A DNA stretch of 64,000 bases from a virus, in the IMG/VR virus record IMGVR_UViG_3300032267_001178, positions 8,959-72,958 of that record, one strand, 5' to 3'. Under the pieces are notes generated by a model. The model worked only from the letters and a program-made list of their open reading frames with translations. It made no database searches and had not been told where the DNA came from. The position numbers were made by a program, and so were the translations under genes. Positions 1-64,000 of the stretch are shown in pieces. Numbering within the stretch: position 1 is the first letter of the stretch; each line of letters starts with the position of its first letter.

Positions 1-1075
1 GAAGCGTTATTTCTCTCGCGCCCTCTTCAGTAGGGATACCAAGAACTTCCTGAAGAAATTTCTTGTGGTCATATTTTTTATATACTCGCCAGATTTCTCG
101 CCATTTGACGATATCGTTCGCGTACTCAGGAATGATGATCTGTGGAATATGGAAACCAATTTGGTTTTCGTATTGCATAGACTGATTCGCATGTACGAAA
201 GTACCGTCGGTCACGTCTAAGCGACGTCCAGTCCAGGGACAGGTAGGACCTTCCGGGCGAATGATCTTGAGTACTTCCTCCTCGTTACCACAGTTAATCC
301 AGTTTTTACCATCGCCTGCGCGAATGTGCCACATGGCCATGCTGGATTCTTGATAACGGCATTCTAGCGGAGAATCGATAGTGGTACTGGTACCCGCATA
401 AACTGTGGACGGCATTTTAGACGCCTTTTGCGTTTGTTCAATGTCCGGCTCCAGTTCCGGGTCCAGTAATTGGTACTCGTCGTATAGTAACTCATCCGAA
501 GTTTTAGAACGAGCTTCCGCAGAGTCTGTAAGACATTTCACCAAAGTTATCGTGCTTCCATTATCAAGCTCTTTGTACTTTAGGTTATTCCTTAAGTCTG
601 GATGCTTTCGAGATCCAAATCTAAACTCCCGCTCCATATCGCGTAAGCGGTTTGCATAGGTAGTCAAGAACTCCTGGTGCGGTGTAATGTAAAGACTTTT
701 GTATTTTCTGATAATGTGGGCGTTCACCAGCTGCCTTGCGGCGATACTCGTCGATTTACCGATCTGACGAGAGGCACGGAAAACGATAAAGCCCCCAATT
801 TGAAAGTAGAAAATTGCAAACGCATACGGACGATCTTGTAGGGTCAAGGGTGTCGCCTTGCTCACCGAAGGATGGAAATGCGGGAAGAAATAAGGAACTA
901 GAAACCCAGGATTGTAGTGACAGTGCCTGTACACATCGATGGTGAGCTGATTAACGCGTTCCAAGGCGCTCGGACTTCCTTTACGCTCATTAAGATCAAT
1001 TTCTGAAATGAGCTGGTCAAGTTTGTGGCGAAATGTACCGTTCGTTCTTGCTTCCCAGTTAATATCGATGTACAT
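1..1075 (-). CDS. terL: Terminase large subunit (TerL), N-terminal ATPase part. The gene runs off the left edge of the window (3' end missing), so it is absent from the complete-ORF track.
   Basis: Manual minus-strand translation from ATG 1075-1073 gives MYIDINWEARTNG...FRASRQIGKSTSIAARQL (T4-gp17-type Walker A SRQxGKS/T)...ELLYDEYQLL (Walker B-like DE)...YAGTSTT (coupling motif). There is no in-frame stop down to position 1. An upstream in-frame stop lies at 1091-1093. Confidence 0.6.
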   Translation of the reverse strand, partial: MYIDINWEARTNGTFRHKLDQLISEIDLNERKGSPSALERVNQLTIDVYRHCHYNPGFLVPYFFPHFHPSVSKATPLTLQDRPYAFAIFYFQIGGFIVFRASRQIGKSTSIAARQLVNAHIIRKYKSLYITPHQEFLTTYANRLRDMEREFRFGSRKHPDLRNNLKYKELDNGSTITLVKCLTDSAEARSKTSDELLYDEYQLLDPELEPDIEQTQKASKMPSTVYAGTSTTIDSPLECRYQESSMAMWHIRAGDGKNWINCGNEEEVLKIIRPEGPTCPWTGRRLDVTDGTFVHANQSMQYENQIGFHIPQIIIPEYANDIVKWREIWRVYKKYDHKKFLQEVLGIPTEEGAREITL

Positions 1076-1211
1076 ACAGGAGTGGCTGATTCAAATTCTC
1101 CAGTTAAGTACCTGGATGCACGGAGCGCAAATCAATTTCGCGCACCGAGACTGCGTCATGTCAAATGGTACAAGGATATGGTACCTGTAGAAACCAGTCA
1201 AGTGTTAGAAA

Positions 1212-1661
1212 ATGAGCAACAACCCAACACCTCGTCGGAAGAAAAGCCAAGACGAACCGCACCAGCCAAAACTGTCAGAGACCGCTTTAACTCCTGAAAG
1301 GCTGGCGCTTTTTTTAGAGTTTCTAGAACAAGACGATTTGTCCTTGGTGTATGATATCCGCCTGCTAGGTGCAGACGGGGAGGTGTTCCAGATAAAAGGA
1401 AACTCCTCGTTCCCGGCCGCGATGCGCCAGGAAAATAAGTCTGTTATTCCTCAGCAGTTTCAAGAAGTCGTACAGAACAGCATGCTATTGCCTCTGTTCC
1501 GACGCTTCCACGATTACGTGCAAGAGAACGTACAAAATATTTTACCTCGTCCCCCGCTGCCCATGTTTGAGAGTGAACTCGGACTGGCATTGGATGTGGA
1601 CCGAATGAACGAAGACGATGCCGCAGCAGATACACGCGCGGATCAGGGAGTTATACCCTGA
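1212..1661 (+). CDS. Hypothetical protein, divergently oriented from terL.
   Basis: 149-aa ORF, no motif recognised. Confidence 0.4.
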   Translation: MSNNPTPRRKKSQDEPHQPKLSETALTPERLALFLEFLEQDDLSLVYDIRLLGADGEVFQIKGNSSFPAAMRQENKSVIPQQFQEVVQNSMLLPLFRRFHDYVQENVQNILPRPPLPMFESELGLALDVDRMNEDDAAADTRADQGVIP

Positions 1662-2214
1662 CCCCAACACTCACGACTTTATTTTATACACGGATGGGTC
1701 CGGTCACGCGGACGGGTATGGGGGTAGTGCTTGCCTGGTGCAAAGTAACTCCCATAAAAAACGCGCGATACATCTCGCGGCCTATTCCAATACGTCCACC
1801 GACAGGGCGGAGTTTGAAGGTTTACTAAATGGGTTACAGAGCATCGTAGAAATGATGCAATGGAAATCCCCTTCAGATTATGCTGCCTTAGAGCAGCGCC
1901 CTAGGAAGCTTACGGTTGGCTGGGTCACAGACCGGGAATCCCTGGCGCTTTCCGTATGGAGGCAAGAGGATGGTACCACGGTTTACCAGCGCAAGAAGCA
2001 AGGAGACCTGTGGGCAAGGTACGAATATTACGAAAAAATATTCTTGGTTACACCTTATGTGATCGCCCGCAACAGTACAACTACCCACGCTTACGTGGAC
2101 AGGCTTGCTAGTGAGGCGAGAATTCTAATTAAAGAATACATGGAAATTTTACAAACAGAACAAGCGCATGGCGAATTGCAAGATACTACATACAGCGGAC
2201 TGGCATCTACGTGA
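1618..2214 (+). CDS. rnh: RNase H-like nuclease.
   Basis: ILYTDGSGHADGYGGSAC ... TDRAEFEGLLNGL ... THAYVDRLA fits the RNase H catalytic D / E / D..H..D pattern. The true start may be an internal ATG. Confidence 0.6.
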   Translation: MPQQIHARIRELYPDPNTHDFILYTDGSGHADGYGGSACLVQSNSHKKRAIHLAAYSNTSTDRAEFEGLLNGLQSIVEMMQWKSPSDYAALEQRPRKLTVGWVTDRESLALSVWRQEDGTTVYQRKKQGDLWARYEYYEKIFLVTPYVIARNSTTTHAYVDRLASEARILIKEYMEILQTEQAHGELQDTTYSGLAST

Positions 2215-3322
2215 TAGTCAGTATTCGACTGTAGCCAGAGGAGACGACTTCACAAAGGCGGCATTCAATGTACTGGACATTGCCATGGGGCATGGGGTAA
2301 ATGCTATATGTAATTCTGGAGATATCCTGAACAACAAAAGACCAAGCTCCAAAAATATACGGGACTTGGTAGAAATCGACAGACGATTGCAGGAAGCAAA
2401 AATACCAATGTATGTGATCAGCGGAAACCACGATCTGGCCAGTCCTAGCTGGATCAGTCTGGTGGATGAGGAGACTAATGGTGCTCGCAGTGACAAGAAG
2501 ATCTACGGGATTATCGATGCGGACGACAAGTTTCTCACCATACCCGGTACTGAAATAACATTGTACGGCGCCCCTTACAAAGGATCTAAATTGTTCAGAG
2601 ACCAGCAGGCCAGTTGGCCTGAGGCGGATATATTGATGTCGCACGAATTGGTAAAGGAGTTTGCAGCTTTTCAAGCTTCAGAAGAATCCCTATCAATCGC
2701 AGACTATCCTTGCGATAAATACCAGGCCGTACTTCTTGGGGATATTCACACCAACGTTTACAGAATTGTTAACGGCACAGTAATCGGTTACCCGGGGTCT
2801 GTGGAGCTGTGTTCGAGTAACGAGAACATAGAGAAATATGTCACGTTGTTTGAGTTTGAGGACGGGAAGCTACAGGTTACATTGCCAGCACGTACACTTA
2901 GCATCGCTACTAGAGAAGCTAAGTTCTACCAAATACGGGACGACATTGCCCTGGACACTGCACTGCAGGATGTACAAAAATGCGTAAAGCAAGATCCTAT
3001 TATTGTCGTGAAGTACGACAGAAGAATGGTGAACGTACCTATGGCTTTTATGACGGTCACCGCAGGCACTAAGTCTATTCTTCGATGCGCAGCATTCTCA
3101 GACGTAAACGCGAACAAGCTTCTTGGCTTAGGATCGGAAACGTTAGATGCAAACCACATAAAGTCTCCCGCTGACTTCGTGGAGAATTATATCGACCCAA
3201 AGACAGATCTATACACACTGGCAATGCGATTGGTGCATCCGGATGCGCCTCACAGGGATTTGCTAAGTGAGTATATAAACTCAAAAATAGAAATGCATGA
3301 GACTGACACGTTTGAAAGTTGA
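2168..3322 (+). CDS. sbcD: SbcD/Mre11-family nuclease.
   Basis: Calcineurin-like phosphoesterase motifs HTADWHL, GDILNN, SGNHD, LLGDIHT, GYPGS. Confidence 0.8.
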   Translation: MANCKILHTADWHLRDSQYSTVARGDDFTKAAFNVLDIAMGHGVNAICNSGDILNNKRPSSKNIRDLVEIDRRLQEAKIPMYVISGNHDLASPSWISLVDEETNGARSDKKIYGIIDADDKFLTIPGTEITLYGAPYKGSKLFRDQQASWPEADILMSHELVKEFAAFQASEESLSIADYPCDKYQAVLLGDIHTNVYRIVNGTVIGYPGSVELCSSNENIEKYVTLFEFEDGKLQVTLPARTLSIATREAKFYQIRDDIALDTALQDVQKCVKQDPIIVVKYDRRMVNVPMAFMTVTAGTKSILRCAAFSDVNANKLLGLGSETLDANHIKSPADFVENYIDPKTDLYTLAMRLVHPDAPHRDLLSEYINSKIEMHETDTFES

Positions 3323-5909
3323 GAATTTCGGTAGGCATAAAGCCATCGATAAGGAAATAGATGTACCTGTGCTCGGGCTAATGGGGCCGAATGGTTCTGG
3401 GAAAAGTACGTTACTTTCAGCGGTTAAATTTTTGTTTACTAACGAATTAGAAGACAAGAATGAAACGTACGTGAGAAACACTTTTTCCGAAGAGCAGGGT
3501 ACGCCCTCCTTTGCCAAAGTTACCGGATGGTTTCGTAAAGACGGCAAGGAGGGTGAGATCATGCGGCAAATTGGTTCCACCACTAAGCGGCACCTGAAAT
3601 GGGACGGGGAGATTTACACGTCAGCAGCTGACGTGGAAGACAAACTCAAGGAAATATTTGAGGCAGACAAGGAAGCCAGGAGTAACGCCATATTCCCACC
3701 GCAAGGATCTCTGGACAAACTTATATTCGGTACACCAGCCGAACGAATGGAATTGTTCAGCAAATTGCTATTGGTGGGATATATGGGGAAAATATCCACG
3801 CTATGCGAAAAGCAAAGTGCCATACTTGGTACTATGGTACGTGACTATACTTCCTTGCATACAGAGGTAAAGGCGCAGCACGCAGCAGCAGAAGATACTT
3901 ATGCGCAACTGGAAAACCAGAAGAACCAAAGCTATAACTGGAAGGCTGACAAAGAAGCCTTCGAAAGATACGCACAAATTCAAAACGCGGCCGTGTCTAT
4001 TATTTCCCAGAAAAAAAATATAGATATCTCCGTCCAAGATAAAATCTTGTCCGCTAAGAAAATTACCAAAGATATTTCTTTAGCGTTGGGAGGTTCCGAC
4101 GATGCACCTGAGCTAACATTCGAGGAGATAGAAGCAAAGGTTACCGACATCAAACAGCAAATTAACTCTGCGACTATTGATGTGTCGGAGTATAAGCGCA
4201 TTGCTGAGATTTCCAGGAATATTCAGCATTTGAAAGAAAGAGAAGACTCTATCCTGAAAGATCTGAGCGATATACCTGAAGGAATAAATACTGCAGATAT
4301 ACAAAAAGATATAGCGGCGCTTAGACAAGATTTAGCCACGATGGAGCTGCACGAAAAAATGCAGGGCGAACTGCATATGTTTCATATGCCGATGCTGGCT
4401 AAAATAAAAGAAGCGCTGGCTAGCGGGGTCATAGACTTTGCGGTGGGAGTTCCAGAAATCGATCAAGTATTGAGTGGTAACCCAAAACTTCCAGATGCTC
4501 CTTCTGAGGCGCAAATGCAAGTTTACCTAGATTTCGAAGCTGCGGCAAATCAAGAAGTTGTAGCTTTGAAAGGACAGGCTACAGCGCTCCAAATCATTGT
4601 CAATATTGACGATCAGAATACAGGCTCGTGCCCGGTATGCGGTCAGTGTACATCAGGACATACGGAGGATTGGTCAGAAAAACTAGACCTAACCAACCGC
4701 ATGCTGATTACAGCGCACTCTAAGCACCGAGCGGCAGCTCAGGCCCTACAAGTAATGCAGGGTAACATACAGCTGCGGGAGTCTGCGATAGCACGCCTGA
4801 ACGTCATGTTGGTAGATAGACAAGAAGAAGTAATAAAAATTCAACAAGCATCGAGCCCCGTAGATTTACAAGCAATGGAAGCTATGCGTTTGAGAATGGC
4901 TTTACTTGTGGATCAGGAGAGAGAGCAATACCAGCTGCACCAAAAACAACAAATGCTAGTTGAAGAGCTTTCTAGAATTCAATCAGCTTTGAAAAACATA
5001 CCTGTTTCGGATGCAGAGATTGCCGAAAGTCTATCCCCGGGAACTCTGCAGGTCACAGAGTTAAAATTAGAAGAGCTTCTTAGCACATACAAGAAAGTGA
5101 ACCTAGGGCGAGATGATACCTACTTCCTAGACACAATATCCAGTATACACCTGGACGTATCTAAAATCGAAGCGCAGTCACAGCAGCTCCAAGATATTTA
5201 TTTACAGCATGTCAATGATGCGAAAGTAGAAAGCGGCAACTTCACACCCCAGCTAAACGATCTCCTGAGTGAGCAATCAAACGACGCGTCAAGCGTCATA
5301 GAGATACTTACCCAAAACACGAATGCTTTCAACGAACTAACAGGTGCCGTGAGGCAAGCCAAAGAACACGCCGATCAACTGCAAATTCGTAGAAATGAAA
5401 TAGAGTTGCAAATCGATCGTGACCAGCAACGGCAATTACTGATCGCAGAAATGCGTTCCTTAAAAGATGTTTTTGGGAAGAAGGGGATTCCTCAGACGTA
5501 CGTCCAGTACATCTATGAGAATTTGCTGCCAGTTGCACAAGAAAACTTGAACATGCTTGGGGCGGACTTCGTTATCGCCGTAGACCCCGACGAGCCCGTG
5601 ACATTGCGCTTCATGAAGCTCAATTCCGACGTCAGCGGCTGGATGCCCCAGAGTAAACTCTCCGGGGGGCAGAAGGTGCGGGTTAGCATTGCTTTCCTGC
5701 TTGCCGTACAGCAGCTGATTATCCCGGACATCGCGTTCCTCGTGCTTGACGAGCCCAGCACCCACATCGATGATGAGGGCATTGAAGCAATGAAAGAGTT
5801 GTTCCTCAATCTTGGGGAGCAGTTACAGAACACGGAAGCGCAAGTTATTGTATGCGACCACAAATCTGAATTGCACGCGGCGTTCCACGAAACTATAAAT
5901 CTGGCGTAA
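3297..5909 (+). CDS. sbcC: SbcC/Rad50-family SMC-like ATPase with a zinc hook.
   Basis: Walker A GPNGSGKST, a long coiled coil with a central CPVCGQC hook, ABC signature LSGGQKVRVSIAFLLA, Walker B LVLDEPSTHID, H-loop VIVCDHK. Confidence 0.85.
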   Translation: MRLTRLKVENFGRHKAIDKEIDVPVLGLMGPNGSGKSTLLSAVKFLFTNELEDKNETYVRNTFSEEQGTPSFAKVTGWFRKDGKEGEIMRQIGSTTKRHLKWDGEIYTSAADVEDKLKEIFEADKEARSNAIFPPQGSLDKLIFGTPAERMELFSKLLLVGYMGKISTLCEKQSAILGTMVRDYTSLHTEVKAQHAAAEDTYAQLENQKNQSYNWKADKEAFERYAQIQNAAVSIISQKKNIDISVQDKILSAKKITKDISLALGGSDDAPELTFEEIEAKVTDIKQQINSATIDVSEYKRIAEISRNIQHLKEREDSILKDLSDIPEGINTADIQKDIAALRQDLATMELHEKMQGELHMFHMPMLAKIKEALASGVIDFAVGVPEIDQVLSGNPKLPDAPSEAQMQVYLDFEAAANQEVVALKGQATALQIIVNIDDQNTGSCPVCGQCTSGHTEDWSEKLDLTNRMLITAHSKHRAAAQALQVMQGNIQLRESAIARLNVMLVDRQEEVIKIQQASSPVDLQAMEAMRLRMALLVDQEREQYQLHQKQQMLVEELSRIQSALKNIPVSDAEIAESLSPGTLQVTELKLEELLSTYKKVNLGRDDTYFLDTISSIHLDVSKIEAQSQQLQDIYLQHVNDAKVESGNFTPQLNDLLSEQSNDASSVIEILTQNTNAFNELTGAVRQAKEHADQLQIRRNEIELQIDRDQQRQLLIAEMRSLKDVFGKKGIPQTYVQYIYENLLPVAQENLNMLGADFVIAVDPDEPVTLRFMKLNSDVSGWMPQSKLSGGQKVRVSIAFLLAVQQLIIPDIAFLVLDEPSTHIDDEGIEAMKELFLNLGEQLQNTEAQVIVCDHKSELHAAFHETINLA

Positions 5910-5930
5910 GGAAGTTACGCACCAGAAGTC

Positions 5931-6440
5931 ATGCTTTATAATTTAAAGATTAAAGTCACAAGTCCTTGGCTCGGAGATATAAGACGGGCCAAGGACACCC
6001 ACCGCAGATTTCAAAGGGGAAATACACCCGATATTTTAGCCTTTGACCTGCCCAGGTTGTACTGGACTCTAGAGGAGGCGCGTGACGCGTTGAAGCTGCC
6101 CCATGTTGATATCAAAACAATTCGTATGGAGGAAGGATTTCGATCCCCTACTCTGACCAGCTATCGACGCCGATTTAGTTCGCGCCAAGGTACGCAAAAA
6201 CAGGAAGACTTCTTCGAAGCTATTCGCGAGAACACATTACTGAATATGCAAGTACTGGTGACACGGCAGATGACACAACACACATCTACCAGCAAGCCTC
6301 CTACCCAGGAAGAGTTATCACAAATATTTAAGTTTGTAGGAGCCATGCTCGGATTAAGTCCTTGGGGAGGACATTTCGGATATGGACGTTTTGAATTAAT
6401 TAGTCTTGAACCACATGAACATTCATCTGTTATGGGATGA
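5931..6440 (+). CDS. Hypothetical protein.
   Basis: 169-aa ORF in the operon context. Confidence 0.4.
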   Translation: MLYNLKIKVTSPWLGDIRRAKDTHRRFQRGNTPDILAFDLPRLYWTLEEARDALKLPHVDIKTIRMEEGFRSPTLTSYRRRFSSRQGTQKQEDFFEAIRENTLLNMQVLVTRQMTQHTSTSKPPTQEELSQIFKFVGAMLGLSPWGGHFGYGRFELISLEPHEHSSVMG

Positions 6441-7875
6441 CTGTGCCGTGTCCGTAGCTCCGTTAATTCCCGAGTTGGAGCGGGAACTAACATACAGAGA
6501 GAAAAGTTTTAAAGCCCCCGATCCCAATAAACCTTGGGATCGGCGTACCGTTTACACCAACGAAACGGTATTAAGACCCCTACCCAACGTTTCTCCGGAA
6601 CATCGTTCCGCGACGACGTATCAAGGTCTATGGCTTCATATAAAAACATTTCTGGAGCAACAAGGACACACAGTCTATCTGCACGATAACCGTCTCCCGT
6701 TCCCAAAACCTAAATTAGAGGTTATGAGCGGATTCAGGTTTAAACAAAAGCAACTATTAGAAACTGCGCTACAGGCAGACTGCAGCGGACTAATAGGAGC
6801 ACCAACACGATATGGGAAAACATTCCTAATCATCAACACGCTCAAGGCTTATCCCGATATCCCAACCATTGTCGCCGCTCCCGGAAAGGATCTGGTAAAA
6901 CAATTGTACGACGATATCCGACAAGCTTTGCCACAACGCGATGTAGTTATGATCGGTGGTGGAGGTAAAGCCAAGTATCAGAATGACGACATCACCGTCG
7001 CCAGTATTGATAGCTTGCACAAATGCGAGCCGGGAAAGACTCGATTGATGCTTATCGACGAACCCCATACCGCGGTAACCGACAGCCGACTACCCATCGT
7101 ACACGAATTCCACAAAGCCAGACGGCTGGGATTTGGCGCTACCTTGGATGAACGCTACGATAACCGGGGAATCCTCGTAAAGGGGTTGTTTGGTCCGGTA
7201 TTGTCAGAACGTACGTTTGCTGAAGCAGTGCAAGAGGGGGCGGTAGCTCCGTTGCGCGTGTTTATGCTAGAGGTTGGGCTGGACATACTAAATTACGGCG
7301 ACCACTCCCGCGCCTATAAGACGCTACTCTACGAGAACGAGAAGATTGCTAAACTAGTTGCGAGAATCTCTCACGAGATTTTGCCCGAGGACTGGCAAAC
7401 CATCATGTTCATCAAGAATGAAGCGCAAGCTGAGCACTTCAAGCAGCATATCGGCGATGCAGGTACGATCGCTATGGCTAAAAAAATGACCTCTAAAGAA
7501 AGACTTCAGATGACACATGCGATGAAGAGCAATGAAATAAAACGTTGCCTCGCGACTGACATCTATGCCACTGGCGTGACATTCAACCATGTCCGTGCCG
7601 TGTTCAATCTTTCCGGAGGTGGACCTTATGCAAGCACCATCCAAAAACCAGGACGTGTGGTTGAAGTGAGGGACGGTAAACGTTGTGGGGTGTTGTTTGA
7701 CTTCAATTTCGTACCAAAAGCGGGCGAGGAACACAAGAGCAAGCAAAGCTCTGCCTGGGATCTCGTGCGCGAAAGTAAACAGAGATTGGACTGCTACACG
7801 CGTAAAGGCTACGACATCCAAATCGTAAAGAGTTTCTCCGAGCTTAACGAATTATTTAAAGAACTTTGTTTATGA
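6406..7875 (+). CDS. Superfamily-2 DExH helicase.
   Basis: Walker A GAPTRYGKTF, motif II LIDEPH, and a C-terminal RecA-like domain containing ATDIYATGVTF. Confidence 0.65.
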   Translation: MNHMNIHLLWDDCAVSVAPLIPELERELTYREKSFKAPDPNKPWDRRTVYTNETVLRPLPNVSPEHRSATTYQGLWLHIKTFLEQQGHTVYLHDNRLPFPKPKLEVMSGFRFKQKQLLETALQADCSGLIGAPTRYGKTFLIINTLKAYPDIPTIVAAPGKDLVKQLYDDIRQALPQRDVVMIGGGGKAKYQNDDITVASIDSLHKCEPGKTRLMLIDEPHTAVTDSRLPIVHEFHKARRLGFGATLDERYDNRGILVKGLFGPVLSERTFAEAVQEGAVAPLRVFMLEVGLDILNYGDHSRAYKTLLYENEKIAKLVARISHEILPEDWQTIMFIKNEAQAEHFKQHIGDAGTIAMAKKMTSKERLQMTHAMKSNEIKRCLATDIYATGVTFNHVRAVFNLSGGGPYASTIQKPGRVVEVRDGKRCGVLFDFNFVPKAGEEHKSKQSSAWDLVRESKQRLDCYTRKGYDIQIVKSFSELNELFKELCL

Positions 7876-8510
7876 TTGAGTTCGATGAAAAATACAGAGA
7901 CGCTGTAGCTCGTGAAATACGAAAAATATACAGTGAGCGTAAAGCCGCAGTAATGGGGCGTCCCTGGAAACCCAACGAACGTCACAGAGCATTTGAAAAT
8001 TGGCAGCGTGCAGCAGATCAAGCGTTACGACTCAGCGCCCCGGCAGAAGCTTATGTGCATGCGGCTTTCAGACACTGCAAACTATCTACGGGACCATTCC
8101 CAAATACACTGGCAGGGAAAGCTGCTGAAACCTGGTGGGACAACTATTGCAGGGAGAACCCAGGCTATGCACGCCAGAAAACCGAGGAGGAAGAAAGTCC
8201 TCCTGTCGGAGAAACCGTAGCGGTAGAGGATATTAAAAAAGAACTCTCCCATTTACGTAACGCCCTTTACCAGATTACCGGGGAGACGGACTGGGCCCCG
8301 ATCGGCCCCAAAGGTATCGACGTCGTACGTAGCGAATTGCTACCTATGACGCCGCACCTAAGGTTGATCTTGTCTTACCCGGACGAAACAGTCAAAAAAT
8401 ATTACAAAGAAGAAATCATGGAAAACTTTCAAAAACGTCCGGACGTGTTTCGTGCGATGTGTTCCTTGGGATTTGACATGAAAGAAATAACAGAATGGCT
8501 GAAGAATTAA
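7866..8510 (+). CDS. Hypothetical protein.
   Basis: 214-aa ORF, ATGA-type overlap with its neighbours. Confidence 0.4.
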   Translation: MFMIEFDEKYRDAVAREIRKIYSERKAAVMGRPWKPNERHRAFENWQRAADQALRLSAPAEAYVHAAFRHCKLSTGPFPNTLAGKAAETWWDNYCRENPGYARQKTEEEESPPVGETVAVEDIKKELSHLRNALYQITGETDWAPIGPKGIDVVRSELLPMTPHLRLILSYPDETVKKYYKEEIMENFQKRPDVFRAMCSLGFDMKEITEWLKN

Positions 8511-9934
8511 AATCAAAACTAGATGCGTACATTTTGGAAAACCCAGAATGGTACGAGAACTTGGTACTAGGGTGTATCATAAAGGACCGTAAGTTTTACT
8601 TAAAGGTCCGAGAGGTACTAAATGTAGAGTTTGATAAGAAGACACTATGTAATGATTTTTCCGACATCTACAAAAACATTGTTTACCGAATAGTTTCTCG
8701 ATACAACGGCAATCAGGAAAATTTGCTGGCAAAGTATCCTGAGAACAAATTCATATCGATTGCGGAATCAACGTTAAACACGCTATTACATAACCAGGCG
8801 GTAGCAGGGGATAGTGTACTAGAAGAAGAAATACCTACAGCACTCGCAACGTTCAAAAAAGCGAATGAAGTAGATGTGGCGCAGTGGATTTCTTATGTGG
8901 ACGCTAATTTCGTAGAATGGATTGGTCGTGTAAAAACGCTTAAAGTTATCAAGAGTCCGTACGCATTTGGTGCATGGACTTACAATGAAATTTACAGGCG
9001 CCTAGGAGAAATCGAGAAGCAAGTCTCCCCCGTCAATTACGGAACTACTATCAGCCGTGGACTGTTGGGTAAGTTTCTCGACAACCCTATCGTAGTAGAG
9101 CAGCACAATGTACTACCTTCCAATATACCAGGACTCAATGATGCTTTGGCTGGAGGCTTTGGGCGCAAGGAAACAATTATGCTTATTAGTCCTCCCAGTG
9201 GCGGTAAAACTATTTTTGCATGTCAGCTAGCGGGACACTGGGCTTCGATAGGCTACGGTGGTATTTTCGTAACCACGGAGCAAACCCAGGACGAATTGGA
9301 AATTCGTATGGTGTCAAACTTTGCGGGCATTCCATTTAAGAATATCGTCCGCAAGTGGGATCCAGCTGCGCTCTCCGAGAAGCACGCGCACAACTATATG
9401 ACATGGCGTAAGAGCATCAAAGCTCCGGTCATGTTTGTAGACTGGACGATACCAGGGTCAAAGAATGTGGTTACAGATTTAGAAAACGAAATCACTCATT
9501 ACAAAGAGGAGTTCGGTAAAAATCCTGACTTCCTCATTTTTGACTGGATCGGGGGCGCGCTACAGCAAATGGCCAAAGGCGATCCCTCCGCCGTACGTTG
9601 GCTTTACAAAGAGGCCGTAGACTCGATCTGCGGGATTGCCAGAAAATACGATATCGCAGGCGTTGTCCTGGCACAGGCTACTCCAGGAAACTCCATCAAC
9701 AAATATCCCTTGGACCATCGGGATCTCGCTGAGGCAAAAAACATGACCGAGCGGATCACGGCACTAATAGGATTGACGGCCTTGATGAGTCGGGACATGG
9801 ACCGCGAAACCGACCACGCCCAGATCGTTTACGCAGAAAAACAATTCTTGTGCGTTCCCAAAACTCGTAAGGGTCCTGGTGCTAACGTCCCTGTAAAAAG
9901 GGATTACGGGTATCAGCGCATCGGAGTCCTCTAA
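8495..9934 (+). CDS. DnaB-like replicative helicase (RecA-fold ATPase domain).
   Basis: LISPPSGGKTIFACQLAGHWA Walker A in a DnaB / T7 gp4 helicase-like context, and IFDWIGGA Walker B-like. Confidence 0.6.
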   Translation: MAEELKSKLDAYILENPEWYENLVLGCIIKDRKFYLKVREVLNVEFDKKTLCNDFSDIYKNIVYRIVSRYNGNQENLLAKYPENKFISIAESTLNTLLHNQAVAGDSVLEEEIPTALATFKKANEVDVAQWISYVDANFVEWIGRVKTLKVIKSPYAFGAWTYNEIYRRLGEIEKQVSPVNYGTTISRGLLGKFLDNPIVVEQHNVLPSNIPGLNDALAGGFGRKETIMLISPPSGGKTIFACQLAGHWASIGYGGIFVTTEQTQDELEIRMVSNFAGIPFKNIVRKWDPAALSEKHAHNYMTWRKSIKAPVMFVDWTIPGSKNVVTDLENEITHYKEEFGKNPDFLIFDWIGGALQQMAKGDPSAVRWLYKEAVDSICGIARKYDIAGVVLAQATPGNSINKYPLDHRDLAEAKNMTERITALIGLTALMSRDMDRETDHAQIVYAEKQFLCVPKTRKGPGANVPVKRDYGYQRIGVL

Positions 9935-10042
9935 GGTAGTTGACGAAGTCTCACTATTCAGCTAATATCACCGCCTCTTACACGGCAGCGTCGCCGGGAA
10001 GAATCAGAACATGCGTTTGGCTTGTAAATCATTAAACGAAAA

Positions 10043-10080
10043 GGGAGGGTGGAAACCCACCCTCCCTCTCTGTTTATTTT
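10043..10080 (+). terminator. Rho-independent terminator after the helicase gene.
   Basis: GGGAGGGTGG-aaac-CCACCCTCCC perfect 10-bp stem followed by TCTCTGTTTATTTT. Confidence 0.8.
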
Positions 10081-10143
10081 GTCGAGCTGTTGTTGTCTGT
10101 TTGCTTTCTAGTAGTTATGCGGCCTGCACAACTTTCCTACACT

Positions 10144-11718
10144 ATGATCACATTAGACACAGCTCACGACCCGGCCATTAAAGCGCAGCTTACAAAAACA
10201 AGCAAGGGAAAAAAATCGAAAAAACATCGCAATCTTTTCCGCTCTGTGCCTCGGGCAGTGCGCGAGAAACTCCTGGAGGAAGCCAAGCCTCTGTGGACTG
10301 AAACCCAGCCTGTGTCTGTTGCTCCTGTGCAGGAGATTATGCAGCGTGACGGATTGGGAATGGCAGAGAAAATCATTCTTTCGTCGATGATGACGTCTGC
10401 TCCTGTTTTCGAACACACCATGGGTACGGTGCGTCGATTACTCTCAAAGGATGGATCAAAGAAGGCGGACGTAAAAACAGCCGCTAGGTATCTGAACATA
10501 CTTGAGAAAAAAGGTTATATCAGGCGGGAACACATTGCCGGGCGAAATGGTGGGTACTACCGCTACCTCCTTGAGACTCTCTTTTTGACCCCCTATGGGA
10601 AAAATTCCCAACATAATAGAATCTTATTAGATTCTACTCCTAACCTCACCGACCAAGTCGGTGAGAGGAATGAAGAGGGGTCTAACGAGAGTTCCGGGAA
10701 AGGTAGGATCACTAAGGCTCAAAGCCATGCTAGATCTGCTGCTCAATCTTTGGTCCAGCCTGTGGGAGACATAAAATCTACTGTTAACAAAATACAGATA
10801 GATTCGAGAAGACCTTCAGGTTGGAAAAACAAACTCAAGTCAATCTACCTTTACGAAGAGGTGGACGAAGCTGCGGCGGAACGCCGCAAGCGGAAAGAAA
10901 ATCCCAGCCTCACAGACGGCCCGGAAAAAGCTAAAACCAAGGTAAAGTCCTCAAAGCATGCTGCGATTCATTGGCCTACGGCCAAAGCGTCACAGGCTAA
11001 CGCATTAGCCTGGATAAACTCTCATCCAGAAGGGCGTACACTTGCTACTAGGCTACTTGATATGTCTAACCAGATTGAGTGGACAGGTCCTCTTGCCCGG
11101 GCCTTGTTCAAGCGCTGGCAGTCCGGAGTTATCACCCCCGGTGTAGTGTTGAAGTTGCGTAAAGTGTTGGAAACCAAGCCAGAGGAAACTAGCTTGCGTT
11201 ATTTGATATTCCGCGGCGTAGCGTATCTGGAAAACAAATCGGCTCTCCTGCAGGCCGAGCAAGAAATTCTGGAGAATAAAATCACCAGTTTTGTTTTTGG
11301 TAATTACACAAGGCTTCACACGGACCTTCTGGTCGCCGAGAACTTGCTTCGTTTGTTACATTCCAGAAATGAAGTGGACTACGAGAATGTGTTTGCGACG
11401 ACCTCTGCAGCCATCCCGCGCTACGCTTTGCTGGCGTGCCTTAACGAGATGGGTTACAGAGATCTTGCCATGGAGTTTCAGTCCAGACGTGAGCTGTGCT
11501 TGGAGCAGGAGATGGCGGATAACTTCTTGATTTGGAGTAGCATGACCCGTTGCTACAAATCTGATCCAGACGTGTTCTTCTTCGATAAATCGTGCGCTAA
11601 CTCGTTACGCCATCGGGAGAAGTTTCTTTTGCAGCAGGAGTGCGCTATGTTTGGCTTGGACTACCAGCGTGTTGTTGACGGATACGTGAGCGCGGAAAGC
11701 TCCGAAGGTTGTGAATAA
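10144..11718 (+). CDS. Hypothetical protein. The track start at 10090 is TTG, so the start was moved to the first ATG-region candidate.
   Basis: Long ORF with a basic N-terminal segment KGKKSKKHRN. Confidence 0.4.
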   Translation: MITLDTAHDPAIKAQLTKTSKGKKSKKHRNLFRSVPRAVREKLLEEAKPLWTETQPVSVAPVQEIMQRDGLGMAEKIILSSMMTSAPVFEHTMGTVRRLLSKDGSKKADVKTAARYLNILEKKGYIRREHIAGRNGGYYRYLLETLFLTPYGKNSQHNRILLDSTPNLTDQVGERNEEGSNESSGKGRITKAQSHARSAAQSLVQPVGDIKSTVNKIQIDSRRPSGWKNKLKSIYLYEEVDEAAAERRKRKENPSLTDGPEKAKTKVKSSKHAAIHWPTAKASQANALAWINSHPEGRTLATRLLDMSNQIEWTGPLARALFKRWQSGVITPGVVLKLRKVLETKPEETSLRYLIFRGVAYLENKSALLQAEQEILENKITSFVFGNYTRLHTDLLVAENLLRLLHSRNEVDYENVFATTSAAIPRYALLACLNEMGYRDLAMEFQSRRELCLEQEMADNFLIWSSMTRCYKSDPDVFFFDKSCANSLRHREKFLLQQECAMFGLDYQRVVDGYVSAESSEGCE

Positions 11719-11724
11719 TTTAAA

Positions 11725-12954
11725 ATGCACTCAGAAAATGTCTCCAAGTCAGAAGGCTTGGCAGAGTCCGACATCCCAAGGGAAGTTATGTTGTTGGCCA
11801 GATCTCTGGCTAGAATTCACGGTGAGGTCGTTGTGCGTAACGAAGCCCACGGACTACACCTCTATATGGCTAGCCCCACGGCGCTTGAGAGGGATGGCCT
11901 GAGAGAAATCCAAAGCCGTCACCTCACTGTTAATGCTGATAGGTACTTAGGGCGAGGTCAATGGCAGAACCGAGTCGGGACTTACGACCGTGATCGGTCT
12001 GCTGTTTGCCATAAGTACGGTACCAAATTCAGCGTATCCGACCTGCAGCAATTTCCTCCGTTGGAGCAAAGAGGGGTGCAGGACGTAAAAAGAACTGTGC
12101 TTAACAACGCGGTAGATCGTGAAAAATATCTTATCGACGACGGCTTAGGGCATCGTATCCCGAATCACCCAGGTACGATAATCCCGGTTATGGAGCTCCC
12201 AGCGGATCACCCTGCTATCGGTTACATTCGCTCCAGGGGGTACGATCCTGCGGTGCTAGCCTACCAGTTTCGCTGCGGTTTCTGTCAAACCGAGACGCCT
12301 GAAAACGCAGACATAAAATTGTTTTACAAGAAGTTACCAGGAGGTTTCAAAGACACTCCGCAAGGTCGTCTTGTTTTCCACGTCGACGTACATGGTGTAC
12401 AGGAGGGCTGGCAGGCACGCATATTGGAAAAAACTGAGGGTAATCACAAGTACCACTGGCACCCTTACGCCTGGAGGTGGGTGCTTACGCACGTACTAGA
12501 TGGTAATAACTGGGTGTTACTTCCGGAATACCAAAATTGCCCTTACATCTGGAAACCTTCTAAATACAGATCTGCGAATGCGATGCAGCGTAGTCGCGTT
12601 GTCATGGGCTACGATGCGGCTGTTAGCTGGAACAAACGCTACTTCCCCGGCTCGCCATTTTGTATACTGGTGGAAGGGCCACTAGACGCCGGGAGGTTTG
12701 GGCCTCCTGCTTGCGCGTTTCTAGGAAAATATTTAAATGAGGGTCAGGGCGATTTGATTGCAAAAGCCTTCCGCCGGGTTATATACCTTACGGACAATGA
12801 CGCCGCGGGAAGAGAATCTGAAGCCTCTATTTTGCGCTCCCTGGACGGTAAAGTAGATCTCCGAAAAGCGTCCGTCCCTGCCAACTTTAAAGACGTTGGC
12901 GAGATGATTCGCGGAGACGCTTGGGATCTGGTAAAAGAACACATCCCAACTTAA
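11725..12954 (+). CDS. DnaG-type DNA primase (TOPRIM).
   Basis: TOPRIM motifs ILVEGPLDA (E) and IYLTDNDAAGRE (DxD). Confidence 0.7.
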   Translation: MHSENVSKSEGLAESDIPREVMLLARSLARIHGEVVVRNEAHGLHLYMASPTALERDGLREIQSRHLTVNADRYLGRGQWQNRVGTYDRDRSAVCHKYGTKFSVSDLQQFPPLEQRGVQDVKRTVLNNAVDREKYLIDDGLGHRIPNHPGTIIPVMELPADHPAIGYIRSRGYDPAVLAYQFRCGFCQTETPENADIKLFYKKLPGGFKDTPQGRLVFHVDVHGVQEGWQARILEKTEGNHKYHWHPYAWRWVLTHVLDGNNWVLLPEYQNCPYIWKPSKYRSANAMQRSRVVMGYDAAVSWNKRYFPGSPFCILVEGPLDAGRFGPPACAFLGKYLNEGQGDLIAKAFRRVIYLTDNDAAGRESEASILRSLDGKVDLRKASVPANFKDVGEMIRGDAWDLVKEHIPT

Positions 12955-12972
12955 ACAAAAGAATGTTAGCGT

Positions 12973-15900
12973 ATGGAATATCAGAAACGAGTCTACAGGA
13001 ACGAACGTCCTCCAGACCCAAAACAACCAGACTACGGTGAGCGTCCGCCCACCAAAATAGATTCCACCGGATATAAAAAAGGCGGTATCTATTACGTGGC
13101 CGGGGTAGGTCCAAAGCCTGCGCAGATTATGTTTATCGCACCTTCTCTCCTTGAGGAGGAAGCCGCCACGAAAGCCGAAAGTGTCACTGGGCGTACTATT
13201 ACGCAAGACGGTGCTTACTTACGCGGACAGGCGGGCGCGGTTTTCAAAGACTTGGCTTCCAGCGTGGGTATAGAAATGCAGGAATGCTATTTCACTGCCT
13301 GGTGTAAATGGTTGCTTCCTAAAAATAACAGGAGCAATCCCACCAACGAGCAAATGGATTGGGGAAGGCAGGCTCTCATGCGGGAGATTCAAGAAGTAAA
13401 ACCTGCAATCATTGTTTGCCTTGGAGGTAAGAAAATATTTGATGAGCTCTCCGGTATTACAGTGAAAGCCAAGGATGTCCGTGGAGGTTGGTTTCTCCAT
13501 CACGACTCCGGCGCCAAGGTGTATCTGATGGAGAACATGGCTTTACCTCTCATAAAGCCAGAGTATCTGGAAAAGTTTCGCGTGGATCTACGCAGTATCT
13601 GTAGGTTGTCCATGTCACTTTCCGGCATTGATGTTTACACACAGCCAACGAACTACATCACCATTAATAATTCTAATGAGATGCAGAAGTTGGTAGCCAT
13701 GTGGGCTTCCAAAAATATAAGATTGTTTTCGGTAGACTGTGAGTGGCATGGGAGTAACCACGTGAACGGACAGCTTAGGTCTATCCAATTTTGCTGGGCT
13801 CCAGGCGAAGCGGTTTACATCAGGTTCATGGATGATGCCTTGAACTATGTGTTCGACGTGGATTACCAAAAGGCGGGTATGCTTCTTGGTTCCTGGCTGA
13901 ACCGACCAGAATGCAAATACATAGGGCACCATTTTCCTGCGGATGCCCCGTGGATGTATTCGTGGCTAGGATTGGATTGGTACAACAAGTGCGTCTTTGA
14001 CACGGAGTTCGCACAGCAGACCGCCGACGAATATGAGGAACTAGGCCTTGAGCGCCTGGCCATGAAGTACACGGATTTGGGGCGTTATGACATTGAGCTG
14101 ACTTTGTGGAAAAAACAAAGCAAAGGCTTGTCCTCGGGTGGATATGGGCGTGTACCGGATGAGATACTTATTCCGTATGCTTGCCGTGACGTGGACACTG
14201 TAATGCGGGCTTATCCTTACATTTATGATAACTTACGTAAACAGGGATTGCTCGACTACTACCACGAAATATTCTTACCGTTTACGTCTAATATATTCAC
14301 GACGTTCTCTTTGCTCGGACTACCTATCGACATTGAGCAAATGTCAGAACTTCGTGAGCTCTACAGTTTTGCTAGGCAGAACTTGGAAGTAGCTCTTCGC
14401 ATTGCAATGCACGAGGAGGCTAAAAGTTTGCTGCTGCGTGAAATGTTCTTGATCAAAGGGAACCTTACAGGCCCGCAGACTGTGGAACTACTTGAGCTGC
14501 ATAAGGAAGTTATTGGGCAAATAGCTACAGGTGACGATGTAGACGATCCTTGGATGCTTGTGAAGCGCTACGTCGGCGTATCAGGAGTTGCCCGGATAAA
14601 ACCGTTCTTCGATCATTTAGTGGCTTCGCCAAGTTTTAATCTCAGAAGCAAGCCTCAAATGATGCGATGGCTTTTCGAGGTCAAAGGCTACATGCCTATT
14701 AAATCCACCAACAAAAAGGAAAAAGGATTGCCTTCGGTTTCTTGGGACCGGGTTATAAGGATGCCGCCGGAAGCTCGTAAAGAGTATTCTCCTTCCACAG
14801 ACATACAAACCTTGGAGATATTGTATGAGACTCATAATGATTCGGTTTTGGGATATTTGATCCGCCTTAACGCTGTGGGTAATATTACTAAGCAATTCCT
14901 CAAGGAGCCCATTACCGACGATGAAGGCAACATCACCCAAGAACGAGGATTACATGAGTCGCTTTGTTCGGACGGATGTGTCCACGGACAGATGAGTACA
15001 ACGGAGACCGGACGCCCAAGAAGCTGGAATCCAAATATTCTTAACTGGCCTTCCTGGGTTAACGACAAGATCACTGAGGGTATCCAGATTGCTCTAAAGC
15101 AAGCGGATGCAATTGGCACTTTGCCTGAAGCTTTCCGGAAATATTTGGAAACCAAACCTCCATCCATACGTTCTTGCGTCAAAGCTCCGGATGGCTGGTG
15201 TTTCGTGGAATCCGATTACCAGACTGCTGAGATCAGAGGGTTGGCGTTCATCAGCGGCGATGAGAATCTCATTCGCATCATGACTGAACCCGACCAGCAA
15301 TATAGAAAGATAAAAACAGAGAATGGGCAGGCTAAATTTGTTCGAGTTCTGTTTGACAATTTGCTCGGGATTTCAGAGGAATTGTACGGGCACCTTCTTT
15401 CGCCCGACGCCGACTTCGATGTAGATGCGGAAGGTAATTACATTTCTCCACAAGCAGACTTGCACTGGTCTCTGGCAGAAATGGTTACGCACAAGCCTCG
15501 TGAAATATTGAATAAGGATGTAGAGCGTAAGGGACTCGGTAAGGTGGGAAATTTCTCCTCTGCCTACGGAGCTTCTCCTACGACCCTAGAGCGAAAGATT
15601 GAGCAAGATACTGGCGTAAAACCCGAAGAAGGTACTGGGCAAGCGGTTCTAGATGCGCTACGGTTACGCCAGCCTGTGGCTGTAGCATTCTTGGAGCACA
15701 TGGAAAATGTTCCCGCGGAAGTGGGACATTATCGAAGTCCTTCCGGGCGTATACGTCACTGCCCCATGGCTACCGCCGTGGGAAGAGATGCGAAAAATTA
15801 CCTCGCATCTCTTGGGCGGGAAATGAGAAATTTCCCGATGCAAAATAACGTGGCGGACACCGCCGCAAGGGCCGCCAATTGGTTGTTGGATTACTTTGTA

Positions 15901-16137
15901 GCCAACGCCATGCAAGCAAGGCCCCTTATTGTGTTATATGATTCTGTAGTAACCCTGTGTCCGATATCGGAAGCACAAAAGGTTGCGGAAATGCACCAAA
16001 TTTTTATGTGCGATATGAACACTTGGACAGTGGAAAATAGGACATTCAATTACCCTATTGACACGGATTACGTAAAACGATGGAGCACGAAACCAAACGC
16101 CGAAGAAAGGCTTGAACTCGATAGCGTTCTGTCGTAA
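12973..16137 (+). CDS. polA: Family-A DNA polymerase with 3'-5' exonuclease and an N-terminal UDG-family-4-like domain.
   Basis: ExoI FSVDCEWHG; motif A DYQTAEIRGLAFISGDENL; motif B RKGLGKVGNFSSAYGAS; motif C region LIVLYDSVV. N-terminal residues about 30-190 align to the UDG family 4 pattern (ECYFTAWCKW...PAIIVCLGGKKIFDEL). Confidence 0.85.
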   Translation: MEYQKRVYRNERPPDPKQPDYGERPPTKIDSTGYKKGGIYYVAGVGPKPAQIMFIAPSLLEEEAATKAESVTGRTITQDGAYLRGQAGAVFKDLASSVGIEMQECYFTAWCKWLLPKNNRSNPTNEQMDWGRQALMREIQEVKPAIIVCLGGKKIFDELSGITVKAKDVRGGWFLHHDSGAKVYLMENMALPLIKPEYLEKFRVDLRSICRLSMSLSGIDVYTQPTNYITINNSNEMQKLVAMWASKNIRLFSVDCEWHGSNHVNGQLRSIQFCWAPGEAVYIRFMDDALNYVFDVDYQKAGMLLGSWLNRPECKYIGHHFPADAPWMYSWLGLDWYNKCVFDTEFAQQTADEYEELGLERLAMKYTDLGRYDIELTLWKKQSKGLSSGGYGRVPDEILIPYACRDVDTVMRAYPYIYDNLRKQGLLDYYHEIFLPFTSNIFTTFSLLGLPIDIEQMSELRELYSFARQNLEVALRIAMHEEAKSLLLREMFLIKGNLTGPQTVELLELHKEVIGQIATGDDVDDPWMLVKRYVGVSGVARIKPFFDHLVASPSFNLRSKPQMMRWLFEVKGYMPIKSTNKKEKGLPSVSWDRVIRMPPEARKEYSPSTDIQTLEILYETHNDSVLGYLIRLNAVGNITKQFLKEPITDDEGNITQERGLHESLCSDGCVHGQMSTTETGRPRSWNPNILNWPSWVNDKITEGIQIALKQADAIGTLPEAFRKYLETKPPSIRSCVKAPDGWCFVESDYQTAEIRGLAFISGDENLIRIMTEPDQQYRKIKTENGQAKFVRVLFDNLLGISEELYGHLLSPDADFDVDAEGNYISPQADLHWSLAEMVTHKPREILNKDVERKGLGKVGNFSSAYGASPTTLERKIEQDTGVKPEEGTGQAVLDALRLRQPVAVAFLEHMENVPAEVGHYRSPSGRIRHCPMATAVGRDAKNYLASLGREMRNFPMQNNVADTAARAANWLLDYFVANAMQARPLIVLYDSVVTLCPISEAQKVAEMHQIFMCDMNTWTVENRTFNYPIDTDYVKRWSTKPNAEERLELDSVLS

Positions 16138-16186
16138 AGAAAAAAACACCGCCGACGTTGCGGACCAATAACGTCATTAACAGCAA

Positions 16187-17758
16187 ATGCAAAATAACCA
16201 AATGGGGCCTCCTCGCCCCTCGTTCAATAAAGAGACCGCAAGGTCTTGGATGGATTACTTCCAACCCGGAGTTACGGCCTTCGTACCTACGGCAAAGAAA
16301 ACGTTCGTAGGGAGGATTCTTCCCGGCTTCGACTGGCGCTTCCCTGCGGATAGCGCTGAGTTCAAAAACGCAGTAATCCCTTATCGTGATTCCGCTACGG
16401 AGGATCCAGAAACCAAACAAGGAGTGCTCAACTCCTTCTTCATTCGTGTGCCTGCCTATTCCTGGTTCGGCAATGCGAAGGCGCGGTTTCTCTCTCCAGC
16501 TGCGCGTCGTAATATGGTGGAGCCTTACGAAGCTTCCGATCTGTGGGACCCTGTTACTGATGTACGCAATTTTGCACTGCAAAGCGCGAACCCCGACATC
16601 AAGAACTTGGCCAAGAAGCCCGTCTCCGCCAAGGAAGGCCCGGTGCTCCCCTACCCAGGATGGAAGTGTCTGTTCAACTATTATGGCCACGATGTGACCG
16701 AGCATGGGTGGAAAAACGCCGTGATTGTCGTATCCGACACCGGCGGTACTGACCTCGTCGACAAACTCTCAGAGTGGCGTCCCGGTATTGAATCGGTTGT
16801 GGATACGGAATGGCCTGACTATCTCTTTGGTGACATTACTCACCCCGAGACGGGATTGCTGACAACTGCAGCACAGATTCCAGGTAACCCACAGGCTTTC
16901 AGCGGCTTCACTTTGACCAGCGGGACTCATAAGTCGGCGCAGGGAGTGCAGCGTATGGCTGTGCCCCCTCAGGCGGTGCAGGGGCGTTACAATATTTGGT
17001 CTTCGGATTGTCTGAAGATCTACACTTATCAGGAGCTTGTGGATTTCCTCGTAGAGGATGGGGCTATTCCCTACGAGCTGGTACAGCAAGCTTGTGGTGG
17101 TCGTTCCAATGTTGGTAAAAAGCCAACTTCGTTCGCGGCAGCTACGCAACCATGGCAGACAGCAGATGTGGTGTCCAACGCGATGCCTGCTCCTCCTACG
17201 CCCGCTCCCGCACCTGCTCCCCCTGCTCCTGCTCCTGCATTCATTGCAGGGAAGAAGTTCTGGGTGACTGATATGACAACCAACACGGTACTTTCTGGTC
17301 TTCAAACAGAACAGGATGTCGCCGAGAAAGTGTCGCAGGGGGCTCAATATTTCCTGATGTCGGAGGATCAGTCTGGCGGGTGGATGCCAGCCTCTACGTT
17401 TGGATTTATGCCTCCGGCACCCGCAGCACCTGCACCCGCAGCGCCTGTGGCTATGCCCGCACCTGCGGCACCCGCACCTGCGGCACCCGCAGCTATGCCT
17501 GCACCTGCGGCACCTGTAGCGCCAGTTGCTCCTGTTGTACCCATGTCTATGCCTTCTGCACCTCCGACTCCGGAGTTGCCGCAGCAAGCTAAAAGTGCAA
17601 TAGAGATGTCACTGGCTATCCAGGCGGGTAACGTGCTTCCTCGTACCGAAATCCAGCAAACTCGTTTTACTGAGCTTTCGGAAAAAGGATACGCCAATCT
17701 CTCGATTGAAGAAACGCGTGAGTACTTGGAGTTGAATACCATTTACGGAGCGCTGTAA
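16187..17758 (+). CDS. Hypothetical protein with two Pro/Ala-rich linker repeats.
   Basis: PAPPTPAPAPAPPAPAPA and PPAPAAPAPAAPVAMPAPAAPAPAAPAAMPAPAAPVAPVAPVVP low-complexity tracts flank a roughly 55-aa domain. Confidence 0.5.
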   Translation: MQNNQMGPPRPSFNKETARSWMDYFQPGVTAFVPTAKKTFVGRILPGFDWRFPADSAEFKNAVIPYRDSATEDPETKQGVLNSFFIRVPAYSWFGNAKARFLSPAARRNMVEPYEASDLWDPVTDVRNFALQSANPDIKNLAKKPVSAKEGPVLPYPGWKCLFNYYGHDVTEHGWKNAVIVVSDTGGTDLVDKLSEWRPGIESVVDTEWPDYLFGDITHPETGLLTTAAQIPGNPQAFSGFTLTSGTHKSAQGVQRMAVPPQAVQGRYNIWSSDCLKIYTYQELVDFLVEDGAIPYELVQQACGGRSNVGKKPTSFAAATQPWQTADVVSNAMPAPPTPAPAPAPPAPAPAFIAGKKFWVTDMTTNTVLSGLQTEQDVAEKVSQGAQYFLMSEDQSGGWMPASTFGFMPPAPAAPAPAAPVAMPAPAAPAPAAPAAMPAPAAPVAPVAPVVPMSMPSAPPTPELPQQAKSAIEMSLAIQAGNVLPRTEIQQTRFTELSEKGYANLSIEETREYLELNTIYGAL

Positions 17759-17776
17759 TTCCGCATAAACGGTGTG

Positions 17777-17808
17777 AGCCCGAGCCGAAAATTCGGGCTA
17801 ATTTTTTA
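17777..17808 (+). terminator. Rho-independent terminator.
   Basis: AGCCCGA-gccgaaaat-TCGGGCT followed by AATTTTTTAT, sitting directly before the next ATG. Confidence 0.7.
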
Positions 17809-19355
17809 TGCCAAGACCAAAGAAAATAGTCGATGTCGCTGTGGCAGAGCCACCAAAGAAACGCGGAAGGAAGAAAAAATCCGACGCGCTGGTAGGCGAG
17901 GCTGTAGTTGCGGATTCGCCGCTCCAATATGACAGCGAACGCAATCACGTTATTGCTAGTAGAGCACCGGATCTCGGGTTTGATATTCTGGATCCCAAGA
18001 ATGATATCATGACTAATGCTGCCAAGGTTTTGTCTTCTGTCGTAGCTAGAAGAAAGAATCAAAGCATTGGTATGGCTCCGGCGTCCGAGATTCGTCAGAA
18101 TGTGCTCTGGGTGCCTGAGTTTGAGCTTCAACACACGATGGGGTTCGTTGGTATCCCTCACGGCAGCATGACGGAGCTCATTGCCCCGGAAGGTGTTGGT
18201 AAGACTTCACTCGTCTTCACCATTGCAGGTTGGGCAATGAACGTCGGCGCTCCAGTTGTATACGTGGAGTGCGAGGGTAAGCAAATGCCTCCTTCGCGCA
18301 TTGTACGTATGTTGAGCTCTGACCCTAAAAAGGCGCTGCTGATGCTGGACCGTCTTCGGGTGGAGAGTATCTCTTCCCTGGAGCACCTAAACAAGTTCAT
18401 CATCGATTACGTTGATGCTATGCGTGGCAGAAAGCCTCTCAAGGAATATCCTGTACACGTACCGAATCATATCCCGCTGGTGATCATTGTAGATCCGTGG
18501 TCGCGCCTGATGAACCAGGACGAGGCTGCGATGTTCTACGATTACGGCGATAACCTTGATGCCAAAAAGAATAAGTACAAGGAGACCAATACCGGGACAA
18601 AACTTGGGCATGCTCAGTTTGCTTCCGCCTGGTGTCGACGTCTGGCTTATATGGCCGCCAAGGACAACCTTATCCTCATCCTGACGCAGCACCAAACCGA
18701 AGACTTGAAGTCAGCCATGGCCATGAGCTACGGGCCAAAGATTGTTTTACCAGAATCCATTACTGGGCTTTCTAACAAAACGCATATCGGAGGGCGTGCA
18801 TTGCACCAGTGGGCAACTCAGCAATGGGTAATGACCAAAAGGAGTAACGCGAAGTTTGCCGACAAGACGGCTTCTGGTAAGAATGTAAACATGGCCGTGG
18901 TAAAGAATTCTATCGGAGCTGAAGCCAAGAAGATGTATTTCGAGATTCGCGCGGAGCACCGCGAGGATGTACCCGGAGTATACCTAGAGCCAGGTTTGCA
19001 TTTCGAAGATAGCTTTGCTCGCTGGTTTACAACGAACAAATATCTTGGTTCGAAGATGGACACGAGCGGAGACACCTTCACTTGTGAGGACATGGGGCTA
19101 CGCGCAGTTGATGCTGCGGAATTCCACCGAGTGTTTCATCAGAGTGATGAACTCCGCACGCAGGTAGGTAGTATGCTTAGGATTGAAGGTTATCTGGATA
19201 CCGTAGAAAAAATACGGGCCGAGCTAATATCTCAAAGCGCTGCTGCTTCCCAGGAAGTGAATGTTATCCCCCCAGAACCTCCGGCAACGTATGAAGAATA
19301 CGTAGAAGAGTTTGCGGGATCGGACGCAGAAGACATTGTCGAGGTGTATGAGTAG
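17808..19355 (+). CDS. RecA-superfamily ATPase, a recombinase candidate.
   Basis: ELIAPEGVGKTSLVFTIAGW (RecA-like Walker A context), VIIVDPWS Walker B-like, and a basic N-terminal tail PKKRGRKKKSD. Confidence 0.5.
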   Translation: MPRPKKIVDVAVAEPPKKRGRKKKSDALVGEAVVADSPLQYDSERNHVIASRAPDLGFDILDPKNDIMTNAAKVLSSVVARRKNQSIGMAPASEIRQNVLWVPEFELQHTMGFVGIPHGSMTELIAPEGVGKTSLVFTIAGWAMNVGAPVVYVECEGKQMPPSRIVRMLSSDPKKALLMLDRLRVESISSLEHLNKFIIDYVDAMRGRKPLKEYPVHVPNHIPLVIIVDPWSRLMNQDEAAMFYDYGDNLDAKKNKYKETNTGTKLGHAQFASAWCRRLAYMAAKDNLILILTQHQTEDLKSAMAMSYGPKIVLPESITGLSNKTHIGGRALHQWATQQWVMTKRSNAKFADKTASGKNVNMAVVKNSIGAEAKKMYFEIRAEHREDVPGVYLEPGLHFEDSFARWFTTNKYLGSKMDTSGDTFTCEDMGLRAVDAAEFHRVFHQSDELRTQVGSMLRIEGYLDTVEKIRAELISQSAAASQEVNVIPPEPPATYEEYVEEFAGSDAEDIVEVYE

Positions 19356-19809
19356 AAGTTCTAATAACAGCATCCCCAAGGCTAGTGACCACATGTTTGT
19401 GTCGGCTTTGGAGAAGCTCTCCGCAGTACCAGCCAAAGGGCTGGGGCTGCGGGACTACTTAGAGTATCTTGACCAAGTTCCTCACACGTTGCTGGACTTA
19501 CCCTGCATATATTCGAAATTGATTGTCGCTTATGAACGACTGCCAATTTTATTTAATGTCTTTAACCCTAGGCCTAGAGACATTTTACTTTCCATATTGG
19601 GAGACGCACAAGAGTCTCCATTTTTAATGTATGATGCTGGTCTCTCTGGACCAGAAGGATTGTTCATTGTGATGCAAGGTGATCTTGATTCCAATGCACA
19701 TCAGGTCTGGATAGACCGCATGCGCCAAGCAAAATACATGCTAAATACGCACCCGCGTTTTGGTATACTTTTTGCAGGCGCTCTAACTTCGTTTCCGAAT
19801 GCCGGATAG
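19312..19809 (+). CDS. Hypothetical protein.
   Basis: 165-aa ORF. Confidence 0.35.
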   Translation: MRDRTQKTLSRCMSRSSNNSIPKASDHMFVSALEKLSAVPAKGLGLRDYLEYLDQVPHTLLDLPCIYSKLIVAYERLPILFNVFNPRPRDILLSILGDAQESPFLMYDAGLSGPEGLFIVMQGDLDSNAHQVWIDRMRQAKYMLNTHPRFGILFAGALTSFPNAG

Positions 19810-20209
19810 CCATAAACAAGACGCAGATTTATTCCAAGGTTGGATCGAGCTTTTATTCAGAAAGAATGCTGCCCCGAAGCCAACCAATTTTTCGCAGTTA
19901 TTGGAAAAGTATTATGAGCGTAAAGGTTCTATACTTCCTATGTGCGAATACTGCACACCATTCGATGTGTACAGACAATTCAAAGATCCTAACGAAGAGT
20001 TCCCGCAAGGGTTAAAATCTTACGATATAATCAACTTCTGTGGTACCGAACAAAAACGAATAGTTACGGTAGTATTACTACCACCGGATACTATCAAGAA
20101 ATGGGAACGTCCGGATTGCTATGCTCAGTGCATACCGGATACACCTTTGGGTATTATGACGTTGCCCAGAATGTTCGATTCGTTCTATTTAAAGTACAAG
20201 AATGAATGA
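19799..20209 (+). CDS. Hypothetical protein.
   Basis: 136-aa ORF overlapping its neighbours. Confidence 0.35.
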   Translation: MPDSHKQDADLFQGWIELLFRKNAAPKPTNFSQLLEKYYERKGSILPMCEYCTPFDVYRQFKDPNEEFPQGLKSYDIINFCGTEQKRIVTVVLLPPDTIKKWERPDCYAQCIPDTPLGIMTLPRMFDSFYLKYKNE

Positions 20210-20753
20210 CTATACTATGGTTCGCAGGGTGGTTGATCCCACCCTGCGGGCTTACGCTTTTATCTATTCGCCACAATATGTTTCGGACGATAATAAATTG
20301 TTATTCCCGCACAATCCGTCGGACGTTCGGGAATTGAAATTTTCTTGGATGTATGTTGGACCTTCCGGGGTCGCATTGCCTGCTGAAGTACCTTTAACTT
20401 TTCATACAAATGCCGAAGAGGATATTGTATCAGTTTTGGGAAACTTGGTCAGTAGCGTATATCAACAGAACATTTATGGATTTTTTACGGTTCACGCAAA
20501 GTCCGTTTTTTCCAGAATGTACCGTTGGTATTGGTTACGAAAGCATCAGAATTCCATGGTAGCTTCTCACCTGAGCGATGTCGCAAAAATAACGATAGAC
20601 TTGTGCGAGGCGTTTCACTATCCTGCGGTACTCTCGTATGTTGAGCGTACAAGTTTTTGCGCGGATGATATTCAAGAATGGTTGAAGATATCAACGTCGG
20701 ATGTATCAGCTGAGCACGCCTTGTTACACGGCTTAGCTGCAAGATTACAATGA
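20202..20753 (+). CDS. Hypothetical protein.
   Basis: 183-aa ORF. Confidence 0.35.
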   Translation: MNDYTMVRRVVDPTLRAYAFIYSPQYVSDDNKLLFPHNPSDVRELKFSWMYVGPSGVALPAEVPLTFHTNAEEDIVSVLGNLVSSVYQQNIYGFFTVHAKSVFSRMYRWYWLRKHQNSMVASHLSDVAKITIDLCEAFHYPAVLSYVERTSFCADDIQEWLKISTSDVSAEHALLHGLAARLQ

Positions 20754-23407
20754 ATAATTTAGAATTAAGTATAAGAGACCGTTGGCCTGATCGCCCGGAC
20801 GAGCCCGATTGGGAACTTGTACGCAAGGGACTAGCCAATTTGGCCCCCGTGCTACAGCGTATGAAATATGACGGCTTACGGGAAGGTCAGGAGCCCGTAA
20901 TCATGCGGATCATGTCGCAGGCGGATACTATATGTATTTTGCCTACTGGTACCGGGAAGACTGCATGTTTTGTAATCCCGACTTTATGTATGGATTGGAA
21001 GGCTATTGTTTTCAGCCCACTGGTAGCGCTAATGCGTGACCAAGTTAAAGGATTGCATCGTATGGGTATTCCCGCCGCTGCGATGTCTGGGATGCAGACA
21101 GATGGGGAAAATCTTGATGCGGCCAGGCGTTGGCAGGACGGGGAATTAAATTTCCTATATGTCGCACCCGAACGCCTCAATAATGAGGCATTCAAAACCG
21201 CCATGGGGCACGTTAATCCCGACTTTGTTGTGATGGACGAATGCTTTGCCCCGGAAGTAGAAATATTTACAGACAAAGGGTTTGTTCGCTTTGACGCACT
21301 ACAGGACGACGCGAAAGTCGCTCAGGTCGATCCAGATACTAAGACCTTGTCTTTTGTTTCCCCTGATAAGGTGATTCGTCAGGAATACAAGGGAGACCTT
21401 ATACGCCTGCACTCTGGGCAGCTTTGTGATTTGCGTATGACCCCAAATCATGAGCTACTGGCTTTCTACGGAGATCGCTGGAAAAAGGAGACAGTCTCAA
21501 GGATTAAGTTCAATCACACGAAAAGACTTCTCGTAGCGGCAAAACATGAAGCGGGCAATCAAACCGAGCTTACCGCTATGGATAGGCTTTGCATCGCTTA
21601 CCAGGCTGATGGTAGTTCGCATTATGTACATCCCGACGAAAGTATCACTGCTGCATTTTCTTTTTCAAAGGAGCGCAAAATAAGTAGGTTTCTAAGTTTA
21701 CTTGAGCTCACCGGACTTTCATATAGTGAGGTGACCAATGAAAGAGAGAAATTGGATACGGGTAATCGTATCCCTCGCAGAAGATTCTTGGTACACAAGG
21801 TTTCTGGATTCTCTAAGGTCCTATCCAATATGTTTGACTTTGCATCTATGACCTCGGAAGTAGCTGCAGAGTTTATCCGCGAGGTCGCTCTATGGGATGG
21901 TAGTGAACCTTACCAGGGTTGCTTGTACTACTCCTCCATAATTAAGGAGAACGTAGACTTCGTACAGGCTGTAGCGATATTAGCAGGATATAAAACAAAT
22001 TTAGTACCCCAGCACGATGAAAGGTCTGCCAATTACTCCACAGTATGGCGTCTTTTTGTAAACACTGAGCGTGATTGGATTGGTACTCAGTGTTTGTCCC
22101 GCACCGAGGAATCTTATGACGGCCTGGTGTATTGCGTGCGCGTACCGCATGGGAACATTATTGTACGCGGTTCTGGGAAAGCCCTGGTAGTTGGAAATTG
22201 TCACACCTTATCCCAGTGGAGTGACAATTTTAGGCATAGCTATTGTAAGGTGGGCGATTTCATTCGGGAATACAATCCCAAGGTGGTAGCCGCTTTTACA
22301 GCTACGTGTCCCCAGCAGGTGGAGAACGATGTTCGCCGCGTACTGGGATTAGCGCACGCACGCAAACTCACCTTCTATCCCCGGCGCACAAATCTGGATC
22401 TTAGGAGCGATAATCTAGTAAGTGATATTTCTATAGCTGATAAAATCAGGGAGACGGAAGGTAGCACTATCGTTTACTGTTCCACTCGCAGAAAAGTTGA
22501 GGAGCTGGCTGAAACTTTGTCGCGGAACTTACGAGGTAAACAAGTAAGAATTTTCCACGGGGATCTTTCTCCAGGGGCTAAACGTGCGAACCAAGATGAT
22601 TTCATGGAAGGCCGCGCGAACATTGTTGTGGCAACTAACGCCTTTGGTATGGGCGTGGATAAGCCCGATGTTAGAGCTGTTATTCACCGTGATATTCCTG
22701 GTACTATCGAAGCTCTCGCTCAAGAGGTAGGCCGTGCCGGGCGTGACGGTAAATACTCGATCTGTATTACATACTTTTCTCAGGACAGTCTGGAAACGCA
22801 GAACTTCTTCTTACGTACAGGACATCCTCCTGTCGGCGACATAAAGAAAGTCTACCACGCGCTGAAACTCTCTGCTGATCGATCGGGCGTATGCAAGATC
22901 ACGGCCGATGAAATATCTACTAAAGCGAATGTTTCAAAATTTGGTATGCGGGCTATATTTGAGACCCTCAAGGGCTCTAACGTTATCGTACGTGACCAGG
23001 TAGATAAAAAAATATGCAAGCTTCGTGAAACAGATGCGGATGTACCTTCCGACAACGAGCGATACCACGACTACATGCGTGTAGTAGATAGCTTAGGTAT
23101 TCCGAACGATGAAGGATTTTATGAGTTCGATTTGAACGAGTTTGCCGACACCGTAGGCGTAGGGTACAGCACTGTGAGGGGCTGGTTTAAGCGTTGGGCT
23201 GAGAGCGGCTTCATTAGGTTTTGCGATCCTTATGTTGGGGCAGAGACTAGAATCATCGGAGACCTTTCTCTTGTTGATTTTGATCGCCTCGCTTTAAAAC
23301 GGGATGATGCTTACCGTAAACTTGACGACGTGCTGAAGTATGTAAATTTACCAGACTCGGAAAAACACGAGTTCATCGAATCCTATTTCCGCGTACATGA
23401 ATCCTGA
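20750..23407 (+). CDS. recQ: RecQ-family helicase. The reading frame includes an in-frame intein.
   Basis: Motif I ILPTGTGKTA; motif II split as VVMDE | CHTLSQWSDNFRHSY (cf. RecQ DEAHCISQWGHDFR); motif VI VATNAFGMGVDKPDVRAVIHRDIPGTIEALAQEVGRAGRDG. Confidence 0.8.
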   Translation: MNNLELSIRDRWPDRPDEPDWELVRKGLANLAPVLQRMKYDGLREGQEPVIMRIMSQADTICILPTGTGKTACFVIPTLCMDWKAIVFSPLVALMRDQVKGLHRMGIPAAAMSGMQTDGENLDAARRWQDGELNFLYVAPERLNNEAFKTAMGHVNPDFVVMDECFAPEVEIFTDKGFVRFDALQDDAKVAQVDPDTKTLSFVSPDKVIRQEYKGDLIRLHSGQLCDLRMTPNHELLAFYGDRWKKETVSRIKFNHTKRLLVAAKHEAGNQTELTAMDRLCIAYQADGSSHYVHPDESITAAFSFSKERKISRFLSLLELTGLSYSEVTNEREKLDTGNRIPRRRFLVHKVSGFSKVLSNMFDFASMTSEVAAEFIREVALWDGSEPYQGCLYYSSIIKENVDFVQAVAILAGYKTNLVPQHDERSANYSTVWRLFVNTERDWIGTQCLSRTEESYDGLVYCVRVPHGNIIVRGSGKALVVGNCHTLSQWSDNFRHSYCKVGDFIREYNPKVVAAFTATCPQQVENDVRRVLGLAHARKLTFYPRRTNLDLRSDNLVSDISIADKIRETEGSTIVYCSTRRKVEELAETLSRNLRGKQVRIFHGDLSPGAKRANQDDFMEGRANIVVATNAFGMGVDKPDVRAVIHRDIPGTIEALAQEVGRAGRDGKYSICITYFSQDSLETQNFFLRTGHPPVGDIKKVYHALKLSADRSGVCKITADEISTKANVSKFGMRAIFETLKGSNVIVRDQVDKKICKLRETDADVPSDNERYHDYMRVVDSLGIPNDEGFYEFDLNEFADTVGVGYSTVRGWFKRWAESGFIRFCDPYVGAETRIIGDLSLVDFDRLALKRDDAYRKLDDVLKYVNLPDSEKHEFIESYFRVHES
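21242..22198 (+). mobile_element. Intein of 319 aa with a LAGLIDADG-type homing endonuclease domain, inserted in helicase motif II.
   Basis: Block A CFAPEVEIFTDKG; block B MTPNHELLA (TxxH); LAGLIDADG-like LCIAYQADGSS and EFIREVALWDGSE; block F VPHGNIIV; block G KALVVGN followed by +1 Cys. Removing it restores DECHTLSQW. Confidence 0.8.
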
Positions 23408-23879
23408 AGAAGAAGCCACCAAAAAGCGCGAAGTGTTTCTGGCATGGTCAAAGACGCACCCGAAACCAACAGCTGAAGACGTTGTTGGTTTGCTTGCGCA
23501 GATGGGCAAGCCTAGCACGGTTGCAGATCCCGAAGCGGACCCTAGTAAAGTTAGGTGTGCGTGTAACAAGCTCGTTCCCTGCGAGCGGGTAGCAATTGTA
23601 AACACGGGGCACATAACCGCAATTGACCCGGTGTGTCCTCCTTGCCGTAACGATTTCGTAGACCAGGCGCGCTTGGTCTGCGTGAGATGTCGTTCGGTGA
23701 TTGGGTGGCTAGATCCTTGTGTAGACCCTCATGGGTTCCGTTTTGACAAGAAGCACTTTTACCATGTGGGTTCTTGCGCTGTTTGTAAAAAGGGTTTGAC
23801 TAAGTCTGACATCATCGAGATGATGCTTTATTATGAGGCCAATGGCATTCCTTACGAGAAAAATGAAATAATAGATTGA
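23397..23879 (+). CDS. Cys-rich (probably zinc-binding) hypothetical protein.
   Basis: Multiple CxxC pairs: CACNK..PCERV, CPPCRND, CVRCRSV, CAVCKK. Confidence 0.4.
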   Translation: MNPEEEATKKREVFLAWSKTHPKPTAEDVVGLLAQMGKPSTVADPEADPSKVRCACNKLVPCERVAIVNTGHITAIDPVCPPCRNDFVDQARLVCVRCRSVIGWLDPCVDPHGFRFDKKHFYHVGSCAVCKKGLTKSDIIEMMLYYEANGIPYEKNEIID

Positions 23880-24484
23880 TTATGACTACAACAACACCTG
23901 AGGTGGGATTGCGTAAAGTAAAACGCATTGGAACTAAAAAGATCTACGCGGTAAGAGTTTTACCTCCAGATTTTAAAATGGACGAGGAGGGAGGCGGCGA
24001 TACGCAATTCTTCTTTTACTACGTTTCTAGAAATTACAAACCAGTTTCTAGCGAGTGTACGAAGCATGTTTGGAAGCGAGCCGAGGGGCAGGCTGGTCCT
24101 GGAGTAGTACGGAATGGCTTTGACACGCTTTCTTCTTCCCGGGACTTTCTCCTTCACGAGAAAGACGGAAAGATTATTGCCGTGGATATCCTTCCCTCTA
24201 ATGCTTACACGTCTAAGACTTCTGCGCCCGCAGCGCTACATGATTTGCAACATATCGAAGTTGTAATCAATGTGTCTACGGGTGAAGTTGAATTTGTAGC
24301 CGTGCCTGTGGGAGTATCCAAGCAACAGCTCCAACAGCTGATCGGGGAACTGGATAAAGTCGATATGATTCAGGCCGGTGATACTCTTGGTGGTGCGTTC
24401 TACGTGCACGAACTTCAGGGCAATCGTGTCAAGATCTCTCCTCCAAGTAGGGGTTCCGCAGGGCGTGTAACGCAAATGGATTGA
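23876..24484 (+). CDS. Hypothetical protein.
   Basis: 202-aa ORF with ATGA overlap. Confidence 0.4.
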   Translation: MIMTTTTPEVGLRKVKRIGTKKIYAVRVLPPDFKMDEEGGGDTQFFFYYVSRNYKPVSSECTKHVWKRAEGQAGPGVVRNGFDTLSSSRDFLLHEKDGKIIAVDILPSNAYTSKTSAPAALHDLQHIEVVINVSTGEVEFVAVPVGVSKQQLQQLIGELDKVDMIQAGDTLGGAFYVHELQGNRVKISPPSRGSAGRVTQMD

Positions 24485-24675
24485 CCCTGCTACAGGGCAT
24501 CTGCTTGTGTTACATAACTCTGATGAAGAGTGTGTTACTCGTCATGATAGGGCTGATCGCAATATACGCGATCAGCCCTATTTTGTTGCATATAATATCG
24601 GCAGTTAAGGTCATGTACCCGCTGCTAGTCATCGCTGTACCTGTAATATTTGCGGCAGCGATGTGGAACTACTAA
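24481..24675 (+). CDS. Small two-helix membrane protein.
   Basis: 64 aa with two hydrophobic stretches, VLLVMIGLIAIYAISPILL and YPLLVIAVPVIFAAAMW. Confidence 0.4.
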   Translation: MTLLQGICLCYITLMKSVLLVMIGLIAIYAISPILLHIISAVKVMYPLLVIAVPVIFAAAMWNY

Positions 24676-24687
24676 CCCTAAAAAACA

Positions 24688-25659
24688 ATGGACGACTTGG
24701 AAAATGTAGAATGGTTTGAGGGCAGCGAATTCTCCGCAGTAATTGAGGGAATGGATGGTATTGAATATACCGAAACCTTCACGGACATCCTAAAGCATAC
24801 ACCGCACTTGTTGGTGCGGTTCGAAATGGTCGCAAGACTGCGGAAGGACACAGCTCCCTTCTTCGTAGCCCCAGGGCAGGTTATTCCTGTCTATCAGAAG
24901 AAGAAAGGCGAGTGGTTCCAGGTTCTAAACGGCCTGGAGTTTCGCGCGGAAGTCCTCCCGCTTAACAAAGGGCGCATCTGGGTAATGGGCGATAAGAAGC
25001 CCAGCTTCGAGGTTGCGCGTAAGCAGCAACCGAATCGGCACACGTTATTATCCAGCCCAGGCGGTCGTCACATTGTCCGCCCCCACCCCCGGGTGCCTGT
25101 GGCGGTAGGGCTGGCCCAATATCCGGGGCCCGACTTGTCGTATGAGCTTCTGAACAAGTATCAGGTTCAGGCGCCGGACTTCATTAATCGGTACGCGGGC
25201 CACCCCATAACAAAGGGAGACCAGCCGTTTCGGTGGGTGATCCCTGCGCAGGAAGCCTCCTCCACGGGGGGCTTGTTCGGTATGGCTGCGGAAAATAGTT
25301 GGGGTTACAACCCCCTCACGAAAAAACGCGTGGAGAATCTTCAGCCGACGGGTATCCCAATCGGTTGGAAGATGGCCACCGACGTGGTCGGCGAAGACTT
25401 CTGCGCGTTCGAATACGCAGAGGCCGTCGAGGCATTACTCGACAGTACCGACGCTCAGTGGATTTATGCGCAGAACTGTATCTCCTCCTGGGGATATGTT
25501 TCTCTCGAAGAGCGCATGATCACCAGCAGTAAAGATCTCCCTCAGGGGCTGATCGAACTGCCTTGGGTGTGGAGCGACGCTGACCGCTACGGAGAGGAGA
25601 GCATTTCGCCGCTCCTGTTCGAGCAGTTGCGCTCCCTGAAATCTCTGGGGTGTAAGTAG
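24688..25659 (+). CDS. Hypothetical protein.
   Basis: 323-aa ORF. Confidence 0.4.
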   Translation: MDDLENVEWFEGSEFSAVIEGMDGIEYTETFTDILKHTPHLLVRFEMVARLRKDTAPFFVAPGQVIPVYQKKKGEWFQVLNGLEFRAEVLPLNKGRIWVMGDKKPSFEVARKQQPNRHTLLSSPGGRHIVRPHPRVPVAVGLAQYPGPDLSYELLNKYQVQAPDFINRYAGHPITKGDQPFRWVIPAQEASSTGGLFGMAAENSWGYNPLTKKRVENLQPTGIPIGWKMATDVVGEDFCAFEYAEAVEALLDSTDAQWIYAQNCISSWGYVSLEERMITSSKDLPQGLIELPWVWSDADRYGEESISPLLFEQLRSLKSLGCK

Positions 25660-25672
25660 TAGAACAAAGAAA

Positions 25673-25705
25673 CAAAGGTCAGGATAAATCCTGGCCTTTG
25701 TTTTT
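25673..25705 (+). terminator. Rho-independent terminator.
   Basis: CAAAGGTCAGG-ataaat-CCTGGCCTTTG followed by TTTTT. Confidence 0.65.
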
Positions 25706-25760
25706 ATGTATTCGCTCATTGATAACTTGCCTTGAGTGGGGTTATAGTAACTACGACATT

Positions 25761-28463
25761 ATGCCTGCGCCCGAAGAAATAGAAATGCCCCCCAATGTCA
25801 AATTGCGGGATTTTAGCGATTTTGACACTGCGCGGACAGATATCTACGACCGCACCAAAAAGGCTTTGATCTCATCTTACCCCATGTCTTGGGGAGGTGT
25901 GCGTATGGAAGTAGCAGATGTTGATTACGACGGGCCGGAGAATTTCACGTTAGACGAGCAGAAAAAGGCACTATTAGAGGAACGCCACTTGTCCCGCCGA
26001 CTACGCGGTACTGTACGTCTGTTTGATGAGAAGACAGGTGATATGCTTGATGAGAACAAGGTATCCCTGATGCGGGTACCTTACCTCACCAATCGCGGAA
26101 CCTTTATCCATGGTGGTAACGAGTACACCACCATCATGCAGTCCCGCCTTCTTCCCGGGGTTTACACCCGCAGGCAGAACAACGGTAATCTGGAAACGCA
26201 GTTTAATCTTAAACAGTCCAGGGGTGCTTTTCGGGTAGGCTTCGAACCCGATACCACTCAATACAGGCTTAAGCTTGGGCAGGCTAACATGCACATGTAC
26301 TCCCTGCTTAAAGACCTTGGAGTACCCGACGATCGCCTCAAAAAAATGTGGGGGGATGAGATATTTTCTGCAAATGCTGCTAAATACGACTCCCGTGTGT
26401 TTGATAAAGCTTACGAGAGGCTTGTGCCTGCAAGGATGCGATCCGCTGATGCTAGTCGTGAGGACAAGGTCAAAGCTGTCAGGATGTCACTGGACGACGC
26501 ACAGGTCAACGCCAAGGTAATCAGCAAGAATTTACCTAATCTTTTCTCGATGTCCAAATCTGCGGAGTGGCAGGCACGTTGGGCGGGCAGGGAAGTAATG
26601 ATGGAGAAAATTGCATCTCGCGCACACACCGAGAAGTTCAAGCCGGACCTATCTCCCGACGAATGCTTTGAAGCCTTCACGGATATGTGCATGTTTAAGT
26701 GTGCTGGGGAAGAGTGGGACGAAATTGATAACACCGGACCTGACACGAATTTTTCTCCGGATCTCAAACCTTCTGATCTGCAAGAACAATACAGCAACCT
26801 GTATGGGCGCGTAGGTAATAGACTTGCAGGGATGAGCTCTTGGCCAAAGGAATGGATGCCTCCTGGTAGTAACCAACTAGGTTGGTTAGACTGGTATTAC
26901 GGATACGCTGATGGTAAGCGTACGGGAGATGACGATAGACAGATAAAGAGATGGAAGTCCTTTAAGGCTAGACACTTGTCTCAATTCCTGAAAAACCCAA
27001 CCCCCAGAAGAGCCTACGCCTTACGTAACTGGGCGGTCGACCCTTTGGTATATCTGGACGAATCATCCGCTGACGTTTTGAAGCGTCAGATGGATGAATA
27101 TAAATCCAGCAAATTCAAAAAAGCTGCTAGCGAAGATGACAGAGCAGCACAATTGCAATTGCTACTCGAAGCCAAGTCGCACTCAGACGCCAAGCGCTAC
27201 GGGCACAAGCATTTTCTGATACAGCGCTCAATGACAGATCGCCCCACCGAATGGGTCATCGACTCTCCCGGAGGCCCGTATCCAGGAGTCACCCATGTGC
27301 CTACTGGCTTCAGATTGCACATGGCATCTTCTAAAATTCCGCCTACAATACAAGTAGACGAAGCTTATGCGTTATCGAAACAAGCCGTCGCTGAGGATTC
27401 TAGGCAGGCCATCCTGGCTAAGACAGCGAATGTTATACGTAATTATGGTGAAACTGACAGCGGGCGGGAAACTATGCTTGCTACTCCAGACATTGAAGAG
27501 TCTTGGGATCTGGATATTGGCGGTAACCCGGATACGTTGGTCCTTGGGCGTATAAATGACAAATCTCGAGTATATGCGCTACCTGCGACTGAGGACGACG
27601 TTGATCAATCACCCAGAGCGCATATCGCCGTCCAAGATTTTTCTGACAAAGTGTCTGAGATAACAGCGTTAAAAACCCGCACGGACCATAGGCGTAAGGG
27701 GTTGGCTTCCGCGCTGGTCACACTATTAGACATGCTAGAGGGGCAGGACAGAGCTTTTGTAGTGAAGCCAGATCCAATGGCCGATAAAGCCGTACCGGCT
27801 GACGTACTTCTAAAATTCTATAAAGACAGGGGTTTCCAATCTTGGGGGGACCATGGGTATCTAGCTAAATACCCGGGCCAGGAGAAAGCTGCATATAACT
27901 TCGTTGTTTCCGGCGAGCAGACTCAAGGGATGGGCCTGCGTAAGGAGTTCCACCAGATACTGGAAGAGCTGGGACATAAAGGTCTGGCCGTGAACAACCC
28001 GCACACTAATGAAGTCGAATTGTCTGTCGACGTGGAAGATCCAAGTACGGTATTGGACGAACTGGTAAAGCGCATCAAGGATAGGAAGGGTAAGGATATT
28101 TTTTACACCCCTTCTACGCACTCATCGGATTTACAGCCAATCACCGTCGATAACGCTACGCTGGAGAAGCTGAGGTATGCACACTACAACGCATACCTAA
28201 ACAGCTCTCACTTCGACCCAAACGATACCGACATAACTCCGGCGGACAAACACCGGAAGGATATCGCGATACGCTACCGACTGGAAGACACACCCGAAGG
28301 ATTGGTAGGACACGTCCCGGAGAGGGCCGCGCGACAACTGAGAGGGGAAGAGATGCCTTACTCGTGGATGCCGCAGCCGGTTGAGAAAGCTGCATCCTTT
28401 TCCCAAATGCTTAAGCAAGCATCCGAAGATTTAGAACAAGCACGCGCACGCCTTAATTCATGA
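25761..28463 (+). CDS. Multisubunit RNA polymerase beta-like subunit, N-terminal fragment. The track start at 25698 is TTG inside the terminator, so the first ATG is used.
   Basis: RGTFIHGGNEYTTIMQSRLLPGVYTRR...AFRVGFEPDTTQYRLKLGQANMHMYSLLKDLGV aligns to the bacterial RpoB N-terminal motif NGTERVIVSQLHRSPGVFF...LDFEFD...RRKLPATIILRALG. Confidence 0.7.
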   Translation: MPAPEEIEMPPNVKLRDFSDFDTARTDIYDRTKKALISSYPMSWGGVRMEVADVDYDGPENFTLDEQKKALLEERHLSRRLRGTVRLFDEKTGDMLDENKVSLMRVPYLTNRGTFIHGGNEYTTIMQSRLLPGVYTRRQNNGNLETQFNLKQSRGAFRVGFEPDTTQYRLKLGQANMHMYSLLKDLGVPDDRLKKMWGDEIFSANAAKYDSRVFDKAYERLVPARMRSADASREDKVKAVRMSLDDAQVNAKVISKNLPNLFSMSKSAEWQARWAGREVMMEKIASRAHTEKFKPDLSPDECFEAFTDMCMFKCAGEEWDEIDNTGPDTNFSPDLKPSDLQEQYSNLYGRVGNRLAGMSSWPKEWMPPGSNQLGWLDWYYGYADGKRTGDDDRQIKRWKSFKARHLSQFLKNPTPRRAYALRNWAVDPLVYLDESSADVLKRQMDEYKSSKFKKAASEDDRAAQLQLLLEAKSHSDAKRYGHKHFLIQRSMTDRPTEWVIDSPGGPYPGVTHVPTGFRLHMASSKIPPTIQVDEAYALSKQAVAEDSRQAILAKTANVIRNYGETDSGRETMLATPDIEESWDLDIGGNPDTLVLGRINDKSRVYALPATEDDVDQSPRAHIAVQDFSDKVSEITALKTRTDHRRKGLASALVTLLDMLEGQDRAFVVKPDPMADKAVPADVLLKFYKDRGFQSWGDHGYLAKYPGQEKAAYNFVVSGEQTQGMGLRKEFHQILEELGHKGLAVNNPHTNEVELSVDVEDPSTVLDELVKRIKDRKGKDIFYTPSTHSSDLQPITVDNATLEKLRYAHYNAYLNSSHFDPNDTDITPADKHRKDIAIRYRLEDTPEGLVGHVPERAARQLRGEEMPYSWMPQPVEKAASFSQMLKQASEDLEQARARLNS

Positions 28464-29308
28464 ACCACGTTGAAAGCCCAGTGCGGATCTCCCAACTCAT
28501 AAAGGCGGCTTCCCCCAAGTGGCTGCGCGTGGTTGAGCAGTTGTCGCGAGGTAATCAGCACAGGTTGGCTAATGTCATCCCGGCAGGCAAAGTACGACTG
28601 ACGTCCAAGAACCCTCTCGGCGTGGGCGCTGAGGGTGCCGTATTCCCCTCATTCACTGGAGGCGTTGGGCCTACGGCAACCAAGACTTTCTTCAAGAGTC
28701 CGTTATCTTCGGAGTTTACTAGCCCTAACGTACTCGGTCCTGGCAAAGTTACTAGCATGCTGAGTGACGTTGATATCCCCACGCGGGTTAACATCATGAA
28801 GAGTAATCCGGACATCTTTCCCAAGGTGTTCGCGCAGCATCCAACCGGCTACACTGTAGAGCGATTGCAGGAAGGTATATCTTCTTCCGCTCTGCGTGCA
28901 CGAATGCGCAGTTTAGTGCAGGCGTCGAAGAATTTGCAAAAACTTGAAACCACTCCGTATCGGACGGAGCAGCGCGGCTACTTAAATGACGAGATACGGA
29001 ATCTTTGGCGTACCGGTAGGCCGGAGGCTAAAAGTGTAGAACCTTTACGTTCGCTCCTCAATTCCAAGAAAAACACCCGAGGCGAATTGGTCGCTAAAAC
29101 CGATACTGAGAGGTATAAGATTAGGGATTTTAATTTAGACACTAGGCGCCCACACAATGTAATGTGGACTGCAGAAGGTCGCCCAGTAATTAGCGACCCC
29201 ATGCCTTTCAAGTTTCAACCTCTTGAAAAACTAAGGGGAGAGCACAAAGCCACAACGGAAGGAAGGAATCCTATCGATTATTTACGGCGTCTATTGGCAA
29301 ACCTCTAA
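28460..29308 (+). CDS. Probable RNAP beta-like fragment (poorly conserved lobe region), placed between two recognisable beta pieces.
   Basis: ATGA overlap with the upstream beta fragment. A single in-frame TAA separates it from the downstream beta fragment. No motif was recognised by eye. Confidence 0.4.
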   Translation: MNHVESPVRISQLIKAASPKWLRVVEQLSRGNQHRLANVIPAGKVRLTSKNPLGVGAEGAVFPSFTGGVGPTATKTFFKSPLSSEFTSPNVLGPGKVTSMLSDVDIPTRVNIMKSNPDIFPKVFAQHPTGYTVERLQEGISSSALRARMRSLVQASKNLQKLETTPYRTEQRGYLNDEIRNLWRTGRPEAKSVEPLRSLLNSKKNTRGELVAKTDTERYKIRDFNLDTRRPHNVMWTAEGRPVISDPMPFKFQPLEKLRGEHKATTEGRNPIDYLRRLLANL

Positions 29309-29326
29309 ATCGCCCCACATCCCACA

Positions 29327-30043
29327 ATGACCCGGGAAGACATATATAACATTATTACGAAGAATGCTGCGGTATCACCTGTCGTAAATGCATTACGTAA
29401 AACAGTACCCGAGGTGCAACCTCGCAAGGATCCTGACGACGATGGGGAAGAATACGCCCCCGTAGGTGTGGACGGGTTACTGGCTGCGACGGAGAAGCTT
29501 CTTGCTGTCAATAGAGGCTTAGAGCCTACGGACGAACGTGACAGCTTGGTATTCAAAAGATTTCATACCACGGATAAGCTTTTGGCGGAGCGCGTAAAGC
29601 TCGATGCTGACAAGACTCGCCAAAAGCTCATGTACATGTCGGCTAAACGCAAAAACCTAAAAATGTTGCATCCATTCATGTTTGATGGGTACGCAAATGG
29701 TATGCTTCTGGGTAATCCCCTCAGTGCGCCTTTGGAGGAGATAAACCCTCTACATTTAATGGAGCAGTCCAGGAGAGCGACCCAGATGGGACCAGGGGGT
29801 ATTGGTAGTGACCAGGCAATTACTGAAGATATGCAGGCCATTCATGGATCTCAGTTCGGATTCTTGTCTACGCTTGAAGGTCCAGAATCGGAAAAGATCG
29901 GTATCGACACGCGGATGGCGTGGGGAACTAAGATCGGTTCTGACGGGAAACTATACCAACTTTTCCGTCAAAGAAGTACCGGCAAATTAAAGTACATGAG
30001 CCCAGAAGATCTGGATGGAAAGACTTTGAAATTGCCTGATTAA
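29327..30043 (+). CDS. Multisubunit RNA polymerase beta-like subunit, middle fragment (fork / GPGG region).
   Basis: TDERDSLVFKRFHTTDKLLAERV (cf. DHLGNRRIRSVGE..ENQFR) and RRATQMGPGGIGSDQAITEDMQAIHGSQFGFLSTLEGPESEKIGI (cf. [44 protein letters not shown]). Confidence 0.75.
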   Translation: MTREDIYNIITKNAAVSPVVNALRKTVPEVQPRKDPDDDGEEYAPVGVDGLLAATEKLLAVNRGLEPTDERDSLVFKRFHTTDKLLAERVKLDADKTRQKLMYMSAKRKNLKMLHPFMFDGYANGMLLGNPLSAPLEEINPLHLMEQSRRATQMGPGGIGSDQAITEDMQAIHGSQFGFLSTLEGPESEKIGIDTRMAWGTKIGSDGKLYQLFRQRSTGKLKYMSPEDLDGKTLKLPD

Positions 30044-30050
30044 AAATTGT

Positions 30051-30917
30051 TTGCCTTTTCCTGCAGGTTCCTTTAAGTTGAGTTATCACCGCACGAACAG
30101 TTTAAATATAATGACTATTAAAAACATTTCTGGAAAAACCCTTACACTTAGTTTTGGGCGCTACACGCACACTGTTGCGTCGAATGGGACGCTGACTTTA
30201 GCGGAAGATCCTAAGACCATTGCTAATGTTTCGGATTATTTTTCTCGTGGGCTTATCCAGGTCGTGAAAGGTCCTGCGATTTCGGATTTGGGTACTGCCG
30301 CGGTGACTCCAAGTCATATTCTTGTCCACGTCAAGGCTGCTGGTACTGACGGCGACTATATCACCTTCACTCTCCCTGGAAAATCTCCTCAAATATTTGA
30401 GCTGAATAGCAACGGGGCGCTCACGATTGCAGATGCAACTTCTGTGACTATCGGAGCTAACGCTGGCGCTACGGCCGCCAACCTCAAAACAGCTTTTAAC
30501 GCTAACACCGTGCTTACTGCCGCGGGGTTTGAAGCTGATGAAGTTGTCAACCACACAACTGGTACGGTTGAGTCCTGGGTACTCGTAAAGGCGACTGGAA
30601 ACGTAGCGGCTACTGCTGTTACCGTTGAATCTTCTGTCACCGCGCGCTTCGCGGTCAGCACGGTCGCGGCAAACACCAACGAAACGCTCGGGCAGCAGAT
30701 TATTTATGTTCCTGCCGTGAATGGTACTACTCTGGTAGTGAAGACCGGATTTACTACGATCGTGCACTATACTGCGATTACTCTGAACGCTGATGGTACT
30801 ACTCTTAGTTATGACGGTACGAAGACCGTCACGGGCGGGTGCATTTTCTTTGATGACAACAATAGTACGGATCTTGCGTCGACTTCGCAGGTTATTGTCA
30901 TCGCTTACGGGCGTTAA
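30051..30917 (+). CDS. Hypothetical beta-rich (Thr/Val/Ala/Gly-rich) protein, possibly a virion component. An internal ATG at 30111 is also a possible start.
   Basis: 288-aa ORF with Ig-like or fibre-like composition. Confidence 0.4.
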   Translation: MPFPAGSFKLSYHRTNSLNIMTIKNISGKTLTLSFGRYTHTVASNGTLTLAEDPKTIANVSDYFSRGLIQVVKGPAISDLGTAAVTPSHILVHVKAAGTDGDYITFTLPGKSPQIFELNSNGALTIADATSVTIGANAGATAANLKTAFNANTVLTAAGFEADEVVNHTTGTVESWVLVKATGNVAATAVTVESSVTARFAVSTVAANTNETLGQQIIYVPAVNGTTLVVKTGFTTIVHYTAITLNADGTTLSYDGTKTVTGGCIFFDDNNSTDLASTSQVIVIAYGR

Positions 30918-30950
30918 TGTTTAGATTGTAACCAACCACTATAATCATTT

Positions 30951-31151
30951 ATGAATCCCCAAGAAGAACAATTAAAGCAAGCTTACGCGCTTATCTCCGC
31001 GGCTAGACAGCACGGATTTATCACCCACCTCCACGCGATGGGTAAGTCCGCCAACGAAATCGCGCATCTGCACGATCGTTACGTACAGGACTCGGTAGCT
31101 CGTGATCAATACCTCCACGGGCTTCGTGAAGCCATTAGTGGCGGTGAATAA
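30951..31151 (+). CDS. Small hypothetical protein.
   Basis: 66-aa ORF. Confidence 0.3.
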   Translation: MNPQEEQLKQAYALISAARQHGFITHLHAMGKSANEIAHLHDRYVQDSVARDQYLHGLREAISGGE

Positions 31152-31190
31152 TTGATTCAAAATTATCTTGTGCGTTTAACGCATGCGATT

Positions 31191-31218
31191 AACCTCAGGT
31201 AACCCTGAGGTTATTTTG
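31191..31218 (+). terminator. Candidate terminator hairpin.
   Basis: AACCTCAGG-taac-CCTGAGGTT followed by ATTTTG. Confidence 0.45.
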
Positions 31219-31221
31219 CGT

Positions 31222-31941
31222 ATGTATGTTGATAATCCAAAAGACCGTGCCGTGACTTGTTTTCTGGCGGTACTGTTTGAGTATAAAGCCAAAAATAAAC
31301 TGTCGATCAATGGTTTAGCTAAGCGCCTTCAAATGTCCGAAGGGACATTGCGCCAATGGAAGTCGAAGAAATTTCAACCTACGTATCGCAGCATGGAGCG
31401 CTGCGCCAGGCGGATAGGTAAAAATCTACCGGACATAGTGGGTGACCCTGATTTTCTTAAACGCCCAGAATCGCACGCCAAGAGGCCTACTTACGATAGG
31501 CTTCGGAGCAAATACCAAGAGTATTCCAAAGTGCACGATTTTATCCGCGCGGACACTGTACTGGAGTCACTGGTTAGTTTGTTCTTCCACCACCTGCACG
31601 AGCTAGGACTCCCCGTACGGCTTGTATTCGATGGTACGGCTTATCAAGTAAACCACGTCATTCACGTAGAAGTAGGAAGTATCGAACTGGGATGTTTCAA
31701 CTATGCAGCCAGGCTTTGGGGTTATGACAACAAGATACAGGCCGCAGCCCTGCGTTACATGCCCGGTAACTATTCCCAGGACAATAGTATTTTGTATCAA
31801 GGTGCTTTCTCCAAGGGATTCACAAAAAACTTTCTTGCAGACTGTATGGAGGAGAAAAATAAATATGCTGCCGGACTCAAAGTGGTTGCCCGCCCACCAA
31901 GACTGGACCAGGCTGAAATTATTCCTGTCGAGATACGGTGA
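31222..31941 (+). CDS. Hypothetical protein. The start was moved downstream of the hairpin.
   Basis: ORF MYVDNPKDRAV...; the track start at 31183 lies within the hairpin. Confidence 0.4.
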   Translation: MYVDNPKDRAVTCFLAVLFEYKAKNKLSINGLAKRLQMSEGTLRQWKSKKFQPTYRSMERCARRIGKNLPDIVGDPDFLKRPESHAKRPTYDRLRSKYQEYSKVHDFIRADTVLESLVSLFFHHLHELGLPVRLVFDGTAYQVNHVIHVEVGSIELGCFNYAARLWGYDNKIQAAALRYMPGNYSQDNSILYQGAFSKGFTKNFLADCMEEKNKYAAGLKVVARPPRLDQAEIIPVEIR

Positions 31942-31969
31942 TTGGTAAAATAAATATCTTAATATCAGA

Positions 31970-32482
31970 ATGTTAAATTCTCAGTCTATAGATCCTCGTA
32001 CGGACAATGCACCACAAATGGTACGTGTACGTGAACAACAGAAATTAAAACTTATGACGACTGATGCGGATGACGCTGCGCTACCTCCCGACACAGATTT
32101 AAGTGATGTCGAGCGTGTGCAGCATTTACCCAAATCTATACCCAACGCAGCGTTCACCTCGACTAGTAAGGATCCGTTGGAGATATTTTCCAGTCTACTC
32201 AAAGAGTATGGAGAGCATAAAGATGTCAGGGTAAGGACGTCGATAGGTGTTATTACACTCAAAGCGCTACATGTATCCATCAACCCTACAGGCGTAGGAC
32301 TCATCTTGTCGAAAGATGATACGCAGATTGAACCTGCTTTCGGTACAGAGCTGACACTGGAAATCGAGAAGCAAACACTAGAAGTGATTTACGGGGGTGG
32401 TCTCTTTACCTTTAAGCAAATACCTGTTACATTCCTTTCGTTCTTCCGTGTCAATACCCCGGAAGAAAAAACTCCTGCGTAA
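31970..32482 (+). CDS. Hypothetical protein.
   Basis: 170-aa ORF. Confidence 0.4.
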   Translation: MLNSQSIDPRTDNAPQMVRVREQQKLKLMTTDADDAALPPDTDLSDVERVQHLPKSIPNAAFTSTSKDPLEIFSSLLKEYGEHKDVRVRTSIGVITLKALHVSINPTGVGLILSKDDTQIEPAFGTELTLEIEKQTLEVIYGGGLFTFKQIPVTFLSFFRVNTPEEKTPA

Positions 32483-32711
32483 AAAACATATGGAAAAGAA
32501 TGCCCGCGTAGAAATAGGACGTACCCCCTCGATTCATTCTGGACGACCTTCAGATGTCGAGCACGAAGGTGAAACTGTGTGCAAAGATGAGTTACGTAAG
32601 AAAGCTTCTTTGTCCGAAACCGATTCTGATTTGTTTTTAGTAAAACCTACCACTTCCCAATCCGATGATTTACGGGAGTGGGCAGGCCTTGATTGATATA
32701 CCCTAAATAAT

Positions 32712-34511
32712 ATGGCAGCCAACGGCGATTATCTGGCCCCTTTCACAAACGGAACAACGGGAAAGCAATTTAGCGATCCCTTCATGTTGCCGTCTAATGC
32801 TTCGTTTCCAACTGAGTTGGAGACTGCTTTGGATTTCTGTTTATACCTTTATTACATGAACCCTCAGTATCGGAGGGCTTCCATACGAGTGGTCAGCCAC
32901 TTCGTTACTGACGTTAACTTCACTGGCGAAGCCGGGGACGAACGTGAGCGGGACGAGTTGAGAAAATTCTTAGCTACCGATCTGGACCTCTGGGGTACGA
33001 TGTTGGAGCTGGGAGAAGAGTGGGCGGCTTACGGTAATGGATTCGTACGCCTGGATTTTCCCTTCAACCGCTTTTTACGCGACCCCCGAGGTAAGTACAA
33101 AGAATATGATTTGAGCATGTTCCCTACCTCCAAGGTCAAGTACCACTGGAAGGAGATGGTGTACGAGGTTCCAGACCCCATGCATACTCCGAATGGTGGC
33201 AGTGCCCAAAAGACGATTAAACTGAAGTTTATCGATCGTCCAGTTAAGGACATGTCCAAGATTAGATTCCACAAGCTGGATCCCAGATACGTTACTCTCC
33301 AGCATTCTTGGACTAGTAAGCGTACGCAAGTCATTTGGCGCTTTGAGCCCGAGCTGGCTAAGGCTGTAAAAGACGGCACGCTATATCAAGTCAATGATCT
33401 TCCGATGCCTATGCTTCAAGCTATTGCGGAAGACAAAGACTTCCTGTTTAAGGAGCATCAGATTTTCCATCTCAAGGCGCCCACTATTTCAGGTATATCG
33501 AATTACGGTTGGGGGCTTCCGGAGATCATCGCTAATTACAGATCCATACACCAATTGCAAGTTTACAAGAAAATCGACGAAGTGGTGGGCATGGACTACA
33601 TGCTTCCTTTCCGTATTTTCTCTCCACAGGTGAGTGGTAATGTGCAAGATGCGACCATTCAAACCTTGTTCGGACCTTACCGGGCAGAGATGAGTCGGAT
33701 GATCAAGGAGCGCAGGAAGGATCCCTTCTCAATGTACGCCCTGCCCTTCCCGGTTACTTATCAAGAGGTGGGATCACAAGGCAAATCCTTGACGCCTAAG
33801 GATTTGATGGAGTTCCAAGTGAATGATCTCCTGGACTCCATGGGTTACCCAGCGGAGCTTTTCCGTGGGTCCCTGCAAGTACAGCAGGTGCCTACGGCTC
33901 TTCGTCTGTTCGAGAATAGCTTTCACTTCCTACATCGTGGATTCGACCGTCTACTGAAGTGGACCACAGAGCGTGTTCTGGACTATATGGGACGTGAGCA
34001 AATTGGTGTGAGCCTTCAGCTTCCCAGAATGGCTGATGATCTTGAGAAGAGAAGCATTTACATGCAACTTGCGGCTGGGGCCGAAATCCCGCGACAAGTG
34101 GCGTACCGCCCTCTGGGCATCGACGACCCTGTCGAAGCTGCACGTCAACGCGCACAGGAAGATGCGGAGATCCAGAAAGAGGTTTCCAAAATTCAGCAGC
34201 AAGCCCAGAAGGAAATGCAGGAAGGTTCTATGGAGGGCGTTATTGCGGCACAACAAGCAGGTGGCGGTGGTGCTCCTGGTGGGGGTGGCGGTCCTGTCGG
34301 CAGCGGAAACCCTGTACGACTTCAGGAGGAAGCAATGTCTATTGCTCAAGAACTTATCGCTGCTGCGGATCCACAGGTAACTCGCCAAAAGCTAGCGGAG
34401 TTGGCAGTGAATCCAAATATGGAAGCTCTGGTGCGGAAATTCATGGAGGACATTCGCAGAGATGCGGCATCCCAAGGCCGCGCTTCGGCACCTCAAATGG
34501 TGCAAGGGTAA
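32712..34511 (+). CDS. Large hypothetical protein (599 aa), a possible virion structural protein of portal size. Its function is not supported by any motif.
   Basis: Long ORF with a C-terminal Gly-rich tract GGGGAPGGGGGPVGSG, followed by Gly-zipper and acidic proteins. Confidence 0.45.
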   Translation: MAANGDYLAPFTNGTTGKQFSDPFMLPSNASFPTELETALDFCLYLYYMNPQYRRASIRVVSHFVTDVNFTGEAGDERERDELRKFLATDLDLWGTMLELGEEWAAYGNGFVRLDFPFNRFLRDPRGKYKEYDLSMFPTSKVKYHWKEMVYEVPDPMHTPNGGSAQKTIKLKFIDRPVKDMSKIRFHKLDPRYVTLQHSWTSKRTQVIWRFEPELAKAVKDGTLYQVNDLPMPMLQAIAEDKDFLFKEHQIFHLKAPTISGISNYGWGLPEIIANYRSIHQLQVYKKIDEVVGMDYMLPFRIFSPQVSGNVQDATIQTLFGPYRAEMSRMIKERRKDPFSMYALPFPVTYQEVGSQGKSLTPKDLMEFQVNDLLDSMGYPAELFRGSLQVQQVPTALRLFENSFHFLHRGFDRLLKWTTERVLDYMGREQIGVSLQLPRMADDLEKRSIYMQLAAGAEIPRQVAYRPLGIDDPVEAARQRAQEDAEIQKEVSKIQQQAQKEMQEGSMEGVIAAQQAGGGGAPGGGGGPVGSGNPVRLQEEAMSIAQELIAAADPQVTRQKLAELAVNPNMEALVRKFMEDIRRDAASQGRASAPQMVQG

Positions 34512-34516
34512 TAAAC

Positions 34517-34843
34517 TTGGTTTTCGAAGAATTCGCTGTATACTTTCTAATGCAAATTCGAAGCGAAGCTCTTAGGAAAGCCTATGTTAGCGTAAAGGCC
34601 GCTGCAGTGGCCCGGACAATTCGACAAGTAGCTAAGACAACTCGCATGTCTGGGGGCAGCACACCGCACCCCACGCAAGATAACATCAGGGGCATTCCCA
34701 ACTCCCCGCGCAACTCCGACGAAACGGACCCGCAACGCCCCACGCAGCACTTGTTACCCACAGACCCGGAATTTAATACGGACCAGATTATTACAGGTAA
34801 TGGTTATGGTCCTTCATTGGAACGTAAACGGCAGTATCTTTGA
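34517..34843 (+). CDS. Hypothetical protein.
   Basis: 108-aa ORF. Confidence 0.3.
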   Translation: MVFEEFAVYFLMQIRSEALRKAYVSVKAAAVARTIRQVAKTTRMSGGSTPHPTQDNIRGIPNSPRNSDETDPQRPTQHLLPTDPEFNTDQIITGNGYGPSLERKRQYL

Positions 34844-35982
34844 TGAAAGGTCTACACAAGCAAGCTGAAATTTCTCAAACGGCGACCGCGGTGGGCGCTT
34901 TGGCTCTACCGCTAGTAGCGGACTCTGTCTTGTCTGCGGCTATGGGCCCTGGTGCCTATACGAAAGTAAAAGATCCTCATTCTTCCTTGAAAAGGGAGAC
35001 ACTGATGTACACCCCTGTAGCGGAGGCTACAGAACGTGTGCGGCAAGGTAAAGGATCTATGCTTGACCACATGCAGGCATATCGGCACCCGCTGCAGCCC
35101 CAAGCTAATCCAGCATATGCCATAGGGAACAAACTCGGCCCAGGTATTTTGTCCGGGGTTTCCAAGGCTTCGGATTTTTTATGGGGGCAAGGTTATGGGC
35201 AGAGTGGTGCTGCTGGAGCGGCTACGGGTACAGTCGCTGGTTTGCTGTTGAATGCCGTGCTTCGAGCGCAAGGCAAGTCGGAAATGCCCTACTGGCAATC
35301 AGCACTGCTTGGGGCTGGGATTGGGGGTGCTGCAGGTTTGGGGGGTTCACATCACCGCCAGTATTATCAAAATAAGTTCCCCAAATACGCTCCCGAAAGT
35401 AACCCGACCTTACCGGTACAAGCTCCGATCGGTGCGCCGTCTGCGGATACCCCCAGATACTTACCCGGCAGTGGTGCAGAATTCAGTTCTCCCCAACAAA
35501 CATCTACTCAAGGGGCACAGCCTAAGTTTTTAGGCATCCCTGCAGGGGATCTCATTGAGAAGCTGCGTTCTTTGCGTGACAAATTTCAGCCGCCGCCTCC
35601 CTCCCAACTGCAAAAAGCTTCTGCTTGGCGTAGTCCTGAAATGAATACGCAAGCAGCGCAAGCTTCTGTACGCTCTCTGATGTCTATGCTCCAAGCTGCG
35701 CCTGGGTTGTCGTTCAATCAGCGGGCACAGTTAATGTCAGGGGTAAGTTCTCTTGACGCAAATTCTGCCCGCGAGCTTCAACGCCTCGTTTCAATGTCCG
35801 GTGGTGCGGCTATTGGTGTAATCGTCGCAAGGTTCCTGATGGGTAAAGGACTAGGCGCCACGGTTCTCGGGGCTATGCTAGGCGGTGTTATGGGTAATGC
35901 TTTATTTGGAAATTCCCAACCTCGCACCTCTACAGGAAGGCCCTCTATGTCTGGGATTGATTTTAGTGGGAGAAGGTTTTAA
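34840..35982 (+). CDS. Hypothetical Gly/Ala-rich protein with glycine-zipper hydrophobic segments.
   Basis: GAAGAATGTVAGLLLNAV, LLGAGIGGAAGLGG and VLGAMLGGVMGNALFG GxxxG-type tracts. Confidence 0.4.
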   Translation: MMKGLHKQAEISQTATAVGALALPLVADSVLSAAMGPGAYTKVKDPHSSLKRETLMYTPVAEATERVRQGKGSMLDHMQAYRHPLQPQANPAYAIGNKLGPGILSGVSKASDFLWGQGYGQSGAAGAATGTVAGLLLNAVLRAQGKSEMPYWQSALLGAGIGGAAGLGGSHHRQYYQNKFPKYAPESNPTLPVQAPIGAPSADTPRYLPGSGAEFSSPQQTSTQGAQPKFLGIPAGDLIEKLRSLRDKFQPPPPSQLQKASAWRSPEMNTQAAQASVRSLMSMLQAAPGLSFNQRAQLMSGVSSLDANSARELQRLVSMSGGAAIGVIVARFLMGKGLGATVLGAMLGGVMGNALFGNSQPRTSTGRPSMSGIDFSGRRF

Positions 35983-35993
35983 CTTATAGCTCA

Positions 35994-36629
35994 ATGGAAA
36001 CTCACTCATATCGTTTAGGGATGGCTGTCGCCGCTGCTGTGTCGGGTTGCGATCCGGAGGAAGTGCTGTATAAAAAAGCTACTACGGAAACAATCTCAAA
36101 CCACCAGCTACCTGGTTACGGTGCGGTGCAGCGTATGATGTGTAAGTATGCCGCTGATGCTTACCGTAACTCGGGGAATATGGATAAATTGGCATTCCAT
36201 GTATACTCGGAGCTTGCTGAAGCAAATCCGTGGTGGCCGACACTTGATAACTATTACGATGCTGCAGTTTCGGCTGTCGGCAAAGTGCATCAAACCATAC
36301 GTAAGGAAGCAATGGTCACTGATAACGATCTTCGTTTTGAAAAATCTGCGATGGGTCCTGCTACGGCGACTGCATCTGCGCTGTTTAACTTAACACCTCA
36401 GGCAATAAAATCGATTCTTGCTTTAGGGGCGGCTACCGGAGTGGGCGGTGGGGCCTTGACTTGGCTGGCTAACCGCAGTATTGCTGAAGATGAGCCTAAG
36501 CTGGAAGCAATGAGGCAAAAGGTAGATTATTACAACCAGCTGACGGATGAAATTGAAGCCCAGCTTGCAGCGAAAAAAAGCCCTGTTTCAGAAAAAGAGC
36601 TGTCGCGCATTACCAGGGATATTATTTGA
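35994..36629 (+). CDS. Hypothetical protein.
   Basis: 211-aa ORF. Confidence 0.4.
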   Translation: METHSYRLGMAVAAAVSGCDPEEVLYKKATTETISNHQLPGYGAVQRMMCKYAADAYRNSGNMDKLAFHVYSELAEANPWWPTLDNYYDAAVSAVGKVHQTIRKEAMVTDNDLRFEKSAMGPATATASALFNLTPQAIKSILALGAATGVGGGALTWLANRSIAEDEPKLEAMRQKVDYYNQLTDEIEAQLAAKKSPVSEKELSRITRDII

Positions 36630-36658
36630 ATTAGAATGTTATTTTTTTACCCTGTAAT

Positions 36659-37156
36659 ATGAATGCTGTTTTGACGCCAGAAGAGTTAGAAGAAATTGAT
36701 ACGCATTTTGATTTGGGAGGGGGCGTAGCAAAAGATCCTTCCGCGTTGCACTTCGGACAGGTTGTTCCTGAAGAGTTGTTGCCGCAAGAGGAGCCTTCTT
36801 TAGAATACGAATACACCCCAGAGAGCAAAGCCTCACGCGACCCTGCGCGTCCGTACGACTTCTTCCTGGGGGAGGGAAATCAGAAGGAGTATTCGGACGA
36901 TCCGTCTTACGCGGACCAATATACGAGATATCCTGAGACCGTAAGGAAGGTAGGGCCCTTAATGGAGGTATTCGACCTCGCCAGCCCGGACAGTGTACTT
37001 GAGCTAAATAAGCTTATGGCCGGAGCACAGTCACATCATGCTCCCAGGTCTATGGTATTGATCCTGGACAAGCAATGGAGTGAAAAGACTGCAAATTGGA
37101 AAATTCTAGCACAAGTATACAAATTCAAGTATCTTAAGATCGTAGAAAAGAACTAA
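36659..37156 (+). CDS. Hypothetical acidic protein.
   Basis: 165-aa ORF. Confidence 0.4.
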   Translation: MNAVLTPEELEEIDTHFDLGGGVAKDPSALHFGQVVPEELLPQEEPSLEYEYTPESKASRDPARPYDFFLGEGNQKEYSDDPSYADQYTRYPETVRKVGPLMEVFDLASPDSVLELNKLMAGAQSHHAPRSMVLILDKQWSEKTANWKILAQVYKFKYLKIVEKN

Positions 37157-37166
37157 CCACACCAAC

Positions 37167-38498
37167 ATGGATCCTAGAGATAAACAAAAAATCGTCAAGC
37201 TTCTCACGGGCGGAGCTGCCGCAGGTACTTCTGTGGGGCTTTCAATCGCCTTGGCCAATTTTTTGAATTCTCTTTCCAAGGAGACTAAAACTCAAACTGG
37301 CGCGGACGACGATGTTTTGTATATCGATTTGCCCGCCGACGGTACCGCGAAAAAGGCTACTGCGGCGACTGCGGTTGGCTTGACTGGGGCGGTACTTACA
37401 GGCTTAGGCTCGCTTGCCTTGGTACGGGAGATTCAACAGCGTATCAAGCAGCGTGAGCTGCAACAGCGACTGGATAATGCGCAAGTCGCATACACTAAAA
37501 GAATCCTAGAGGAGGCAGAGGCGCAGAAAACGAAAAAAGCCTCCGATGCCCCGGGTGCACCTATATATCCTGGCGATGCTACATTGGCTACGCCGATAGC
37601 TGGTTTATTGCTTACGATGCTCGCCAGTGGTGCGCTTACGTACAAGGGACTTAACAAATATTTTCCAGGTGCCAAACCACCAAAGTCCATTGGTCCTAAG
37701 CGTGTAGTTGTTCGTCGAAAAGCAACCGAAAATCCCGAAGAAGATACTGAGGAGAGTATGTCCGAAGACGATATGTACAAGGCTTCCAGCATGGACGACG
37801 ACGCGCTGGAATCTTTGGTGAAAATTGCCATGAGCAATTCTTCTGCACATTCGGATTTGCGCGACATCGTTCATGCAGTCGCCCAGGGTAGGCATCAGGA
37901 AATTTGCGAGCATGGTCTGAGTCTGGGGGTCGAGAGCATGTTTGACGTAGTCAAGTCTGCTTCCTCTAAGGTTACGGATGCTTCTCGTATACAAATGGCG
38001 GTCACGCGTTGCGTGAAGTCTGCCTATCTGCGTCCCATTGTTGAAACATTGGCCTGCGCTGAGTTTTATGATATGGCGCCTGCTAGCGTGAAGCTGGCTT
38101 CTAGCTTTAGCGAAGAATCCAGGGACGCGTTGGTAAAGATTGCCGCTATTCTCGGCACGAGCGACCGTTATAGTTTTTGGTCCGAAAAATTAGGGGACGA
38201 GGAATTTTCCAAAGTGGCATCGATGGCTTTACCGGCCGCCGAGGATCCTGAGCTGGCATCGCTGCTGGATGAGGCTTTATTTGAAGAAGATCCTACGCAA
38301 ACTCCTATCAACATAGAGACCGAATCTGACATGTCTGAATCCCAATCAGACGCAGACGAGGATTATGAGGAGCAAGCTGAGGATGCTCGGGCAGACGAGC
38401 GTGAGGCCGAAGACGAAGATGCTGTAGATTCTTTGATGGGTAGTATCGCCGGAGGCGAAGGGCAATGGGCAGAAAACAAGCCAGAAGACTTAGAGTAA
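37167..38498 (+). CDS. Hypothetical protein with Gly-zipper segments, a coiled coil and a highly acidic C-terminus.
   Basis: LLTGGAAAGTSVGLSIALANFL; a coiled coil QQRIKQRELQQRLDNAQ; C-terminal DADEDYEEQAEDARADEREAEDEDAVD. Confidence 0.4.
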   Translation: MDPRDKQKIVKLLTGGAAAGTSVGLSIALANFLNSLSKETKTQTGADDDVLYIDLPADGTAKKATAATAVGLTGAVLTGLGSLALVREIQQRIKQRELQQRLDNAQVAYTKRILEEAEAQKTKKASDAPGAPIYPGDATLATPIAGLLLTMLASGALTYKGLNKYFPGAKPPKSIGPKRVVVRRKATENPEEDTEESMSEDDMYKASSMDDDALESLVKIAMSNSSAHSDLRDIVHAVAQGRHQEICEHGLSLGVESMFDVVKSASSKVTDASRIQMAVTRCVKSAYLRPIVETLACAEFYDMAPASVKLASSFSEESRDALVKIAAILGTSDRYSFWSEKLGDEEFSKVASMALPAAEDPELASLLDEALFEEDPTQTPINIETESDMSESQSDADEDYEEQAEDARADEREAEDEDAVDSLMGSIAGGEGQWAENKPEDLE

Positions 38499-38986
38499 AA
38501 CTCTCGGATCTTTCCTCCGAGGCTATCGAGCAGATCACTGATAAAGATTTGCTGGAAGATGCCGTGTCGAAACATGGGAGGATAAAAGTGTCGAAGGCTT
38601 CCGAGCGTACGGTGGGAGGTATTGTTTTCGCCTCAAAACTTGAGGCAAAGTTCTACACGATCTTAAAACAAAACATTCCCGAAGGACATCTACACCTTCA
38701 ACCTGAGTTCCAGTTACAGGAAGGATTTCGTGATGTGGATGGGGCGGCAATTCGTTCCATAACTTACAAATCAGATTTCTTACTGGGACCAGAAAGAAAA
38801 AATGCCACAGATCCCGTACATCCCGGCAATGTGGTCATTGACGCCAAGGGCCATCTGACTGATGTGTTCCGAATTAAGGCTAAAATGTTTTCTTATAAGT
38901 ACAGAACCCGCCTGGTGTTGGTCAAAAATATCAAGACACTCCAGCAGGTTATGGACGAATATTTGAATAAAATACACCGTAAATAA
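38465..38986 (+). CDS. Hypothetical protein.
   Basis: 173-aa ORF. Confidence 0.4.
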   Translation: MGRKQARRLRVKLSDLSSEAIEQITDKDLLEDAVSKHGRIKVSKASERTVGGIVFASKLEAKFYTILKQNIPEGHLHLQPEFQLQEGFRDVDGAAIRSITYKSDFLLGPERKNATDPVHPGNVVIDAKGHLTDVFRIKAKMFSYKYRTRLVLVKNIKTLQQVMDEYLNKIHRK

Positions 38987-38995
38987 TATCTGTTT

Positions 38996-39217
38996 ATGGC
39001 CAAGTTACCACCGCATGTGGTCAGCATGATGGTGTATTGTCATCGCTGCAAAACTACACAACATGTGTTGCAGCCTGAAAAAAAGTTAGCTTATTGCCTA
39101 GAGCCTGCTAACGAAGATATCAATGACATGCAATTGAAACTATCGTTTCAATGCCCCGCATGTCAGACCAAATTAAAAATTGTTTTATGCGAATCGAATC
39201 CGAATACGAGAAAATGA
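38996..39217 (+). CDS. Small zinc-ribbon protein.
   Basis: CHRCKTT...CPACQTK. Confidence 0.45.
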   Translation: MAKLPPHVVSMMVYCHRCKTTQHVLQPEKKLAYCLEPANEDINDMQLKLSFQCPACQTKLKIVLCESNPNTRK

Positions 39218-39408
39218 CAGTTTATACATGTGCAAACTGCGGCTTCACGGGAGCGCGCAATGTCTTTAACGATATTCGTGACGCCTATCTCAGGTTTGAG
39301 CCTGGCGACACCTACACCGATGCTGAGTGTATGACGTGCGGTGCGATGGCTTTCCCGAGATGGGTAGACATCCCTAAAGCGGAGAGTGCTACACCTACGC
39401 CTGATTGA
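39214..39408 (+). CDS. Small zinc-ribbon protein. The start was chosen at the ATGA overlap.
   Basis: CANCGF...CMTCGAM. Confidence 0.45.
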   Translation: MTVYTCANCGFTGARNVFNDIRDAYLRFEPGDTYTDAECMTCGAMAFPRWVDIPKAESATPTPD

Positions 39409-39944
39409 TAATGATACATTTAGATGAAATAAAAAACACAGTTAACCAAGCTTACAGCGAGCGTAAATGTTTGCGTATAGAAGGTTACACGTCTACGGAC
39501 GGCAATATTTCTGACATGGTGGTGGAGTTCCTAGGACCCGATGGCTACAACGGAGTTCTAGAAAAATCTTTGAAGCTTATTCAAGATGGTGAAATATCCT
39601 TGGAAAATCCCGACGGCGTTTTGGTCGGCGCTCAAGCGGCAGCGGCGCTGGCTGTAAGTTGGGCGAAATCGTTGTCCGGCTTACAGAAAGAGCGACAGTT
39701 CAAGGATACCTTGAACTACGAAGAATTGGTTAAACAAGGTTATACCGTGAATGAGTCCGGCTGTGTAGTGATCAAGCACGTTTCTGTTGTACAAAGCAGC
39801 AACGTACATTCTGTAGCTCGTAAGGAGAGTGCAACCCCTCTGGTACGTGCTAAAAAAATCATCACCGACCAAACTCCCATGGGTAAGTATCGCGGGCAGC
39901 TCAACCTGTCCCCGGATAAGATTTCCGGGCTGTCGGTTGTTTAA
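39405..39944 (+). CDS. Hypothetical protein.
   Basis: 179-aa ORF with ATGA overlap. Confidence 0.4.
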   Translation: MIMIHLDEIKNTVNQAYSERKCLRIEGYTSTDGNISDMVVEFLGPDGYNGVLEKSLKLIQDGEISLENPDGVLVGAQAAAALAVSWAKSLSGLQKERQFKDTLNYEELVKQGYTVNESGCVVIKHVSVVQSSNVHSVARKESATPLVRAKKIITDQTPMGKYRGQLNLSPDKISGLSVV

Positions 39945-40007
39945 TTGTTGCACTTGCGCAATATACGCAAAGAAATACAATGTCCCCAATCAAACCAATA
40001 CTAGTTC

Positions 40008-40298
40008 ATGGGTGCTATATTTAACGCGGTGAAGTTCGAGACTTCAGACAAGAAAGAAGTGCAAGCGCAGTGGAACGAGATGACGTCAAAGTCATTACTC
40101 GAAGATGGCTATTCTTACTCTGGTGAGATCGGTATGCTTGCGGGCGAGATCTCCTGGAAAGATGTCAAAAAATCTAGCGCCGAGCTTGCAGAAGAATATG
40201 TAGAGGAGCACCACGATAAGTGGGAATTCGCTCTTGCGGCGTCGTTTAAAGACGGACAGACTAAGGGCTGGGTCGTCGGCGGTTGGTGTTCGTCATGA
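40008..40298 (+). CDS. Hypothetical protein.
   Basis: 96-aa ORF. Confidence 0.35.
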   Translation: MGAIFNAVKFETSDKKEVQAQWNEMTSKSLLEDGYSYSGEIGMLAGEISWKDVKKSSAELAEEYVEEHHDKWEFALAASFKDGQTKGWVVGGWCSS

Positions 40299-40525
40299 CT
40301 AAAAATTACTGCGACAAAAACGGAAACGATAATTGCCTGTACGATATAGAGTGCCCCGTGTGCGCGCACTATTCTGAGTTCAAAATTGAGATTCGCGCAA
40401 TGGTGCGTATCACAGACGAAGGAACATCTGACATGTATGATTCTGATTGGACCGATGAAAGTTTCATCCTGTGCACTAACTGTAACTATCATGGTGCCGT
40501 CAGAGAGTTCCGTATTAAAAGTTAA
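40283..40525 (+). CDS. Small zinc-ribbon protein.
   Basis: CPVCAHY...CTNCNYHG. Confidence 0.4.
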   Translation: MVFVMTKNYCDKNGNDNCLYDIECPVCAHYSEFKIEIRAMVRITDEGTSDMYDSDWTDESFILCTNCNYHGAVREFRIKS

Positions 40526-40542
40526 CAACCAAAAACAAATCT

Positions 40543-41208
40543 ATGTATAAACCTAGTTTTATCGTGTTCGAAGGGCCGGATGGGGCTGGCAAGACAACTC
40601 TCACCACGCGTATTGCTTCTTGGCTGAACGAGGAGTTAAAGATTCCAACTAACCCCACCCACAATCCCGGAGGTACTCCTTTTGCGGACGCCTTGCGTTC
40701 CTTAGTGTTCTCTGGAATTGTTGAGAGTAAGCAGGCCGAGCTCCTTGGGTTCTTGGCAGCAGAAGTTGACTGTTTCGAAGCCATTATTCTCCCATCTTTC
40801 GCAAGAAACATTAATGTAATCGCGGATCGGTGGCTGATGAGTGCGCGTGTCTACCAATCGTTTATGGCTAATCGTCCTCCAGATGCGATTGAGAAGCTTA
40901 TACAGGCGGCGTTACCTCACCCTTCCGCTACGCCTAACTTTTATGTCGTACTGAATGCTAAGCCTGAGGTGTTGATGGAGCGTGCACTAGCTGCCCAGCA
41001 AGACGAATCAGCGGAAAGCGACGAGGCGTCAAAATTAGCCGCGGAAGGGCAACTGAATTATTTCAAGGGACTGCACGAGGCGTACGCTCGTCCTATGGTT
41101 TTCTCCGACGGTGTACCTTGCTTGCAGGTGGATACGACGGATCAGACAGCAGACGAGGTGTATGACTCCATTCGTGAAATAATCATGAAAAGTGTGTTAC
41201 ATACTTAA
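40543..41208 (+). CDS. tmk: Thymidylate (dNMP) kinase.
   Basis: FIVFEGPDGAGKTTLT P-loop and DRWLMSARVYQ (the Tmk DR(Y/H)..S..AYQ motif). Confidence 0.75.
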   Translation: MYKPSFIVFEGPDGAGKTTLTTRIASWLNEELKIPTNPTHNPGGTPFADALRSLVFSGIVESKQAELLGFLAAEVDCFEAIILPSFARNINVIADRWLMSARVYQSFMANRPPDAIEKLIQAALPHPSATPNFYVVLNAKPEVLMERALAAQQDESAESDEASKLAAEGQLNYFKGLHEAYARPMVFSDGVPCLQVDTTDQTADEVYDSIREIIMKSVLHT

Positions 41209-41230
41209 GTATGGGAGTCCATGCTATTTG

Positions 41231-41881
41231 ATGAGTGAAGAACAAATGCAGAAATTATTTGCAGCCCTTTTGGGTATGACAAATTCTTCTTCCGTGCCGG
41301 AAGAAATGGAACAATATGTAAACCAGCTGGAAGCCGCCATGAATAGTTTTTCGGAACTAGCCTTCAGGGCGGGTGTGACGGCAGTGGCGCTGAACTCCAC
41401 AGGTGAGGTCGTCTCCAAGTTCGGAGGTGACACGGCCTACGAGGAAAAATTTCCTTGGGCAGGGAGTTACCTGAGTAACCTGTGCCCGGGTACCTTCACC
41501 GCCGTGAAGTTCGCCCCGGACACGGACAATGATGTCGCACCAGAGCAAATCCTTGTAAGGGCGACCATGGTGCGGGAGGCTGTTCCAGATATCTATCAAG
41601 GTATCTTTGGTGCGGGGAACTCACGGGATAAGCAATATGACTTCGATGTCATGGTCTTGGAGTATATGCGCGTGAAAACCGTGTTTCCTTCCCCTGTGAC
41701 CGAGGCTGCGCCACATGCCCATTTCGATGCAGAGGTGCTCGTAACCCAGAAGGTTACAAGAGAGCAGTTCTTGTCGGGCCAGATCAAGGTACCAGCACTA
41801 CCGACAACCGTGCTGGCGGACTCTATGGAATTCTGGGAGTCCCTGGAATTCATGGATGAGAACCCTCCTTCCGGAGGTTGA
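41231..41881 (+). CDS. Hypothetical protein.
   Basis: ORF MSEEQMQKLF... Confidence 0.4.
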   Translation: MSEEQMQKLFAALLGMTNSSSVPEEMEQYVNQLEAAMNSFSELAFRAGVTAVALNSTGEVVSKFGGDTAYEEKFPWAGSYLSNLCPGTFTAVKFAPDTDNDVAPEQILVRATMVREAVPDIYQGIFGAGNSRDKQYDFDVMVLEYMRVKTVFPSPVTEAAPHAHFDAEVLVTQKVTREQFLSGQIKVPALPTTVLADSMEFWESLEFMDENPPSGG

Positions 41882-42043
41882 GTGAATGATTACACAAACA
41901 GACAAGCATCCCTTAGACAAGGATACACTTCAGCGCCTCGTTGCAGGGGCGCTGAAGGACACATTGAATGCACATGGCAAGGTTGACCGCTCAAACATCG
42001 GCAGCTTATCTAAACGCATTGCTGGCGCGTTACATCGCACCTT

Positions 42044-42418
42044 ATGCACATTAGGATAGCTCGCCCTGTGCTTGGCGACTTCGATAGACCACTTGGTAAC
42101 GAAGTCGCCAAGCTTTGCCCCGTCACCGGGGAGACAATATGGGCTACGCCCGAGGACGAATTGGAGAAATACCAGGAGTCCATGCTCGCTTCGGATGAGC
42201 CTGCGATGCAAATATCAATGTTTGCAGCGCATTATTATGATATCAGTCCCGACGACGCAGGATTTGGTATTTTCCAAAGACTGATCGACATAGAGGACGA
42301 CATGATAGCCAACGACCCGGAGTTGTTCGAAATGCTTTGCACGGACGAGGACTATTGTTTTCGTAGCAAAGTTGCAAAGTTGATTATAAATCGCGCAAAG
42401 AAAGAAAACATACTATGA
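42044..42418 (+). CDS. Hypothetical protein.
   Basis: 124-aa ORF. Confidence 0.35.
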   Translation: MHIRIARPVLGDFDRPLGNEVAKLCPVTGETIWATPEDELEKYQESMLASDEPAMQISMFAAHYYDISPDDAGFGIFQRLIDIEDDMIANDPELFEMLCTDEDYCFRSKVAKLIINRAKKENIL

Positions 42419-43101
42419 ATATGATGAGATGGTTCTGCGCCCTGGCGGCGCTTGCTGCAATAGCGTATGCGGTGTACGCCGCGTATAACATTCAGGATCT
42501 GGCTGCGGCGGTAGCGATAGGCACCTCTGCGCTTTTTTTTATTTTCTTCGTTATGTCGCACCGCGCTTACGATGAAATTGAGTTACTGAAAAGCGAGTAC
42601 TACCAGCGACAAGTCGATCGCTTGCTACAAATGGACAGGTGCGCTGCAGCTTTAGCGTTGCTTGTGTTACCTGAAAGGACACGAAGAATAATGCTGAGAA
42701 GTCTGCAGGATCATGGGTTCGACACGAGCTTTGCCGTCACTAGCAGACAATCTCGAAAGTTGGTCCAGTGCGTGAGCGCTATGGGAAGATTGGATGTAGC
42801 ACATTTCCTGTGCACCCTATCTGACGCGGAGAGACTTCCGCTCCTGTATCGCCTACCAGAAGTAATGGGTTACCGAGGGGCAGTCCCCGAGGGGCTCATT
42901 GATTCGCTGGCCAAAATTCTACGGCATGCCCGGAACATGGATCGTGTGTTTGCAGAAGTTTATAACGTTGACTCTGTTAACGAAGCTCTACAAACGCACT
43001 TCCCTGTTTCCTGGGAAATGTTCGAGGAATTCAAAGCTAAGAAACTCCGGCAAGACCGGGACGCTAACACCCCCTTACGTCATTGTAAGTTTAAGGCATG
43101 A
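42415..43101 (+). CDS. Hypothetical membrane-anchored protein.
   Basis: N-terminal hydrophobic WFCALAALAAIAYAVYAAY. Confidence 0.4.
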   Translation: MNMMRWFCALAALAAIAYAVYAAYNIQDLAAAVAIGTSALFFIFFVMSHRAYDEIELLKSEYYQRQVDRLLQMDRCAAALALLVLPERTRRIMLRSLQDHGFDTSFAVTSRQSRKLVQCVSAMGRLDVAHFLCTLSDAERLPLLYRLPEVMGYRGAVPEGLIDSLAKILRHARNMDRVFAEVYNVDSVNEALQTHFPVSWEMFEEFKAKKLRQDRDANTPLRHCKFKA

Positions 43102-43304
43102 ATAATTGGAAGTACCAAACCTTGCTCCTTGCTAGTTGCACGGGCATTCTTTTCATTTTGTTATATTTTCAAAGCCTGGTATTGGGCTTTGTGTTTTGCG
43201 CTTATGGCTTGCTGTCGCTGTTCGATGATATCGGTCAGATGATCGTCAGATCTCGCAGGGTACGTAAACTCGAACAAGAAGTGAAAAAGTATGAACAAAG
43301 CTGA
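43098..43304 (+). CDS. Small membrane protein.
   Basis: TGILFILLYFQSLVLGFVFCAYGLLSLF. Confidence 0.35.
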   Translation: MNNWKYQTLLLASCTGILFILLYFQSLVLGFVFCAYGLLSLFDDIGQMIVRSRRVRKLEQEVKKYEQS

Positions 43305-43743
43305 AAGGCGAACTAAATTGCTCAATTACCTCCACAATTTGATGGAAGATGAGCCGCAGCGTTTTAACATTGGAACTTATATTTCGGCCGCCAGTCCGCA
43401 TGACCTTGAGACTGCACGCGAAGAGTGGCCTGAGCGCCACCGCCGCGGGCGTAAGCTTGAGTGTGGTACGTCTGCCTGTTTGGTAGGCCACCTACCCGTA
43501 CTGTTCCCGGATAGCTTCTTCTGGAGCAGTGGTGAAAATGTGCGTAACGCCTTGGTAAGGCTAAAGGAAAATAATGAATTTGTCTGTGAGATGGTCCTGG
43601 AGGATTTCTTCGGATCTTCTGCGGAAAATTGGAAAATGATCATTTACCCCGAGCATTACCAAAAACCGCCCACACTCCAGGATGTCCTGGACAGGATGTA
43701 CGAACTGCACGAAGAGGAACTTGTTTGTAAAGACTATGAGTAA
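43291..43743 (+). CDS. Hypothetical protein with a CGTSAC motif. It is a paralog of 44880..45455.
   Basis: ECGTSACLVGHLPVLFPDSF and WKMIIYPEHY are shared with the paralog. Confidence 0.45.
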   Translation: MNKAERRTKLLNYLHNLMEDEPQRFNIGTYISAASPHDLETAREEWPERHRRGRKLECGTSACLVGHLPVLFPDSFFWSSGENVRNALVRLKENNEFVCEMVLEDFFGSSAENWKMIIYPEHYQKPPTLQDVLDRMYELHEEELVCKDYE

Positions 43744-43975
43744 ATACCCTTACAGTGTTGTAAGTACGACCCGCAAGTTGGAGTACGCCCTCAATAATGC
43801 TGTGCGGGACGATGTCTGGTACAGTGCTTGGGCGCCTTTGATAACCCGTGGAAACTCACACCTTGCGACTGGTATCTGTAATCACATTTGGGAGAATCTA
43901 TATAGCCAGGTAACCGACAATATCGTGAACAACATTCGGATCTATTTCCCAAATGATGGTGTCGAGCCCCGATGA
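43736..43975 (+). CDS. Small ORF with W-x-N-(V/I) motifs, possibly related to the tetrapeptide-repeat family.
   Basis: DDVWYSAW...HIWENLYSQVTDNIVNNI. Confidence 0.35.
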   Translation: MSKYPYSVVSTTRKLEYALNNAVRDDVWYSAWAPLITRGNSHLATGICNHIWENLYSQVTDNIVNNIRIYFPNDGVEPR

Positions 43976-44226
43976 GAGATTTATCTCAAGGCACCTGCAT
44001 CGAGAATAGTTCCCATATTTTGGATATAGCCCAGATCAAGGTCCGGGATCGTATGTTGTTGGAGTTATTACCAATAATCGACGGTGTTATCTGGGATAAC
44101 CTACATCCTAATACCGCTCCCCACGTGTCGAGTGAAGTTTGGGAAAATGTCTTGACCAATGTTTGGGATAGTATGATAAGGCCGACGCACCTCGCAATAA
44201 AAAACGCCTTTCATAATGACAGATAG
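43972..44226 (+). CDS. Small ORF with W-x-N-V motifs.
   Basis: VIWDNLHPNTAPHVSSEVWENVLTNVWDSMI. Confidence 0.35.
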   Translation: MRDLSQGTCIENSSHILDIAQIKVRDRMLLELLPIIDGVIWDNLHPNTAPHVSSEVWENVLTNVWDSMIRPTHLAIKNAFHNDR

Positions 44227-44464
44227 CCAGCAGCAGAGGCAGGCAGATCCAGTTATCTGGGAAGATATGTGGGAGCATGCACGCGAAGAGGAATGGAAAA
44301 ATGTGCGGCGCGATATTTGGCAGCATTGCTGTAATAATATTACGTCGCCCATCTGTCATACATTTCTTGGATATTTAAGGACTCCTGTATCCGTGAGTAT
44401 ACGAGCTATATCTAATGCGGTACAGGACAACACTGAAACACTACGTACACATGATTACAGATGA
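44216..44464 (+). CDS. Small ORF with W-x-N-V-like motifs.
   Basis: VIWEDMWEHAREEEWKNVRRDIWQHCCNNI. Confidence 0.35.
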   Translation: MTDSQQQRQADPVIWEDMWEHAREEEWKNVRRDIWQHCCNNITSPICHTFLGYLRTPVSVSIRAISNAVQDNTETLRTHDYR

Positions 44465-44876
44465 CATCATAAGTAATTCCTATGCCCTGATCGTGGAAGT
44501 TCCCGTCAGGAATTGGGAAGACACACATGTTAACGCCGTAGCCGATATTAGTGGGGAATTGATACCCTGCAGACGGGGGCCTTTATGGGCTCCTGTTATC
44601 GAGCTTGGAACAGGTCATATCCTTAATTGGAATGAATCCGCACCCACTGAGGTACGTGTTCATTATAAAGTGACCGATGAAGGAAATTATTGGTTGGCAG
44701 ACCAGACACTAAACAAAATCGCCAAATGGCGGGATGAGTATGTGCCTGACCATATTCTCTGTACCGCCGATCGCGGATACGGAGACTACATCATCATGCA
44801 GATTGAAAGCGGAGGTATAATCAAGAATTGGGTACCTCCCATACTGGATGAGCAAGATTGGAACCCCTTGAAATAA
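44451..44876 (+). CDS. Hypothetical protein.
   Basis: ORF MITDDIISN..., start at the overlap with the preceding stop. Confidence 0.35.
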   Translation: MITDDIISNSYALIVEVPVRNWEDTHVNAVADISGELIPCRRGPLWAPVIELGTGHILNWNESAPTEVRVHYKVTDEGNYWLADQTLNKIAKWRDEYVPDHILCTADRGYGDYIIMQIESGGIIKNWVPPILDEQDWNPLK

Positions 44877-44879
44877 AAA

Positions 44880-45455
44880 ATGTATCAGAAACAAATAGAG
44901 CGGCTACAAAAGCTCATCAAGCATTTGGAGTATATTGCTGCTACAGAACCCAGAACCTTCAATTTGAAGCAATGGTTCGTAAGCGCAGACATGTCTTCAT
45001 GTGAAGAGGCGATAGCGCAATGGGCAGAGCGATACGAGAAGCAGCAACCTTTAGGATGTGGAACATCCGCCTGCGTAGTGGGACACTTACCATTAGTCTT
45101 CCCGGAAGATTTTGAATGGGAATTACAGTCTATCCCACTTATGAGCGGAGAACAGCAAGCCTATGTTTGTGGAAAAGGGTGTGTGGCTCATGGAGATGTT
45201 ACTTGCGCTACTCTGGCAGAGTACTTTGGAGGTAACTCCTCTGTTTGGGGCATGATCATCTACGAGGATGAATATGAGGAATCCCAAATGGTCTGGTATC
45301 CAGAAGGAACAATTGAAGTCCCCGTACAGGAGGTCACTAAGCGTATTAAGGATGTCCTGTTCGAAATCGAAAACACCCCAGCAGGGCGTACCCCGGACTG
45401 GACTAACCTCAACTGGAGAAGCTCCGACCGCATTGTAGAATGGACAACACCTTAA
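44880..45455 (+). CDS. Hypothetical protein with a CGTSAC motif (paralog of 43291..43743).
   Basis: GCGTSACVVGHLPLVFPEDF and VWGMIIYEDEY. Confidence 0.45.
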   Translation: MYQKQIERLQKLIKHLEYIAATEPRTFNLKQWFVSADMSSCEEAIAQWAERYEKQQPLGCGTSACVVGHLPLVFPEDFEWELQSIPLMSGEQQAYVCGKGCVAHGDVTCATLAEYFGGNSSVWGMIIYEDEYEESQMVWYPEGTIEVPVQEVTKRIKDVLFEIENTPAGRTPDWTNLNWRSSDRIVEWTTP

Positions 45456-45889
45456 TTGCTATTCTGTTTGGGCATTATTTGGGAGATTACCTCTTCCAGC
45501 CACGTCACATGGCTCGTAGGAAGATCTACAGCCCGTGGGTCTGTGTGATGCACTGTGCGATATATACGGCGTGTACAGTGCTGTCTTTGGTGCTGTGGGA
45601 CGTCTGGACGCTATCTGACCTGAACACTCGCACGCAAGATATCCTTATCTTCAGCGCGTTCGTATTCGGGAGTCATTACCTGATTGATAAGACATCCTTC
45701 TTCCGCTCATGGATGAAGTTTGTCCTGGGAGAGGACTTGGCAGATTATATCAATCTGGAAACCAGGAGCAAGAAGTCAGACAGGATCAATGTTGTCAGGA
45801 ATACGTTCAACACCGTTACCTACGTAGTTCTAGATAATGGCGCTCATATTTTCTTGAGCTTGTTGATGTTGGAAGTCCTGTTCGGTTAG
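45440..45889 (+). CDS. Hypothetical membrane protein.
   Basis: Hydrophobic segments LIAILFGHYLGDYLF and WVCVMHCAIYTACTVLSLVLW. Confidence 0.4.
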   Translation: MDNTLIAILFGHYLGDYLFQPRHMARRKIYSPWVCVMHCAIYTACTVLSLVLWDVWTLSDLNTRTQDILIFSAFVFGSHYLIDKTSFFRSWMKFVLGEDLADYINLETRSKKSDRINVVRNTFNTVTYVVLDNGAHIFLSLLMLEVLFG

Positions 45890-45919
45890 CGGATAGCTAA
45901 AAAAACACGGTCTAATAAA

Positions 45920-45960
45920 TAGCGCAGCATTTAAAATAATGCTGCGCTATTTTTATTTAT
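45920..45960 (+). terminator. Rho-independent terminator.
   Basis: TAGCGCAGCATT-taaaat-AATGCTGCGCTA followed by TTTTTATTTAT. Confidence 0.7.
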
Positions 45961-46155
45961 ATCCTCTGCAATTTAATTGCGAACCTTCCTACGAACTTAT
46001 GGATATTATCGAGTTCGTGTATGGATGATTAATAGGAGGATATTTAAATAAAATTGACCATGTGTTTATTCATAATTCAGGCAGAATTATGAATAAATGA
46101 TCGAGTGAAAACACGAGACGCATTTTTTGTCTAAGTACAACATAATAAAATACTT
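45961..46155 (+). promoter_or_regulatory. AT-rich intergenic region of about 195 bp upstream of the repeat-gene array. It probably holds the array promoter.
   Basis: It lies between a strong terminator and the first array gene and is AT-rich; no convincing sigma70 -35/-10 pair was found. Confidence 0.3.
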
Positions 46156-46416
46156 ATGAATGATGCAGTAGAAATACGTATAGAAGATTTGATACAGAAT
46201 GCGAAAATAGCCCATTCACGAGAACCTTGGGGTATTTTACATTGCGAGGAACAAGAAATCATAGCCTGGGTCCGTTCACGCCATGAAGCGCATATGACCT
46301 GGCGTTGTAAACGTTACAAGCATGGCATCCCGGGCCACGTAAAATTCAGTTCGTCTGGCCGTTCAATGCAGCAGATTAACATGCTGTACTACGGACACTA
46401 TCTACCCGAAGAATGA
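46156..46416 (+). CDS. Leader gene of the array, with no repeats.
   Basis: 86-aa ORF whose stop overlaps the first repeat unit start (ATGA). Confidence 0.45.
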   Translation: MNDAVEIRIEDLIQNAKIAHSREPWGILHCEEQEIIAWVRSRHEAHMTWRCKRYKHGIPGHVKFSSSGRSMQQINMLYYGHYLPEE

Positions 46417-46649
46417 TCATCCTGGGTGAGCACTTCCGCAGCGCCATTATCCTTCACAGTATCCAAGATGGTGTCGCAAGCAATGTCTGGGACAATGTTC
46501 AATGTAATTTCCAGACCGATGCCCGGCATAATGTGACTGTCAGTATCCGGGATGATATCTGGCATAAAGTCTGGAGTAATGGCATGAGCAATGTTCGTAA
46601 TGATGTTACGCGTCATGTCCTGTCCCACTTTCCAAAGAATAACAAATGA
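46413..46649 (+). CDS. Tetrapeptide-repeat small protein, unit 1 (divergent N-terminus).
   Basis: SNVWDNVQCNFQTDARHNVTVSIRDDIWHKVWSNGMSNVRNDV. Confidence 0.55.
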   Translation: MIILGEHFRSAIILHSIQDGVASNVWDNVQCNFQTDARHNVTVSIRDDIWHKVWSNGMSNVRNDVTRHVLSHFPKNNK

Positions 46650-46861
46650 GCGCCAACGAAGTAAACGACATCATCTTCGGAAATATCTGGTACAAAATCC
46701 AGAGCGATATACACCGCAATGTTCTTAACTCTGTATATAATAATGCCCGTGATAATGTCTTGTACGCTGTTCTACACAGTGTCGCACGGGATATTCGGAA
46801 TAATGTCGAGAATATTGTCCGTTATAGTGTCTCTTCACAGATTAAAAAACATACCGAATGA
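46646..46861 (+). CDS. Tetrapeptide-repeat small protein, unit 2.
   Basis: MSANEV...HRNVLNSVYNNARDNV...IRNNVENIV...KKHTE. Confidence 0.55.
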   Translation: MSANEVNDIIFGNIWYKIQSDIHRNVLNSVYNNARDNVLYAVLHSVARDIRNNVENIVRYSVSSQIKKHTE

Positions 46862-47103
46862 ATGCTGAAGAAGTGAGAAAGAGCGTCTGTAGCAATGTCA
46901 TGCAAAATGTCCGGAACAATGTCTTGTCTGACACCGAGTCTATTGTCTGTCACAATGTCGATAATAATAACGTACGGACCAATGTCTGGAATAATGTCCG
47001 GCATAATGTCGAGGACAATGTCTGGGGTAATGTCCGGAATAATGTCTTGGAGCATGCCGTTTTACAAATTCGCACACACATCAAATGCACCCGGAAGAGG
47101 TGA
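46858..47103 (+). CDS. Tetrapeptide-repeat small protein, unit 3.
   Basis: MNAEEVRK...NVMQNVRNNV...HNVDNNNVRTNVWNNVRHNVEDNVWGNVRNNV. Confidence 0.6.
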   Translation: MNAEEVRKSVCSNVMQNVRNNVLSDTESIVCHNVDNNNVRTNVWNNVRHNVEDNVWGNVRNNVLEHAVLQIRTHIKCTRKR

Positions 47104-47276
47104 GAGAGATTGTCTGGTACAATGTCGATGATAATGTCCGGGATAATGTCTGGATTAATGTACGGTGCAATGTTCCGGATAATTTCGGAAGGAATGTCCG
47201 GCATAATGTCCAGTTTAATGTCGAATCTAATGTTCAGGAAAACGTTCTTTTACAAGTTTACGCGCATATCGAATGA
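47085..47276 (+). CDS. Tetrapeptide-repeat small protein, unit 4.
   Basis: MHPEEVRE..YNVDDNVRDNVWINVRCNV...AHIE. Confidence 0.55.
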   Translation: MHPEEVREIVWYNVDDNVRDNVWINVRCNVPDNFGRNVRHNVQFNVESNVQENVLLQVYAHIE

Positions 47277-47467
47277 ATGCTAACGAAGTAAGTGATATCA
47301 TCTACGAAAATATCTGGGACAGCATCCAGTATTCTGTAACAGATGCTATCCATGTTCATGTCAGAGATAAAATCTGGACTGATGTTTGGTACAGTGTCCA
47401 GGATAATGTTGAGGAGCATGTCCGGAATAATACCCAGGACATACATGCCAATATCTGGCTGGAGTAA
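47273..47467 (+). CDS. Tetrapeptide-repeat small protein, unit 5.
   Basis: MNANEVSD...ENIWDSIQYSV...DVWYSVQDNVEEHVRNN. Confidence 0.55.
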   Translation: MNANEVSDIIYENIWDSIQYSVTDAIHVHVRDKIWTDVWYSVQDNVEEHVRNNTQDIHANIWLE

Positions 47468-47473
47468 TAACTA

Positions 47474-47779
47474 ATGAACGCTAACGAAGTTAAAGCCTTT
47501 GTGCATGTTAATATTTGGCGCAATATCCAAGATGGTGTCGCAAGCAATGTCTGGCGTAATGTCCGTGATAATGTAGAGGATAATGTCGCGTATACCGTTC
47601 TTCATAGTATCTCACACAATATTCGGAGTAATGTCGTAGGCAATATTTGGCGTAGTATCCAGCTCAATGTAGAGGACAGCGTTGATGATAAGGTAATGTT
47701 AATTATCCGGGAGGAGGTCTGGTCTAATGTTCATAATGTTCAAGACAATGTTCTAAGCTATGCAAGCGCCATTCTATGA
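47474..47779 (+). CDS. Tetrapeptide-repeat small protein, unit 6. It is longer than the others, and its conserved tail is left out of frame at 47776-47821.
   Basis: MNANEVKA...SNVWRNVRDNVEDNV...; the downstream YDVFEDVFSHFQTNE tail is encoded in another frame. Confidence 0.5.
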   Translation: MNANEVKAFVHVNIWRNIQDGVASNVWRNVRDNVEDNVAYTVLHSISHNIRSNVVGNIWRSIQLNVEDSVDDKVMLIIREEVWSNVHNVQDNVLSYASAIL

Positions 47780-47821
47780 TGTCTTTGAAGATGTCTTTTC
47801 ACATTTTCAAACAAACGAATA

Positions 47822-48070
47822 ATGAATGCTGATGAAGTAAGAGCCAGTATCTACGATAATGTTATGAATAACGTATCTCGTAATGTCCTGGCTAGGGTCT
47901 CCTACAAAGTCGACCGTAGTGTCGTGAACAATCTTTTGGGCGACATATGGTATGATGTCCAGGATAATGTTTGGAGCCATGTCTGGCGTAATGTCGGCGA
48001 CAGTGTCCGTACTTGTGTCTATGATAATGTCTTTGACGATGTCTTTTCACATTTTCAAACAAACGAATAA
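47822..48070 (+). CDS. Tetrapeptide-repeat small protein, unit 7.
   Basis: MNADEVRASIYDNVMNNVSRNV...DDVFSHFQTNE. Confidence 0.6.
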   Translation: MNADEVRASIYDNVMNNVSRNVLARVSYKVDRSVVNNLLGDIWYDVQDNVWSHVWRNVGDSVRTCVYDNVFDDVFSHFQTNE

Positions 48071-48273
48071 TGAATGCTGACCAAGTAAGAACCAGTATCC
48101 GGAATAAGGTCCTGAGTGATGTGTGGAGTAACGTTCAGGACAATGTCTGGAGTAATGTCTGGAGTAACGTGTGGAGCAATGTCGATGATAATGTCTCCGA
48201 TAATATTATGAATAATGTGTGGAATGACATCGCACACAATGTCCTCCCCCAAATGCGAGCGCGTATCGAATGA
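48070..48273 (+). CDS. Tetrapeptide-repeat small protein, unit 8 (the most regular repeats).
   Basis: MNADQVRT...DVWSNVQDNVWSNVWSNVWSNVDDNVSDNIMNNVWNDIAHNV...ARIE. Confidence 0.65.
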   Translation: MNADQVRTSIRNKVLSDVWSNVQDNVWSNVWSNVWSNVDDNVSDNIMNNVWNDIAHNVLPQMRARIE

Positions 48274-48497
48274 ATGTGGATGAAGTAAGAACCAGTATCC
48301 GGAATAAGGTCCTGAGTGATGTGTGGAGTAACGTTCAGGACAGCACCCAGTATTCTGTAACAGATGCTATCCATTTTCATATCATAGATGAAATCTGGGT
48401 GGATGTTTGGCACAGTGTCCAGGATAACGTTGAGGAGCATGTCCGGAATAATATCCAGGACATACATGCCAATGTCTGGTGCCAATGTCTGGAGTAA
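48270..48497 (+). CDS. Tetrapeptide-repeat small protein, unit 9. It is a mosaic of unit 8's 5' part and unit 5's 3' part.
   Basis: MNVDEVRTSIRNKVLSDVWSNVQD + STQYSVTDAIHFHI...DNVEEHVRNNIQDIHANVW. Confidence 0.55.
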   Translation: MNVDEVRTSIRNKVLSDVWSNVQDSTQYSVTDAIHFHIIDEIWVDVWHSVQDNVEEHVRNNIQDIHANVWCQCLE

Positions 48498-48535
48498 TAA
48501 CTAATTGTCCTCCCCCAAATGCGAGCGCGTATCGA

Positions 48536-48766
48536 ATGAATGTGGATGAAGTAAGAACCAGTATCCAGTACAAGATCCTAGGCGATGTACGTTACAGTAT
48601 TTGGAATAACTTCCTTGCTAATCTACGGCGTAACATCGACCGCAATGTAAACGCTAATGTCCAGGCCAATGTCCGGCTCAATGCCCACTCTAATATTTAC
48701 CGCGATGTCCATAGCAATGTGGCTGATAGTGTTCGTAACACCTCTTACATAACAAATGAATCTTGA
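48536..48766 (+). CDS. Tetrapeptide-repeat small protein, unit 10. The start is at an internal ATG of the 48479 track ORF.
   Basis: MNVDEVRTSIQYKILGDVRYSIWNN...NVNANVQANVRLNAHSNIYRDVHSNVADSV. Confidence 0.5.
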   Translation: MNVDEVRTSIQYKILGDVRYSIWNNFLANLRRNIDRNVNANVQANVRLNAHSNIYRDVHSNVADSVRNTSYITNES

Positions 48767-49001
48767 GGAATTAAGATCCAATATCCAGCACAATATCTTA
48801 AGTGATGTCTGGGATAAAACTTGGTACAATATAAAAGTTAATTTATGGATTATTTTCCTGCGTGATGTTAGCGATGATTTACGAGATAATATCAACGGTA
48901 ACACTCAGTTTAAAGTCAGAAAAACCATCGAGCAAAATGTCAGCATCAGAGTTGATAATGGCTTTGACGATGTCTTTTCACATTTTCATACAAACAAATA
49001 A
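48756..49001 (+). CDS. Tetrapeptide-repeat small protein, unit 11.
   Basis: MNLEELRSNIQHNILSDVWDKTWYNI...FDDVFSHFHTNK. Confidence 0.5.
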   Translation: MNLEELRSNIQHNILSDVWDKTWYNIKVNLWIIFLRDVSDDLRDNINGNTQFKVRKTIEQNVSIRVDNGFDDVFSHFHTNK

Positions 49002-49219
49002 TGATCAGCTCCGATGAAGTAAGAAACAGTATTCGGTATATTGTCCGCGCTAGTGTATCTTATAACGTCTGGAATGATGTCTTGAATAATGTCGAAGCCA
49101 ATGTCTCCGATAGTGTGCGCCAGAATATATGGACCGACTTGAGGTTTCATGTCGCAGATAAAATCTGGGCTAATGTTGCGGGAAATATCCTCGCGCATAT
49201 TAAAACACATACTTCATGA
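49001..49219 (+). CDS. Tetrapeptide-repeat small protein, unit 12.
   Basis: MISSDEVRNSI...YNVWNDVLNNVEANVSDSVRQNIW...AHIKTHTS. Confidence 0.55.
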   Translation: MISSDEVRNSIRYIVRASVSYNVWNDVLNNVEANVSDSVRQNIWTDLRFHVADKIWANVAGNILAHIKTHTS

Positions 49220-49431
49220 ACTCCGATGAAGTAAGAGCCATTATCCATAACGATATCCAAGAGGATGTCGGGCTTAATATAAGGACTAACGTCCAGGGTA
49301 ATCTCTCGCATAGTTTGCGTGTTAATGCGGCGCACAACGTTTGGCAAAATGTCTGGGACAACGTTTGGCAAAATGCCTGGGATAATGTTTGGTTCAATGT
49401 CCGCACACATGTGAAAACTCATAAAGAATGA
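49216..49431 (+). CDS. Tetrapeptide-repeat small protein, unit 13.
   Basis: MNSDEVRA...HNVWQNVWDNVWQNAWDNVWFNVRTHVKTHKE. Confidence 0.6.
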   Translation: MNSDEVRAIIHNDIQEDVGLNIRTNVQGNLSHSLRVNAAHNVWQNVWDNVWQNAWDNVWFNVRTHVKTHKE

Positions 49432-49661
49432 ACGCCGACGAAGTAAGAACCATTATTCAAAACAACCTTTCACACGATAGCGGGTTTGCTTTAGAGTCTT
49501 GTGTCGAGAATAATGTTCAGGATAATGTCCTTGTTAATATCACGAATATTGTCTGGTACAGCGTCTGGTACGACGTGCATACCAATATTCTTGTTAATGT
49601 TGGGAATGTCGTCCGAGCCATGTCCCCCCACATGTTAAAACAAATACTGAATGAATGCTGA
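49428..49661 (+). CDS. Tetrapeptide-repeat small protein, unit 14.
   Basis: MNADEVRTIIQNN...NNVQDNVLVNITNIVWYSVWYDVHTNILVNVGNVV. Confidence 0.55.
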   Translation: MNADEVRTIIQNNLSHDSGFALESCVENNVQDNVLVNITNIVWYSVWYDVHTNILVNVGNVVRAMSPHMLKQILNEC

Positions 49662-49860
49662 ACAAGTAAGCACCATTATTGTGCGTAATATTCGCCATGA
49701 GGTATGGGATAGCATTTGGTACAATGTAAGAGGTAATTTATGGCGCAATGTCGAGCGTAGCGTATCTCACACCATACGGAGCAATGTCCAGACCGACACA
49801 TGGGTCGCTTTCGCGCATGATGTCCGCGCGTACCTCGACGTGCATTTTGATGACTGCTGA
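49651..49860 (+). CDS. Tetrapeptide-repeat small protein, unit 15.
   Basis: MNAEQVSTII..HEVWDSIWYNVRGNLWRNVERSV. Confidence 0.5.
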   Translation: MNAEQVSTIIVRNIRHEVWDSIWYNVRGNLWRNVERSVSHTIRSNVQTDTWVAFAHDVRAYLDVHFDDC

Positions 49861-50062
49861 AGAAGTTAAGACCGTTATTCAGAATAATTTAATGAATGAC
49901 GTCCTGTATATCATCGAGTGTAATGTCCTGGATAATGTAAAGGACAATATCCTTAATGATATTGTGAATAATCTTGAGCATAAAGTCTGGAATAACATAT
50001 GGATTAACGTCCGGTACACTGCCCTTTTTAGACATACATCGAATGAACGCCACAATAGCTAG
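49850..50062 (+). CDS. Tetrapeptide-repeat small protein, unit 16 (start at an internal ATG with ATGA-type overlap).
   Basis: MTAEEVKTVIQNN...CNVLDNVKDNILNDIVNNLEHKVWNNIWINV. Confidence 0.5.
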   Translation: MTAEEVKTVIQNNLMNDVLYIIECNVLDNVKDNILNDIVNNLEHKVWNNIWINVRYTALFRHTSNERHNS

Positions 50063-50267
50063 ATCTATTATTAGGGAACATATACAAGATAATATTCGCG
50101 CCACTTTAGATCGTAATATCAGCCGAGAAGCCTCGGACTTTATAAAAGATAATGTTCGCTTCGATGTACGTTATTATGTAGAAGAGAATTTGTGGCGCAC
50201 TGTCATGGGTAGAGCCGCGCGGATTGCCCATTCACAACTTTACATTGGCTTAACGCATGGAGTCTAG
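50043..50267 (+). CDS. Tetrapeptide-repeat small protein, unit 17 (degenerate).
   Basis: MNATIARSIIREHIQDNIRATLDRNI...KDNVRFDVRYYVEENLW. Confidence 0.4.
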   Translation: MNATIARSIIREHIQDNIRATLDRNISREASDFIKDNVRFDVRYYVEENLWRTVMGRAARIAHSQLYIGLTHGV

Positions 50268-50529
50268 AGAAGCGAGAACTGCTATCCAGGATAATGTCTT
50301 AAACGGTGTCAGTGACATTGTTTGGGTTAATCTCTGGTCCAAGATACAAAACAGTTTGAGGCAGAGCGTTTACGCTAACCTCCCGGTGGAAGTCGCGCAT
50401 GAGGTCTGGGATGCCTTGCAGAATACTGTCTGGGGCAGTGTCCTAGATAATGTATGGCTGGTTGTGTACGGCAATGTCAACATGTCCATTAAAACACATA
50501 TCCCAAATGAACCCGTACCAAGTAAATAA
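50257..50529 (+). CDS. Tetrapeptide-repeat small protein, unit 18.
   Basis: MESREARTAIQDNVLNGVSDIVWVNLW...VWGSVLDNVWLVVYGNVNMSIKTHI. Confidence 0.5.
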   Translation: MESREARTAIQDNVLNGVSDIVWVNLWSKIQNSLRQSVYANLPVEVAHEVWDALQNTVWGSVLDNVWLVVYGNVNMSIKTHIPNEPVPSK

Positions 50530-50764
50530 TTCCCCGAAAAATGTCCAGACTAATATCTGGGACGACGTGCGATCTAATGTCTTACTCAATGTTAATGTCT
50601 GGCATAAGGTACGGGGGTATGTTGAAGATAATGTCAGAGATAATATCTGGGACGACGTGAGAGCTAATGTCGCGCTCAATGTGCATCTTAATATCGCGAA
50701 TAAAGTCTTATCTGCTTGGACAGAGCAGATGCAGCAATTTACACACGTACGAAATGAAATTTGA
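50507..50764 (+). CDS. Tetrapeptide-repeat small protein, unit 19.
   Basis: MNPYQVNN..NVQTNIWDDVRSNVLLNVNVWHKVRGYVEDNVRDNIWDDVRANVALNVHLNI. Confidence 0.5.
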   Translation: MNPYQVNNSPKNVQTNIWDDVRSNVLLNVNVWHKVRGYVEDNVRDNIWDDVRANVALNVHLNIANKVLSAWTEQMQQFTHVRNEI

Positions 50765-50999
50765 CGAAGTAAGAAATATTATTGACCGAAGCGTTCGTGA
50801 GAATGTCGAGTATCATGTATGGAATAATTTAATTTGCAATATTGCGATCGATGTACCACGCACTAATACCGTGGGTCGTGACGATGTTGACTACAATACC
50901 AGATGCAATGTCTGGAATAATGTGCGCATCGGTGTCAGGTCCGTGGTCGTGAGAACTTTATTGGCCTACGATGACCGCACACCTCAATTGCCTTTTTAG
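50754..50999 (+). CDS. Tetrapeptide-repeat small protein, unit 20 (last and most degenerate).
   Basis: MKFDEVRNIIDRSVRENVEYHVWNN...CNVWNNVRIGV. Confidence 0.45.
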   Translation: MKFDEVRNIIDRSVRENVEYHVWNNLICNIAIDVPRTNTVGRDDVDYNTRCNVWNNVRIGVRSVVVRTLLAYDDRTPQLPF

Positions 51000-51001
51000 T
51001 A

Positions 51002-51280
51002 ATGATTGATCCAGAAAAAGAATTCGTAATGCCCCTCGTACACTTGAACGGGTCTGGCAGAGAAAGACTGCTACGAGAATATGAAGCTGCCTCAGAAACC
51101 TTATCAGCTTTCATTGAGAGCTGGAGGGACGTTACATTCCATCCCCGGGATTATTATCCCCTAGGAGATAGCGCGTGGGACCAAGCCAGAGCGGATAGGA
51201 TGGAGATGTCGGAGAAATTATCCGATATCAAAAACTACATTGATACCCATTTGCAGAGTATTTTTTCTGACAATGAGTGA
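51002..51280 (+). CDS. Hypothetical protein.
   Basis: 92-aa ORF. Confidence 0.35.
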   Translation: MIDPEKEFVMPLVHLNGSGRERLLREYEAASETLSAFIESWRDVTFHPRDYYPLGDSAWDQARADRMEMSEKLSDIKNYIDTHLQSIFSDNE

Positions 51281-51509
51281 CCGCATTCGGAATCTTGTCT
51301 ACGTAAGCGTCCATAACAAAACCCATGAGCTGGGGCAAATTTTTACGAGCGCGTTGCTACAAGAAGAATGTAAGTACGGTGAAAATGTGTCTCCCCTCAG
51401 ACAAAGCCTGGCGCGTTACAACTATGTCATTGTAACTCAAGTCTACGCGCATATGGATGACTTAAAATATAATGTGGGAGACTTTATAGGTACCTTCCCT
51501 ACATCCTGA
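51273..51509 (+). CDS. Hypothetical protein (start at the ATGA overlap).
   Basis: MSDRIRNLVYVSV... Confidence 0.35.
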   Translation: MSDRIRNLVYVSVHNKTHELGQIFTSALLQEECKYGENVSPLRQSLARYNYVIVTQVYAHMDDLKYNVGDFIGTFPTS

Positions 51510-51529
51510 ATGTTGCTTATCCTTTTATT

Positions 51530-51757
51530 ATGTCTGCACCTTTGCTCCGGATTGCGTGTAACAGCGTCTCTGAACGCATCACTACGGAAATATTAGACAC
51601 CCCTTGCTGCGTGATTTGCTTTGATCTGTTGGACCACATACGCGACGACCTGGTACCGTATCACGTTGTTTGGGGCGCTGTGCGCGCGCCCGTACGTGCC
51701 CAAGTTTGGGAAGCTATTAGAGGAGAAACCGCAAATTTTTGTTGCTATGAATACTGA
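51530..51757 (+). CDS. Hypothetical protein.
   Basis: 75-aa ORF. Confidence 0.3.
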   Translation: MSAPLLRIACNSVSERITTEILDTPCCVICFDLLDHIRDDLVPYHVVWGAVRAPVRAQVWEAIRGETANFCCYEY

Positions 51758-51926
51758 CACACAATCAGGTTTTACTGTGACTCAACGTCGCAGGGTCGAG
51801 GATGCGCTGCACTTTGCCCGTAAGCATGAGCAACGGGTTTGGGGAAGCGGTAACGACCATGAAAAAGCTCGCGCAGAAGTCGAGCGATTGGAGGCTATTT
51901 TGAAATCTTGGCCGAACGTAGATTAA
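51747..51926 (+). CDS. Hypothetical protein (internal ATG overlapping the preceding stop).
   Basis: MNTDTQSGFTVTQRRRVEDALHFARKHEQRVWGSGNDHEKARAEVERLEAILKSWPNVD. Confidence 0.3.
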   Translation: MNTDTQSGFTVTQRRRVEDALHFARKHEQRVWGSGNDHEKARAEVERLEAILKSWPNVD

Positions 51927-52201
51927 TCATTGAAGATATGTCCTATGTTTCTTTTGAAGACGCTGATGAACGTAGATTGCTCATCGAAGATATGTCCTGG
52001 ATTGCGGTTGAAGACGCTGTCTCGTACTGGGGTTTGAATCCCTTGCAGAATTGGAGCATCCATAACGCTCCTCATGTGTTACAGGAGCAGGAGCTATTAT
52101 CCTTCGTAAGGTTCTATACGCGTAACCATTTCCACGCTCAAAAAAAGCTTTCGGCGCGAAATAGCCCCGACAGCAATATGATTACGATGAGTGTTATATG
52201 A
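51908..52201 (+). CDS. Hypothetical protein with an internal tandem duplication.
   Basis: ERRLIIEDMSYVSFEDAD followed by ERRLLIEDMSWIAVEDAV. Confidence 0.35.
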   Translation: MAERRLIIEDMSYVSFEDADERRLLIEDMSWIAVEDAVSYWGLNPLQNWSIHNAPHVLQEQELLSFVRFYTRNHFHAQKKLSARNSPDSNMITMSVI

Positions 52202-52343
52202 TTTTGTAGAGGCGTCGATTATTAATCGTTGCCTCTTTGATTGTTTCTCAATAAACTGGTTTTATTGGGAAATTTGCGCAAAAGATTTGCAGGTATTCAG
52301 GAAGGTATCTGTAAGTCTCAATCCTTAAACTTCCTTCACAAGA

Positions 52344-53291
52344 ATGATAACATCACTCACCCCGGAACAGGAAGCCCTGTTCCCCGAATATGTAAAGAAA
52401 TGGACGGATGTCGGCACCGATACGTGCCGACTTGACCCGGTCACGACCGAAAAGATTATTCACGACTTCCAGGCATTAGTCCTGGACCGAAAGGCCACAC
52501 CCGTTGTGATCGTGGAGAATCCGATCGAAGCCTGGATTGCGTGTAACTACAGCGTACTGGGGTCTAAGCCCGAGGAGCTGCACGAACGCTTGAAGGAATA
52601 CTTCACGGCCGAGGAGAAACCAATCCAGGTTGCCTCGCCTGTGTTCCCCTACCAAGAAGGATCGTTTTCAACCGCGATCTTCTCTTACTACGACTATATC
52701 CTGCGGGAGTTGAAGCTGCCGCTGGATGCTACACTCATGCGTAAGTATGAAGCCTGGGAGGCCACGTGCCAGCTGGGTTTCATCTACCCCCTTGAGACTG
52801 TGTGTATCGTCTCCCAGAAGCCTGCCAGCATCAAACTGGACGACGAGCATAGGCTTCACTGCGACGGGGGCCCCGCACTCACCTACGCTGGGTACGGTAA
52901 CTTCAATATCTACTCGCTCCACGGCGTAACCGTGGATCAGTACCTGGCTGAGACGCCCGGCGAACAGTTGAGCCTGGACTACTACCACACGATCACCAAC
53001 GCCGACCAGCGTACGGAGTTCGTCCGGAAGTTCGGTGTTGAGCGTATGCTGGAGCTCGGTAAGAAGATCGACTCTCATGAGAGTTACAATGAGGAGTGGT
53101 GGACAAAATCGGAGTACGAGCTGTGGGATATGGCTTGTCTTTTCGAGGGCGTCTCGTATGCTCCGCATCTGAAGATGCTTAACCAGACCACAGGGATCTG
53201 GCACGTAGAGGCGGTGTCCCCCTCTTGCGAAAATCTCGCCCAAGCGATCAGTGACCGCATGGGTGACTTCCAAATCATCAACATCAAATAA
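52344..53291 (+). CDS. Hypothetical protein (315 aa) in a comparatively GC-rich block.
   Basis: Long ORF; the antisense shadow ORFs 52668..53321 and 53084..53656 are considered spurious. Confidence 0.45.
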   Translation: MITSLTPEQEALFPEYVKKWTDVGTDTCRLDPVTTEKIIHDFQALVLDRKATPVVIVENPIEAWIACNYSVLGSKPEELHERLKEYFTAEEKPIQVASPVFPYQEGSFSTAIFSYYDYILRELKLPLDATLMRKYEAWEATCQLGFIYPLETVCIVSQKPASIKLDDEHRLHCDGGPALTYAGYGNFNIYSLHGVTVDQYLAETPGEQLSLDYYHTITNADQRTEFVRKFGVERMLELGKKIDSHESYNEEWWTKSEYELWDMACLFEGVSYAPHLKMLNQTTGIWHVEAVSPSCENLAQAISDRMGDFQIINIK

Positions 53292-53305
53292 TCTGATCCT
53301 ACACC

Positions 53306-53653
53306 ATGAAAGAAAATACACCCAAAGCCAAGGCCGTTCTCCACGGAGAGGCCATCATCTTCGAAGCGAGCATCCCCGCTTCGGCCCGCCCTGTGCCCGC
53401 ACCCACCACAGGCTACCGCATTATCGCGCCGTCGGAAGTGACGGGCAACCACCACGTCATCGACTGCCCCAGGGGCGTCGAGTTCCTGGAGGATGACGGC
53501 AAGTTCTGGATGAAGAGCAGCGTGCCTACACAGGTGCGTTGCCTCCTCCCCTCCCGTCACGACAGCATCACGCTGCCTCCTGGGGAGTACGGATTCGGCA
53601 TCCAACAAGAATATGACTACATTGCGGAAGCAAAACGCAATGTGGCTGACTAA
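53306..53653 (+). CDS. Hypothetical protein.
   Basis: 115-aa ORF. Confidence 0.4.
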   Translation: MKENTPKAKAVLHGEAIIFEASIPASARPVPAPTTGYRIIAPSEVTGNHHVIDCPRGVEFLEDDGKFWMKSSVPTQVRCLLPSRHDSITLPPGEYGFGIQQEYDYIAEAKRNVAD

Positions 53654-53677
53654 CATTCAGGAGCAATCCTGATACGG

Positions 53678-53713
53678 AAAAGGGGCCGGGTTCGTAGCCC
53701 GGCCCCTTTTTTT
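53678..53713 (+). terminator. Strong rho-independent terminator.
   Basis: AAAGGGGCCGGG-ttcgta-GCCCGGCCCCTTT followed by TTTTTAT. Confidence 0.85.
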
Positions 53714-53725
53714 ATCTTTCCACTA

Positions 53726-53980
53726 ATGGCAAACGCATCAATGACCCCTGGTAAAAGGGCATATTTTATTTTCCAGGAATATATTAATGTTGCTGTGTGG
53801 GACGCGTTACACAATGGCGGGCTGCTTAGTATTGGGATCAGCGCCGCAGAGCATAGCAGATCCACGGCGGAGAAGGTAGAGCTCAATACACGCAGCATGC
53901 TTCGGCCGCAGAATGATTCCTTCAAAGAGAAATGTCGTGAGGTGGTGCACTCACATTTCGCACCTGCAAACAACAAATGA
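53726..53980 (+). CDS. Hypothetical protein.
   Basis: 84-aa ORF. Confidence 0.35.
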   Translation: MANASMTPGKRAYFIFQEYINVAVWDALHNGGLLSIGISAAEHSRSTAEKVELNTRSMLRPQNDSFKEKCREVVHSHFAPANNK

Positions 53981-54249
53981 ATCGTCGCCAAGTTAAAAAA
54001 GTAATTCACGACCATATTATTTTTGATTCTTCTTGTAAAACCATCTCAGACTTGTCTCAGGCTGTGGTGGATGCACAAACTTCCCTAGGGCTCAATGCGC
54101 CGATATCAGCGTGGTGCTGCTTAGGACTTTTCAAGCTTGAGCTCCTACACTGGGAAGTGTCTTCTCCTGTAAAGATTCATTCCGCTCGGGCGTCCGCTAA
54201 TGCCTATGAGGACTTCTTTCCAAAAACCAATTCTGAACGCCCCGCTTAA
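53977..54249 (+). CDS. Hypothetical protein.
   Basis: 90-aa ORF with ATGA overlap. Confidence 0.35.
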   Translation: MNRRQVKKVIHDHIIFDSSCKTISDLSQAVVDAQTSLGLNAPISAWCCLGLFKLELLHWEVSSPVKIHSARASANAYEDFFPKTNSERPA

Positions 54250-54258
54250 TTCGCAGGC

Positions 54259-54480
54259 ATGAATCATTATCAAGCTAAAGAATTAATTCGTATCACCTCT
54301 GGATATCCCCCGCAATCCATACCGATATACCGCGCTGTCGCAGATGAACTTTTATTACAAGGCTTAGATTTTATAGGCGCTGCACTGCCGTACGAGCTGC
54401 GTGCCGTGGATGATACTGCGCATAATCTTTCCTCTGCGGTTTGCCGTACCACGGTACAGAGTTTCAAAATAAAACCTTGA
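54259..54480 (+). CDS. Hypothetical protein.
   Basis: 73-aa ORF. Confidence 0.3.
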   Translation: MNHYQAKELIRITSGYPPQSIPIYRAVADELLLQGLDFIGAALPYELRAVDDTAHNLSSAVCRTTVQSFKIKP

Positions 54481-54505
54481 CCTACAAGATTTAGATCTTA
54501 TAAAT
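54477..54505 (+). promoter_or_regulatory. Candidate sigma70-like promoter.
   Basis: TTGACC, 16-nt spacer, TATAAA(T), about 25 nt upstream of the ATG at 54530. Confidence 0.3.
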
Positions 54506-54529
54506 GCGGAACTTTTACTACCAACGACT

Positions 54530-54961
54530 ATGAATACAGAATCAGAGATGAATTCCGAAGCGGTGCGTCCCAGGACTTACACCAAGTGCGTGAGCTGTCA
54601 TGCAGAGAAACCTAACTTCAGTTCCCGGTGTCAGTCTTGCGCCGATAAACACCGTATTAAGAACCGGGAGGCTTATTACATCAAGAAATATGGCAAACTA
54701 CCTGAAAACGATGTTACTCGCGGTAATAGGCCAACCCTGCGGGATCAGCTTCTTAAGTTACTCTCCGACGGACAGCCCAGGACATCCAAGCAAGTCCGAG
54801 AAGAGTTAAACTGGGCAGCAAGTACGAGCATCGCCAAGACGTTGAGTGACATCAGCGATTTCCTTCGTGACTCAGGAAGTTCCAGGCAACTTGTCAAAAC
54901 TCCCCTGGGCCTTTCTAAACGTAGCGGAGTGCAGTGGCAGCTTCGCACACAAGACAATTAA
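54530..54961 (+). CDS. Hypothetical protein with an N-terminal zinc ribbon and a C-terminal helix-turn-helix-like region.
   Basis: CVSCHAE...CQSCADKH, then QVREELNWAASTSIAKTLSDIS. Confidence 0.4.
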   Translation: MNTESEMNSEAVRPRTYTKCVSCHAEKPNFSSRCQSCADKHRIKNREAYYIKKYGKLPENDVTRGNRPTLRDQLLKLLSDGQPRTSKQVREELNWAASTSIAKTLSDISDFLRDSGSSRQLVKTPLGLSKRSGVQWQLRTQDN

Positions 54962-55010
54962 AGTTGTTCTTATCGCACTTAATAACAGTTTTAATTACAC
55001 TTATTTATAA

Positions 55011-55322
55011 ATGAGTCGCAACATAAACTACTGCGCGTGCGGGATTGAGATTTGGCAAGACCAAGAACTCTGTACGCATTGCAAGGCCCTTAACCTCAAA
55101 GACAAAAATGACATGACTAGTTATTACTACGTGTACCGCGTCGGGAATAGGGCGCCGACAATAAAGCATCCTACGCTGGCGAGTGCCGCGAATGAAGCGG
55201 AACGGTTAGCCAACCAGCACCCCGGAGACACTTTCGAGATCCTGCAATGTCTCGCGATCACCAGGACTGTGATGGCGAAAACCTTCTGGTTGGACGGAGT
55301 TACCCCGCCTACATCTGTTTGA
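55011..55322 (+). CDS. Small zinc-ribbon protein.
   Basis: CACGIEIW..CTHCKAL. Confidence 0.4.
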   Translation: MSRNINYCACGIEIWQDQELCTHCKALNLKDKNDMTSYYYVYRVGNRAPTIKHPTLASAANEAERLANQHPGDTFEILQCLAITRTVMAKTFWLDGVTPPTSV

Positions 55323-55383
55323 TAACTGAATGCATGGTTCTCGTCGCGAGGCACCAAAACAAAACCATGAAAGGGCAAATCAA

Positions 55384-55761
55384 ATGAGTCTGGACATTAG
55401 TTTACAAGGACCACCGGTAAAGGTGGATTGCTATTGTTCGTGCGGCGAACATAAACATGAGCGTGAGGAGCCAGCGGAATACTACACCGCCAACCTCACG
55501 CATAATCTCACCGAGATGGCGGCTGAGGCTGGAATCTACGAGATTCTGTGGAGACCGGAAGAGGTTGGAATTACCAAAGCTTCAGAACTAATCGAGCCCT
55601 TGCGCACAGGGCTTGCTACGTTGCTGTCTGATCCGAATAGATTCAAAAAGTTCAATCCGGCGAATGGGTGGGGCGACTACGAATGTCTTGTGAAATTCGT
55701 GCGTGGCTACCTCGCGCATTGTGAAGAAACTCCAAACGCAGAGGTTGTTGTTTGGCGCTAA
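55384..55761 (+). CDS. Hypothetical protein (start at an internal ATG with an upstream AAAGGG).
   Basis: MSLDISLQGPPVKVDCYCSCGEHKHE... Confidence 0.35.
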   Translation: MSLDISLQGPPVKVDCYCSCGEHKHEREEPAEYYTANLTHNLTEMAAEAGIYEILWRPEEVGITKASELIEPLRTGLATLLSDPNRFKKFNPANGWGDYECLVKFVRGYLAHCEETPNAEVVVWR

Positions 55762-55876
55762 CGAACCAAATGAATGATACGCCAACACCAGAGATGGAAA
55801 GGGTAATCGCCAAAATAGGCGATTAAAACGAGTAATTTCAGATTACTCGCAGAGTATGACGAATTAGCAATTATGA

Positions 55877-56551
55877 GTGGAGGATATGAGTAACGAAATG
55901 AGTGATACACCGAGAACCCAAAAAGCATACGCTTTGAGTCTCGACGATACCGGCGCGGTGACGCGCATGGAGCCTATCTGGGATGAGATGCAAGCCCTTG
56001 AGCACCAACTGAATGAAACGAACAAAAAGCTTGAAGAAACAGAGATCGCACGATGGAACCTCGCTGGGTTGTATCAAGCCGCGATCCAATCGCATGCAGC
56101 GACCAGAAAACAACTCGAAACAATTACGCAAATGAAAGAACAAAACGAAGAACTATTACAAGCCGCGCTAAAGCTCGTGGAATCTATTAAGCCATATTCC
56201 CTCAGTGAAGAGGAACGCGCACTTATCGAGGTTATTGAGCAACACCGCCCTCACCAAATCCAAGCAATCCAAACAACTATGAACAAAGAACAAATGCGAT
56301 TCCAGGCGGCGGCAATGGCGATGCAGGGGCTTTCGAGCAACTATCAATGGGGTGTGAATCGAATGAAGTCTCTAAAGCCTGACGAAAATCTAGAGGCTGC
56401 AATTGCTGGCGATTCTATCGAACTTGCCGACGCCCTCCTATCCGCCCTGTACCCAACTGGTAAGGACAAGCACGGCTATTGCGATCCATGCACGGGCGCG
56501 GACATGGAAGATGGTCCCGGCGAAATGCTCGCGAGTATCACCCCTAAATGA
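55877..56551 (+). CDS. Hypothetical coiled-coil protein.
   Basis: 224 aa, heptad-rich; QLNETNKKLEETEIARWNLAGLYQAAIQSHAATRKQLETITQMKEQNEELLQ. Confidence 0.4.
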   Translation: MEDMSNEMSDTPRTQKAYALSLDDTGAVTRMEPIWDEMQALEHQLNETNKKLEETEIARWNLAGLYQAAIQSHAATRKQLETITQMKEQNEELLQAALKLVESIKPYSLSEEERALIEVIEQHRPHQIQAIQTTMNKEQMRFQAAAMAMQGLSSNYQWGVNRMKSLKPDENLEAAIAGDSIELADALLSALYPTGKDKHGYCDPCTGADMEDGPGEMLASITPK

Positions 56552-56695
56552 AATTTTCTTCAAAGAAGCTTTTTCTTAAACGAGAAAACCCTCTCTGAGA
56601 GGAAAACGATCTACAAACCGCCCCCAGGATGGGGAGTACTATTCAGAACATATTTACCCACACAATCACACCAACATTTCTAATCCTACCCAATT

Positions 56696-56890
56696 ATGAG
56701 AGTAAACGAATACAAGATCATCTCCGAGGCCGTTGAGCGCGGAGTCAACTGGGGCTTTATCAGGGCCACCAAATATGCAGAAGCGCCGTCTTTAGACGCT
56801 CAAAAAGACGAGATTGTAAAAGCAGTCATGCTTGAGATCTGCGACAATTTCATTTTTTCTGATATTCCGGAACAAGCCGAGCAAGAGTAA
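56696..56890 (+). CDS. Small hypothetical protein.
   Basis: 64-aa ORF. Confidence 0.3.
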   Translation: MRVNEYKIISEAVERGVNWGFIRATKYAEAPSLDAQKDEIVKAVMLEICDNFIFSDIPEQAEQE

Positions 56891-56939
56891 ATGAGATGGT
56901 TAAAGAACCTAGCAACGAGCACAAAATAAGAACCACCCC

Positions 56940-57128
56940 ATGGATAAGGAGTTAGAGCGCGCTATTAAGGAAGTGATTGAGGCCACAGAAGCGGCCGCCG
57001 GATGGGCGTCCCGGGAAACACGCCTGGACACCATGGAGCTTTTCTGTGCAGTGTATCAGCTGAAACGTGTTTACGAGCGGTTTATCAAAGACCCTCCTAA
57101 AACAAAAAGAAATAGGAAAATAGCTTAG
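56940..57128 (+). CDS. Small hypothetical protein.
   Basis: 62-aa ORF. Confidence 0.3.
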   Translation: MDKELERAIKEVIEATEAAAGWASRETRLDTMELFCAVYQLKRVYERFIKDPPKTKRNRKIA

Positions 57129-57290
57129 CACCGTAGGTGCAGTATGATCAAAGTATCTACAATGTAATACGGCCGACCTTTGCTAGCGCACATAAACAGA
57201 AAATAAACCTATTTAAAGTTTGTGTTGTTTGCGGTGGTTTTATAAGCCGAGCAGGATTAACTTGCGGCTGCAAACCCCCAACTAATTTGC

Positions 57291-57662
57291 GTGAAAGCTA
57301 TACCACCTACCCCATCTGCGCGTGTGTTTGTGGAAGCCTTTAAGAAAACGCAAAAGCTTCTAGGGATCACCCACTATCGTGTGCGTTTCGAGTCTGACCC
57401 AAAAATGGTTAGTTACGCCTCGATCAGTCGGGATGCCGAGGCATGTACCGCCTACGTGTGCTACAACATTAAGTTAATGCAGCAAGACAATGTTGTGTTT
57501 TCCACTGCGGTGCACGAGGCGTTACACATGTTGTTGTACGACTTACGATGGGCACAGCAATCTGCCTCAGACCATGTCGCTGACGTGGAAGATGAGCGCA
57601 TCGTAAGCAGACTAGAACCTTTAATCATGAAAGCTATTTTCCCGCAAGAAGAGGGTACGTGA
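57291..57662 (+). CDS. HExxH-motif protein, a candidate zinc metallopeptidase.
   Basis: STAVHEALHMLLYDLRW. Confidence 0.35.
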   Translation: MKAIPPTPSARVFVEAFKKTQKLLGITHYRVRFESDPKMVSYASISRDAEACTAYVCYNIKLMQQDNVVFSTAVHEALHMLLYDLRWAQQSASDHVADVEDERIVSRLEPLIMKAIFPQEEGT

Positions 57663-57665
57663 AGT

Positions 57666-57860
57666 ATGACCAAACAAGATACCCCACCCTGCCCGGACGT
57701 TTTGCATGCTAAAATTAGTGAGGCTTACGCGTTACTCGTGGATGCCTCTACGATCTCCGTGCTCACCAAGCATGAGAGTGCAGAAGAATTATTTGACGCA
57801 ATTGACTGTCTGAAAGCCGCTTTTGTGTGGCTACAAAAACCTATAAAAAACAATGGCTAA
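57666..57860 (+). CDS. Small hypothetical protein.
   Basis: 64-aa ORF. Confidence 0.3.
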   Translation: MTKQDTPPCPDVLHAKISEAYALLVDASTISVLTKHESAEELFDAIDCLKAAFVWLQKPIKNNG

Positions 57861-58230
57861 TTACTACTGTGAAGGTTCCGGTGTACTGGAACTGCCTAAA
57901 GATAAGATCGAACAGGCTAAGGAAATTATTGCACGAGTATCCGAGGAGCTCGAAGAGGAAGACGGGTTCTTGGGAGTAGATATTGTGGTTGAAGAGGAAG
58001 GTATATGGTTTCGTCACGAAGAGAGTTTAATGCCCTCGCATGTGGAGCGTATAGCCTCCTGCCTATTAGATGAGCTGGAGATCGACGAGCCCTTCTACTT
58101 CACGTGGGCCGAAACTTGTTCTAAGCGCCGCGTGGACTCTTTCTCCGGTGGTGGCTTCGCTGTTAAACGCGGGCACGACTCGCATTGGGTACATGCATCC
58201 TCCGTGCGGGATCATGTGTTTGAAAGTTGA
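57853..58230 (+). CDS. Hypothetical acidic protein.
   Basis: 125-aa ORF. Confidence 0.35.
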   Translation: MANYYCEGSGVLELPKDKIEQAKEIIARVSEELEEEDGFLGVDIVVEEEGIWFRHEESLMPSHVERIASCLLDELEIDEPFYFTWAETCSKRRVDSFSGGGFAVKRGHDSHWVHASSVRDHVFES

Positions 58231-58245
58231 ATACAATAATCTGTT

Positions 58246-58593
58246 ATGAATCGCATTGTAAATGAACTTACCAGGGCTTCCCTCAAGAAAGCTCATGTAG
58301 AAAATATGTTTCCTTCTGTCCCGTTTCATGTGATCAACGTCTATGATGACCTGGTCGCACACCCAGAAGGTGCTACTACTGCCCAGATCGCGAAGCGGCT
58401 CGGTGTTAGTGGCTCTGAAGTACGCAGAGGCGCGGAAACCTTGGCTTACGCTCTGGTTACTTACGCTCCGGACGCAGACGATAAACTTGCGCTTGTGAAA
58501 ACACGCGTCAGAGGACCCAGGAATGGTGGTATGTGGACCACGCATTACAAAATCAAAATATCAGAATCCTGCATGGCAGCGTTGACCTCATGA
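58246..58593 (+). CDS. Winged-helix / HTH DNA-binding protein candidate.
   Basis: GATTAQIAKRLGVSGSEVRRGAETLAYALV helix-turn-helix-like segment. Confidence 0.4.
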   Translation: MNRIVNELTRASLKKAHVENMFPSVPFHVINVYDDLVAHPEGATTAQIAKRLGVSGSEVRRGAETLAYALVTYAPDADDKLALVKTRVRGPRNGGMWTTHYKIKISESCMAALTS

Positions 58594-59015
58594 AATTTCT
58601 AAACCCAGTAATTGCTGCCAGTGTGTTGTTCCTTGGGGCCTGTACTCATCGTACTGGTGTACATCACGCAGAGCATGGGGTGGCTTCCTGGTACTCCACC
58701 GCAACCAACGGGCCGACTCCTACGGCGACTGCTAGCGGTGTACCTCTTCGGAATGAAGCTATGACGGCAGCGCACAAAACACTACCCATGGGTACCCGGG
58801 TGCGCGTGTACTGCCTTCGGACAGGTAAAAAAATAGACGTAACGATCACGGATCGCGGACCCTACATCCGGGGACGCATCATTGATCTTACGCCTGCGGG
58901 AGCTAAGGCGCTCGGTTTTTACCACCGAGGGATCACCAATGTAAGGATTGAAGTCGCAAGTGAATCTAAAGCTCGCGGCTCGATATTCTCAACTCCTCCC
59001 CCGTATGGAAACTGA
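58590..59015 (+). CDS. RlpA-like double-psi beta-barrel lipoprotein (a lytic transglycosylase-like cell-wall protein).
   Basis: Signal peptide and lipobox MKFLNPVIAASVLFLGAC, then ASWYSTATNG...TASG...MTAAHKTLPMGTRVRV..GKKIDVTITDRGPYIRGRIIDLTPAGAKALG matching the RlpA DPBB pattern. Confidence 0.65.
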   Translation: MKFLNPVIAASVLFLGACTHRTGVHHAEHGVASWYSTATNGPTPTATASGVPLRNEAMTAAHKTLPMGTRVRVYCLRTGKKIDVTITDRGPYIRGRIIDLTPAGAKALGFYHRGITNVRIEVASESKARGSIFSTPPPYGN

Positions 59016-59074
59016 ATGGTACTATTTTTGGTGCTCCCTTATGGGTAACTGTTATTATGGTGGTAGTCTAGCTT

Positions 59075-59293
59075 ATGAAAGAGCTCAAGAGGATCGCCTC
59101 GCTTATGTCAAAGCGGGGCACAAGGTGGGTGAAATTCTGCACAAGACTTAAAAACGTCGCGCTCACCTACCTGCTGTTCCTGGCAGGTGTGACAGCTATT
59201 ATTTCTACTGGCTGCACTCTTGTCGGCGTGTCTTTTGCGTACCACACCTTAAAGTTAAGGCTTGGTACGCCACGACATCGAAAAATTCTGTGA
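59075..59293 (+). CDS. Small membrane protein.
   Basis: VALTYLLFLAGVTAIISTGCTLVGVSFAY. Confidence 0.3.
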   Translation: MKELKRIASLMSKRGTRWVKFCTRLKNVALTYLLFLAGVTAIISTGCTLVGVSFAYHTLKLRLGTPRHRKIL

Positions 59294-59334
59294 TGTGACT
59301 TGATCTGCGTACGGGCTGTTGTAAGTATCCAAGC

Positions 59335-59736
59335 ATGAAAAATCCTATAAGCGAATGGTTGGACGATTACGCAGACCGTATGGAGGTCAGTCTTTATTGC
59401 ATGGAACCGCGAAGCGTTTACGACTCCGCAGTTGTCGGCGTTGTAAACGAGCAAGTGGTTTATGACCGCAACATGGTAATTAGTATTCTAATGAGAGACA
59501 TGGAAATGGACGAAGCTGAAGAGTTTCACTACACGAATCAAGACTCAATGGGACTCTTTGGGTTCCTGGACCGCCCTGCCAGCATCTTCGATGATGAGCA
59601 AATGGGTGGTATCCCGTTGGACGACATTGAGTCTAGTCTGAACGTTATGCTTGGTATTTCTCCTGCTGTGGACGCCGTACAAGCTCTCAGCAAGTTGGAA
59701 AGCAAGGCCATCGATGTTGACACATCGCTGAACTGA
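59335..59736 (+). CDS. Hypothetical acidic protein.
   Basis: 133-aa ORF. Confidence 0.4.
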   Translation: MKNPISEWLDDYADRMEVSLYCMEPRSVYDSAVVGVVNEQVVYDRNMVISILMRDMEMDEAEEFHYTNQDSMGLFGFLDRPASIFDDEQMGGIPLDDIESSLNVMLGISPAVDAVQALSKLESKAIDVDTSLN

Positions 59737-59806
59737 CACCGGCAACCCATAGTGGTTGCGGGTTATATATTATTGGTGAGGCTTATCGGCTATCACCTGT
59801 TAGACG

Positions 59807-59840
59807 CGGAGCGCATGTCCAAAGTGCGCTCCGTTTTTTT
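59807..59840 (+). terminator. Rho-independent terminator.
   Basis: CGGAGCGCA-tgtccaaag-TGCGCTCCG followed by TTTTTTT. Confidence 0.8.
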
Positions 59841-59851
59841 ATCTGTACAGA

Positions 59852-60193
59852 ATGAAAATTGAAAATCTGCGAAAGCAGCATCACAAAGCAAACAGCAAAT
59901 TGTGCCGCAGTAGGCACTTGTTCTATTCCATGTATTATGGAGACCTGATCCGGTTTATCGGTAACAATAAAGATTCGACCAAGCGCATGTTAGCCCTTGC
60001 GATCTTTATGCGTACGAAAGGCTTATATGCCGCTTCCAGTTCGTACGCGAGCATTACCATGTCGGTTGCTCGTAATCTGGCGCGCGTGCGCGAGGAGCGT
60101 ACCGGTAAGAGCCAGGACCTGTGGGTAATATTCCACGAGTCCCGGGTGGATAGGACGGTTATGGAGTTCAGGAAAAGCAAGCAAGCTGCTTAA
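59852..60193 (+). CDS. Hypothetical basic protein.
   Basis: 113-aa ORF. Confidence 0.4.
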   Translation: MKIENLRKQHHKANSKLCRSRHLFYSMYYGDLIRFIGNNKDSTKRMLALAIFMRTKGLYAASSSYASITMSVARNLARVREERTGKSQDLWVIFHESRVDRTVMEFRKSKQAA

Positions 60194-60237
60194 GTAACGG
60201 CTTAAAAGTGTTTGCTATCCGCGATATTGTTTGTCTA

Positions 60238-60268
60238 GTTTGGGCGCCTGGCCATCCCAGGCGCCCAA
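60238..60268. promoter_or_regulatory. Perfect 13-bp inverted repeat (hairpin or palindromic operator) with no T-tract.
   Basis: TTTGGGCGCCTGG-ccatc-CCAGGCGCCCAAA. Confidence 0.5.
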
Positions 60269-60295
60269 ACACCTACAACCGTAATAAAGTTTGAA

Positions 60296-61555
60296 ATGCA
60301 CGATGCGTATTTATGGTTTAACAACCAACTCCAAAACAACGACGTTTTTTCTGGTGTAATCGGGGGCTCCGTGGCAGCCAGTCTACTTTTCAGTTTACGT
60401 TCGTTACCTTACCAAATGTTCCTCGGACTCCGGTGGATTTTTTTTAGGTTTTGTACAGTTGAAGTGACTCTTACCAACGCAGATCTGCACCAATACACTT
60501 TAATCGTTAGTTGGCTAAATACCGTCGTTGGCGACAACAGTAACAAAGTTCATTTAGACTTCGCCTTACAGGGGAGTAATTCGGGGGTTGATCCCGATGA
60601 GGATTTCGTACATGCGCATGTACGCTCAAACGCAGTCACTACGTTGGGATACGGCTCTTTCGGCTTTTGGTATAAAGGTATATACGTTCGGGTTAACCGT
60701 AGCAGGGAAGAAGACAAGACAGGCGCCGAGCTTCGCAAGTCGGAAATTCTAAAGCTACGTTTCTGGACGCGAAAGCGCAATGTACTGGAGGATATCATTG
60801 CTGCCTCTAAAGCCGACGCACCTCCCCGTATTTACATCTCCAAACCTTGGGGCGCGTGGAGTGCCAGCAATTTACTAACTACCCGTAGCATTGATACGGT
60901 AATTCTACCTGCGGAGCAGAAGAGCCGCATTTTGAAGGACCTAGAGTGGTTCTTCGAAAACAAAAATTTCTACAACCAGCTGGGGCTATCCTGCTCACGC
61001 GGGTATTTGTTTTATGGGCCGCCCGGAACAGGTAAGACCACGTTAGTGCGGTCCCTGGCGTCGTATTTCAAGAAGAACTTGTTTGTGATCTCACTGGCCG
61101 ACGTGGATAGTGATTCTAGCTTGTTGCAGTTGGTGGTAGCAGCTCAGGCCGGAAGTTTCATCGTCATCGACGACATTGACTTACAAGGCGTGGTTACAAA
61201 TCGCGATGCGGATACTTCCACCTCGAATGGTGCAGGCCCTCGTAAGGTGACACTTGGCGGATTGTTACAGGTACTGGACGGTATCCATGCAGGATCCGAT
61301 CATGTCATATTCTTAGTTACCAATCGTCCAGAAGCGCTAGACTCTGCGCTAATACGCCCTGGCCGCATTGATCTATGCGAGAAGATCGATCTCCTGTCCC
61401 GGGAGGATGGTGATACGATGGCTAGCGCTTATTTTGATGTATCGTATGTTCCCTGCTTGGATGCTCTCACCTTTCCGACCTCCGGCGCAGAGATCGAACA
61501 AGTCTTACTGCAAGAATTTAAAAACAGAGGAGTTTCTAGAAATGAGGTCATTTGA
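60296..61555 (+). CDS. AAA+ ATPase, BCS1-like, with an N-terminal transmembrane segment.
   Basis: VFSGVIGGSVAASLLFSL (TM); Walker A LFYGPPGTGKTT; Walker B SFIVIDDID; second region of homology VTNRPEALDSALIRPGRID. Confidence 0.7.
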   Translation: MHDAYLWFNNQLQNNDVFSGVIGGSVAASLLFSLRSLPYQMFLGLRWIFFRFCTVEVTLTNADLHQYTLIVSWLNTVVGDNSNKVHLDFALQGSNSGVDPDEDFVHAHVRSNAVTTLGYGSFGFWYKGIYVRVNRSREEDKTGAELRKSEILKLRFWTRKRNVLEDIIAASKADAPPRIYISKPWGAWSASNLLTTRSIDTVILPAEQKSRILKDLEWFFENKNFYNQLGLSCSRGYLFYGPPGTGKTTLVRSLASYFKKNLFVISLADVDSDSSLLQLVVAAQAGSFIVIDDIDLQGVVTNRDADTSTSNGAGPRKVTLGGLLQVLDGIHAGSDHVIFLVTNRPEALDSALIRPGRIDLCEKIDLLSREDGDTMASAYFDVSYVPCLDALTFPTSGAEIEQVLLQEFKNRGVSRNEVI

Positions 61556-61934
61556 AGAATTAAAAGCACTACCGCTTCGGCAGTGGTCTCCCCTGGAGAT
61601 GTGTAAGGCCGCCATGGATTGGGGATATCCGGAAGACGAACAATCCAGGATGATTACCCTGCGAGACTTTCTCCCTGGGTTGGAAAAGACACTGGAGGAA
61701 GAGACGCTGGCTTATTCGGATATGAAACGCATTGATTCGCGTGCCTCGTATCTAAAAGAATGGGAGGAGGACCTGGCTACTATGCAGGATTTAATCGCGA
61801 GAGGTATTGCATTTGGGGAAACGCACAATGTGTGGCATTCTGCCGGGCAAACTTGCTCAAAGTGCGGAAATGTACTTTCTAATTTCGAAACCGCAGCGTG
61901 TTCGCGATGTCGTCGTTCCGGATTTCGCGTGTGA
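61542..61934 (+). CDS. Hypothetical protein with a C-terminal zinc ribbon.
   Basis: MRSFEELKALPLRQW...CSKCGNV...CSRCRRS. Confidence 0.4.
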   Translation: MRSFEELKALPLRQWSPLEMCKAAMDWGYPEDEQSRMITLRDFLPGLEKTLEEETLAYSDMKRIDSRASYLKEWEEDLATMQDLIARGIAFGETHNVWHSAGQTCSKCGNVLSNFETAACSRCRRSGFRV

Positions 61935-61958
61935 CGAGACTTTACAGGTTCCTGCAGA

Positions 61959-62936
61959 GTGTTATCATGGGTAATGCTCTCAGAACTAGACGAAAAGAAT
62001 TTGGCGTGGAAACAGATTTGGCTTCTTACGCAAAAAAATGAGGCTGGTGAGTTTGAATACCGCAAAGGCCTTACCTTGGTAGAGCGTCAGGAGATAATCG
62101 ACGTCCTCAGAGATTTCCTGGATTACACGCGTTCTATAGAAGTAGCTACTACAGGAAAAGTCCTTGGTCCCGCGGACTCTACGTCCACTGAGGCTAAAGA
62201 CGATGGTGAAACGCAAGATCAGCCTTCCACGCTACAGATACACGATCCTAAGAGCTATAGCTTTGACGAGAAGCATCTTTGGATTCCTTGGGCCAAGTCC
62301 TTACAGTCCGGAGCTAAGCGTGGCAGTTACCCTAAGAAATATCCCGCAGGGTTGGTGCTGCATTGGACGGCAGGGCATCGTAACGGGCTTGAGGCAGGCA
62401 ATGAAGTCATGCGCAATACCGGTATGTTGTATCTGCTCGGCGACAAAGATGGTAACATCGGACAGTCCGACTCATTGGCCTACCACGGCTACCATGCAGG
62501 GGTATCGTCGCACAAATTCGCAAATGGTTATGTCAGCGATGAATGGGTGGGCTTGGAGCTACAAGCCGCCGGAACCCTTAGCAAGGTAGGCGATCAGTAC
62601 ATTCCCTGGTTTAAGAAACCAGTTCCAGCAGAAGAAGTAGTGTACTCCGCCAAGCGTGAGAACATTAGCGCAGGTTACTACCACCGCTACACCTACGAGC
62701 AGATGTTGGCGACCAGAAAGCTTGTTTGCTGGCTGCACCTTAATAATCCTTCCGTATTCTCGATCGATCGGGTTTGCGGACACGACGAAGTATCTCCCGG
62801 CCGCAAAACGGATCCTGGGGCATCCGTGTTCGCTTATACGGCACCCAACTCTACTGCGGGTAAGGTGATGACGATGTCAGAGTTTAGGACTTTATGTAAG
62901 AGTGACGTCGCAAAGATTTTGGCCTCTAGGAAATAA
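61959..62936 (+). CDS. N-acetylmuramoyl-L-alanine amidase (Amidase_2 / PGRP-type) endolysin.
   Basis: PAGLVLHWTAGH...AYHGYHAG...WVGLEL is typical of zinc-amidase Amidase_2 motifs (T7 lysozyme family). Confidence 0.65.
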   Translation: MLSWVMLSELDEKNLAWKQIWLLTQKNEAGEFEYRKGLTLVERQEIIDVLRDFLDYTRSIEVATTGKVLGPADSTSTEAKDDGETQDQPSTLQIHDPKSYSFDEKHLWIPWAKSLQSGAKRGSYPKKYPAGLVLHWTAGHRNGLEAGNEVMRNTGMLYLLGDKDGNIGQSDSLAYHGYHAGVSSHKFANGYVSDEWVGLELQAAGTLSKVGDQYIPWFKKPVPAEEVVYSAKRENISAGYYHRYTYEQMLATRKLVCWLHLNNPSVFSIDRVCGHDEVSPGRKTDPGASVFAYTAPNSTAGKVMTMSEFRTLCKSDVAKILASRK

Positions 62937-62952
62937 ACCAGTATGAAATTGT

Positions 62953-63681
62953 ATGGGAACGCTTGCGCATTACATCATTGAGATACTTAGATTTTCCTGG
63001 CAGTGGGTGTATTTGTTTAGCCCGATCAAACTGATAATTGTTCGACAGGGCGAACTGGGCTTTCGCCGCACACTCGGCAAGCCCGGGAAGAATCTTGATG
63101 TTAACGGGAGATTTAGGGGTCTTTACTTTGCTACCACAGGACAAACTCTGGATGCGACTTACGCCCTGAATAGGAAAGCGGACATTGGTCCTGTCTCTGT
63201 ACCTTTGAAGGAATGCATTCCTATCGAAGCGTGGGCTGTCTTAGTCTTCGATATTGAAGACGTTGCTGCCTGGGCTAGTAATTGCGCAGACCCTTCTTGG
63301 CTCATAGGAGAGCTTCAGGAAGCGGAACTCCGCGAAGCCCTCATGCGCCACACATACGAAGAGTTAGCGGCAAACATGTACGGCGTTGAGCAAGAGGCAA
63401 TGCGGCAGGCACAGCAAAGAATTGATGATTTACAATTGGGCGTGCGGATTAAAAGTCTACGCCTTAAACTTTTACAGATTCAGGATAGTACCGCTCAGAA
63501 TGCTTTGATGTTGCCTCGTTTAGCTTCGGCTATGCAAGCAATTCCTGCGCAATTGACCGACCATAAAAACTTCGCTTCCATGGTTGGTTTACTAGTGGGG
63601 GCTAAGCCGGTCGTAACCATGAGCTCCTATTCCGGCTACGCGGTCAACGACGCGCAGCAAGATATAGCAAAGGCTAAATAG
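62953..63681 (+). CDS. Hypothetical protein.
   Basis: 242-aa ORF. Confidence 0.4.
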   Translation: MGTLAHYIIEILRFSWQWVYLFSPIKLIIVRQGELGFRRTLGKPGKNLDVNGRFRGLYFATTGQTLDATYALNRKADIGPVSVPLKECIPIEAWAVLVFDIEDVAAWASNCADPSWLIGELQEAELREALMRHTYEELAANMYGVEQEAMRQAQQRIDDLQLGVRIKSLRLKLLQIQDSTAQNALMLPRLASAMQAIPAQLTDHKNFASMVGLLVGAKPVVTMSSYSGYAVNDAQQDIAKAK

Positions 63682-63706
63682 AAAGCCTTTTCGCTTAATT
63701 TTCTTC

Positions 63707-63783
63707 GCACCCTTAGCTCAATCGGATAGAGCAACGGATTTCTAATCCGTAGGTTGTGGGTTCGAATCCCGCAGGGTGTGCCA
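63707..63783 (+). tRNA. tRNA-Arg (anticodon UCU) with encoded CCA.
   Basis: Cloverleaf: acceptor GCACCCT/AGGGTGT; D-arm GCTC..GAGC; anticodon stem ACGGA/TCCGT with loop TTTCTAA (anticodon TCT at 63741-63743); T-arm GTGGG-TTCGAAT-CCCGC; 3' GCCA. Confidence 0.8.
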
Positions 63784-63803
63784 CTCTTAACAGAAACAAA
63801 CAA

Positions 63804-63962
63804 ATGAACTATTCAGATAAATTCTGTTTTATTCAAAAGAAAGAAGATACCTGGATTGTTTCCATGTATCAACGCGAAGGCAACGCGGCCAAACTAATCA
63901 AAGAGATTTCCACCTCTTCGGAAGATGAAGCCCGTAAAGCTAAAGAAGAGTTCCTTCAATAA
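63804..63962 (+). CDS. Small hypothetical protein between the tRNAs.
   Basis: MNYSDKFCFIQKKEDTWIVSMYQREGNAAKLIKEISTSSEDEARKAKEEFLQ. The track start at 63756 lies inside the tRNA. Confidence 0.3.
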   Translation: MNYSDKFCFIQKKEDTWIVSMYQREGNAAKLIKEISTSSEDEARKAKEEFLQ

Positions 63963-63977
63963 GAAACGCCTTTTAAA

Positions 63978-64000
63978 TGGCGCGTAGCTCACACTGGTGA
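63978..64000 (+). tRNA. Probable 5' portion of a second tRNA, cut by the window end.
   Basis: TGGCGCG-TA-GCTC-ACACTGGT-GA... matches the acceptor / U8 A9 / D-stem GCTC / D-loop pattern. Confidence 0.4.

Follow-up and report, generated by a model that had tools for sequence, protein, structure and literature searches.

The intein of the Bethlehem gp51 RDF protein, a tested relative of the element described here, has been assigned to class 1 and carries a penultimate Gly316; its splicing in E. coli is complete and fast and is slowed by the G316H substitution, and its endonuclease is toxic in the same host (Kelley et al. 2016, mBio, PMC5050341). Inteins have also been reported in the ATP-binding motifs of DnaB, MCM, RFC, and PolIII gamma (Novikova et al. 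2016, PMC4760082), a paper whose text contains 0 occurrences of RecQ. Among the papers searched, none describes a RecQ-family helicase that carries an intein, and the one in which both words are frequent treats them separately (inteins in GyrB and DnaE). With regard to the F:4 position of block F, Cys is the second most common residue among inteins (PMC4031507).

The locus considered here lies in a 64,000-nucleotide stretch of viral DNA, referred to as the window, and its parts are listed in Table 1. Judged on its sequence, this RecQ-like helicase gene, which belongs to a large uncultured phage, most probably carries an intein of class 1 that is both bifunctional and mobile, inserted in motif II at DE/CH, where the slash marks the insertion point (probability about 0.93). 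The element is an ordinary representative of a very large group of phage inteins that hit this motif in many ATPases, and the current understanding of inteins is not overturned by it.

Table 1. Intein-containing helicase gene and its parts, in window coordinates (block numbering as in PMC4031507 and PMC2807308).
Feature	Position	Strand	Remarks
Intein-containing RecQ-like helicase gene	20750..23407	+	One ORF, 885-aa precursor; DEAD and Helicase_C domains; RecQ-family NCBIfam match
N-extein, aa 1-164	20750..21241	+	Helicase motifs I, Ia, to Asp-Glu of motif II (Walker B); ends ...DFVVMDE
Intein, 319 aa, precursor aa 165-483	21242..22198	+	Cys1 ... Gly318-Asn319; CFAPEVEIFTDKG...ALVVGN
Block A	21242..21280	+	CFAPEVEIFTDKG; Cys1 presumed first nucleophile
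Block B	21422..21463	+	LCDLRMTPNHELLA; Thr67 and His70 (TxxH); B:12 is Leu, not Trp
LAGLIDADG homing-endonuclease domain, ~aa 108-280	21563..22081	+	Approximate boundaries, from secondary structure of the model
LAGLIDADG motif 1	21587..21619	+	LCIAYQADGSS; presumed catalytic Asp123, terminating helix 112-123 in the model
LAGLIDADG motif 2	21869..21907	+	EFIREVALWDGSE; presumed catalytic Asp219, terminating helix 205-219 in the model
Block F	22124..22165	+	LVYCVRVPHGNIIV; Cys298 at F:4 (usually Asp); Asn305 replaces usual block F His
Block G	22181..22198	+	ALVVGN; penultimate Gly318 replaces His; terminal Asn319
C-extein, aa 484-885 and stop	22199..23407	+	+1 Cys (x of DExH), RecQ-type loop HTLSQWSDNFRHSY, motifs III-VI, non-canonical C-terminal region

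The helicase gene and its empty site

An earlier note, made from the letters of the window, had described an in-frame insert of 319 aa following ...DFVVMDE, and its coordinates are all borne out, with the C-extein reading CHTLSQWSDNFRHSY directly 3' of ALVVGN. The frame of the whole gene is unbroken, with zero internal stop codons, and an identical 885-aa precursor is encoded on 4 metagenome contigs. Comparison of the gene with phage genomes by megablast gave no match, and a tblastn search with the DNA polymerase of the phage returned distant relatives only, so that the phage is one without a close sequenced isolate. Within the 64-kb window, a profile search of 406 stop-to-stop frames (at least 60 aa) detected no second copy of the intein clade.

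The description of the host protein as a RecQ-like helicase is upheld. In-silico excision of the insert converts a two-piece RecQ match into one contiguous TIGR00614 match, which at 255.6 bits exceeds the NCBIfam RecQ-family cut-off of 219.8 and spans residues 37-366 of the spliced protein and model positions 6-339 of 470. The SQWxxxFRxxY loop found after DExH in RecQ is likewise retained in the spliced helicase, whose motif II region reads DECHTLSQWSDNFRHSY, the counterpart in E. coli RecQ being DEAHCISQWGHDFRPEY. The score against the equivalog model TIGR01389 is 321 bits, far under the cut-off of 640, and no Pfam match to RecQ_Zn_bind, RQC, or HRDC was obtained in the helicase, a weak HTH_23 match standing alone. 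Because the TIGR00614 match stops early and the C-terminal modules of RecQ were not detected, the host protein is regarded as RecQ-like, not as a RecQ orthologue.

The junction without the insert can be read in an intein-free, syntenic orthologue (P0002; 562 aa, 86% amino-acid identity), which is colinear with the N-extein and reads ...DFVVMDECHTLSQWSDNFRHSYCKVGD, exactly the ligation product predicted for the window. The comparison with helicases lacking the insert that had been suggested earlier gives the exact junction, and this orthologue, together with the excision match, shows that the exteins align as one contiguous RecQ motif II, an agreement that chance cannot account for. At the DNA level, the empty site (contig L008) reads ...GTAGTTATGGATGAG/TGCCACACTTTGTCACAG..., with GATGAG/TGCCAC at the junction, as against GACGAA, 957 nt of insert, and TGTCAC in the window. 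When the two alleles were aligned as DNA with the exteins joined, no co-conversion tract was seen near the junction, the identity of the flanks being 65-82% versus 74% overall; the comparison thus gives no sign of recent homing. The +1 Cys tracks the intein, occurring in 20/20 intein-bearing alleles versus 4/100 intein-free homologues; 95 of these 100 carry DEAH.

Identity of the insert and its clade

The insert at DE/CH is identified as an intein with a LAGLIDADG endonuclease. This reading, which agrees with the intein inside helicase motif II claimed in the earlier note, rests on the empty-site allele described above, on a match to the RDF intein, and on end-to-end homologues in unrelated phage proteins. 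Blocks A, B, and G, both LAGLIDADG-like motifs, the penultimate Gly, and the +1 Cys are all present as that note had described them. Block F is likewise present, with a start that had been set too late: the real block is LVYCVRVPHGNIIV, including the invariant Cys at position 4, and the His303 formerly placed in it is not conserved among alleles. The presumed nucleophiles Cys1 and Cys+1 and the C-terminal Asn319 are all in place, and the AlphaFold model of the intein (pLDDT 93.5) adopts a Hint fold and gave fold matches in support of the intein.

Conservation among related copies is consistent with this identification. Allelic inteins were found at the identical site of the helicase in 20 cases; in the 18 that were aligned, C1, T67, H70, C298, G318, and N319 are invariant, as are the block B tetrad T67-P-N-H70 and W218, while A122, D123, G124, and D219 are each conserved in at least 90%. 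Searches by tblastn further revealed full-length homologues, 23-32% identical to the window intein, inside NAMPT, RNR alpha, RNR beta, DNA polymerase, primase, RDF phosphoesterase, and a ClpX-like ATPase, all of which share the same terminal signature. Alignment of the intein with the mycobacteriophage gp51 RDF intein by hhalign, using a sequence with 99.8% DNA identity to the Bethlehem copy, gave a probability of 98.5% and an E value of 1.9e-15 over 288 columns.

The match to curated intein profiles that had been proposed as a check is found only weakly, PF14890 (Intein_splicing) scoring 23.7 bits against 35.8 and TIGR01445 scoring 19.8 against 24.5, both under the cut-off; we read these scores as insensitivity of the profiles to a divergent clade and not as evidence against the fold. 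A PDB sequence search with the intein returned nothing significant (best E 0.32, AceL NrdHF intein), and a protein-database homologue search with the intein alone as query gave zero matches even though the full-length protein is in that database, which marks a limitation of the search.

The clade comprises 8,837 cluster representatives (exhaustive profile search, E<=1e-10), and about 75% of the closest copies occupy the same DE/CH position in assorted helicases; public sequences contain both this clade and this insertion position in very great numbers. The signature of the clade is unusual and fixed, and consists of Cys1, TxxH, Cys in place of Asp at F:4, Gly in place of the penultimate His, Asn, and a +1 Cys. 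Among 166 clade copies, Cys1 occurs in all, F:4 Cys and the penultimate Gly in 165 each, and the +1 residue is Cys in 153, Ser in 11, and Thr in 2. The Walker B DE/x site has been colonised by this clade in many unrelated P-loop ATPases, among them SF2 helicases, UvsW-like helicases, clamp-loader-like proteins, and a ClpX-like ATPase. Inteins also enter the phage helicase family, an intein hot-spot in its own right, at six or more different points spread over motifs I, II, V, and VI, and a single protein may carry as many as two. Public homologues are annotated with helicase domain labels only.

Proposed splicing pathway and competing explanations

The pathway proposed here was derived from the conserved residues and the tested relative. 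Translation would yield the 885-aa precursor, which should be an inactive helicase, since the Walker B Asp-Glu lies 319 residues away from the DExH His and the RecQ aromatic loop. The two halves of the Hint fold (aa 1 to ~100 and ~283 to 319) would then come together, an N-S acyl shift would occur at Cys1, aided by Thr67 and His70, the thioester would be transferred to the +1 Cys484, and the intein would be freed by cyclisation of Asn319. A final S-N shift would leave native ...MDE-CHTLSQW... in a mature helicase of a predicted 566 aa, with ...VVMDECHTLSQW... as the expected junction peptide. The usual assisting residues, namely the F:4 Asp, the block F His, and the penultimate His, are common in inteins and not defining; they are absent from the window intein, where Cys298, Asn305, and Gly318 stand instead, and the clade that lacks them carries invariant Cys298, Arg309, Lys313, and Gly318. 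With three assisting residues absent, the catalytic details are drawn by analogy from one tested relative of ~23% identity.

Since Cys at F:4, invariant here, is the nucleophile by which class 3 inteins are recognised, the role of Cys1 as the initiating nucleophile is presumptive; no Cys1 or F:4 Cys mutant of this clade was found in the literature examined. An intein could, in principle, follow a class-3-like or hybrid route, in which Cys298 attacks the N-terminal junction and forms a branched thioester at block F that is passed to the +1 Cys, Cys1 being dispensable or redundant. Such a route would suit the invariance of the F:4 Cys (18/18 alleles, 165/166 clade copies), its status as the obligate class 3 nucleophile (PMC2807308, PMC4031507), and the phage origin thought likely for class 3 inteins (PMC4031507). 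The Trp-Cys-Thr triplet that characterises the class is, however, reduced to its Cys: B:12 is Leu, Met, Phe, or Ile and G:5 is Val, Ile, Thr, or Met, both positions varying across alleles, and the window intein, with Leu and Val, falls outside the class by this triplet. That a dispensable Cys1 should persist in 166/166 copies would be difficult to account for, class 3 being defined by the lack of this residue, and the RDF member of the clade was taken as class 1 by Kelley et al. (PMC5050341). Moreover, a class 1 intein into which the WCT triplet was grafted did not splice (PMC7664689), which makes it unlikely that an F:4 Cys by itself would suffice. The route is thus considered very unlikely, and class 3 was rejected as the main reading on account of the invariant Cys1 and the missing Trp and Thr of the triplet. 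A related proposal, that the fixed Cys1, F:4 Cys, and penultimate Gly, without a block F His, mark a mechanistically distinct, undissected intein subclass, is judged unlikely. Under it, Cys298 might act as a relay or second nucleophile in a hybrid of classes 1 and 3, or it might form a disulfide with Cys1 or Cys+1 that makes helicase maturation redox-gated during infection; if true, this very abundant phage clade, aimed mainly at the Walker B DE/xH site of helicases, would stand as a new class in mechanism or regulation and would be more than class 1 with an altered sequence.

Loss of splicing altogether would turn the insert into a decayed or domesticated remnant of an intein, retained as a permanent domain or marking a helicase pseudogene. 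The missing penultimate His, block F His, and F:4 Asp, the sub-threshold profile scores, and the degenerate endonuclease motifs of some alleles all lean in that direction, yet the nucleophiles and TxxH never vary among alleles that share as little as 41-57% identity with the window intein, which indicates selection for splicing, and the non-canonical residues are fixed throughout the clade, including the member known to splice efficiently (PMC5050341). With 319 residues lodged between Glu and His of DExH, the ATPase site would also be disrupted, whereas the exteins remain 86% identical to the intein-free orthologue and the frame is intact without stops; decay is therefore extremely unlikely. 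Removal at the RNA level, by a self-splicing group I or II intron whose LAGLIDADG ORF happens to be in frame, has in its favour that group I introns commonly encode such endonucleases and are themselves frequent in phage genes. Nevertheless, the insert is exactly in frame, with Cys first and Asn-Cys last, and its homologues in eight unrelated genes keep both the frame and the terminal residues. Comparison of positions 20000..24000 with Rfam gave no match at E<=1 and thus no indication of an intron, and with the Hint fold present this explanation was rejected, its probability being close to nil. A bifunctional class 1 intein accordingly remains the preferred reading.

Endonuclease, mobility, and comparison with known inteins

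The claim of a LAGLIDADG endonuclease holds, two motifs and a predicted double-unit fold having been found: the model contains two alpha-beta-beta-alpha-beta-beta units, the first helices of which pack against each other, each ending in an acidic residue with a Gly directly after it. The Pfam families LAGLIDADG_1, _2, and _3 gave no match in the protein at E<=1. With both presumed catalytic Asp residues kept, the central domain presumably cuts intein-free alleles at the DE/xH coding sequence during co-infection, and the cut allele would be repaired by copying in the intein together with the +1 Cys codon that it needs. A candidate cleavage target, proposed from sequence, is the P0002-type site ...ATGGATGAG/TGCCACACT.... 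In some alleles one or both endonuclease-motif Asp residues are lost, as in P0021 (AFQVGGS, WDST) and in P0023 and P0027 (AWCPS), with the splicing residues intact, a pattern that appears consistent with the homing cycle.

For annotation, the gene should be described as one helicase and one intein and not as an 885-aa protein with an unknown domain; at the standard thresholds of Pfam and TIGRFAM neither the intein nor its endonuclease is recognised, and genes of this kind are therefore probably under-annotated. The occurrence of a single clade at the Walker B motif of many unrelated P-loop ATPases raises a testable question of how the endonuclease recognises its sites, and the clade offers a source of fast-splicing inteins without the penultimate His for protein engineering.

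Among described inteins, that of Bethlehem/U2 gp51, an RDF and metallophosphoesterase, belongs to the same clade and is of nearly the same length (317 vs 319 aa), sharing Cys1, TxxH, the F:4 Cys (VWCLRVP), the penultimate Gly, the terminal Asn, and a LAGLIDADG-type domain. It differs in being only ~23% identical to the window intein, in its site, which reads ...GNHD/C ... TGN/S in a phosphoesterase with a +1 Ser, as against DE/CH in a helicase with a +1 Cys, and in its host phage, an actinophage. The structurally solved, endonuclease-bearing inteins of archaea and yeast, TliVMA (7qsu), PI-PkoII (2cw8), PI-PfuI (1dq3), and PI-SceI (1vde), are 9-17% identical to the window intein and, at 360-540 aa, larger, PI-SceI and PI-PfuI having additional regions for DNA recognition; Pfam Hom_end_hint and LAGLIDADG_3 are undetected in the window intein. 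Class 3 inteins (MP-Be DnaB, MchDnaB1, and AceL NrdHF; PMC2807308, PMC7664689) share the F:4 Cys and the association with phages and helicases, but the window intein, with its invariant Cys1 and without B:12 Trp and G:5 Thr, fails the definition of that class. [quoted passage not shown] A RecQ-like helicase is thereby added to the replication and repair ATPases invaded by inteins at catalytic motifs.

Position of the insert within the helicase gene

The helicase gene is a single open frame. Its start shares the ATGA at 20750 with the stop of the preceding ORF, the following ORF begins 11 nt before its end, and the gene therefore belongs to a tightly packed operon. The flanking genes make up a phage replication and recombination module, all large ORFs of the window are on one strand, and the G+C content of the insert (45.8%) is near that of the exteins and of the window (both 47.8%). 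The exact helicase protein is present on four metagenome contigs, and no close sequenced phage isolate was found. Across the junctions the protein reads ...AMGHVNPDFVVMDE, then the insert CFAPEVEIFTDKG...GKALVVGN, then CHTLSQWSDNFRHSY....

Features of the window discussed in the text
Feature	Position (nt)	Strand	Description
RecQ-like helicase ORF	20750..23407	+	885 codons + stop
Intein insert	21242..22198 (aa 165-483)	+	319 aa
UDG-exonuclease-PolA fusion	12973..16137	+	Flanking gene; 1054-aa DNA polymerase, an unusual fusion of an N-terminal uracil-DNA-glycosylase-superfamily domain, 3'-5' exonuclease and family A polymerase
SbcC-like ATPase			Flanking gene
SF2 helicase			Flanking gene
DnaB-like helicase			Flanking gene
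Primase			Flanking gene
UvsX-like recombinase			Flanking gene
Large ORF	25698..28463		No Pfam or PHROG match
Equivalent of the L010 238-aa ORF	29327..30043	+	
Large ORF	32712..34511		No Pfam or PHROG match
Small-ORF stretch	45440..52344	+	~7 kb without an ORF of at least 150 aa; some 25 same-strand ORFs of 70-110 aa
tRNA-Arg gene	63707..63783	+	Anticodon TCT; sole tRNA found in the window

Outside the helicase, a 238-aa ORF on contig L010 (18578-19294) has a weak precomputed match to RNA_pol_Rpb2_3, which hints at a possible phage-encoded split multisubunit RNA polymerase of the sort found in jumbo phages; the two large ORFs without profile matches lie near its equivalent in the window. The small-ORF stretch at 45440..52344 has the typical look of early or accessory gene arrays in phages.

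With the insert present, the NCBIfam RecQ models match the helicase in two pieces, while its removal gives a one-piece match to TIGR00614 (RecQ family; residues 37-366 against model 6-339, 255.6 bits, cut-off 219.8) and extends the Pfam DEAD match from profile positions 2-126 (truncated) to 2-165 (full). The host protein is RecQ-like rather than a RecQ orthologue, as its score with the RecQ equivalog model is 321 bits (cut-off 640) and the Pfam and NCBIfam profiles detected no Zn-binding, RQC or HRDC domain. The sequence directly after the junction, SQWSDNFRHSY, corresponds to the aromatic-rich loop located behind DExH in RecQ helicases such as that of E. coli.

A search with the full protein gave at least 120 homologues, of which 26 long and 9 short ones were aligned with MAFFT. 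An insert of 306-319 aa occurs at the identical point in 20 homologues, always starting with Cys, ending with Gly-Asn and followed by Cys-His, whereas the short homologues have an uninterrupted DE(A/C)H. The intein-free orthologue P0002 (562 aa, 86% identical), the nearest relative among the listed homologues, reads ...DFVVMDECHTLSQWSDNFRHSYCKVGD, the exact predicted ligation product, and its contig has the gene order of the window (RecA-like gene, three small ORFs, helicase, 160-aa ORF). Together with the contiguous TIGR00614 match, this bears out the proposal of the earlier note that a RecQ-like helicase is interrupted in motif II. At the DNA level, GATGAG^TGCCAC in this empty allele (^ marking a junction) corresponds to GACGAA^[957 nt]^TGTCAC in the window; the exteins are 74% identical, and no obvious co-conversion tract surrounds the junction in the alignment of the two. 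Position x of DExH is occupied by Cys in 20/20 alleles with the intein and by Ala (95), Cys (4) or Gly (1) in 100 intein-free homologues, a pattern that would be expected if the intein brings the +1 nucleophile along. Intein-free alleles with DECH are few, P0002 among them, and may be footprints of precise loss or pre-adapted sites.

Identity of the insert as an endonuclease-bearing intein

All intein motifs quoted in the earlier note were located in the insert where it had placed them. In the profile check that it recommended, Pfam Intein_splicing (23.7 bits) and TIGR01445 (19.8 bits) matched the insert weakly, below their cut-offs of 35.8 and 24.5, respectively; the LAGLIDADG models of Pfam found no match. 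Despite these weak profiles, the assignment as an intein with a LAGLIDADG endonuclease is settled by three independent lines of evidence, namely structure, homology across unrelated hosts and a characterised relative.

An AlphaFold2 model derived from 18 allelic sequences (mean pLDDT 93.5, pTM 0.91) was compared with the PDB by Foldseek, giving endonuclease-bearing inteins as top matches (TliVMA 7qsu, E 3.4e-13; PI-PfuI; PI-SceI; 2cw7), followed at lower rank by Hint-only domains and free LAGLIDADG enzymes. The central domain of the model shows a double alpha-beta-beta-alpha-beta-beta pattern, and the two LAGLIDADG-like motifs noticed earlier correspond to helices 112-123 and 205-219, both of which terminate in Asp-Gly. 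A tblastn search of phage genomes with the 319 aa matched 206 records, 202 of them covering at least 80% of the query; among the matches listed, alignments typically span residues 1-319 with 23-32% identity. The hosts include nicotinamide phosphoribosyltransferase, RNR alpha and beta, DNA polymerase, primase/helicase, thymidylate synthase and the mycobacteriophage RDF phosphoesterase, with bounds of Cys1 and Gly-Asn^Cys/Ser in every case checked. Additionally, hhalign of the allele profile against the gp51 RDF intein of mycobacteriophage U2 gave a probability of 98.5% (E 1.9e-15, 288 columns); its DNA is 99.8% identical to the Bethlehem copy, for which splicing has been demonstrated experimentally (PMC5050341). 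An intron is unsupported, as the region has no RNA-family match. The original finding is correct and was well described.

A homologue search with the 319-aa intein alone returned nothing at E<=1e-3, although the same database contains near-100% identical copies. In Staphylococcus phage Romulus (L004, NC_020877.1 61875-67843), the intein-bearing RNR alpha gene is annotated as several separate features with free-standing 'homing endonuclease' and 'HNH endonuclease' ORFs between them, so that mobile elements are densely clustered within this single gene.

Abundance and site preference of the clade

When 1.84 billion cluster representatives were searched exhaustively with the profile, 14,232 proteins were retrieved at E<=1e-3; stricter limits of E<=1e-10 and E<=1e-30 left 8,837 and 1,578, respectively. 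Almost all of the best 150 matches span the full profile. Among 166 full-length copies examined, 125 (75%) sit at hhhDE^C...GN^CH, and only 20 have RecQ-like hosts. Spliced examples among the representative proteins P0121-P0258 include ResIII/DEAD SF2 and UvsW-like helicases, while other sites occur in a clamp-loader-like protein (VFDE^CN) and a PIF1/RecD-like SF1 helicase (GDD^CQ). In the 540-kb megaphage Lak-A1 of Prevotella (L007, MK250015.1 81097-87041, a record without annotation), a copy at 2501-3445 reads IVFLDE^CFDGNT...VTVTGN^CDKIARK; judged by eye, its host is probably a ClpX-like AAA+ ATPase with a Walker B insertion. Because of these counts and the predominance of DE^CH, the window element is a single member of a very large, mostly phage and metagenome clade specialised in the Walker B/motif II position, which suggests that site recognition is tied to the Walker B coding sequence.

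The RecQ-like helicase family is itself an intein hot-spot: besides the window's site, at least five others are occupied by unrelated inteins, and several proteins carry two, the maximum per protein. These other sites comprise motif I (PT(S/G)^C...HN^TGKT; P0006, P0007, P0101, P0104, P0114, P0116, P0117), the P-loop after GK (P0014, P0019), motif II (DEAH^C...HN^C, two residues past the position used in the window; P0100), motif V (GMGVDKA^...HN^S; P0018) and motif VI (QE^C...HN^CGR; P0078). Three motif II alleles (P0021, P0023, P0027) have lost endonuclease-motif Asp residues and kept the splicing residues, as would be expected of different stages of the homing cycle.

Catalytic signature and comparison with known inteins

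In an alignment of 18 alleles that share 41-57% identity with the window copy, the invariant residues include Cys1, Thr67 and His70 (block B TxxH), Cys298 (block F position 4), Arg309, Lys313, Gly318 and Asn319, with Gly replacing the penultimate His. The usual block F His is taken to be Asn305, by manual alignment to canonical inteins (Mtu RecA, Ssp DnaE); some alleles have Cys there. This signature is equally constant in remote homologues taken from seven other host proteins, and the 166 full-length copies have Cys1 (166/166), F:4 Cys (165/166), penultimate Gly (165/166) and Cys (153), Ser (11) or Thr (2) at +1.

Position F:4 is most commonly Asp, with Cys second, largely through class 3 inteins (PMC4031507), and a class-3-like role for Cys298 is a minor rival explanation. 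Class 3 inteins, however, lack a nucleophile at the N-terminus and are characterised by a Trp(B:12)-Cys(F:4)-Thr(G:5) triplet, whereas this clade has an invariant Cys1, differing hydrophobic residues at B:12 and a variable G:5. Since the class 3 definition does not apply, a class 1 pathway with non-standard assisting residues is favoured from these residue patterns; a redox role for Cys298 is possible. In the RDF intein, G316H slowed splicing (>5 h for about 50% completion) and a disulfide-bonded precursor conformer of this mutant was seen; its endonuclease was toxic and hence inactivated (PMC5050341).

No description of an intein in a RecQ-family helicase was found in the literature searched, and RecQ occurs 0 times in the text of a survey of intein-containing ATPases (PMC4760082). 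The element is of interest mainly for annotation, because it escapes standard profiles, and for its clade's odd catalytic signature and under-described abundance. Each of its main elements is of a known kind: inteins in the Walker A and Walker B motifs of replication ATPases (PMC4760082), phage inteins without the penultimate His, and an experimentally studied member of this same clade (PMC5050341).

Follow-up and report, generated by a model that had tools for sequence, protein, structure and literature searches.

The multisubunit-RNA-polymerase-encoding Caudovirales (mReC) were described by Weinheimer & Aylward (2020, PMC7481178). In Salmonella phage Arash, the beta subunit and the N-terminal part of beta-prime form a single protein, gp206, and the C-terminal part of beta-prime is a separate protein, gp216; both are abundant virion proteins (PMC10585845). 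Also relevant are the polyvalent proteins, which include N4-type virion RNA polymerases (RNAPs) fused to effector domains, and among which InPase is a typical domain, predicted to be packaged (Iyer et al. 2017, PMC5512222). Other phage enzymes modify the RNAP of the host, such as the T7 protein kinase gp0.7 and the phiKMV acetyltransferase Rac (for Rac, PMC7552054). Here we compare with these systems a locus of a large uncultured phage in which the N-terminal part of beta is divided between two genes.

The locus and its genes

The window (the whole 64 kb stretch of DNA analysed) carries three plus-strand ORFs with the coordinates already given by the first-pass annotation (Table 1). Their layout is 100% identical across three assemblies, and four more assemblies, of 97% identity, retain all three ORFs; the same split is seen in ~28 IMG/VR contigs. 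ORF1, ORF2 and ORF3 are real genes under strong purifying selection, with dN/dS values of 0.045, 0.064 (ORF2) and 0.067. The identical layouts in several independent assemblies, together with dN/dS of 0.045-0.067, bear out the earlier claim that the N-terminal part of beta is truly fragmented.

Table 1. Positions in the window of the genes, beta segments and accessory modules discussed in the text.
Feature	Position (nt)	Strand	Remarks
ORF1	25761-28463	+	900 aa
beta-N1	25761..26540	+	ORF1 aa ~1-260; protrusion/beta1 and first part of lobe, by homology
beta-N1 tail and acidic linker	26541..26747	+	ORF1 aa ~261-329; alignment A1
Trp-rich module	26748..27122	+	ORF1 aa 330-454; alignments A1 and A7
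Small shuffling module	27141..27353	+	ORF1 aa 461-531; ...THxPTGFRxH...
Strain-variable C-terminal cassette	27381..28470	+	ORF1 aa 541-900
ORF2	28460-29308	+	282 aa; ATGA overlap with ORF1
ORF3	29327-30043	+	238 aa; 18-nt gap after ORF2
beta-N2	29327..30043	+	ORF3 residues ~29-238; rest of lobe/protrusion and fork domain, by homology
Rpb2 domain 3	29732-29932	+	ORF3 aa 136-202; Pfam PF04565
Portal protein	32712..34511	+	BLASTP to Arash portal gp204

Homology to the beta subunit

Sequence comparison places RNAP beta homology in only two of the three ORFs, ORF1 and ORF3. In ORF1 it spans residues ~15-260 and includes the motifs RGTFIHGGNEY...RLLPGVYTRR; residues 21-245 align with residues 12-250 of Arash gp206 (BLASTP, 31% identity, 5e-22), and residues 15-242/261 with residues 12-241/260 of unsplit relatives (phmmer). 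A profile of ORF1 homologues (alignment A1) matches RpoB (8syi_C, residues ~23-198) with E 3.6e-8, and the N-terminal protrusion/lobe homology (the RGTFIxNG...SPGVY block) is confirmed for the ORF1 family. ORF3 residues 40-238 correspond to residues 259-469 of Arash gp206, and residues 29-228 to residues 251-450 in closer unsplit relatives (phmmer). Among PDB sequences, ORF3 aligns with bacterial beta subunits of known structure over E. coli beta 499-592, from which its end, equivalent to Arash gp206 residue 469, falls at E. coli residue ~616, close to the ~620 proposed earlier. The fork domain is recognised in ORF3 by the Pfam match to RNA_pol_Rpb2_3 (31.1 bits, gathering score 21) and by the retained RRxxxxGPGG and EGPE (ETPEG-type) motifs. 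In relatives, two classes of intein (C...GN|S with LAGLIDADG), inserted after Q170 and after E187 of beta-N2, sit exactly in these most conserved motifs.

The first-pass annotation had taken its quoted motifs as evidence of a phage-encoded multisubunit RNAP beta N-terminal part, and the ORF3 domain match and the ORF1-family profile indicate that this homology is genuine. The search with Rpb2 HMMs that it proposed succeeded for ORF3, failed for ORF1 as a single sequence (no match to Rpb2_1/2) and gave no Pfam match for ORF2. Its distribution of the beta N-terminal half over three ORFs has to be revised: because ~640 aa of ORF1, and ORF2, are non-beta, it is two ORFs that share the N-terminal part, on either side of an unrelated gene.

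Position of the break

In unsplit relatives such as Arash gp206 the two beta stretches abut within ~10 residues, and both parts also occur in one protein in P0072 (763 aa) and L051 (503 aa). On E. coli beta, the break or insertion point lies between residue ~235, where the ORF1 homology ends, and residues ~410-430, where that of ORF3 starts. The chain is interrupted within the lobe of beta, at a position on the surface where unsplit relatives, too, tolerate in-frame insertions; L073, for example, has a 2H-like insertion at the position of the ORF1/ORF3 junction. The E. coli beta lobe insertion SI1/beta-In4 occupies roughly residues 225-343.

Accessory material at the break

Three additions make up the remaining ~640 residues of ORF1, namely a Trp-rich module, a small shuffling module and a 360-residue cassette. 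They are preceded by the clade-conserved tail of beta-N1, with a NLPN[LM]F...W block and then module-flanking FxPDLxP linkers (alignment A1), the motif F-x-P-D-L-x-P being repeated in the acidic linker. The Trp-rich module is specific to the split clade, without a match in Pfam, PHROG or PDB, and in L037-L043 it forms a separate ORF of 138-250 aa between beta-N1 and beta-N2. The small shuffling module is present in 54 of 120 ORF1 homologues. It also occurs in P0241 and P0262, multidomain proteins that are otherwise unrelated, and in stand-alone proteins encoded upstream of unsplit beta genes.

The cassette varies between strains, 1090 nt being replaced by 46 nt in four 97% identical assemblies. 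Its GNAT-like region (ORF1 aa ~585-700, motif DHRRKGLASALVTLL) holds HRRKGLAS, comparable to acetyl-CoA binding motif A (R/Q-x-x-G-x-G/A); three Pfam GNAT families match the cassette below cut-offs (E 0.007-0.075), and four weak PDB matches of the region (E ~0.5) are all GNATs. A further module (ORF1 aa 696-886) is homologous to P0241 and P0242 at ~60% identity. Domains in the 46 long ORF1 homologues include InPase (14), Acb1 (13), 2'-5' RNA ligase-type 2H (12), KH (4), NUDIX (3), ligase (2) and GNAT. The most unusual aspect of the locus, missed by the first-pass annotation, is that the break point serves as a slot in which accessory domains are exchanged rapidly. As a separate observation, domains are recognisable only weakly in the window's own ORF1.

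ORF2 had been thought to cover the non-conserved lobe. It is neither the lobe nor another part of beta: it shows no similarity to Arash beta, more distant relatives, where examined, lack it between their beta genes (close relatives retain it), and its predicted fold is kinase-like. We regard it, from its motifs and modelled fold, as a candidate divergent protein-kinase-like accessory gene. It had no match in PHROG, and 52 homologue clusters were found, with conserved GxGxEG (G54xG56xE58G59), K75, D223, N233 and D246. In Foldseek searches with its AF2 model (pLDDT 81), the top matches were all of the kinase fold, with probability up to 1.0 and TM-scores of only 0.25-0.34, and the best viral structural match was a T7-group phage protein kinase. 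In L018, a relative at 69%, a kinase-like ORF is located downstream of beta-N1.

A proposed enzyme and its alternatives

Starting from the homology, break point, variability, purifying selection and inteins, each of which is directly supported, we consider it likely that beta-N1 and beta-N2 are two subunits of an mReC/Arash-type multisubunit RNAP with accessory modules at the break. The two pieces would rebuild the N-terminal ~45% of beta (protrusion, lobe and fork) and may form a complete polymerase by non-covalent association with beta-C and beta-prime proteins whose genes would lie elsewhere in the ~200 kb genome. Trp-rich and small adaptor-like modules have collected at the break, either fused to beta-N1 or as separate small proteins, along with rapidly exchanging enzyme domains, for which this strain has the GNAT-like cassette of ORF1 and, as a gene of its own, the kinase-like ORF2. 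By analogy with Arash, a relative only 26-31% identical, the virion probably contains the enzyme; the accessory enzymes would therefore be delivered, or act, beside the polymerase. After the fashion of polyvalent proteins, they may there modify host proteins or process nucleotides and RNA ends at an early stage of infection.

The first-pass annotation was correct that beta-C and beta-prime are absent from the window: motif scans, tblastn, phmmer and profile HMMs found neither there. The wider scan for fragments that it suggested was also negative, as no beta-C (DPBB, Rpb2_6, GDK..G.KG) or beta-prime (ADFDGD) was detected in the 10 kb upstream of the window. Neither was found within 10 kb of beta-N1 in ~30 related contigs, nor the beta catalytic double-psi barrel in L010, and no split-clade contig was among the matches listed in three motif- or profile-based IMG/VR scans for beta-C and beta-prime. 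The negative results in this phage and near beta-N in the ~30 relatives, and the L054-L060 lineage, which has a 241-aa beta-N1 piece alone with no beta-N2 found within 10 kb, would fit a lineage that truly lacks beta-C and beta-prime and has kept the N-terminal part of beta as a scaffold for effector domains or as a factor binding the host transcription machinery. We consider this unlikely, however, as conservation extends to the motifs with which the fork domain contacts the RNA-DNA hybrid, these motifs are targets of intein homing, as is typical of essential catalytic proteins, and the single-chain host beta could not be partly replaced by a beta fragment. Moreover, the sequence read for this phage amounts to 74 kb of a presumed ~200 kb genome, leaving ~125 kb outside, and scattered RNAP genes are the rule in phiKZ-type phages (PMC7598289).

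The split could also have been made and kept by a mobile element (a group I intron, a free-standing homing endonuclease or a split intein), in which case the intervening sequence would be selfish and the beta parts rejoined by RNA or protein splicing. According to one proposal, phage RNAP genes became split through intron mobility (PMC7598289). Inteins are common in this beta gene family, and one lies in the helicase of the window. In Vibrio phage D148 the beta gene, which is intact in phage D69, has a homing endonuclease gene in its midst. Such an origin nevertheless appears very unlikely here: no intron family was found in the 64 kb window, ORF1, ORF2 and ORF3 have no endonuclease or intein domain, the start of ORF3 lacks an intein C-terminal block, and the intervening modules are conserved under purifying selection. 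None of these elements was found at the ORF1/ORF3 break in the window; the inteins of beta-N2 belong to relatives and occupy two other sites.

As for affiliation, the best matches of this putative RNAP are Arash, Vibrio D69-like phages and unsplit IMG/VR beta proteins (33-41% identity), which points to the mReC/Arash-type phage RNAPs, rather than those of phiKZ or AR9, as its closest known group. The portal protein, whose gene lay downstream of beta-N2 in every split-clade locus examined, matches Arash gp204 (BLASTP, E 3e-44 over 575 aa); the major capsid protein and the terminase are not encoded in the window. The idea that the lineage is entirely separate is not upheld, as the nearest relatives are RNAPs already described (PMC7481178, PMC10585845) and Arash has a homologous portal; the impression that the genome is unlike phiKZ or AR9 was sound. 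A phiKZ/AR9-type jumbo-phage RNAP, virion or non-virion, with an extra split could account for contigs of jumbo size (up to 224 kb), and that group offers examples of split beta and of an HD domain joined to a beta fragment (PMC7598289, PMC7824862). We nonetheless give it only a very slight chance: the PDB chain matches are exclusively bacterial and plastid beta, with no phage RNAP chain at E<=1; YerA41 is matched weakly; no second beta copy was found in the window; and the PolA-based replication module combines a UDG-exonuclease-family A polymerase with DnaB, whereas that group has a split family B polymerase.

That the three ORFs are frameshift or assembly artefacts of one ordinary rpoB-like gene, as their tight packing and the unsplit versions of 1450-1500 aa in relatives might suggest, is already refuted and has a negligible probability, given boundaries shared by seven assemblies from different samples and pipelines, the selection on all three ORFs, the ~975 aa between the beta parts that are non-beta in every frame, and the recurrence of the split in other contigs.

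Comparison with known systems

The mReC (Arash and Vibrio D69, D148 and D181) provide the best relatives of both beta pieces (26-41% identity) and a homologous portal whose gene adjoins the beta gene, and theirs is a family rich in inteins and homing endonucleases. Their beta is one polypeptide, however, usually fused to the N-terminal part of beta-prime (~1,500 aa) or to all of it (2,000-2,900 aa), whereas here there are two cuts, one in the lobe and one at residue ~469, beta-N1 bears both clade-specific modules and variable ones, the portal is on the downstream and not the upstream side, and the remaining subunits are not adjacent. The replication genes also have no similarity to the parts of Arash compared. 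The likeness to the phiKZ/AR9 RNAPs (PMC7598289, PMC7824862) would be in architecture: beta and beta-prime made as several polypeptides, without alpha or omega, from scattered genes, and a precedent for a domain added to a beta fragment in the HD domain of the virion RNAP of Bacillus phages. No closer sequence relationship is detectable, the split positions and replication module differ, and one copy is seen here against two there.

Bacterial beta-lobe insertions show the same lobe region tolerating large insertions, but these are fixed structural domains within one chain, whereas the phage has a discontinuous chain, and what is inserted there is enzymatic, as predicted from its domains, and differs between strains. 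The kinase-like ORF2 and the GNAT-like cassette, beside the phage's own polymerase gene, recall T7 gp0.7 and phiKMV Rac, with a similarity limited to fold and motif level. To the polyvalent proteins the locus is linked by a shared shuffling pool in which InPase, NUDIX, GNAT and zincin domains all occur, by modules common to ORF1 and P0241, P0242 and P0262, and by a variable multidomain architecture, with conflict-related enzymatic domains on one common anchor, as seen in the domain census of the 46 long homologues and in the strain-level cassette indel. Their virion packaging would extend to this locus by analogy with the Arash proteomics (PMC10585845), from the proximity of the portal gene and from the InPase domains of the homologues. 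In place of a single-subunit RNAP of the N4/T7 type, the carrier here would be a fragment of a multisubunit, double-psi-barrel RNAP.

The N-terminal part of a beta subunit in two pieces

The first-pass annotation had read three adjacent genes of the window (ORF1 to ORF3; see table) as the N-terminal half of a phage-encoded RNA polymerase (RNAP) beta subunit split in three, with ORF2 as the lobe. We found that the split is real, and that it yields two pieces with an unrelated gene between them rather than three: beta-N1, at the start of ORF1, and beta-N2, encoded by ORF3, together form the beta N-terminal part of an RNAP of the type found in multisubunit-RNAP-encoding Caudovirales (mReC).

ORF3 exceeds the gathering score of Pfam RNA_pol_Rpb2_3 and, among solved bacterial beta subunits, matches E. 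coli beta residues 499-592 and T. thermophilus beta residues 321-477, which places its end near E. coli residue ~616, close to the ~620 proposed earlier. The single ORF1 sequence gave no Pfam RNAP match, and a profile of its homologues (alignment A1) matched RpoB residues ~23-198 (E = 3.6e-8); RNAP beta homology was thus found in both genes, by Pfam in ORF3 and by the homologue profile in ORF1. PHROG 24349 covers the two, with ORF1 aa 49-233 at profile positions 64-257 and ORF3 aa 129-204 at 468-542.

The best cultured relative is the 1525-aa gp206 of Salmonella phage Arash, in which beta is fused to the beta-prime N-terminal part and which holds GLHGNKG and ADYDGD. In alignment, gp206 residues 12-250 correspond to ORF1 aa 21-245, and residues 259-469 to ORF3 aa 40-238; in closer unsplit IMG/VR relatives, ORF1 aa 15-242 maps to residues 12-241 and ORF3 aa 29-228 to residues 251-450. 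As these mappings agree, the chain is broken at a single point, and the two parts lie about ten residues apart. The extra, non-beta material comprises ORF1 aa ~261-900 and ORF2, and the first ~30-40 residues of ORF3 are without counterpart in unsplit proteins. ORF2 is not similar to beta, and the two beta parts abut in unsplit relatives, so the reading of three pieces with ORF2 as the lobe is wrong. In E. coli beta coordinates the break falls between ~235 and ~410-430, which we take to be the lobe area that bears lineage-specific insertions in bacteria, for example SI1.

ORF3 keeps SRRxxxMGPGG and LEGPES, the equivalents of bacterial RRxSALGPGG and ETPEG. Conserved sites of essential enzymes are typical intein locations, and in relatives beta-N2 carries LAGLIDADG inteins at two sites inside those motifs, one following the position that aligns with Q170 and one following E187; these inteins begin with Cys and end in GN followed by Ser. 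Their position argues, at the level of sequence, for beta-N2 being part of an active polymerase. Separately, the DEAD-box helicase upstream has 556-591 aa in relatives; an intein-containing PHROG covers its residues ~163-492, which also match Pfam Intein_splicing weakly, and this insert is probably an intein.

Features of the window and parts of ORF1
Feature	Position	Strand	Length	Description
DNA polymerase I-type gene	12973-16137	+		N-terminal uracil-DNA-glycosylase-superfamily domain, 3'-5' exonuclease and polymerase domains
DEAD-box helicase	20750-23407	+	885 aa	
ORF1	25761-28463	+	900 aa	
ORF1 part 1	aa 1-~300			beta-N1 and clade-conserved tail
ORF1 part 2				acidic linkers with repeated FxPDLxP motifs
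ORF1 part 3	aa 330-454			Trp-rich module, split-clade-specific
ORF1 part 4	aa 461-531			small module
ORF1 part 5	27381-28470		360 aa	strain-variable cassette
ORF2	28460-29308	+	282 aa	start overlaps ORF1 stop as ATGA
ORF3	29327-30043	+	238 aa	beta-N2
Gene directly after ORF3	30051-30917	+	288 aa	Ala/Thr/Val-rich
Portal homologue	32712-34511		599 aa	full-length homology to Arash portal (E = 3e-44)
Four genes after portal	34840-38498	+		low-complexity, Gly/Ala-rich hydrophobic or very acidic; no database match
Low-GC region	46000-50000			GC down to 41% vs ~48% elsewhere in window; small ORFs only
SPFH gene	62953-63681			
tRNA-Arg(TCT)	63707-63783			at extreme right end of window

Integrity of the locus

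The three tightly packed genes were confirmed at the coordinates first annotated, and the possibility that they are frameshift artefacts of a single gene is ruled out by independent assemblies and by low dN/dS. The 900/282/238 layout recurs at 100% identity across one Logan, one ENA and one JGI assembly (the ENA and JGI contigs start within the ORF1 cassette and cover its 3' part, ORF2 and ORF3), and all three ORFs are retained in four more assemblies at 97% nucleotide identity. Between two strain groups, dN/dS was 0.045 for ORF1 aa 1-540, 0.064 for ORF2 and 0.067 for ORF3. We detected no intron family across the window, and no intein or endonuclease domain at the ORF1/ORF3 break. The gene directly after ORF3, which has 268 aa in the close strain L021, evolves much faster than its neighbours over the same strain groups (dN/dS 0.47 vs ~0.05).

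All large ORFs of the window lie on the + strand. Around the locus is a module of phage replication genes, for SbcCD, two helicases, DnaB, a primase, a UvsX-like recombinase and a fusion of UDG, exonuclease and PolA. By megablast, the locus had no match among GenBank phages. No Shine-Dalgarno-like sequence precedes ORF1 (25741-25760) or ORF3 (29309-29326), which may hint that the host does not rely on such pairing; a host assignment from a GTDB scan was dropped, as the MAG labels (Lysinibacter, Izimaplasma) were too unreliable.

An accessory-domain slot at the break

The break is an accessory-domain slot, in which the unrelated, kinase-like ORF2 is lodged. Using alignment A1 and local HMMs, we dissected ORF1 into five parts (see table). 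Searches of Pfam, PHROGs and the PDB gave no match to the Trp-rich module, which in several relatives forms a separate ORF of 138-250 aa between beta-N1 and beta-N2. A weak tblastn match to ORF1 aa 279-427, which include most of this module (28% identity, E = 4e-4), lies in a largely unannotated stretch of the 232-kb Vibrio jumbo phage pVa-21 (locus L151, 3001-3462; KY499642.1, 46838-47299). The small module, which may be an adaptor or targeting module, also occurs in the unrelated multidomain proteins P0241, which has a HEAGH zincin motif, and P0262. It is also seen in separate proteins of 250-550 aa a few kb upstream of unsplit beta genes (L081, L083, L099, L105, L120 and L127, positions ~50-1760).

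The cassette is replaced by 46 nt in 97%-identical strains, so that their ORF1 has only 552 aa. Its GNAT-like region, which carries the motif DHRRKGLASALVTLL, matched three Pfam GNAT families, all below cut-offs, and gave four weak PDB matches, all to GNATs; a further cassette module (aa 696-886) shares ~60% identity with parts of P0241 and P0242. A joint homology search with the cassette and ORF2 returned only two proteins. In 46 longer homologues of ORF1, the domains carried by the variable region are InPase (14/46), Acb1 (13/46) and 2'-5' RNA ligase-type 2H phosphoesterases (12/46), KH (four), NUDIX (three) and ATP-dependent ligase with LigD 3'-phosphoesterase (two), and also GNAT, AAA_18 and PNKP-type phosphatase. 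An Acb2/Tad1-hairpin family protein (the anti-CBASS/anti-Thoeris sponge family) lies directly downstream of a relative's beta-N2 (L006, 13554-13928).

Unsplit genes carry insertions at this position as well. The 1846-aa beta/beta-prime-N ORF of L073 (IMGVR_UViG_3300017987_000001) has an in-frame insertion of ~390 aa (4177-5400) exactly at the window's beta junction, with sub-threshold 2H phosphoesterase matches, and another unsplit relative, L109, has an unassigned one of ~190 aa at the same junction. The lobe junction is thus an insertion hot spot, be the chain broken or intact.

A full HMMER scan placed ORF2 homologues in 52 clusters; most are proteins of 200-490 aa, and a few are domains of proteins of >900 aa that have the small module or 2H-like motifs as well. 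G54xG56xE58G59, K75, D223, N233 and D246 are conserved. The AlphaFold2 model used was built from the homologue alignment (pLDDT 81, pTM 0.71; single-sequence prediction gave pLDDT 40), and every top Foldseek match in the PDB had a protein-kinase-like fold (choline kinase, Hck, Btk, Src, Lck), with probabilities of 0.8-1.0 and TM-scores of only 0.25-0.34. Among viral proteins, the protein kinase of a Yersinia phage from the T7 group matched best (E = 0.02). We thus regard ORF2, with moderate confidence, as a predicted divergent kinase-like enzyme. A kinase-like ORF also lies downstream of beta-N1 in L018 (69% identical), and was absent from the more distant relatives examined.

The split clade

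ORF1 homologues form at least 260 protein clusters, on contigs of up to 224 kb. The split architecture was found on 28 IMG/VR contigs, on which beta-N1 spans 400-1130 aa and beta-N2 235-990 aa, the latter with an end that always corresponds to Arash residue 469. In L014, L024 and L030 the two pieces adjoin with nothing between them; in P0072 (763 aa) and L051 (503 aa) they are fused, and both still end at residue 469. Every split-clade locus has its portal gene 2-6 kb downstream of beta-N2, and in Arash and in unsplit or fully fused mReC-type loci this gene is found just upstream of beta; other genes of the window have no counterparts in the compared parts of the Arash genome.

Other arrangements were observed in IMG/VR. 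A related lineage (L054-L060) has a 241-aa beta-N1-only gene, and neither beta-N2 nor beta-C nor beta-prime lies within 10 kb of it; many phage contigs (L128-L150, L237-L355) encode beta and the whole of beta-prime as a single polypeptide of 2,000-2,900 aa, often with inteins; and further lineages cut the gene elsewhere, at beta-C profile positions ~315 and ~457.

Search for the remaining polymerase

The absence of beta-C and beta-prime from the window, claimed at first pass, held: regex motifs, tblastn, phmmer and profile HMMs (A2, the beta-C and beta-prime-N profile, and beta-prime-C) detected no resemblance there to Arash gp206 residues 470-1525 or to gp216, the beta-prime C-terminal part. 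Nor were these subunits found in the 10 kb upstream of the window (L010) or, by profile HMMs on fetched loci, within 10 kb either side of beta-N1 in ~30 relatives. In IMG/VR scans with A2 and with a 291-aa beta-prime-N alignment, the 80 best matches, which are those listed, were all unsplit. A degenerate DNA pattern for GYxADFDGD had at least 120 matches, those listed including giant-virus GVMAG contigs, and HMMs identified the listed matches as mostly fully fused beta/beta-prime ORFs. The matches listed from these three scans are unsplit or fully fused forms and carry no information on the split clade. The four genes after the portal were rejected as highly diverged RNAP pieces, being low-complexity, hydrophobic or acidic and without RNAP motifs; their products might be scaffold or ejection proteins.

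With an AAA protein as anchor beyond the window end, no relative was found, and a link to L264 through an AAA protein was dropped because the similarity was generic to AAA proteins. The right end of the window coincides with contig ends in other assemblies, where same-strain contigs stop just after the SPFH gene; it could be a repeat or genome terminus. Phages of the phiKZ type normally have their subunit genes scattered (PMC7598289), and we infer that the remaining subunits are encoded elsewhere in the ~200 kb genome.

Possible function and significance

Phage multisubunit RNAPs provide markers for deep evolution and minimal models for the cellular enzyme. The split clade is abundant, its beta tolerates a break in the lobe, and the ends exposed there recruit enzymes that differ even between near-identical strains. 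We tentatively propose, at somewhat under an even chance, that the beta lobe is a modular docking and display site, and that the broken chain has made a core subunit the carrier of interchangeable enzymes. The cargo would comprise 2H/Acb1-like phosphodiesterases, InPase, NUDIX, ligase/3'-phosphoesterase, GNAT and kinase, delivered with, or acting beside, a virion-borne multisubunit RNAP at the onset of infection; early transcription would then be coupled to counter-defence, host shut-off or RNA-end processing. Should the enzymes accompany the polymerase, anti-defence and host-takeover functions would have a new means of delivery, and co-transcriptional tethering of enzymes would have a natural example among bacterial viruses.

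Relation to known systems

Among known families, the mReC clade defined in PMC7481178, with Arash as its cultured member, is closest to the split locus. Membership is supported by sequence and portal homology, whereas the mReC definition uses the co-occurrence of beta and beta-prime (PMC7481178); lineages like this one may escape HMM screens that need full-length matches to both subunits, among them the screen by which mReC was defined. Beta and beta-prime are among the most abundant virion proteins of Arash (PMC10585845). The locus differs from the phiKZ/AR9 type, as the first-pass annotation had suspected. An example of how such genes become broken is given by two Vibrio phages: the beta/beta-prime-N gene of D69 (L002) is intact at 1527 aa, whereas in D148 small ORFs and a homing endonuclease gene divide it into parts of 514 aa and 1006 aa (L152; OZ196545.1, 144073-149587).

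In the open-access literature we found no paper on a multisubunit RNAP beta fragment as a polyvalent carrier, nor on the split clade. The polyvalent-protein concept already covers the single-subunit N4 virion RNAP and an InPase domain (PMC5512222); the variable enzyme arrays of the split locus fit this concept, and under the lobe-display proposal they would be the multisubunit-RNAP counterpart of the N4-type polyvalent virion polymerase.

What the first reader, a model, noticed from the sequence alone, without database searches (positions are those of the whole stretch)
46413..50999. Tandem array of about 20 paralogous small genes encoding x-N-V-x tetrapeptide-repeat proteins
Over 4.6 kb, some 20 consecutive ORFs of 63-104 aa begin with a conserved MNA(D/E)EVR(T/A)xI N-terminus. 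They consist almost entirely of a 4-residue repeat ([N/D/S/H]-[V/I]-[W/R/x]-x, for example DVWSNVQDNVWSNVWSNVWSNVDDNV) and end with a short (T/A)HI(E/K) tail. Each stop overlaps or abuts the next ATG (..HIE* / ATGAATGC..), which points to a single translationally coupled operon. The array sits downstream of a strong terminator, an AT-rich gap and a non-repeat leader gene. Synonymous changes in the conserved N-terminal codons (aat/aac, gct/gcc, gat/gac) indicate selection on the protein rather than on the DNA alone. A 4-residue period is not that of the pentapeptide, hexapeptide or heptad repeat families, and I do not recognise this as any described phage gene family. A large array of fast-evolving small paralogs is the architecture phages usually use for anti-defence or host-takeover proteins, and these proteins are moderately acidic, so a periodic acidic/amide surface acting as a DNA mimic is a reasonable hypothesis.
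Basis: partly seen in the sequence, partly recalled or inferred. Interest (0 to 1): 0.9.

Follow-up and report, generated by a model that had tools for sequence, protein, structure and literature searches.

The report
Phage array of tetrapeptide-repeat minigenes
An uncultivated phage carries 20 back-to-back small genes, each probably encoding one long helix built from a four-residue repeat; the same repeat usually sits inside a widespread, unstudied phage protein (DUF6745) whose repeat-free copy lies next to the array, and it resembles the repeat that lets mycobacteriophage Tweety escape a host defence.

Summary
Window 46413-50999 contains 20 consecutive + strand genes of 63-101 aa. They cover 98% of the region, and 17 of 19 junctions overlap. 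Hydrophobic residues recur strictly every 4 positions. No Pfam, PHROGs, NCBIfam, PADLOC or PDB family matches.

The repeat itself is not new. A profile of the units finds more than 1,500 proteins. Of the 147 newly returned proteins among the 150 top hits listed, 106 are DUF6745 (PF20530) proteins with a tract of 20-70 tetrads of the same kind ([N/S/Q]-[V/I/L]-[W/R/G]-[D/A/S]) between their N and C parts. The window's own DUF6745 gene (52344-53291) has no tract and lies 1.3 kb downstream.

In viral contigs, 28 of 46 repeat-less DUF6745 loci have such minigene arrays within 10 kb. None of 7 tract-bearing loci does. A 50%-identical fused ortholog exists (L056).

The arrays turn over quickly. Near-identical contigs differ by 12-, 36-, 60- and 312-nt in-frame indels. 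pN/pS is 0.42, against about 0.14 in flanking genes.

The closest studied analogue is Tweety gp54, a counter-defence protein tuned by tetrapeptide-repeat number. It is not homologous.

Best reading: a split, amplified, fast-evolving form of the DUF6745 repeat module, probably acting in phage-host conflict. The DNA-mimic idea is not supported. Function remains inferred.

The parts
45917..45952 (+). Intrinsic terminator closing the upstream (DUF3307) transcription unit
   Evidence: 15-bp stem with 6 G-C pairs and a T-rich tail; sequence read.
45953..46155 (.). AT-rich intergenic gap, presumed promoter region for the array operon
   Evidence: Read. The sigma-70 scan found no match here, so no promoter is identified.
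46156..46416 (+). Non-repeat leader gene (86 aa); its stop overlaps the start of unit 1 (ATGA)
   Evidence: Conserved in strain L001 (pN/pS 0.17). No homologue in L009. No family hit.
46413..46649 (+). Unit 1 (78 aa); atypical N-terminus, tetrad body
46646..46861 (+). Unit 2 (71 aa)
46858..47103 (+). Unit 3 (81 aa); AF2 predicts a single helix over residues 3-80
   Evidence: pLDDT 82, pTM 0.34. Best L009 counterpart is 62% identical.
47085..47276 (+). Unit 4 (63 aa)
   Evidence: 73% identical to its L009 counterpart. Units 3 and 4 are fused into one 67-aa unit in L001/L002/L004.
47273..47467 (+). Unit 5 (64 aa)
   Evidence: Its C-terminal half is duplicated in unit 9 (142-nt repeat, 92% identical).
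47474..47779 (+). Unit 6 (101 aa); an in-register fusion of two units produced by a 312-nt deletion
   Evidence: L006 and L008 (99.9% identical) carry three units here, of 73, 73 and 65 aa. The register is preserved across the junction.
47780..47821 (+). Out-of-frame remnant of the unit 6 tail (..YDVFEDVFSHFQTNE in L001)
   Evidence: Repeat family D4; sequence; intact tail in L001.
47822..48070 (+). Unit 7 (82 aa)
48070..48273 (+). Unit 8 (67 aa; ..DVWSNVQDNVWSNVWSNVWSNVDDNV..)
48270..48497 (+). Unit 9 (75 aa); a chimera of the head of unit 8 and the body of unit 5; absent from L001/L002/L004
   Evidence: families D3 and D6.
48536..48766 (+). Unit 10 (76 aa, counted from the conserved cap ATG)
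   Evidence: The 25 nt upstream are identical to those upstream of unit 9.
48756..49001 (+). Unit 11 (81 aa)
   Evidence: identical to P0001.
49001..49219 (+). Unit 12 (72 aa)
49216..49431 (+). Unit 13 (71 aa); 16 tetrads in one unbroken register
49428..49661 (+). Unit 14 (77 aa)
49651..49860 (+). Unit 15 (69 aa)
   Evidence: identical to P0003.
49850..50062 (+). Unit 16 (70 aa from the cap ATG)
50043..50267 (+). Unit 17 (74 aa from the cap ATG)
   Evidence: A unit 17/18 fusion variant exists in a related contig (P0007).
50257..50529 (+). Unit 18 (90 aa)
50507..50764 (+). Unit 19 (85 aa from the cap ATG); 42 nt shorter in L001
50754..50999 (+). Unit 20 (81 aa); last of the array, most degenerate
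   Evidence: identical to P0004.
51002..52201 (+). Block of four or five small non-array genes (92, 78, 75, 59 and about 87-97 aa) between the array and the DUF6745 gene, syntenic in L009
   Evidence: The first four (g92, g78, g75, g59) are 63-90% identical in L009; the fifth (51908/51938-52201) was not compared. No Pfam hit. The 75-aa product (51530-51757) has a short tetrad run, VWGAVRAPVRAQVWEAI.
52344..53291 (+). Repeat-less DUF6745 (PF20530) gene, the inferred functional partner of the array
53306..53653 (+). 115-aa gene that follows DUF6745 in both split and fused loci
   Evidence: 84% identical in L009. A 107-aa homologue follows the fused DUF6745 gene in L056. A 115-aa gene occupies the same position in L010/L011. 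No Pfam hit.

Best explanation
The array is a tandemly amplified, fast-diversifying family of minigenes. Each probably encodes one continuous alpha helix of about 15-17 tetrads of the form [N/S/D]-[V/I/L]-[W/R/x]-[D/N/S/x]. These proteins are the free-standing ('split') form of the tetrapeptide-repeat tract that, in most relatives, is built into the phage/prophage protein DUF6745 between its N and C parts. In this phage the DUF6745 gene has no tract, and about 20 tract-only genes lie 1.3 kb upstream in the same orientation.

The array is probably read as one translationally coupled transcript that starts after the terminator at 45917-45952. It changes by slippage and unequal recombination of a 12-nt unit (AATGTCnnnnnn). 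This adds, removes and fuses tetrads and whole units in frame and in register.

Inferred mechanism: the helices provide, in trans and in many variants, the recognition or spacing element that the DUF6745 protein otherwise carries in cis. Together they act during infection against a variable host target, most plausibly a defence system. This would parallel the tetrapeptide tract of Tweety gp54, where repeat number tunes counter-defence specificity.

Shown here: the genes are real and under selection; the repeats are of the same type; split and fused forms are complementary and syntenic; the array is hypervariable. Inferred only: physical cooperation with DUF6745, and a counter-defence role.
For: 1. 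Coding and selection.
- Plus-strand ORF coverage is 98.7%, against 6.7% in shuffles.
- Window versus L001: 33 synonymous and 54 nonsynonymous changes, pN/pS 0.42, p = 1.4e-4 against neutrality.
- The Val position takes 4 of 49 amino-acid changes.

2. Same repeat as DUF6745.
- The unit profile gives 1,511 hits at E <= 1e-3 among 1.84 billion representatives.
- 106 of the 147 newly returned proteins among the 150 listed match the window's own DUF6745 family on both sides of a 20-70-tetrad tract. Pfam confirms this for P0014, P0018, P0021 and P0024.
- Position-specific composition agrees, including W/R at position 3.

3. Split versus fused.
- 28 of 46 non-redundant repeat-less DUF6745 viral loci carry arrays of 2-26 such minigenes within 10 kb. 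The arrays are often directly adjacent and always co-oriented.
- None of 7 tract-bearing loci does (Fisher p = 0.003).
- L056 is a 50-52% identical fused ortholog with the same downstream partner gene and no minigenes.
- Two DNA-pattern scans that did not use DUF6745 again found the tetrads mostly in or beside DUF6745 genes.

4. Hypervariability.
- Window versus L006: a 312-nt in-register deletion.
- L023 versus L024 (99.73% identical): 12- and 36-nt indels. L044 versus L045 (99.93% identical): a 60-nt indel. All lie inside units.
- Unit chimeras and fusions occur (P0007, P0009, unit 9).
- Against L009 the neighbouring genes are 63-91% identical, but most units have best matches of only 30-48%.

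5. Structure. AF2 gives a single helix over residues 3-80 (pLDDT 82), and the register is unbroken.

6. Context. DUF6745 genes lie in the replication/early regions of phages and prophages: prophiGD102-1 gp38, Ma-LMM01 gp174 and a prophage in a 2.6-Mb chromosome beside DNA methylases.

7. Analogy. In Tweety gp54, changes in tetrapeptide-repeat number give escape from the Phrann gp29/gp30 defence (PMC9262239; described in PMC2884959).
Against: - No experiment or expression data exist for any DUF6745 protein or any unit. No paper in the library mentions DUF6745.
- Tweety gp54 is not homologous (hhalign probability 0.1%; no Pfam hit), so the functional analogy may not carry over.
- 18 of 46 repeat-less DUF6745 loci show no array within 10 kb. 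Ma-LMM01 gp174 has neither a tract nor, in the 15 kb examined, an array.
- The loci were found through DUF6745 similarity and are phylogenetically related, so co-occurrence partly reflects shared descent.
- Profile E-values for repeats are inflated by low complexity.
- DUF6745 sits in replication modules, which fits a role in DNA metabolism as well as one in defence evasion.
- Purifying selection is weak. Substitutions by codon position are 24/29/34, not significantly skewed.
- A single long helix is a common default AF2 output for repeats (pTM 0.34).
Confidence: 0.5

Rival explanations
1. The units and DUF6745 serve phage DNA replication or genome maintenance, for example as a helical spacer or adaptor in a replication or repair complex. 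They would not be aimed at host defence, and the variability would be a neutral by-product of a slippery 12-nt repeat.
For: DUF6745 genes lie within replication modules. Examples are the window itself (helicase, DNA polymerase and UvsX-like genes upstream), prophiGD102-1 (after the RepA-like initiator), Ma-LMM01 (between the DNA polymerase and uracil-DNA glycosylase genes, whose neighbours are middle-class genes, PMC5780444) and L098 (after a primase). The strong codon bias shows that DNA-level repeat dynamics are at work.
Against: Housekeeping replication factors are not normally present as 20 divergent paralogs that turn over almost completely between phages whose neighbouring genes are 63-91% identical. 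Variation falls on tetrad positions 1, 3 and 4 and spares the Val position, which points to a preserved fold with variable surfaces. 18 of 46 repeat-less loci lack an array, so the array is accessory.
Confidence: 0.22
2. One reading: the units are acidic DNA mimics that block restriction or other DNA-binding defence proteins.
For: Fourteen of 20 units have a net negative charge. The repeat would give a periodic Asp/Asn surface. In L010/L011 a Lar-type restriction-alleviation gene lies near DUF6745.
Against: Net charge is only -9 to +3 and pI spans 4.5-9.5, with 5 basic units. Trp and Arg are the commonest residues at position 3. On the predicted single helix the stripes have a pitch of about 54 A, and the helix is about half the diameter of DNA. 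No match to known mimics in Pfam, PADLOC or the PDB. Arrays in other lineages are Lys/Arg-rich, for example the K-V type in L069.
Confidence: 0.06
3. The array is non-functional or selfish: either an expanding 12-nt repeat, or the decaying remnant of one long repeat tract, in which ORFs persist only because the repeat lacks stop codons.
For: The periodic sequence also keeps long ORFs open in the +1 frame and on the antisense strand (MSGIMSG.. and ..PDIIPDI..). Codon usage is repeat-driven. Unit 6 has a frameshifted tail. The codon-position skew of substitutions is not significant.
Against: Each unit has its own conserved start cap, tail and stop-start overlap. Independent arrays in other phages have their own lineage-specific caps and tails, such as MTLKDSV...IKSHDT, MKRSLNNSV...NKINETIT and MKPIKEQL...LKDEID. 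pN/pS is below 1 (p = 1.4e-4). Indels are in frame and in register. The unit frames rotate through all three reading frames, so one decayed ORF cannot account for them.
Confidence: 0.08
4. The feature works at the DNA or RNA level, for example as iterons, a recombination hotspot or a structured RNA, and the ORFs are incidental.
For: The 12-nt periodicity is clear. Junction DNA is better conserved between units than the bodies are.
Against: No Rfam match. The same peptide repeat is encoded by different DNA in other lineages (S-V, K-V and Q-L types) and occurs inside ordinary protein-coding genes. Evidence for selection on the protein is given above.
Confidence: 0.03

Closest known systems
Internal tetrapeptide-repeat tract of DUF6745 (Pfam PF20530) phage/prophage proteins, e.g. 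Mycobacterium prophage prophiGD102-1 gp38 and viral contig L056
   Same: The tetrad is the same: position 1 N/S/Q, position 2 V/I/L, position 3 W/R/G, position 4 D/A/S, with a 12-nt DNA period. It lies in the same genomic neighbourhood as a DUF6745 gene. The fused L056 gene is a 50%-identical ortholog of the window's DUF6745 gene and has the same downstream partner gene.
   Different: The units have neither the N part (LTPEQE..KW) nor the C domain (PF20530). Each is a separate gene with its own 5-residue cap and short tail. There are about 20 copies of 15-17 tetrads each, rather than one tract of 20-70 tetrads. The tract itself is not part of the Pfam model, and the family has no known function and no solved structure.
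Mycobacteriophage Tweety gp54 (also Che8 gp57 and PMC gp51), a tetrapeptide-repeat counter-defence protein
   Same: It has a 12-bp/4-residue repeat with two constant and two variable positions, and W/G alternating at position 3. Repeat number differs between close relatives. It is a non-essential gene in the early region of a phage. Changes in repeat number alter its function, giving escape from the Phrann gp29/gp30 defence (PMC2884959, PMC9262239).
   Different: The repeat is A-A-[G/W/Q]-[S/Y]. It is one protein with unique N (about 140 aa) and C (about 40 aa) domains. These domains are unrelated to DUF6745 (hhalign probability 0.1%; no Pfam hit). No tandem array of tract-only genes has been described.
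Second tract-bearing architecture in viral contigs: N-domain / x-S-V-[W/R/G]-[D/A] tract / C-domain ..GLVPSFDGKxWRLH.. (e.g. P0087, L120, L131)
   Same: The W/R tetrad tract is identical. It was found in 27 of 80 loci sampled with a D-S-V-W-D-S-V DNA pattern.
   Different: The flanking domains differ and have no Pfam family (for P0087). These are single genes, not arrays. None is present in the window.
Bordetella phage BPP-1/BMP-1 Bbp36 variable region 2 (VR2)
   Same: A phage early-region gene with a short in-frame peptide repeat whose copy number varies between isolates (PMC2884959; annotated repeat_region).
   Different: The repeat is an octapeptide, GTATAGYR. The N domain is DUF7666, not DUF6745. 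It is a single gene and its function is unknown.
Pentapeptide-repeat proteins (Qnr, MfpA) and other DNA mimics
   Same: Short tandem peptide repeats, with a proposed role in interfering with DNA-binding proteins.
   Different: Those have a period of 5 and form a right-handed beta-helix. Here the period is 4, the prediction is an alpha helix, there is no Pfam pentapeptide hit, and the charge is not consistently acidic.

Membership tests
DUF6745 (PF20530) proteins | C-terminal PF20530 domain (..LHxxxGPAxxYxDG..) | tested here: not met
   No unit matches PF20530. The neighbouring gene 52344-53291 does (E = 6.6e-10).
DUF6745 (PF20530) proteins | Conserved N part (..LTPEQE..L..Y..KW..SP.EA..) | tested here: not met
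   The units begin MNADEVR and go straight into tetrads. The N part is present in the neighbouring gene.
DUF6745 (PF20530) proteins | Central tract of [S/N/Q]-[V/L/I]-[W/R/G]-[D/A] tetrads (present in most members, not all) | tested here: met
   The unit profile retrieves these tracts. Position-specific composition matches.
Tweety gp54-type tetrapeptide-repeat counter-defence proteins | Tandem 4-residue/12-bp repeat with constant and variable positions | tested here: met
   compare PMC2884959.
Tweety gp54-type tetrapeptide-repeat counter-defence proteins | Repeat number varies between close relatives | tested here: met
   12-, 36-, 60- and 312-nt in-frame indels between contigs 99.7-99.9% identical.
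Tweety gp54-type tetrapeptide-repeat counter-defence proteins | Unique N- and C-terminal domains flanking the repeats, homologous to those of gp54 | tested here: not met
   The units have no flanking domains. The DUF6745 profile against gp54 gives hhalign probability 0.1%. gp54 has no Pfam hit.
Tweety gp54-type tetrapeptide-repeat counter-defence proteins | Neutralises a prophage-encoded defence (Phrann gp29/gp30) | not testable with these tools
   Needs infection assays. Known for gp54 only, from PMC9262239.
Pentapeptide-repeat proteins / DNA mimics | 5-residue period forming a beta-helix; strongly acidic surface | tested here: not met
   The period is 4. AF2 predicts a helix. No Pfam hit. 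Net charge is -9 to +3.
Canonical coiled coils | Hydrophobic period of 3.5 (heptad), 3.67 or 3.75 residues | tested here: not met
   V/I/L autocorrelation peaks only at lags 4, 8 and 12. No structural match to the helix model in the PDB.
Known anti-phage defence or anti-defence models (PADLOC-DB) | Match to any PADLOC model | tested here: not met
   No hit for the units, DUF6745, Tweety gp54 or the neighbouring genes.

The most novel reading that the evidence does not exclude
The array would be a phage-encoded library of interchangeable specificity helices. Each minigene would supply a different W/R/D-patterned helix that docks onto the repeat-less DUF6745 scaffold, or replaces its missing tract. 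One scaffold with about 20 rapidly recombining adaptors could then recognise and neutralise many variants of a host defence protein. This would be a modular, germline-encoded diversification system, distinct from DGRs and from single-gene repeat tuning as in Tweety gp54.
Probability: 0.15. Interest if true: 0.9.

Novelty: new variant of a known kind. Interest (0 to 1): 0.68.

Why it matters
Tetrapeptide-repeat proteins are known in phage biology from essentially one studied case, Tweety gp54, where repeat number tunes escape from a host defence. This analysis adds three points.

- A related W/R-type tetrad tract is a common, mobile module in uncultivated phages and prophages. It occurs in thousands of DUF6745 proteins and in at least one further protein architecture.
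- In one broad group of large phages the module has been released from its host protein and amplified into hypervariable arrays of 2-26 minigenes.
- The split/fused pattern links the function of these otherwise unannotatable minigenes to DUF6745.

This gives DUF6745, a large family with no literature and no solved structure, a testable hypothesis. It also offers a natural system for asking whether repeat-tuned counter-defence is general. The strict 4.0-residue hydrophobic period on a predicted helix is a structural puzzle in its own right.

Tried and rejected
Searches that found nothing for the units:
- Pfam, PHROGs, NCBIfam and PADLOC gave only chance-level hits.
- A PDB sequence-profile search had a best E of 0.21.
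- Megablast of the array against cultured phages gave nothing.
- The word-indexed protein search with the unit profile found only the same phage lineage, 11 proteins. The exhaustive HMM search was needed to see the DUF6745 link.
- Rfam gave no match.

Searches that failed or were blocked:
- The search for related loci failed with alignments A1, A2 and A4 because no stretch was conserved enough. With a single unit in viral contigs it found nothing. The genome-contig scan was therefore never used.
- afdb50 was unavailable.
- Dedrick et al. 2017 is not held.

Ideas rejected:
- Tweety gp54 and BPP-1 Bbp36 as homologues of DUF6745.
- The non-DUF6745 profile hits that were inspected (GNVT tail-fibre repeats, ED-x-V acidic tracts fused to subtilase, a tract next to an Mrr domain, DUF5764) as the same repeat. 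They lack W/R at position 3.
- The antisense and +1-frame ORFs as genes. They are by-products of the periodic sequence.
- Residual tracts in repeat-less DUF6745 proteins; none were found.
- An SD-based argument against translation. Only 3 of 30 large genes in the window have an SD motif.
- The DNA polymerase has no close cultured relative (at most 26% identity), so the host remains unknown.

Full report
**Observation**

The region 46413-50999 contains 20 consecutive + strand ORFs. For five units I placed the start at the conserved cap ATG rather than the first ATG of the ORF: 48536, 49850, 50043, 50507 and 50754. With these starts the units are 63-101 aa and cover 98.1% of the region. Plus-strand ORFs of at least 60 aa cover 98.7%, against a mean of 6.7% (maximum 22%) in 200 shuffles.

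Hydrophobic residues recur with a strict 4-residue period. P(V/I/L at i+4, i+8 or i+12 | V/I/L at i) is 0.66, 0.61 and 0.63, against 0.14-0.18 at other lags. In most units a single register runs unbroken from the Val of the MNADEV cap to the C-terminal tail. TRF reports 12- and 24-nt periods.

Sixteen of 20 units share the cap M-x-x-[DEN]-[EQ]-[VL]. The (T/A)HI(E/K) tail is strict in only about five.

Of the 19 junctions between units, 17 overlap: -4 seven times, -11 five times, -1 twice, and -19, -20 and -23 once each. The leader gene also overlaps unit 1 by 4 nt. The other two junctions are gaps of 6 and 42 nt. With the start of unit 10 placed at 48536 its junction is a 38-nt gap, but the ORF as listed begins at a GTG at 48479 and overlaps unit 9.

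The upstream terminator (45917-45952), the AT-rich gap and the 86-aa leader gene are as described. No Shine-Dalgarno motif precedes the units. That is true of the whole window, where only 3 of 30 large genes have one, so it says nothing against translation.

**Source and context**

All genes in the window are on the + strand. Upstream of the array is a replication module with SbcC-like, DnaB-like, DNA polymerase and UvsX-like genes.

The window is 100% identical to ENA scaffold KRAE22-1_SAMEA4981775_METAG-scaffold_10, which is 115 kb (L005). No cultured phage is close: the DNA polymerase is at most 26% identical to any, and megablast of the array finds nothing. The host is unknown.

**Are the units real genes?**

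Compared with a strain about 96% identical (L001), 14 orthologous units show 33 synonymous and 54 nonsynonymous differences. This gives pN/pS of 0.42, against about 0.14 in five flanking genes. The deficit of nonsynonymous changes relative to neutrality has p = 1.4e-4.

Amino-acid changes avoid the Val position: 4 there, against 12, 14 and 19 at positions 1, 3 and 4. The codon-position skew (24/29/34) is not significant, so constraint is weak.

Codon usage at the constant positions is strongly biased. AAT makes up 88% of Asn codons, against 52% in other genes of the window. GTC makes up 52% of Val codons, against 17%. A 12-nt DNA unit is therefore spreading by slippage or recombination.

The long antisense and +1-frame ORFs (..PDIIPDI.., MSGIMSG..) are by-products of the periodic sequence.

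**What the units resemble**

Pfam, PHROGs, NCBIfam, PADLOC and PDB sequence searches give nothing for the units. A word-indexed search with the unit alignment found only 11 proteins, all from the same phage lineage.

An exhaustive profile search of 1.84 billion representatives found 1,511 proteins at E <= 1e-3. Of the 147 newly returned proteins among the 150 listed, 106 also match an HMM of the window's own DUF6745 family. They match it on both its N part (profile positions about 1-90) and its C part (about 100-315), and a tract of 20-70 tetrads lies between. Pfam confirms PF20530 in the members tested.

The tetrad composition agrees position by position:

| Position | Window units | DUF6745 tracts |
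|---|---|---|
| 1 | N42 S11 D10 | S36 N25 Q22 |
| 2 | V63 I26 L11 | V75 L16 I9 |
| 3 | R20 W18 | R29 W24 G19 |
| 4 | D17 N14 S10 | D39 A23 N9 |

The non-DUF6745 hits that I inspected have a different repeat. They include GNVT tail-fibre repeats and ED-x-V acidic tracts fused to subtilase, and they lack W/R at position 3.

The window itself encodes a DUF6745 protein at 52344-53291 (Pfam E = 6.6e-10). It has the N and C parts but no tract.

**Split versus fused**

I fetched viral contigs by similarity to the DUF6745 protein and scanned them with the unit HMM and a periodicity test. Of 46 non-redundant repeat-less DUF6745 loci (30-91% identical to the window protein), 28 carry 2-26 small tetrad-repeat genes within 10 kb. 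These are always co-oriented with DUF6745. They lie upstream in some loci and downstream in others, and are often directly adjacent. None of 7 loci whose DUF6745 gene carries the tract has any (Fisher p = 0.003).

Each array has its own flavour (N-V, S-V, K/E-V or Q-L) and its own cap and tail, for example MTLKDSV...IKSHDT, MKRSLNNSV...NKINETIT and MKPIKEQL...LKDEID. Each has the same stop-start overlaps.

L056 encodes a 449-aa DUF6745 protein that is 50-52% identical to the window protein on both sides. A tract of about 158 aa (x-Q-V type) replaces window residues 74-94. The same small partner gene follows it, and no minigenes are present.

Two DNA-pattern scans made without reference to DUF6745 gave the following.
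- N-V-W type: 12 true tetrad loci, 7 of them with DUF6745.
- D-S-V-W type, 80 loci: 37 fused to DUF6745; 27 in a second architecture with a ..GLVPSFDGKxWRLH.. C-domain; 7 with stand-alone units, including a 5-unit array (L166) and one split locus (L150); 9 with no unit hit.

The W/R tetrad tract is therefore a mobile module of phage proteins, and stand-alone arrays are its rarer form.

**Dynamics**

- L006 and L008 (99.9% identical to the window) carry three units where the window has the fused 101-aa unit 6. The difference is a 312-nt in-register deletion.
- In L001/L002/L004, units 3 and 4 are fused, unit 9 is missing and unit 19 is 42 nt shorter.
- Unit 9 is a chimera of units 8 and 5.
- P0007 and P0009 are further fusions, seen in related contigs.
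- In other lineages, contigs 99.73% and 99.93% identical differ internally only by 12-, 36- and 60-nt indels inside units.
- Against L009 (a 182-kb contig whose DUF6745 is 91% identical), the six neighbouring genes compared are 63-91% identical. Most units have best matches of only 30-48%.

**Structure**

AF2 of unit 3, using the paralog alignment, gives one helix spanning residues 3-80 (pLDDT 82, pTM 0.34). This fits the unbroken register, but a long helix is also a common default output for repeats.

On an alpha helix, a 4.0-residue period gives a right-handed Val stripe that turns 40 degrees per tetrad. That does not match any known coiled-coil periodicity, so how the helices pack is unexplained.

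**What is known**

No paper in the library mentions DUF6745 or PF20530.

Cultured examples are annotated as hypothetical proteins, and all lie in replication or early regions:
- Mycobacterium prophage prophiGD102-1 gp38, which has a tract of Q-L type.
- Ma-LMM01 gp174, which has no tract and sits between the DNA polymerase and uracil-DNA glycosylase genes. Its neighbours are middle-class genes (PMC5780444).
- A prophage in a 2.6-Mb chromosome, next to DNA methyltransferases.

The closest studied analogue is mycobacteriophage Tweety gp54. It has N and C regions flanking 40-48 A-A-[G/W/Q]-[S/Y] tetrads, and repeat number differs between relatives. Mutants with more or fewer repeats escape the Phrann gp29/gp30 defence (PMC2884959, PMC9262239). 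gp54 is not homologous to DUF6745. BPP-1 Bbp36 (VR2) is another variable-repeat gene from a phage early region, but it has an octapeptide repeat and a DUF7666 domain.

**Interpretation**

Shown by the analysis:
- The array is a real, weakly constrained, hypervariable multigene family.
- Its repeat is of the same type as the DUF6745 tract.
- It is syntenically linked to a repeat-less DUF6745 gene, and arrays and internal tracts are complementary across loci.

Inferred:
- The helices cooperate with DUF6745, supplying its missing tract in trans.
- The system acts on a variable host target, most plausibly a defence system, by analogy with Tweety gp54 and from the arms-race pattern of evolution.

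A role in replication or DNA metabolism is the main rival, because of the genomic context. The DNA-mimic idea is not supported: net charge runs from -9 to +3 and position 3 is rich in W/R.

Caveats: the loci are phylogenetically related; profile E-values for low-complexity repeats are inflated; only 87 substitutions underlie the pN/pS estimate; and there are no expression data.

**Verdict**

I classify the array as a new variant of a known kind (phage tetrapeptide-repeat proteins), tied to a large uncharacterised family. Interest is about 0.68.

Noticed in passing
window 51914-52019 (in ORF 51908-52201): A 54-nt tandem repeat, 2 copies, 82% identical. It encodes ERRLIIEDMSYVSFEDAD / ERRLLIEDMSWIAVEDAV in a small gene between the array and DUF6745.
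   Followed up: no
window 51530-51757: A 75-aa Cys-rich protein with a short tetrad run (VWGAVRAPVRAQVWEAI). Its L009 homologue weakly hits the unit HMM (E = 1e-6). It is conserved (66% identical) between the array and DUF6745.
   Followed up: partly
window 53306-53653; L056 11387-11710; L010 11031-11378: A gene of about 107-115 aa (..GNHH..) directly follows the DUF6745 gene in split, fused and array-less loci. It is a conserved partner with no Pfam family.
   Followed up: partly
whole window: Only 3 of 30 large genes have a Shine-Dalgarno-like motif upstream. This suggests a host with SD-independent initiation, such as Bacteroidota or cyanobacteria. The host is not identified.
   Followed up: partly
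window 63707-63783: A phage-encoded tRNA-Arg (anticodon TCT).
   Followed up: no
window 47780-47821: The 42-nt spacer after unit 6 is the out-of-frame remnant of a ..YDVFEDVFSHFQTNE tail that is intact in L001. One extra base truncates unit 6 in this strain and in L006/L008.
   Followed up: yes
window 46800-49700 (unit junctions): Junction DNA (tail plus cap, e.g. ..CACATnTnAAAACnnATAnnGAATGAATGC..) is more similar between units than the tetrad bodies are. The 25 nt upstream of units 7 and 8, and of units 9 and 10, are identical. This may be a reinitiation signal, or a trace of recent duplications.
   Followed up: partly
L120, L131, L156, L165, L177 (viral contigs); P0087: A second protein architecture carries the same W/R tetrad tract. 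Various N domains precede the tract, and a conserved C domain of about 65 aa follows (..GAYxSSxFP..WKY..NPF..LW..GLVPSFDGKxWRLH..). P0087, the one member scanned, has no Pfam family.
   Followed up: partly
L099 6932-8068 (Microcystis phage Ma-LMM01 gp174): The cultured cyanophage Ma-LMM01 and its MaMV relatives encode a DUF6745 protein with no tract. A Lys/Glu-rich linker sits at the position where the tract is inserted in other members. The gene lies in the replication module.
   Followed up: partly
window 46398-50104, - strand and +1 frame: Long antisense ORFs (..PDIIPDI..) and +1-frame ORFs (MSGIMSGIMSG..NEC) run through the array. They are artefacts of the stop-free periodic sequence and could mislead gene callers.
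   Followed up: yes
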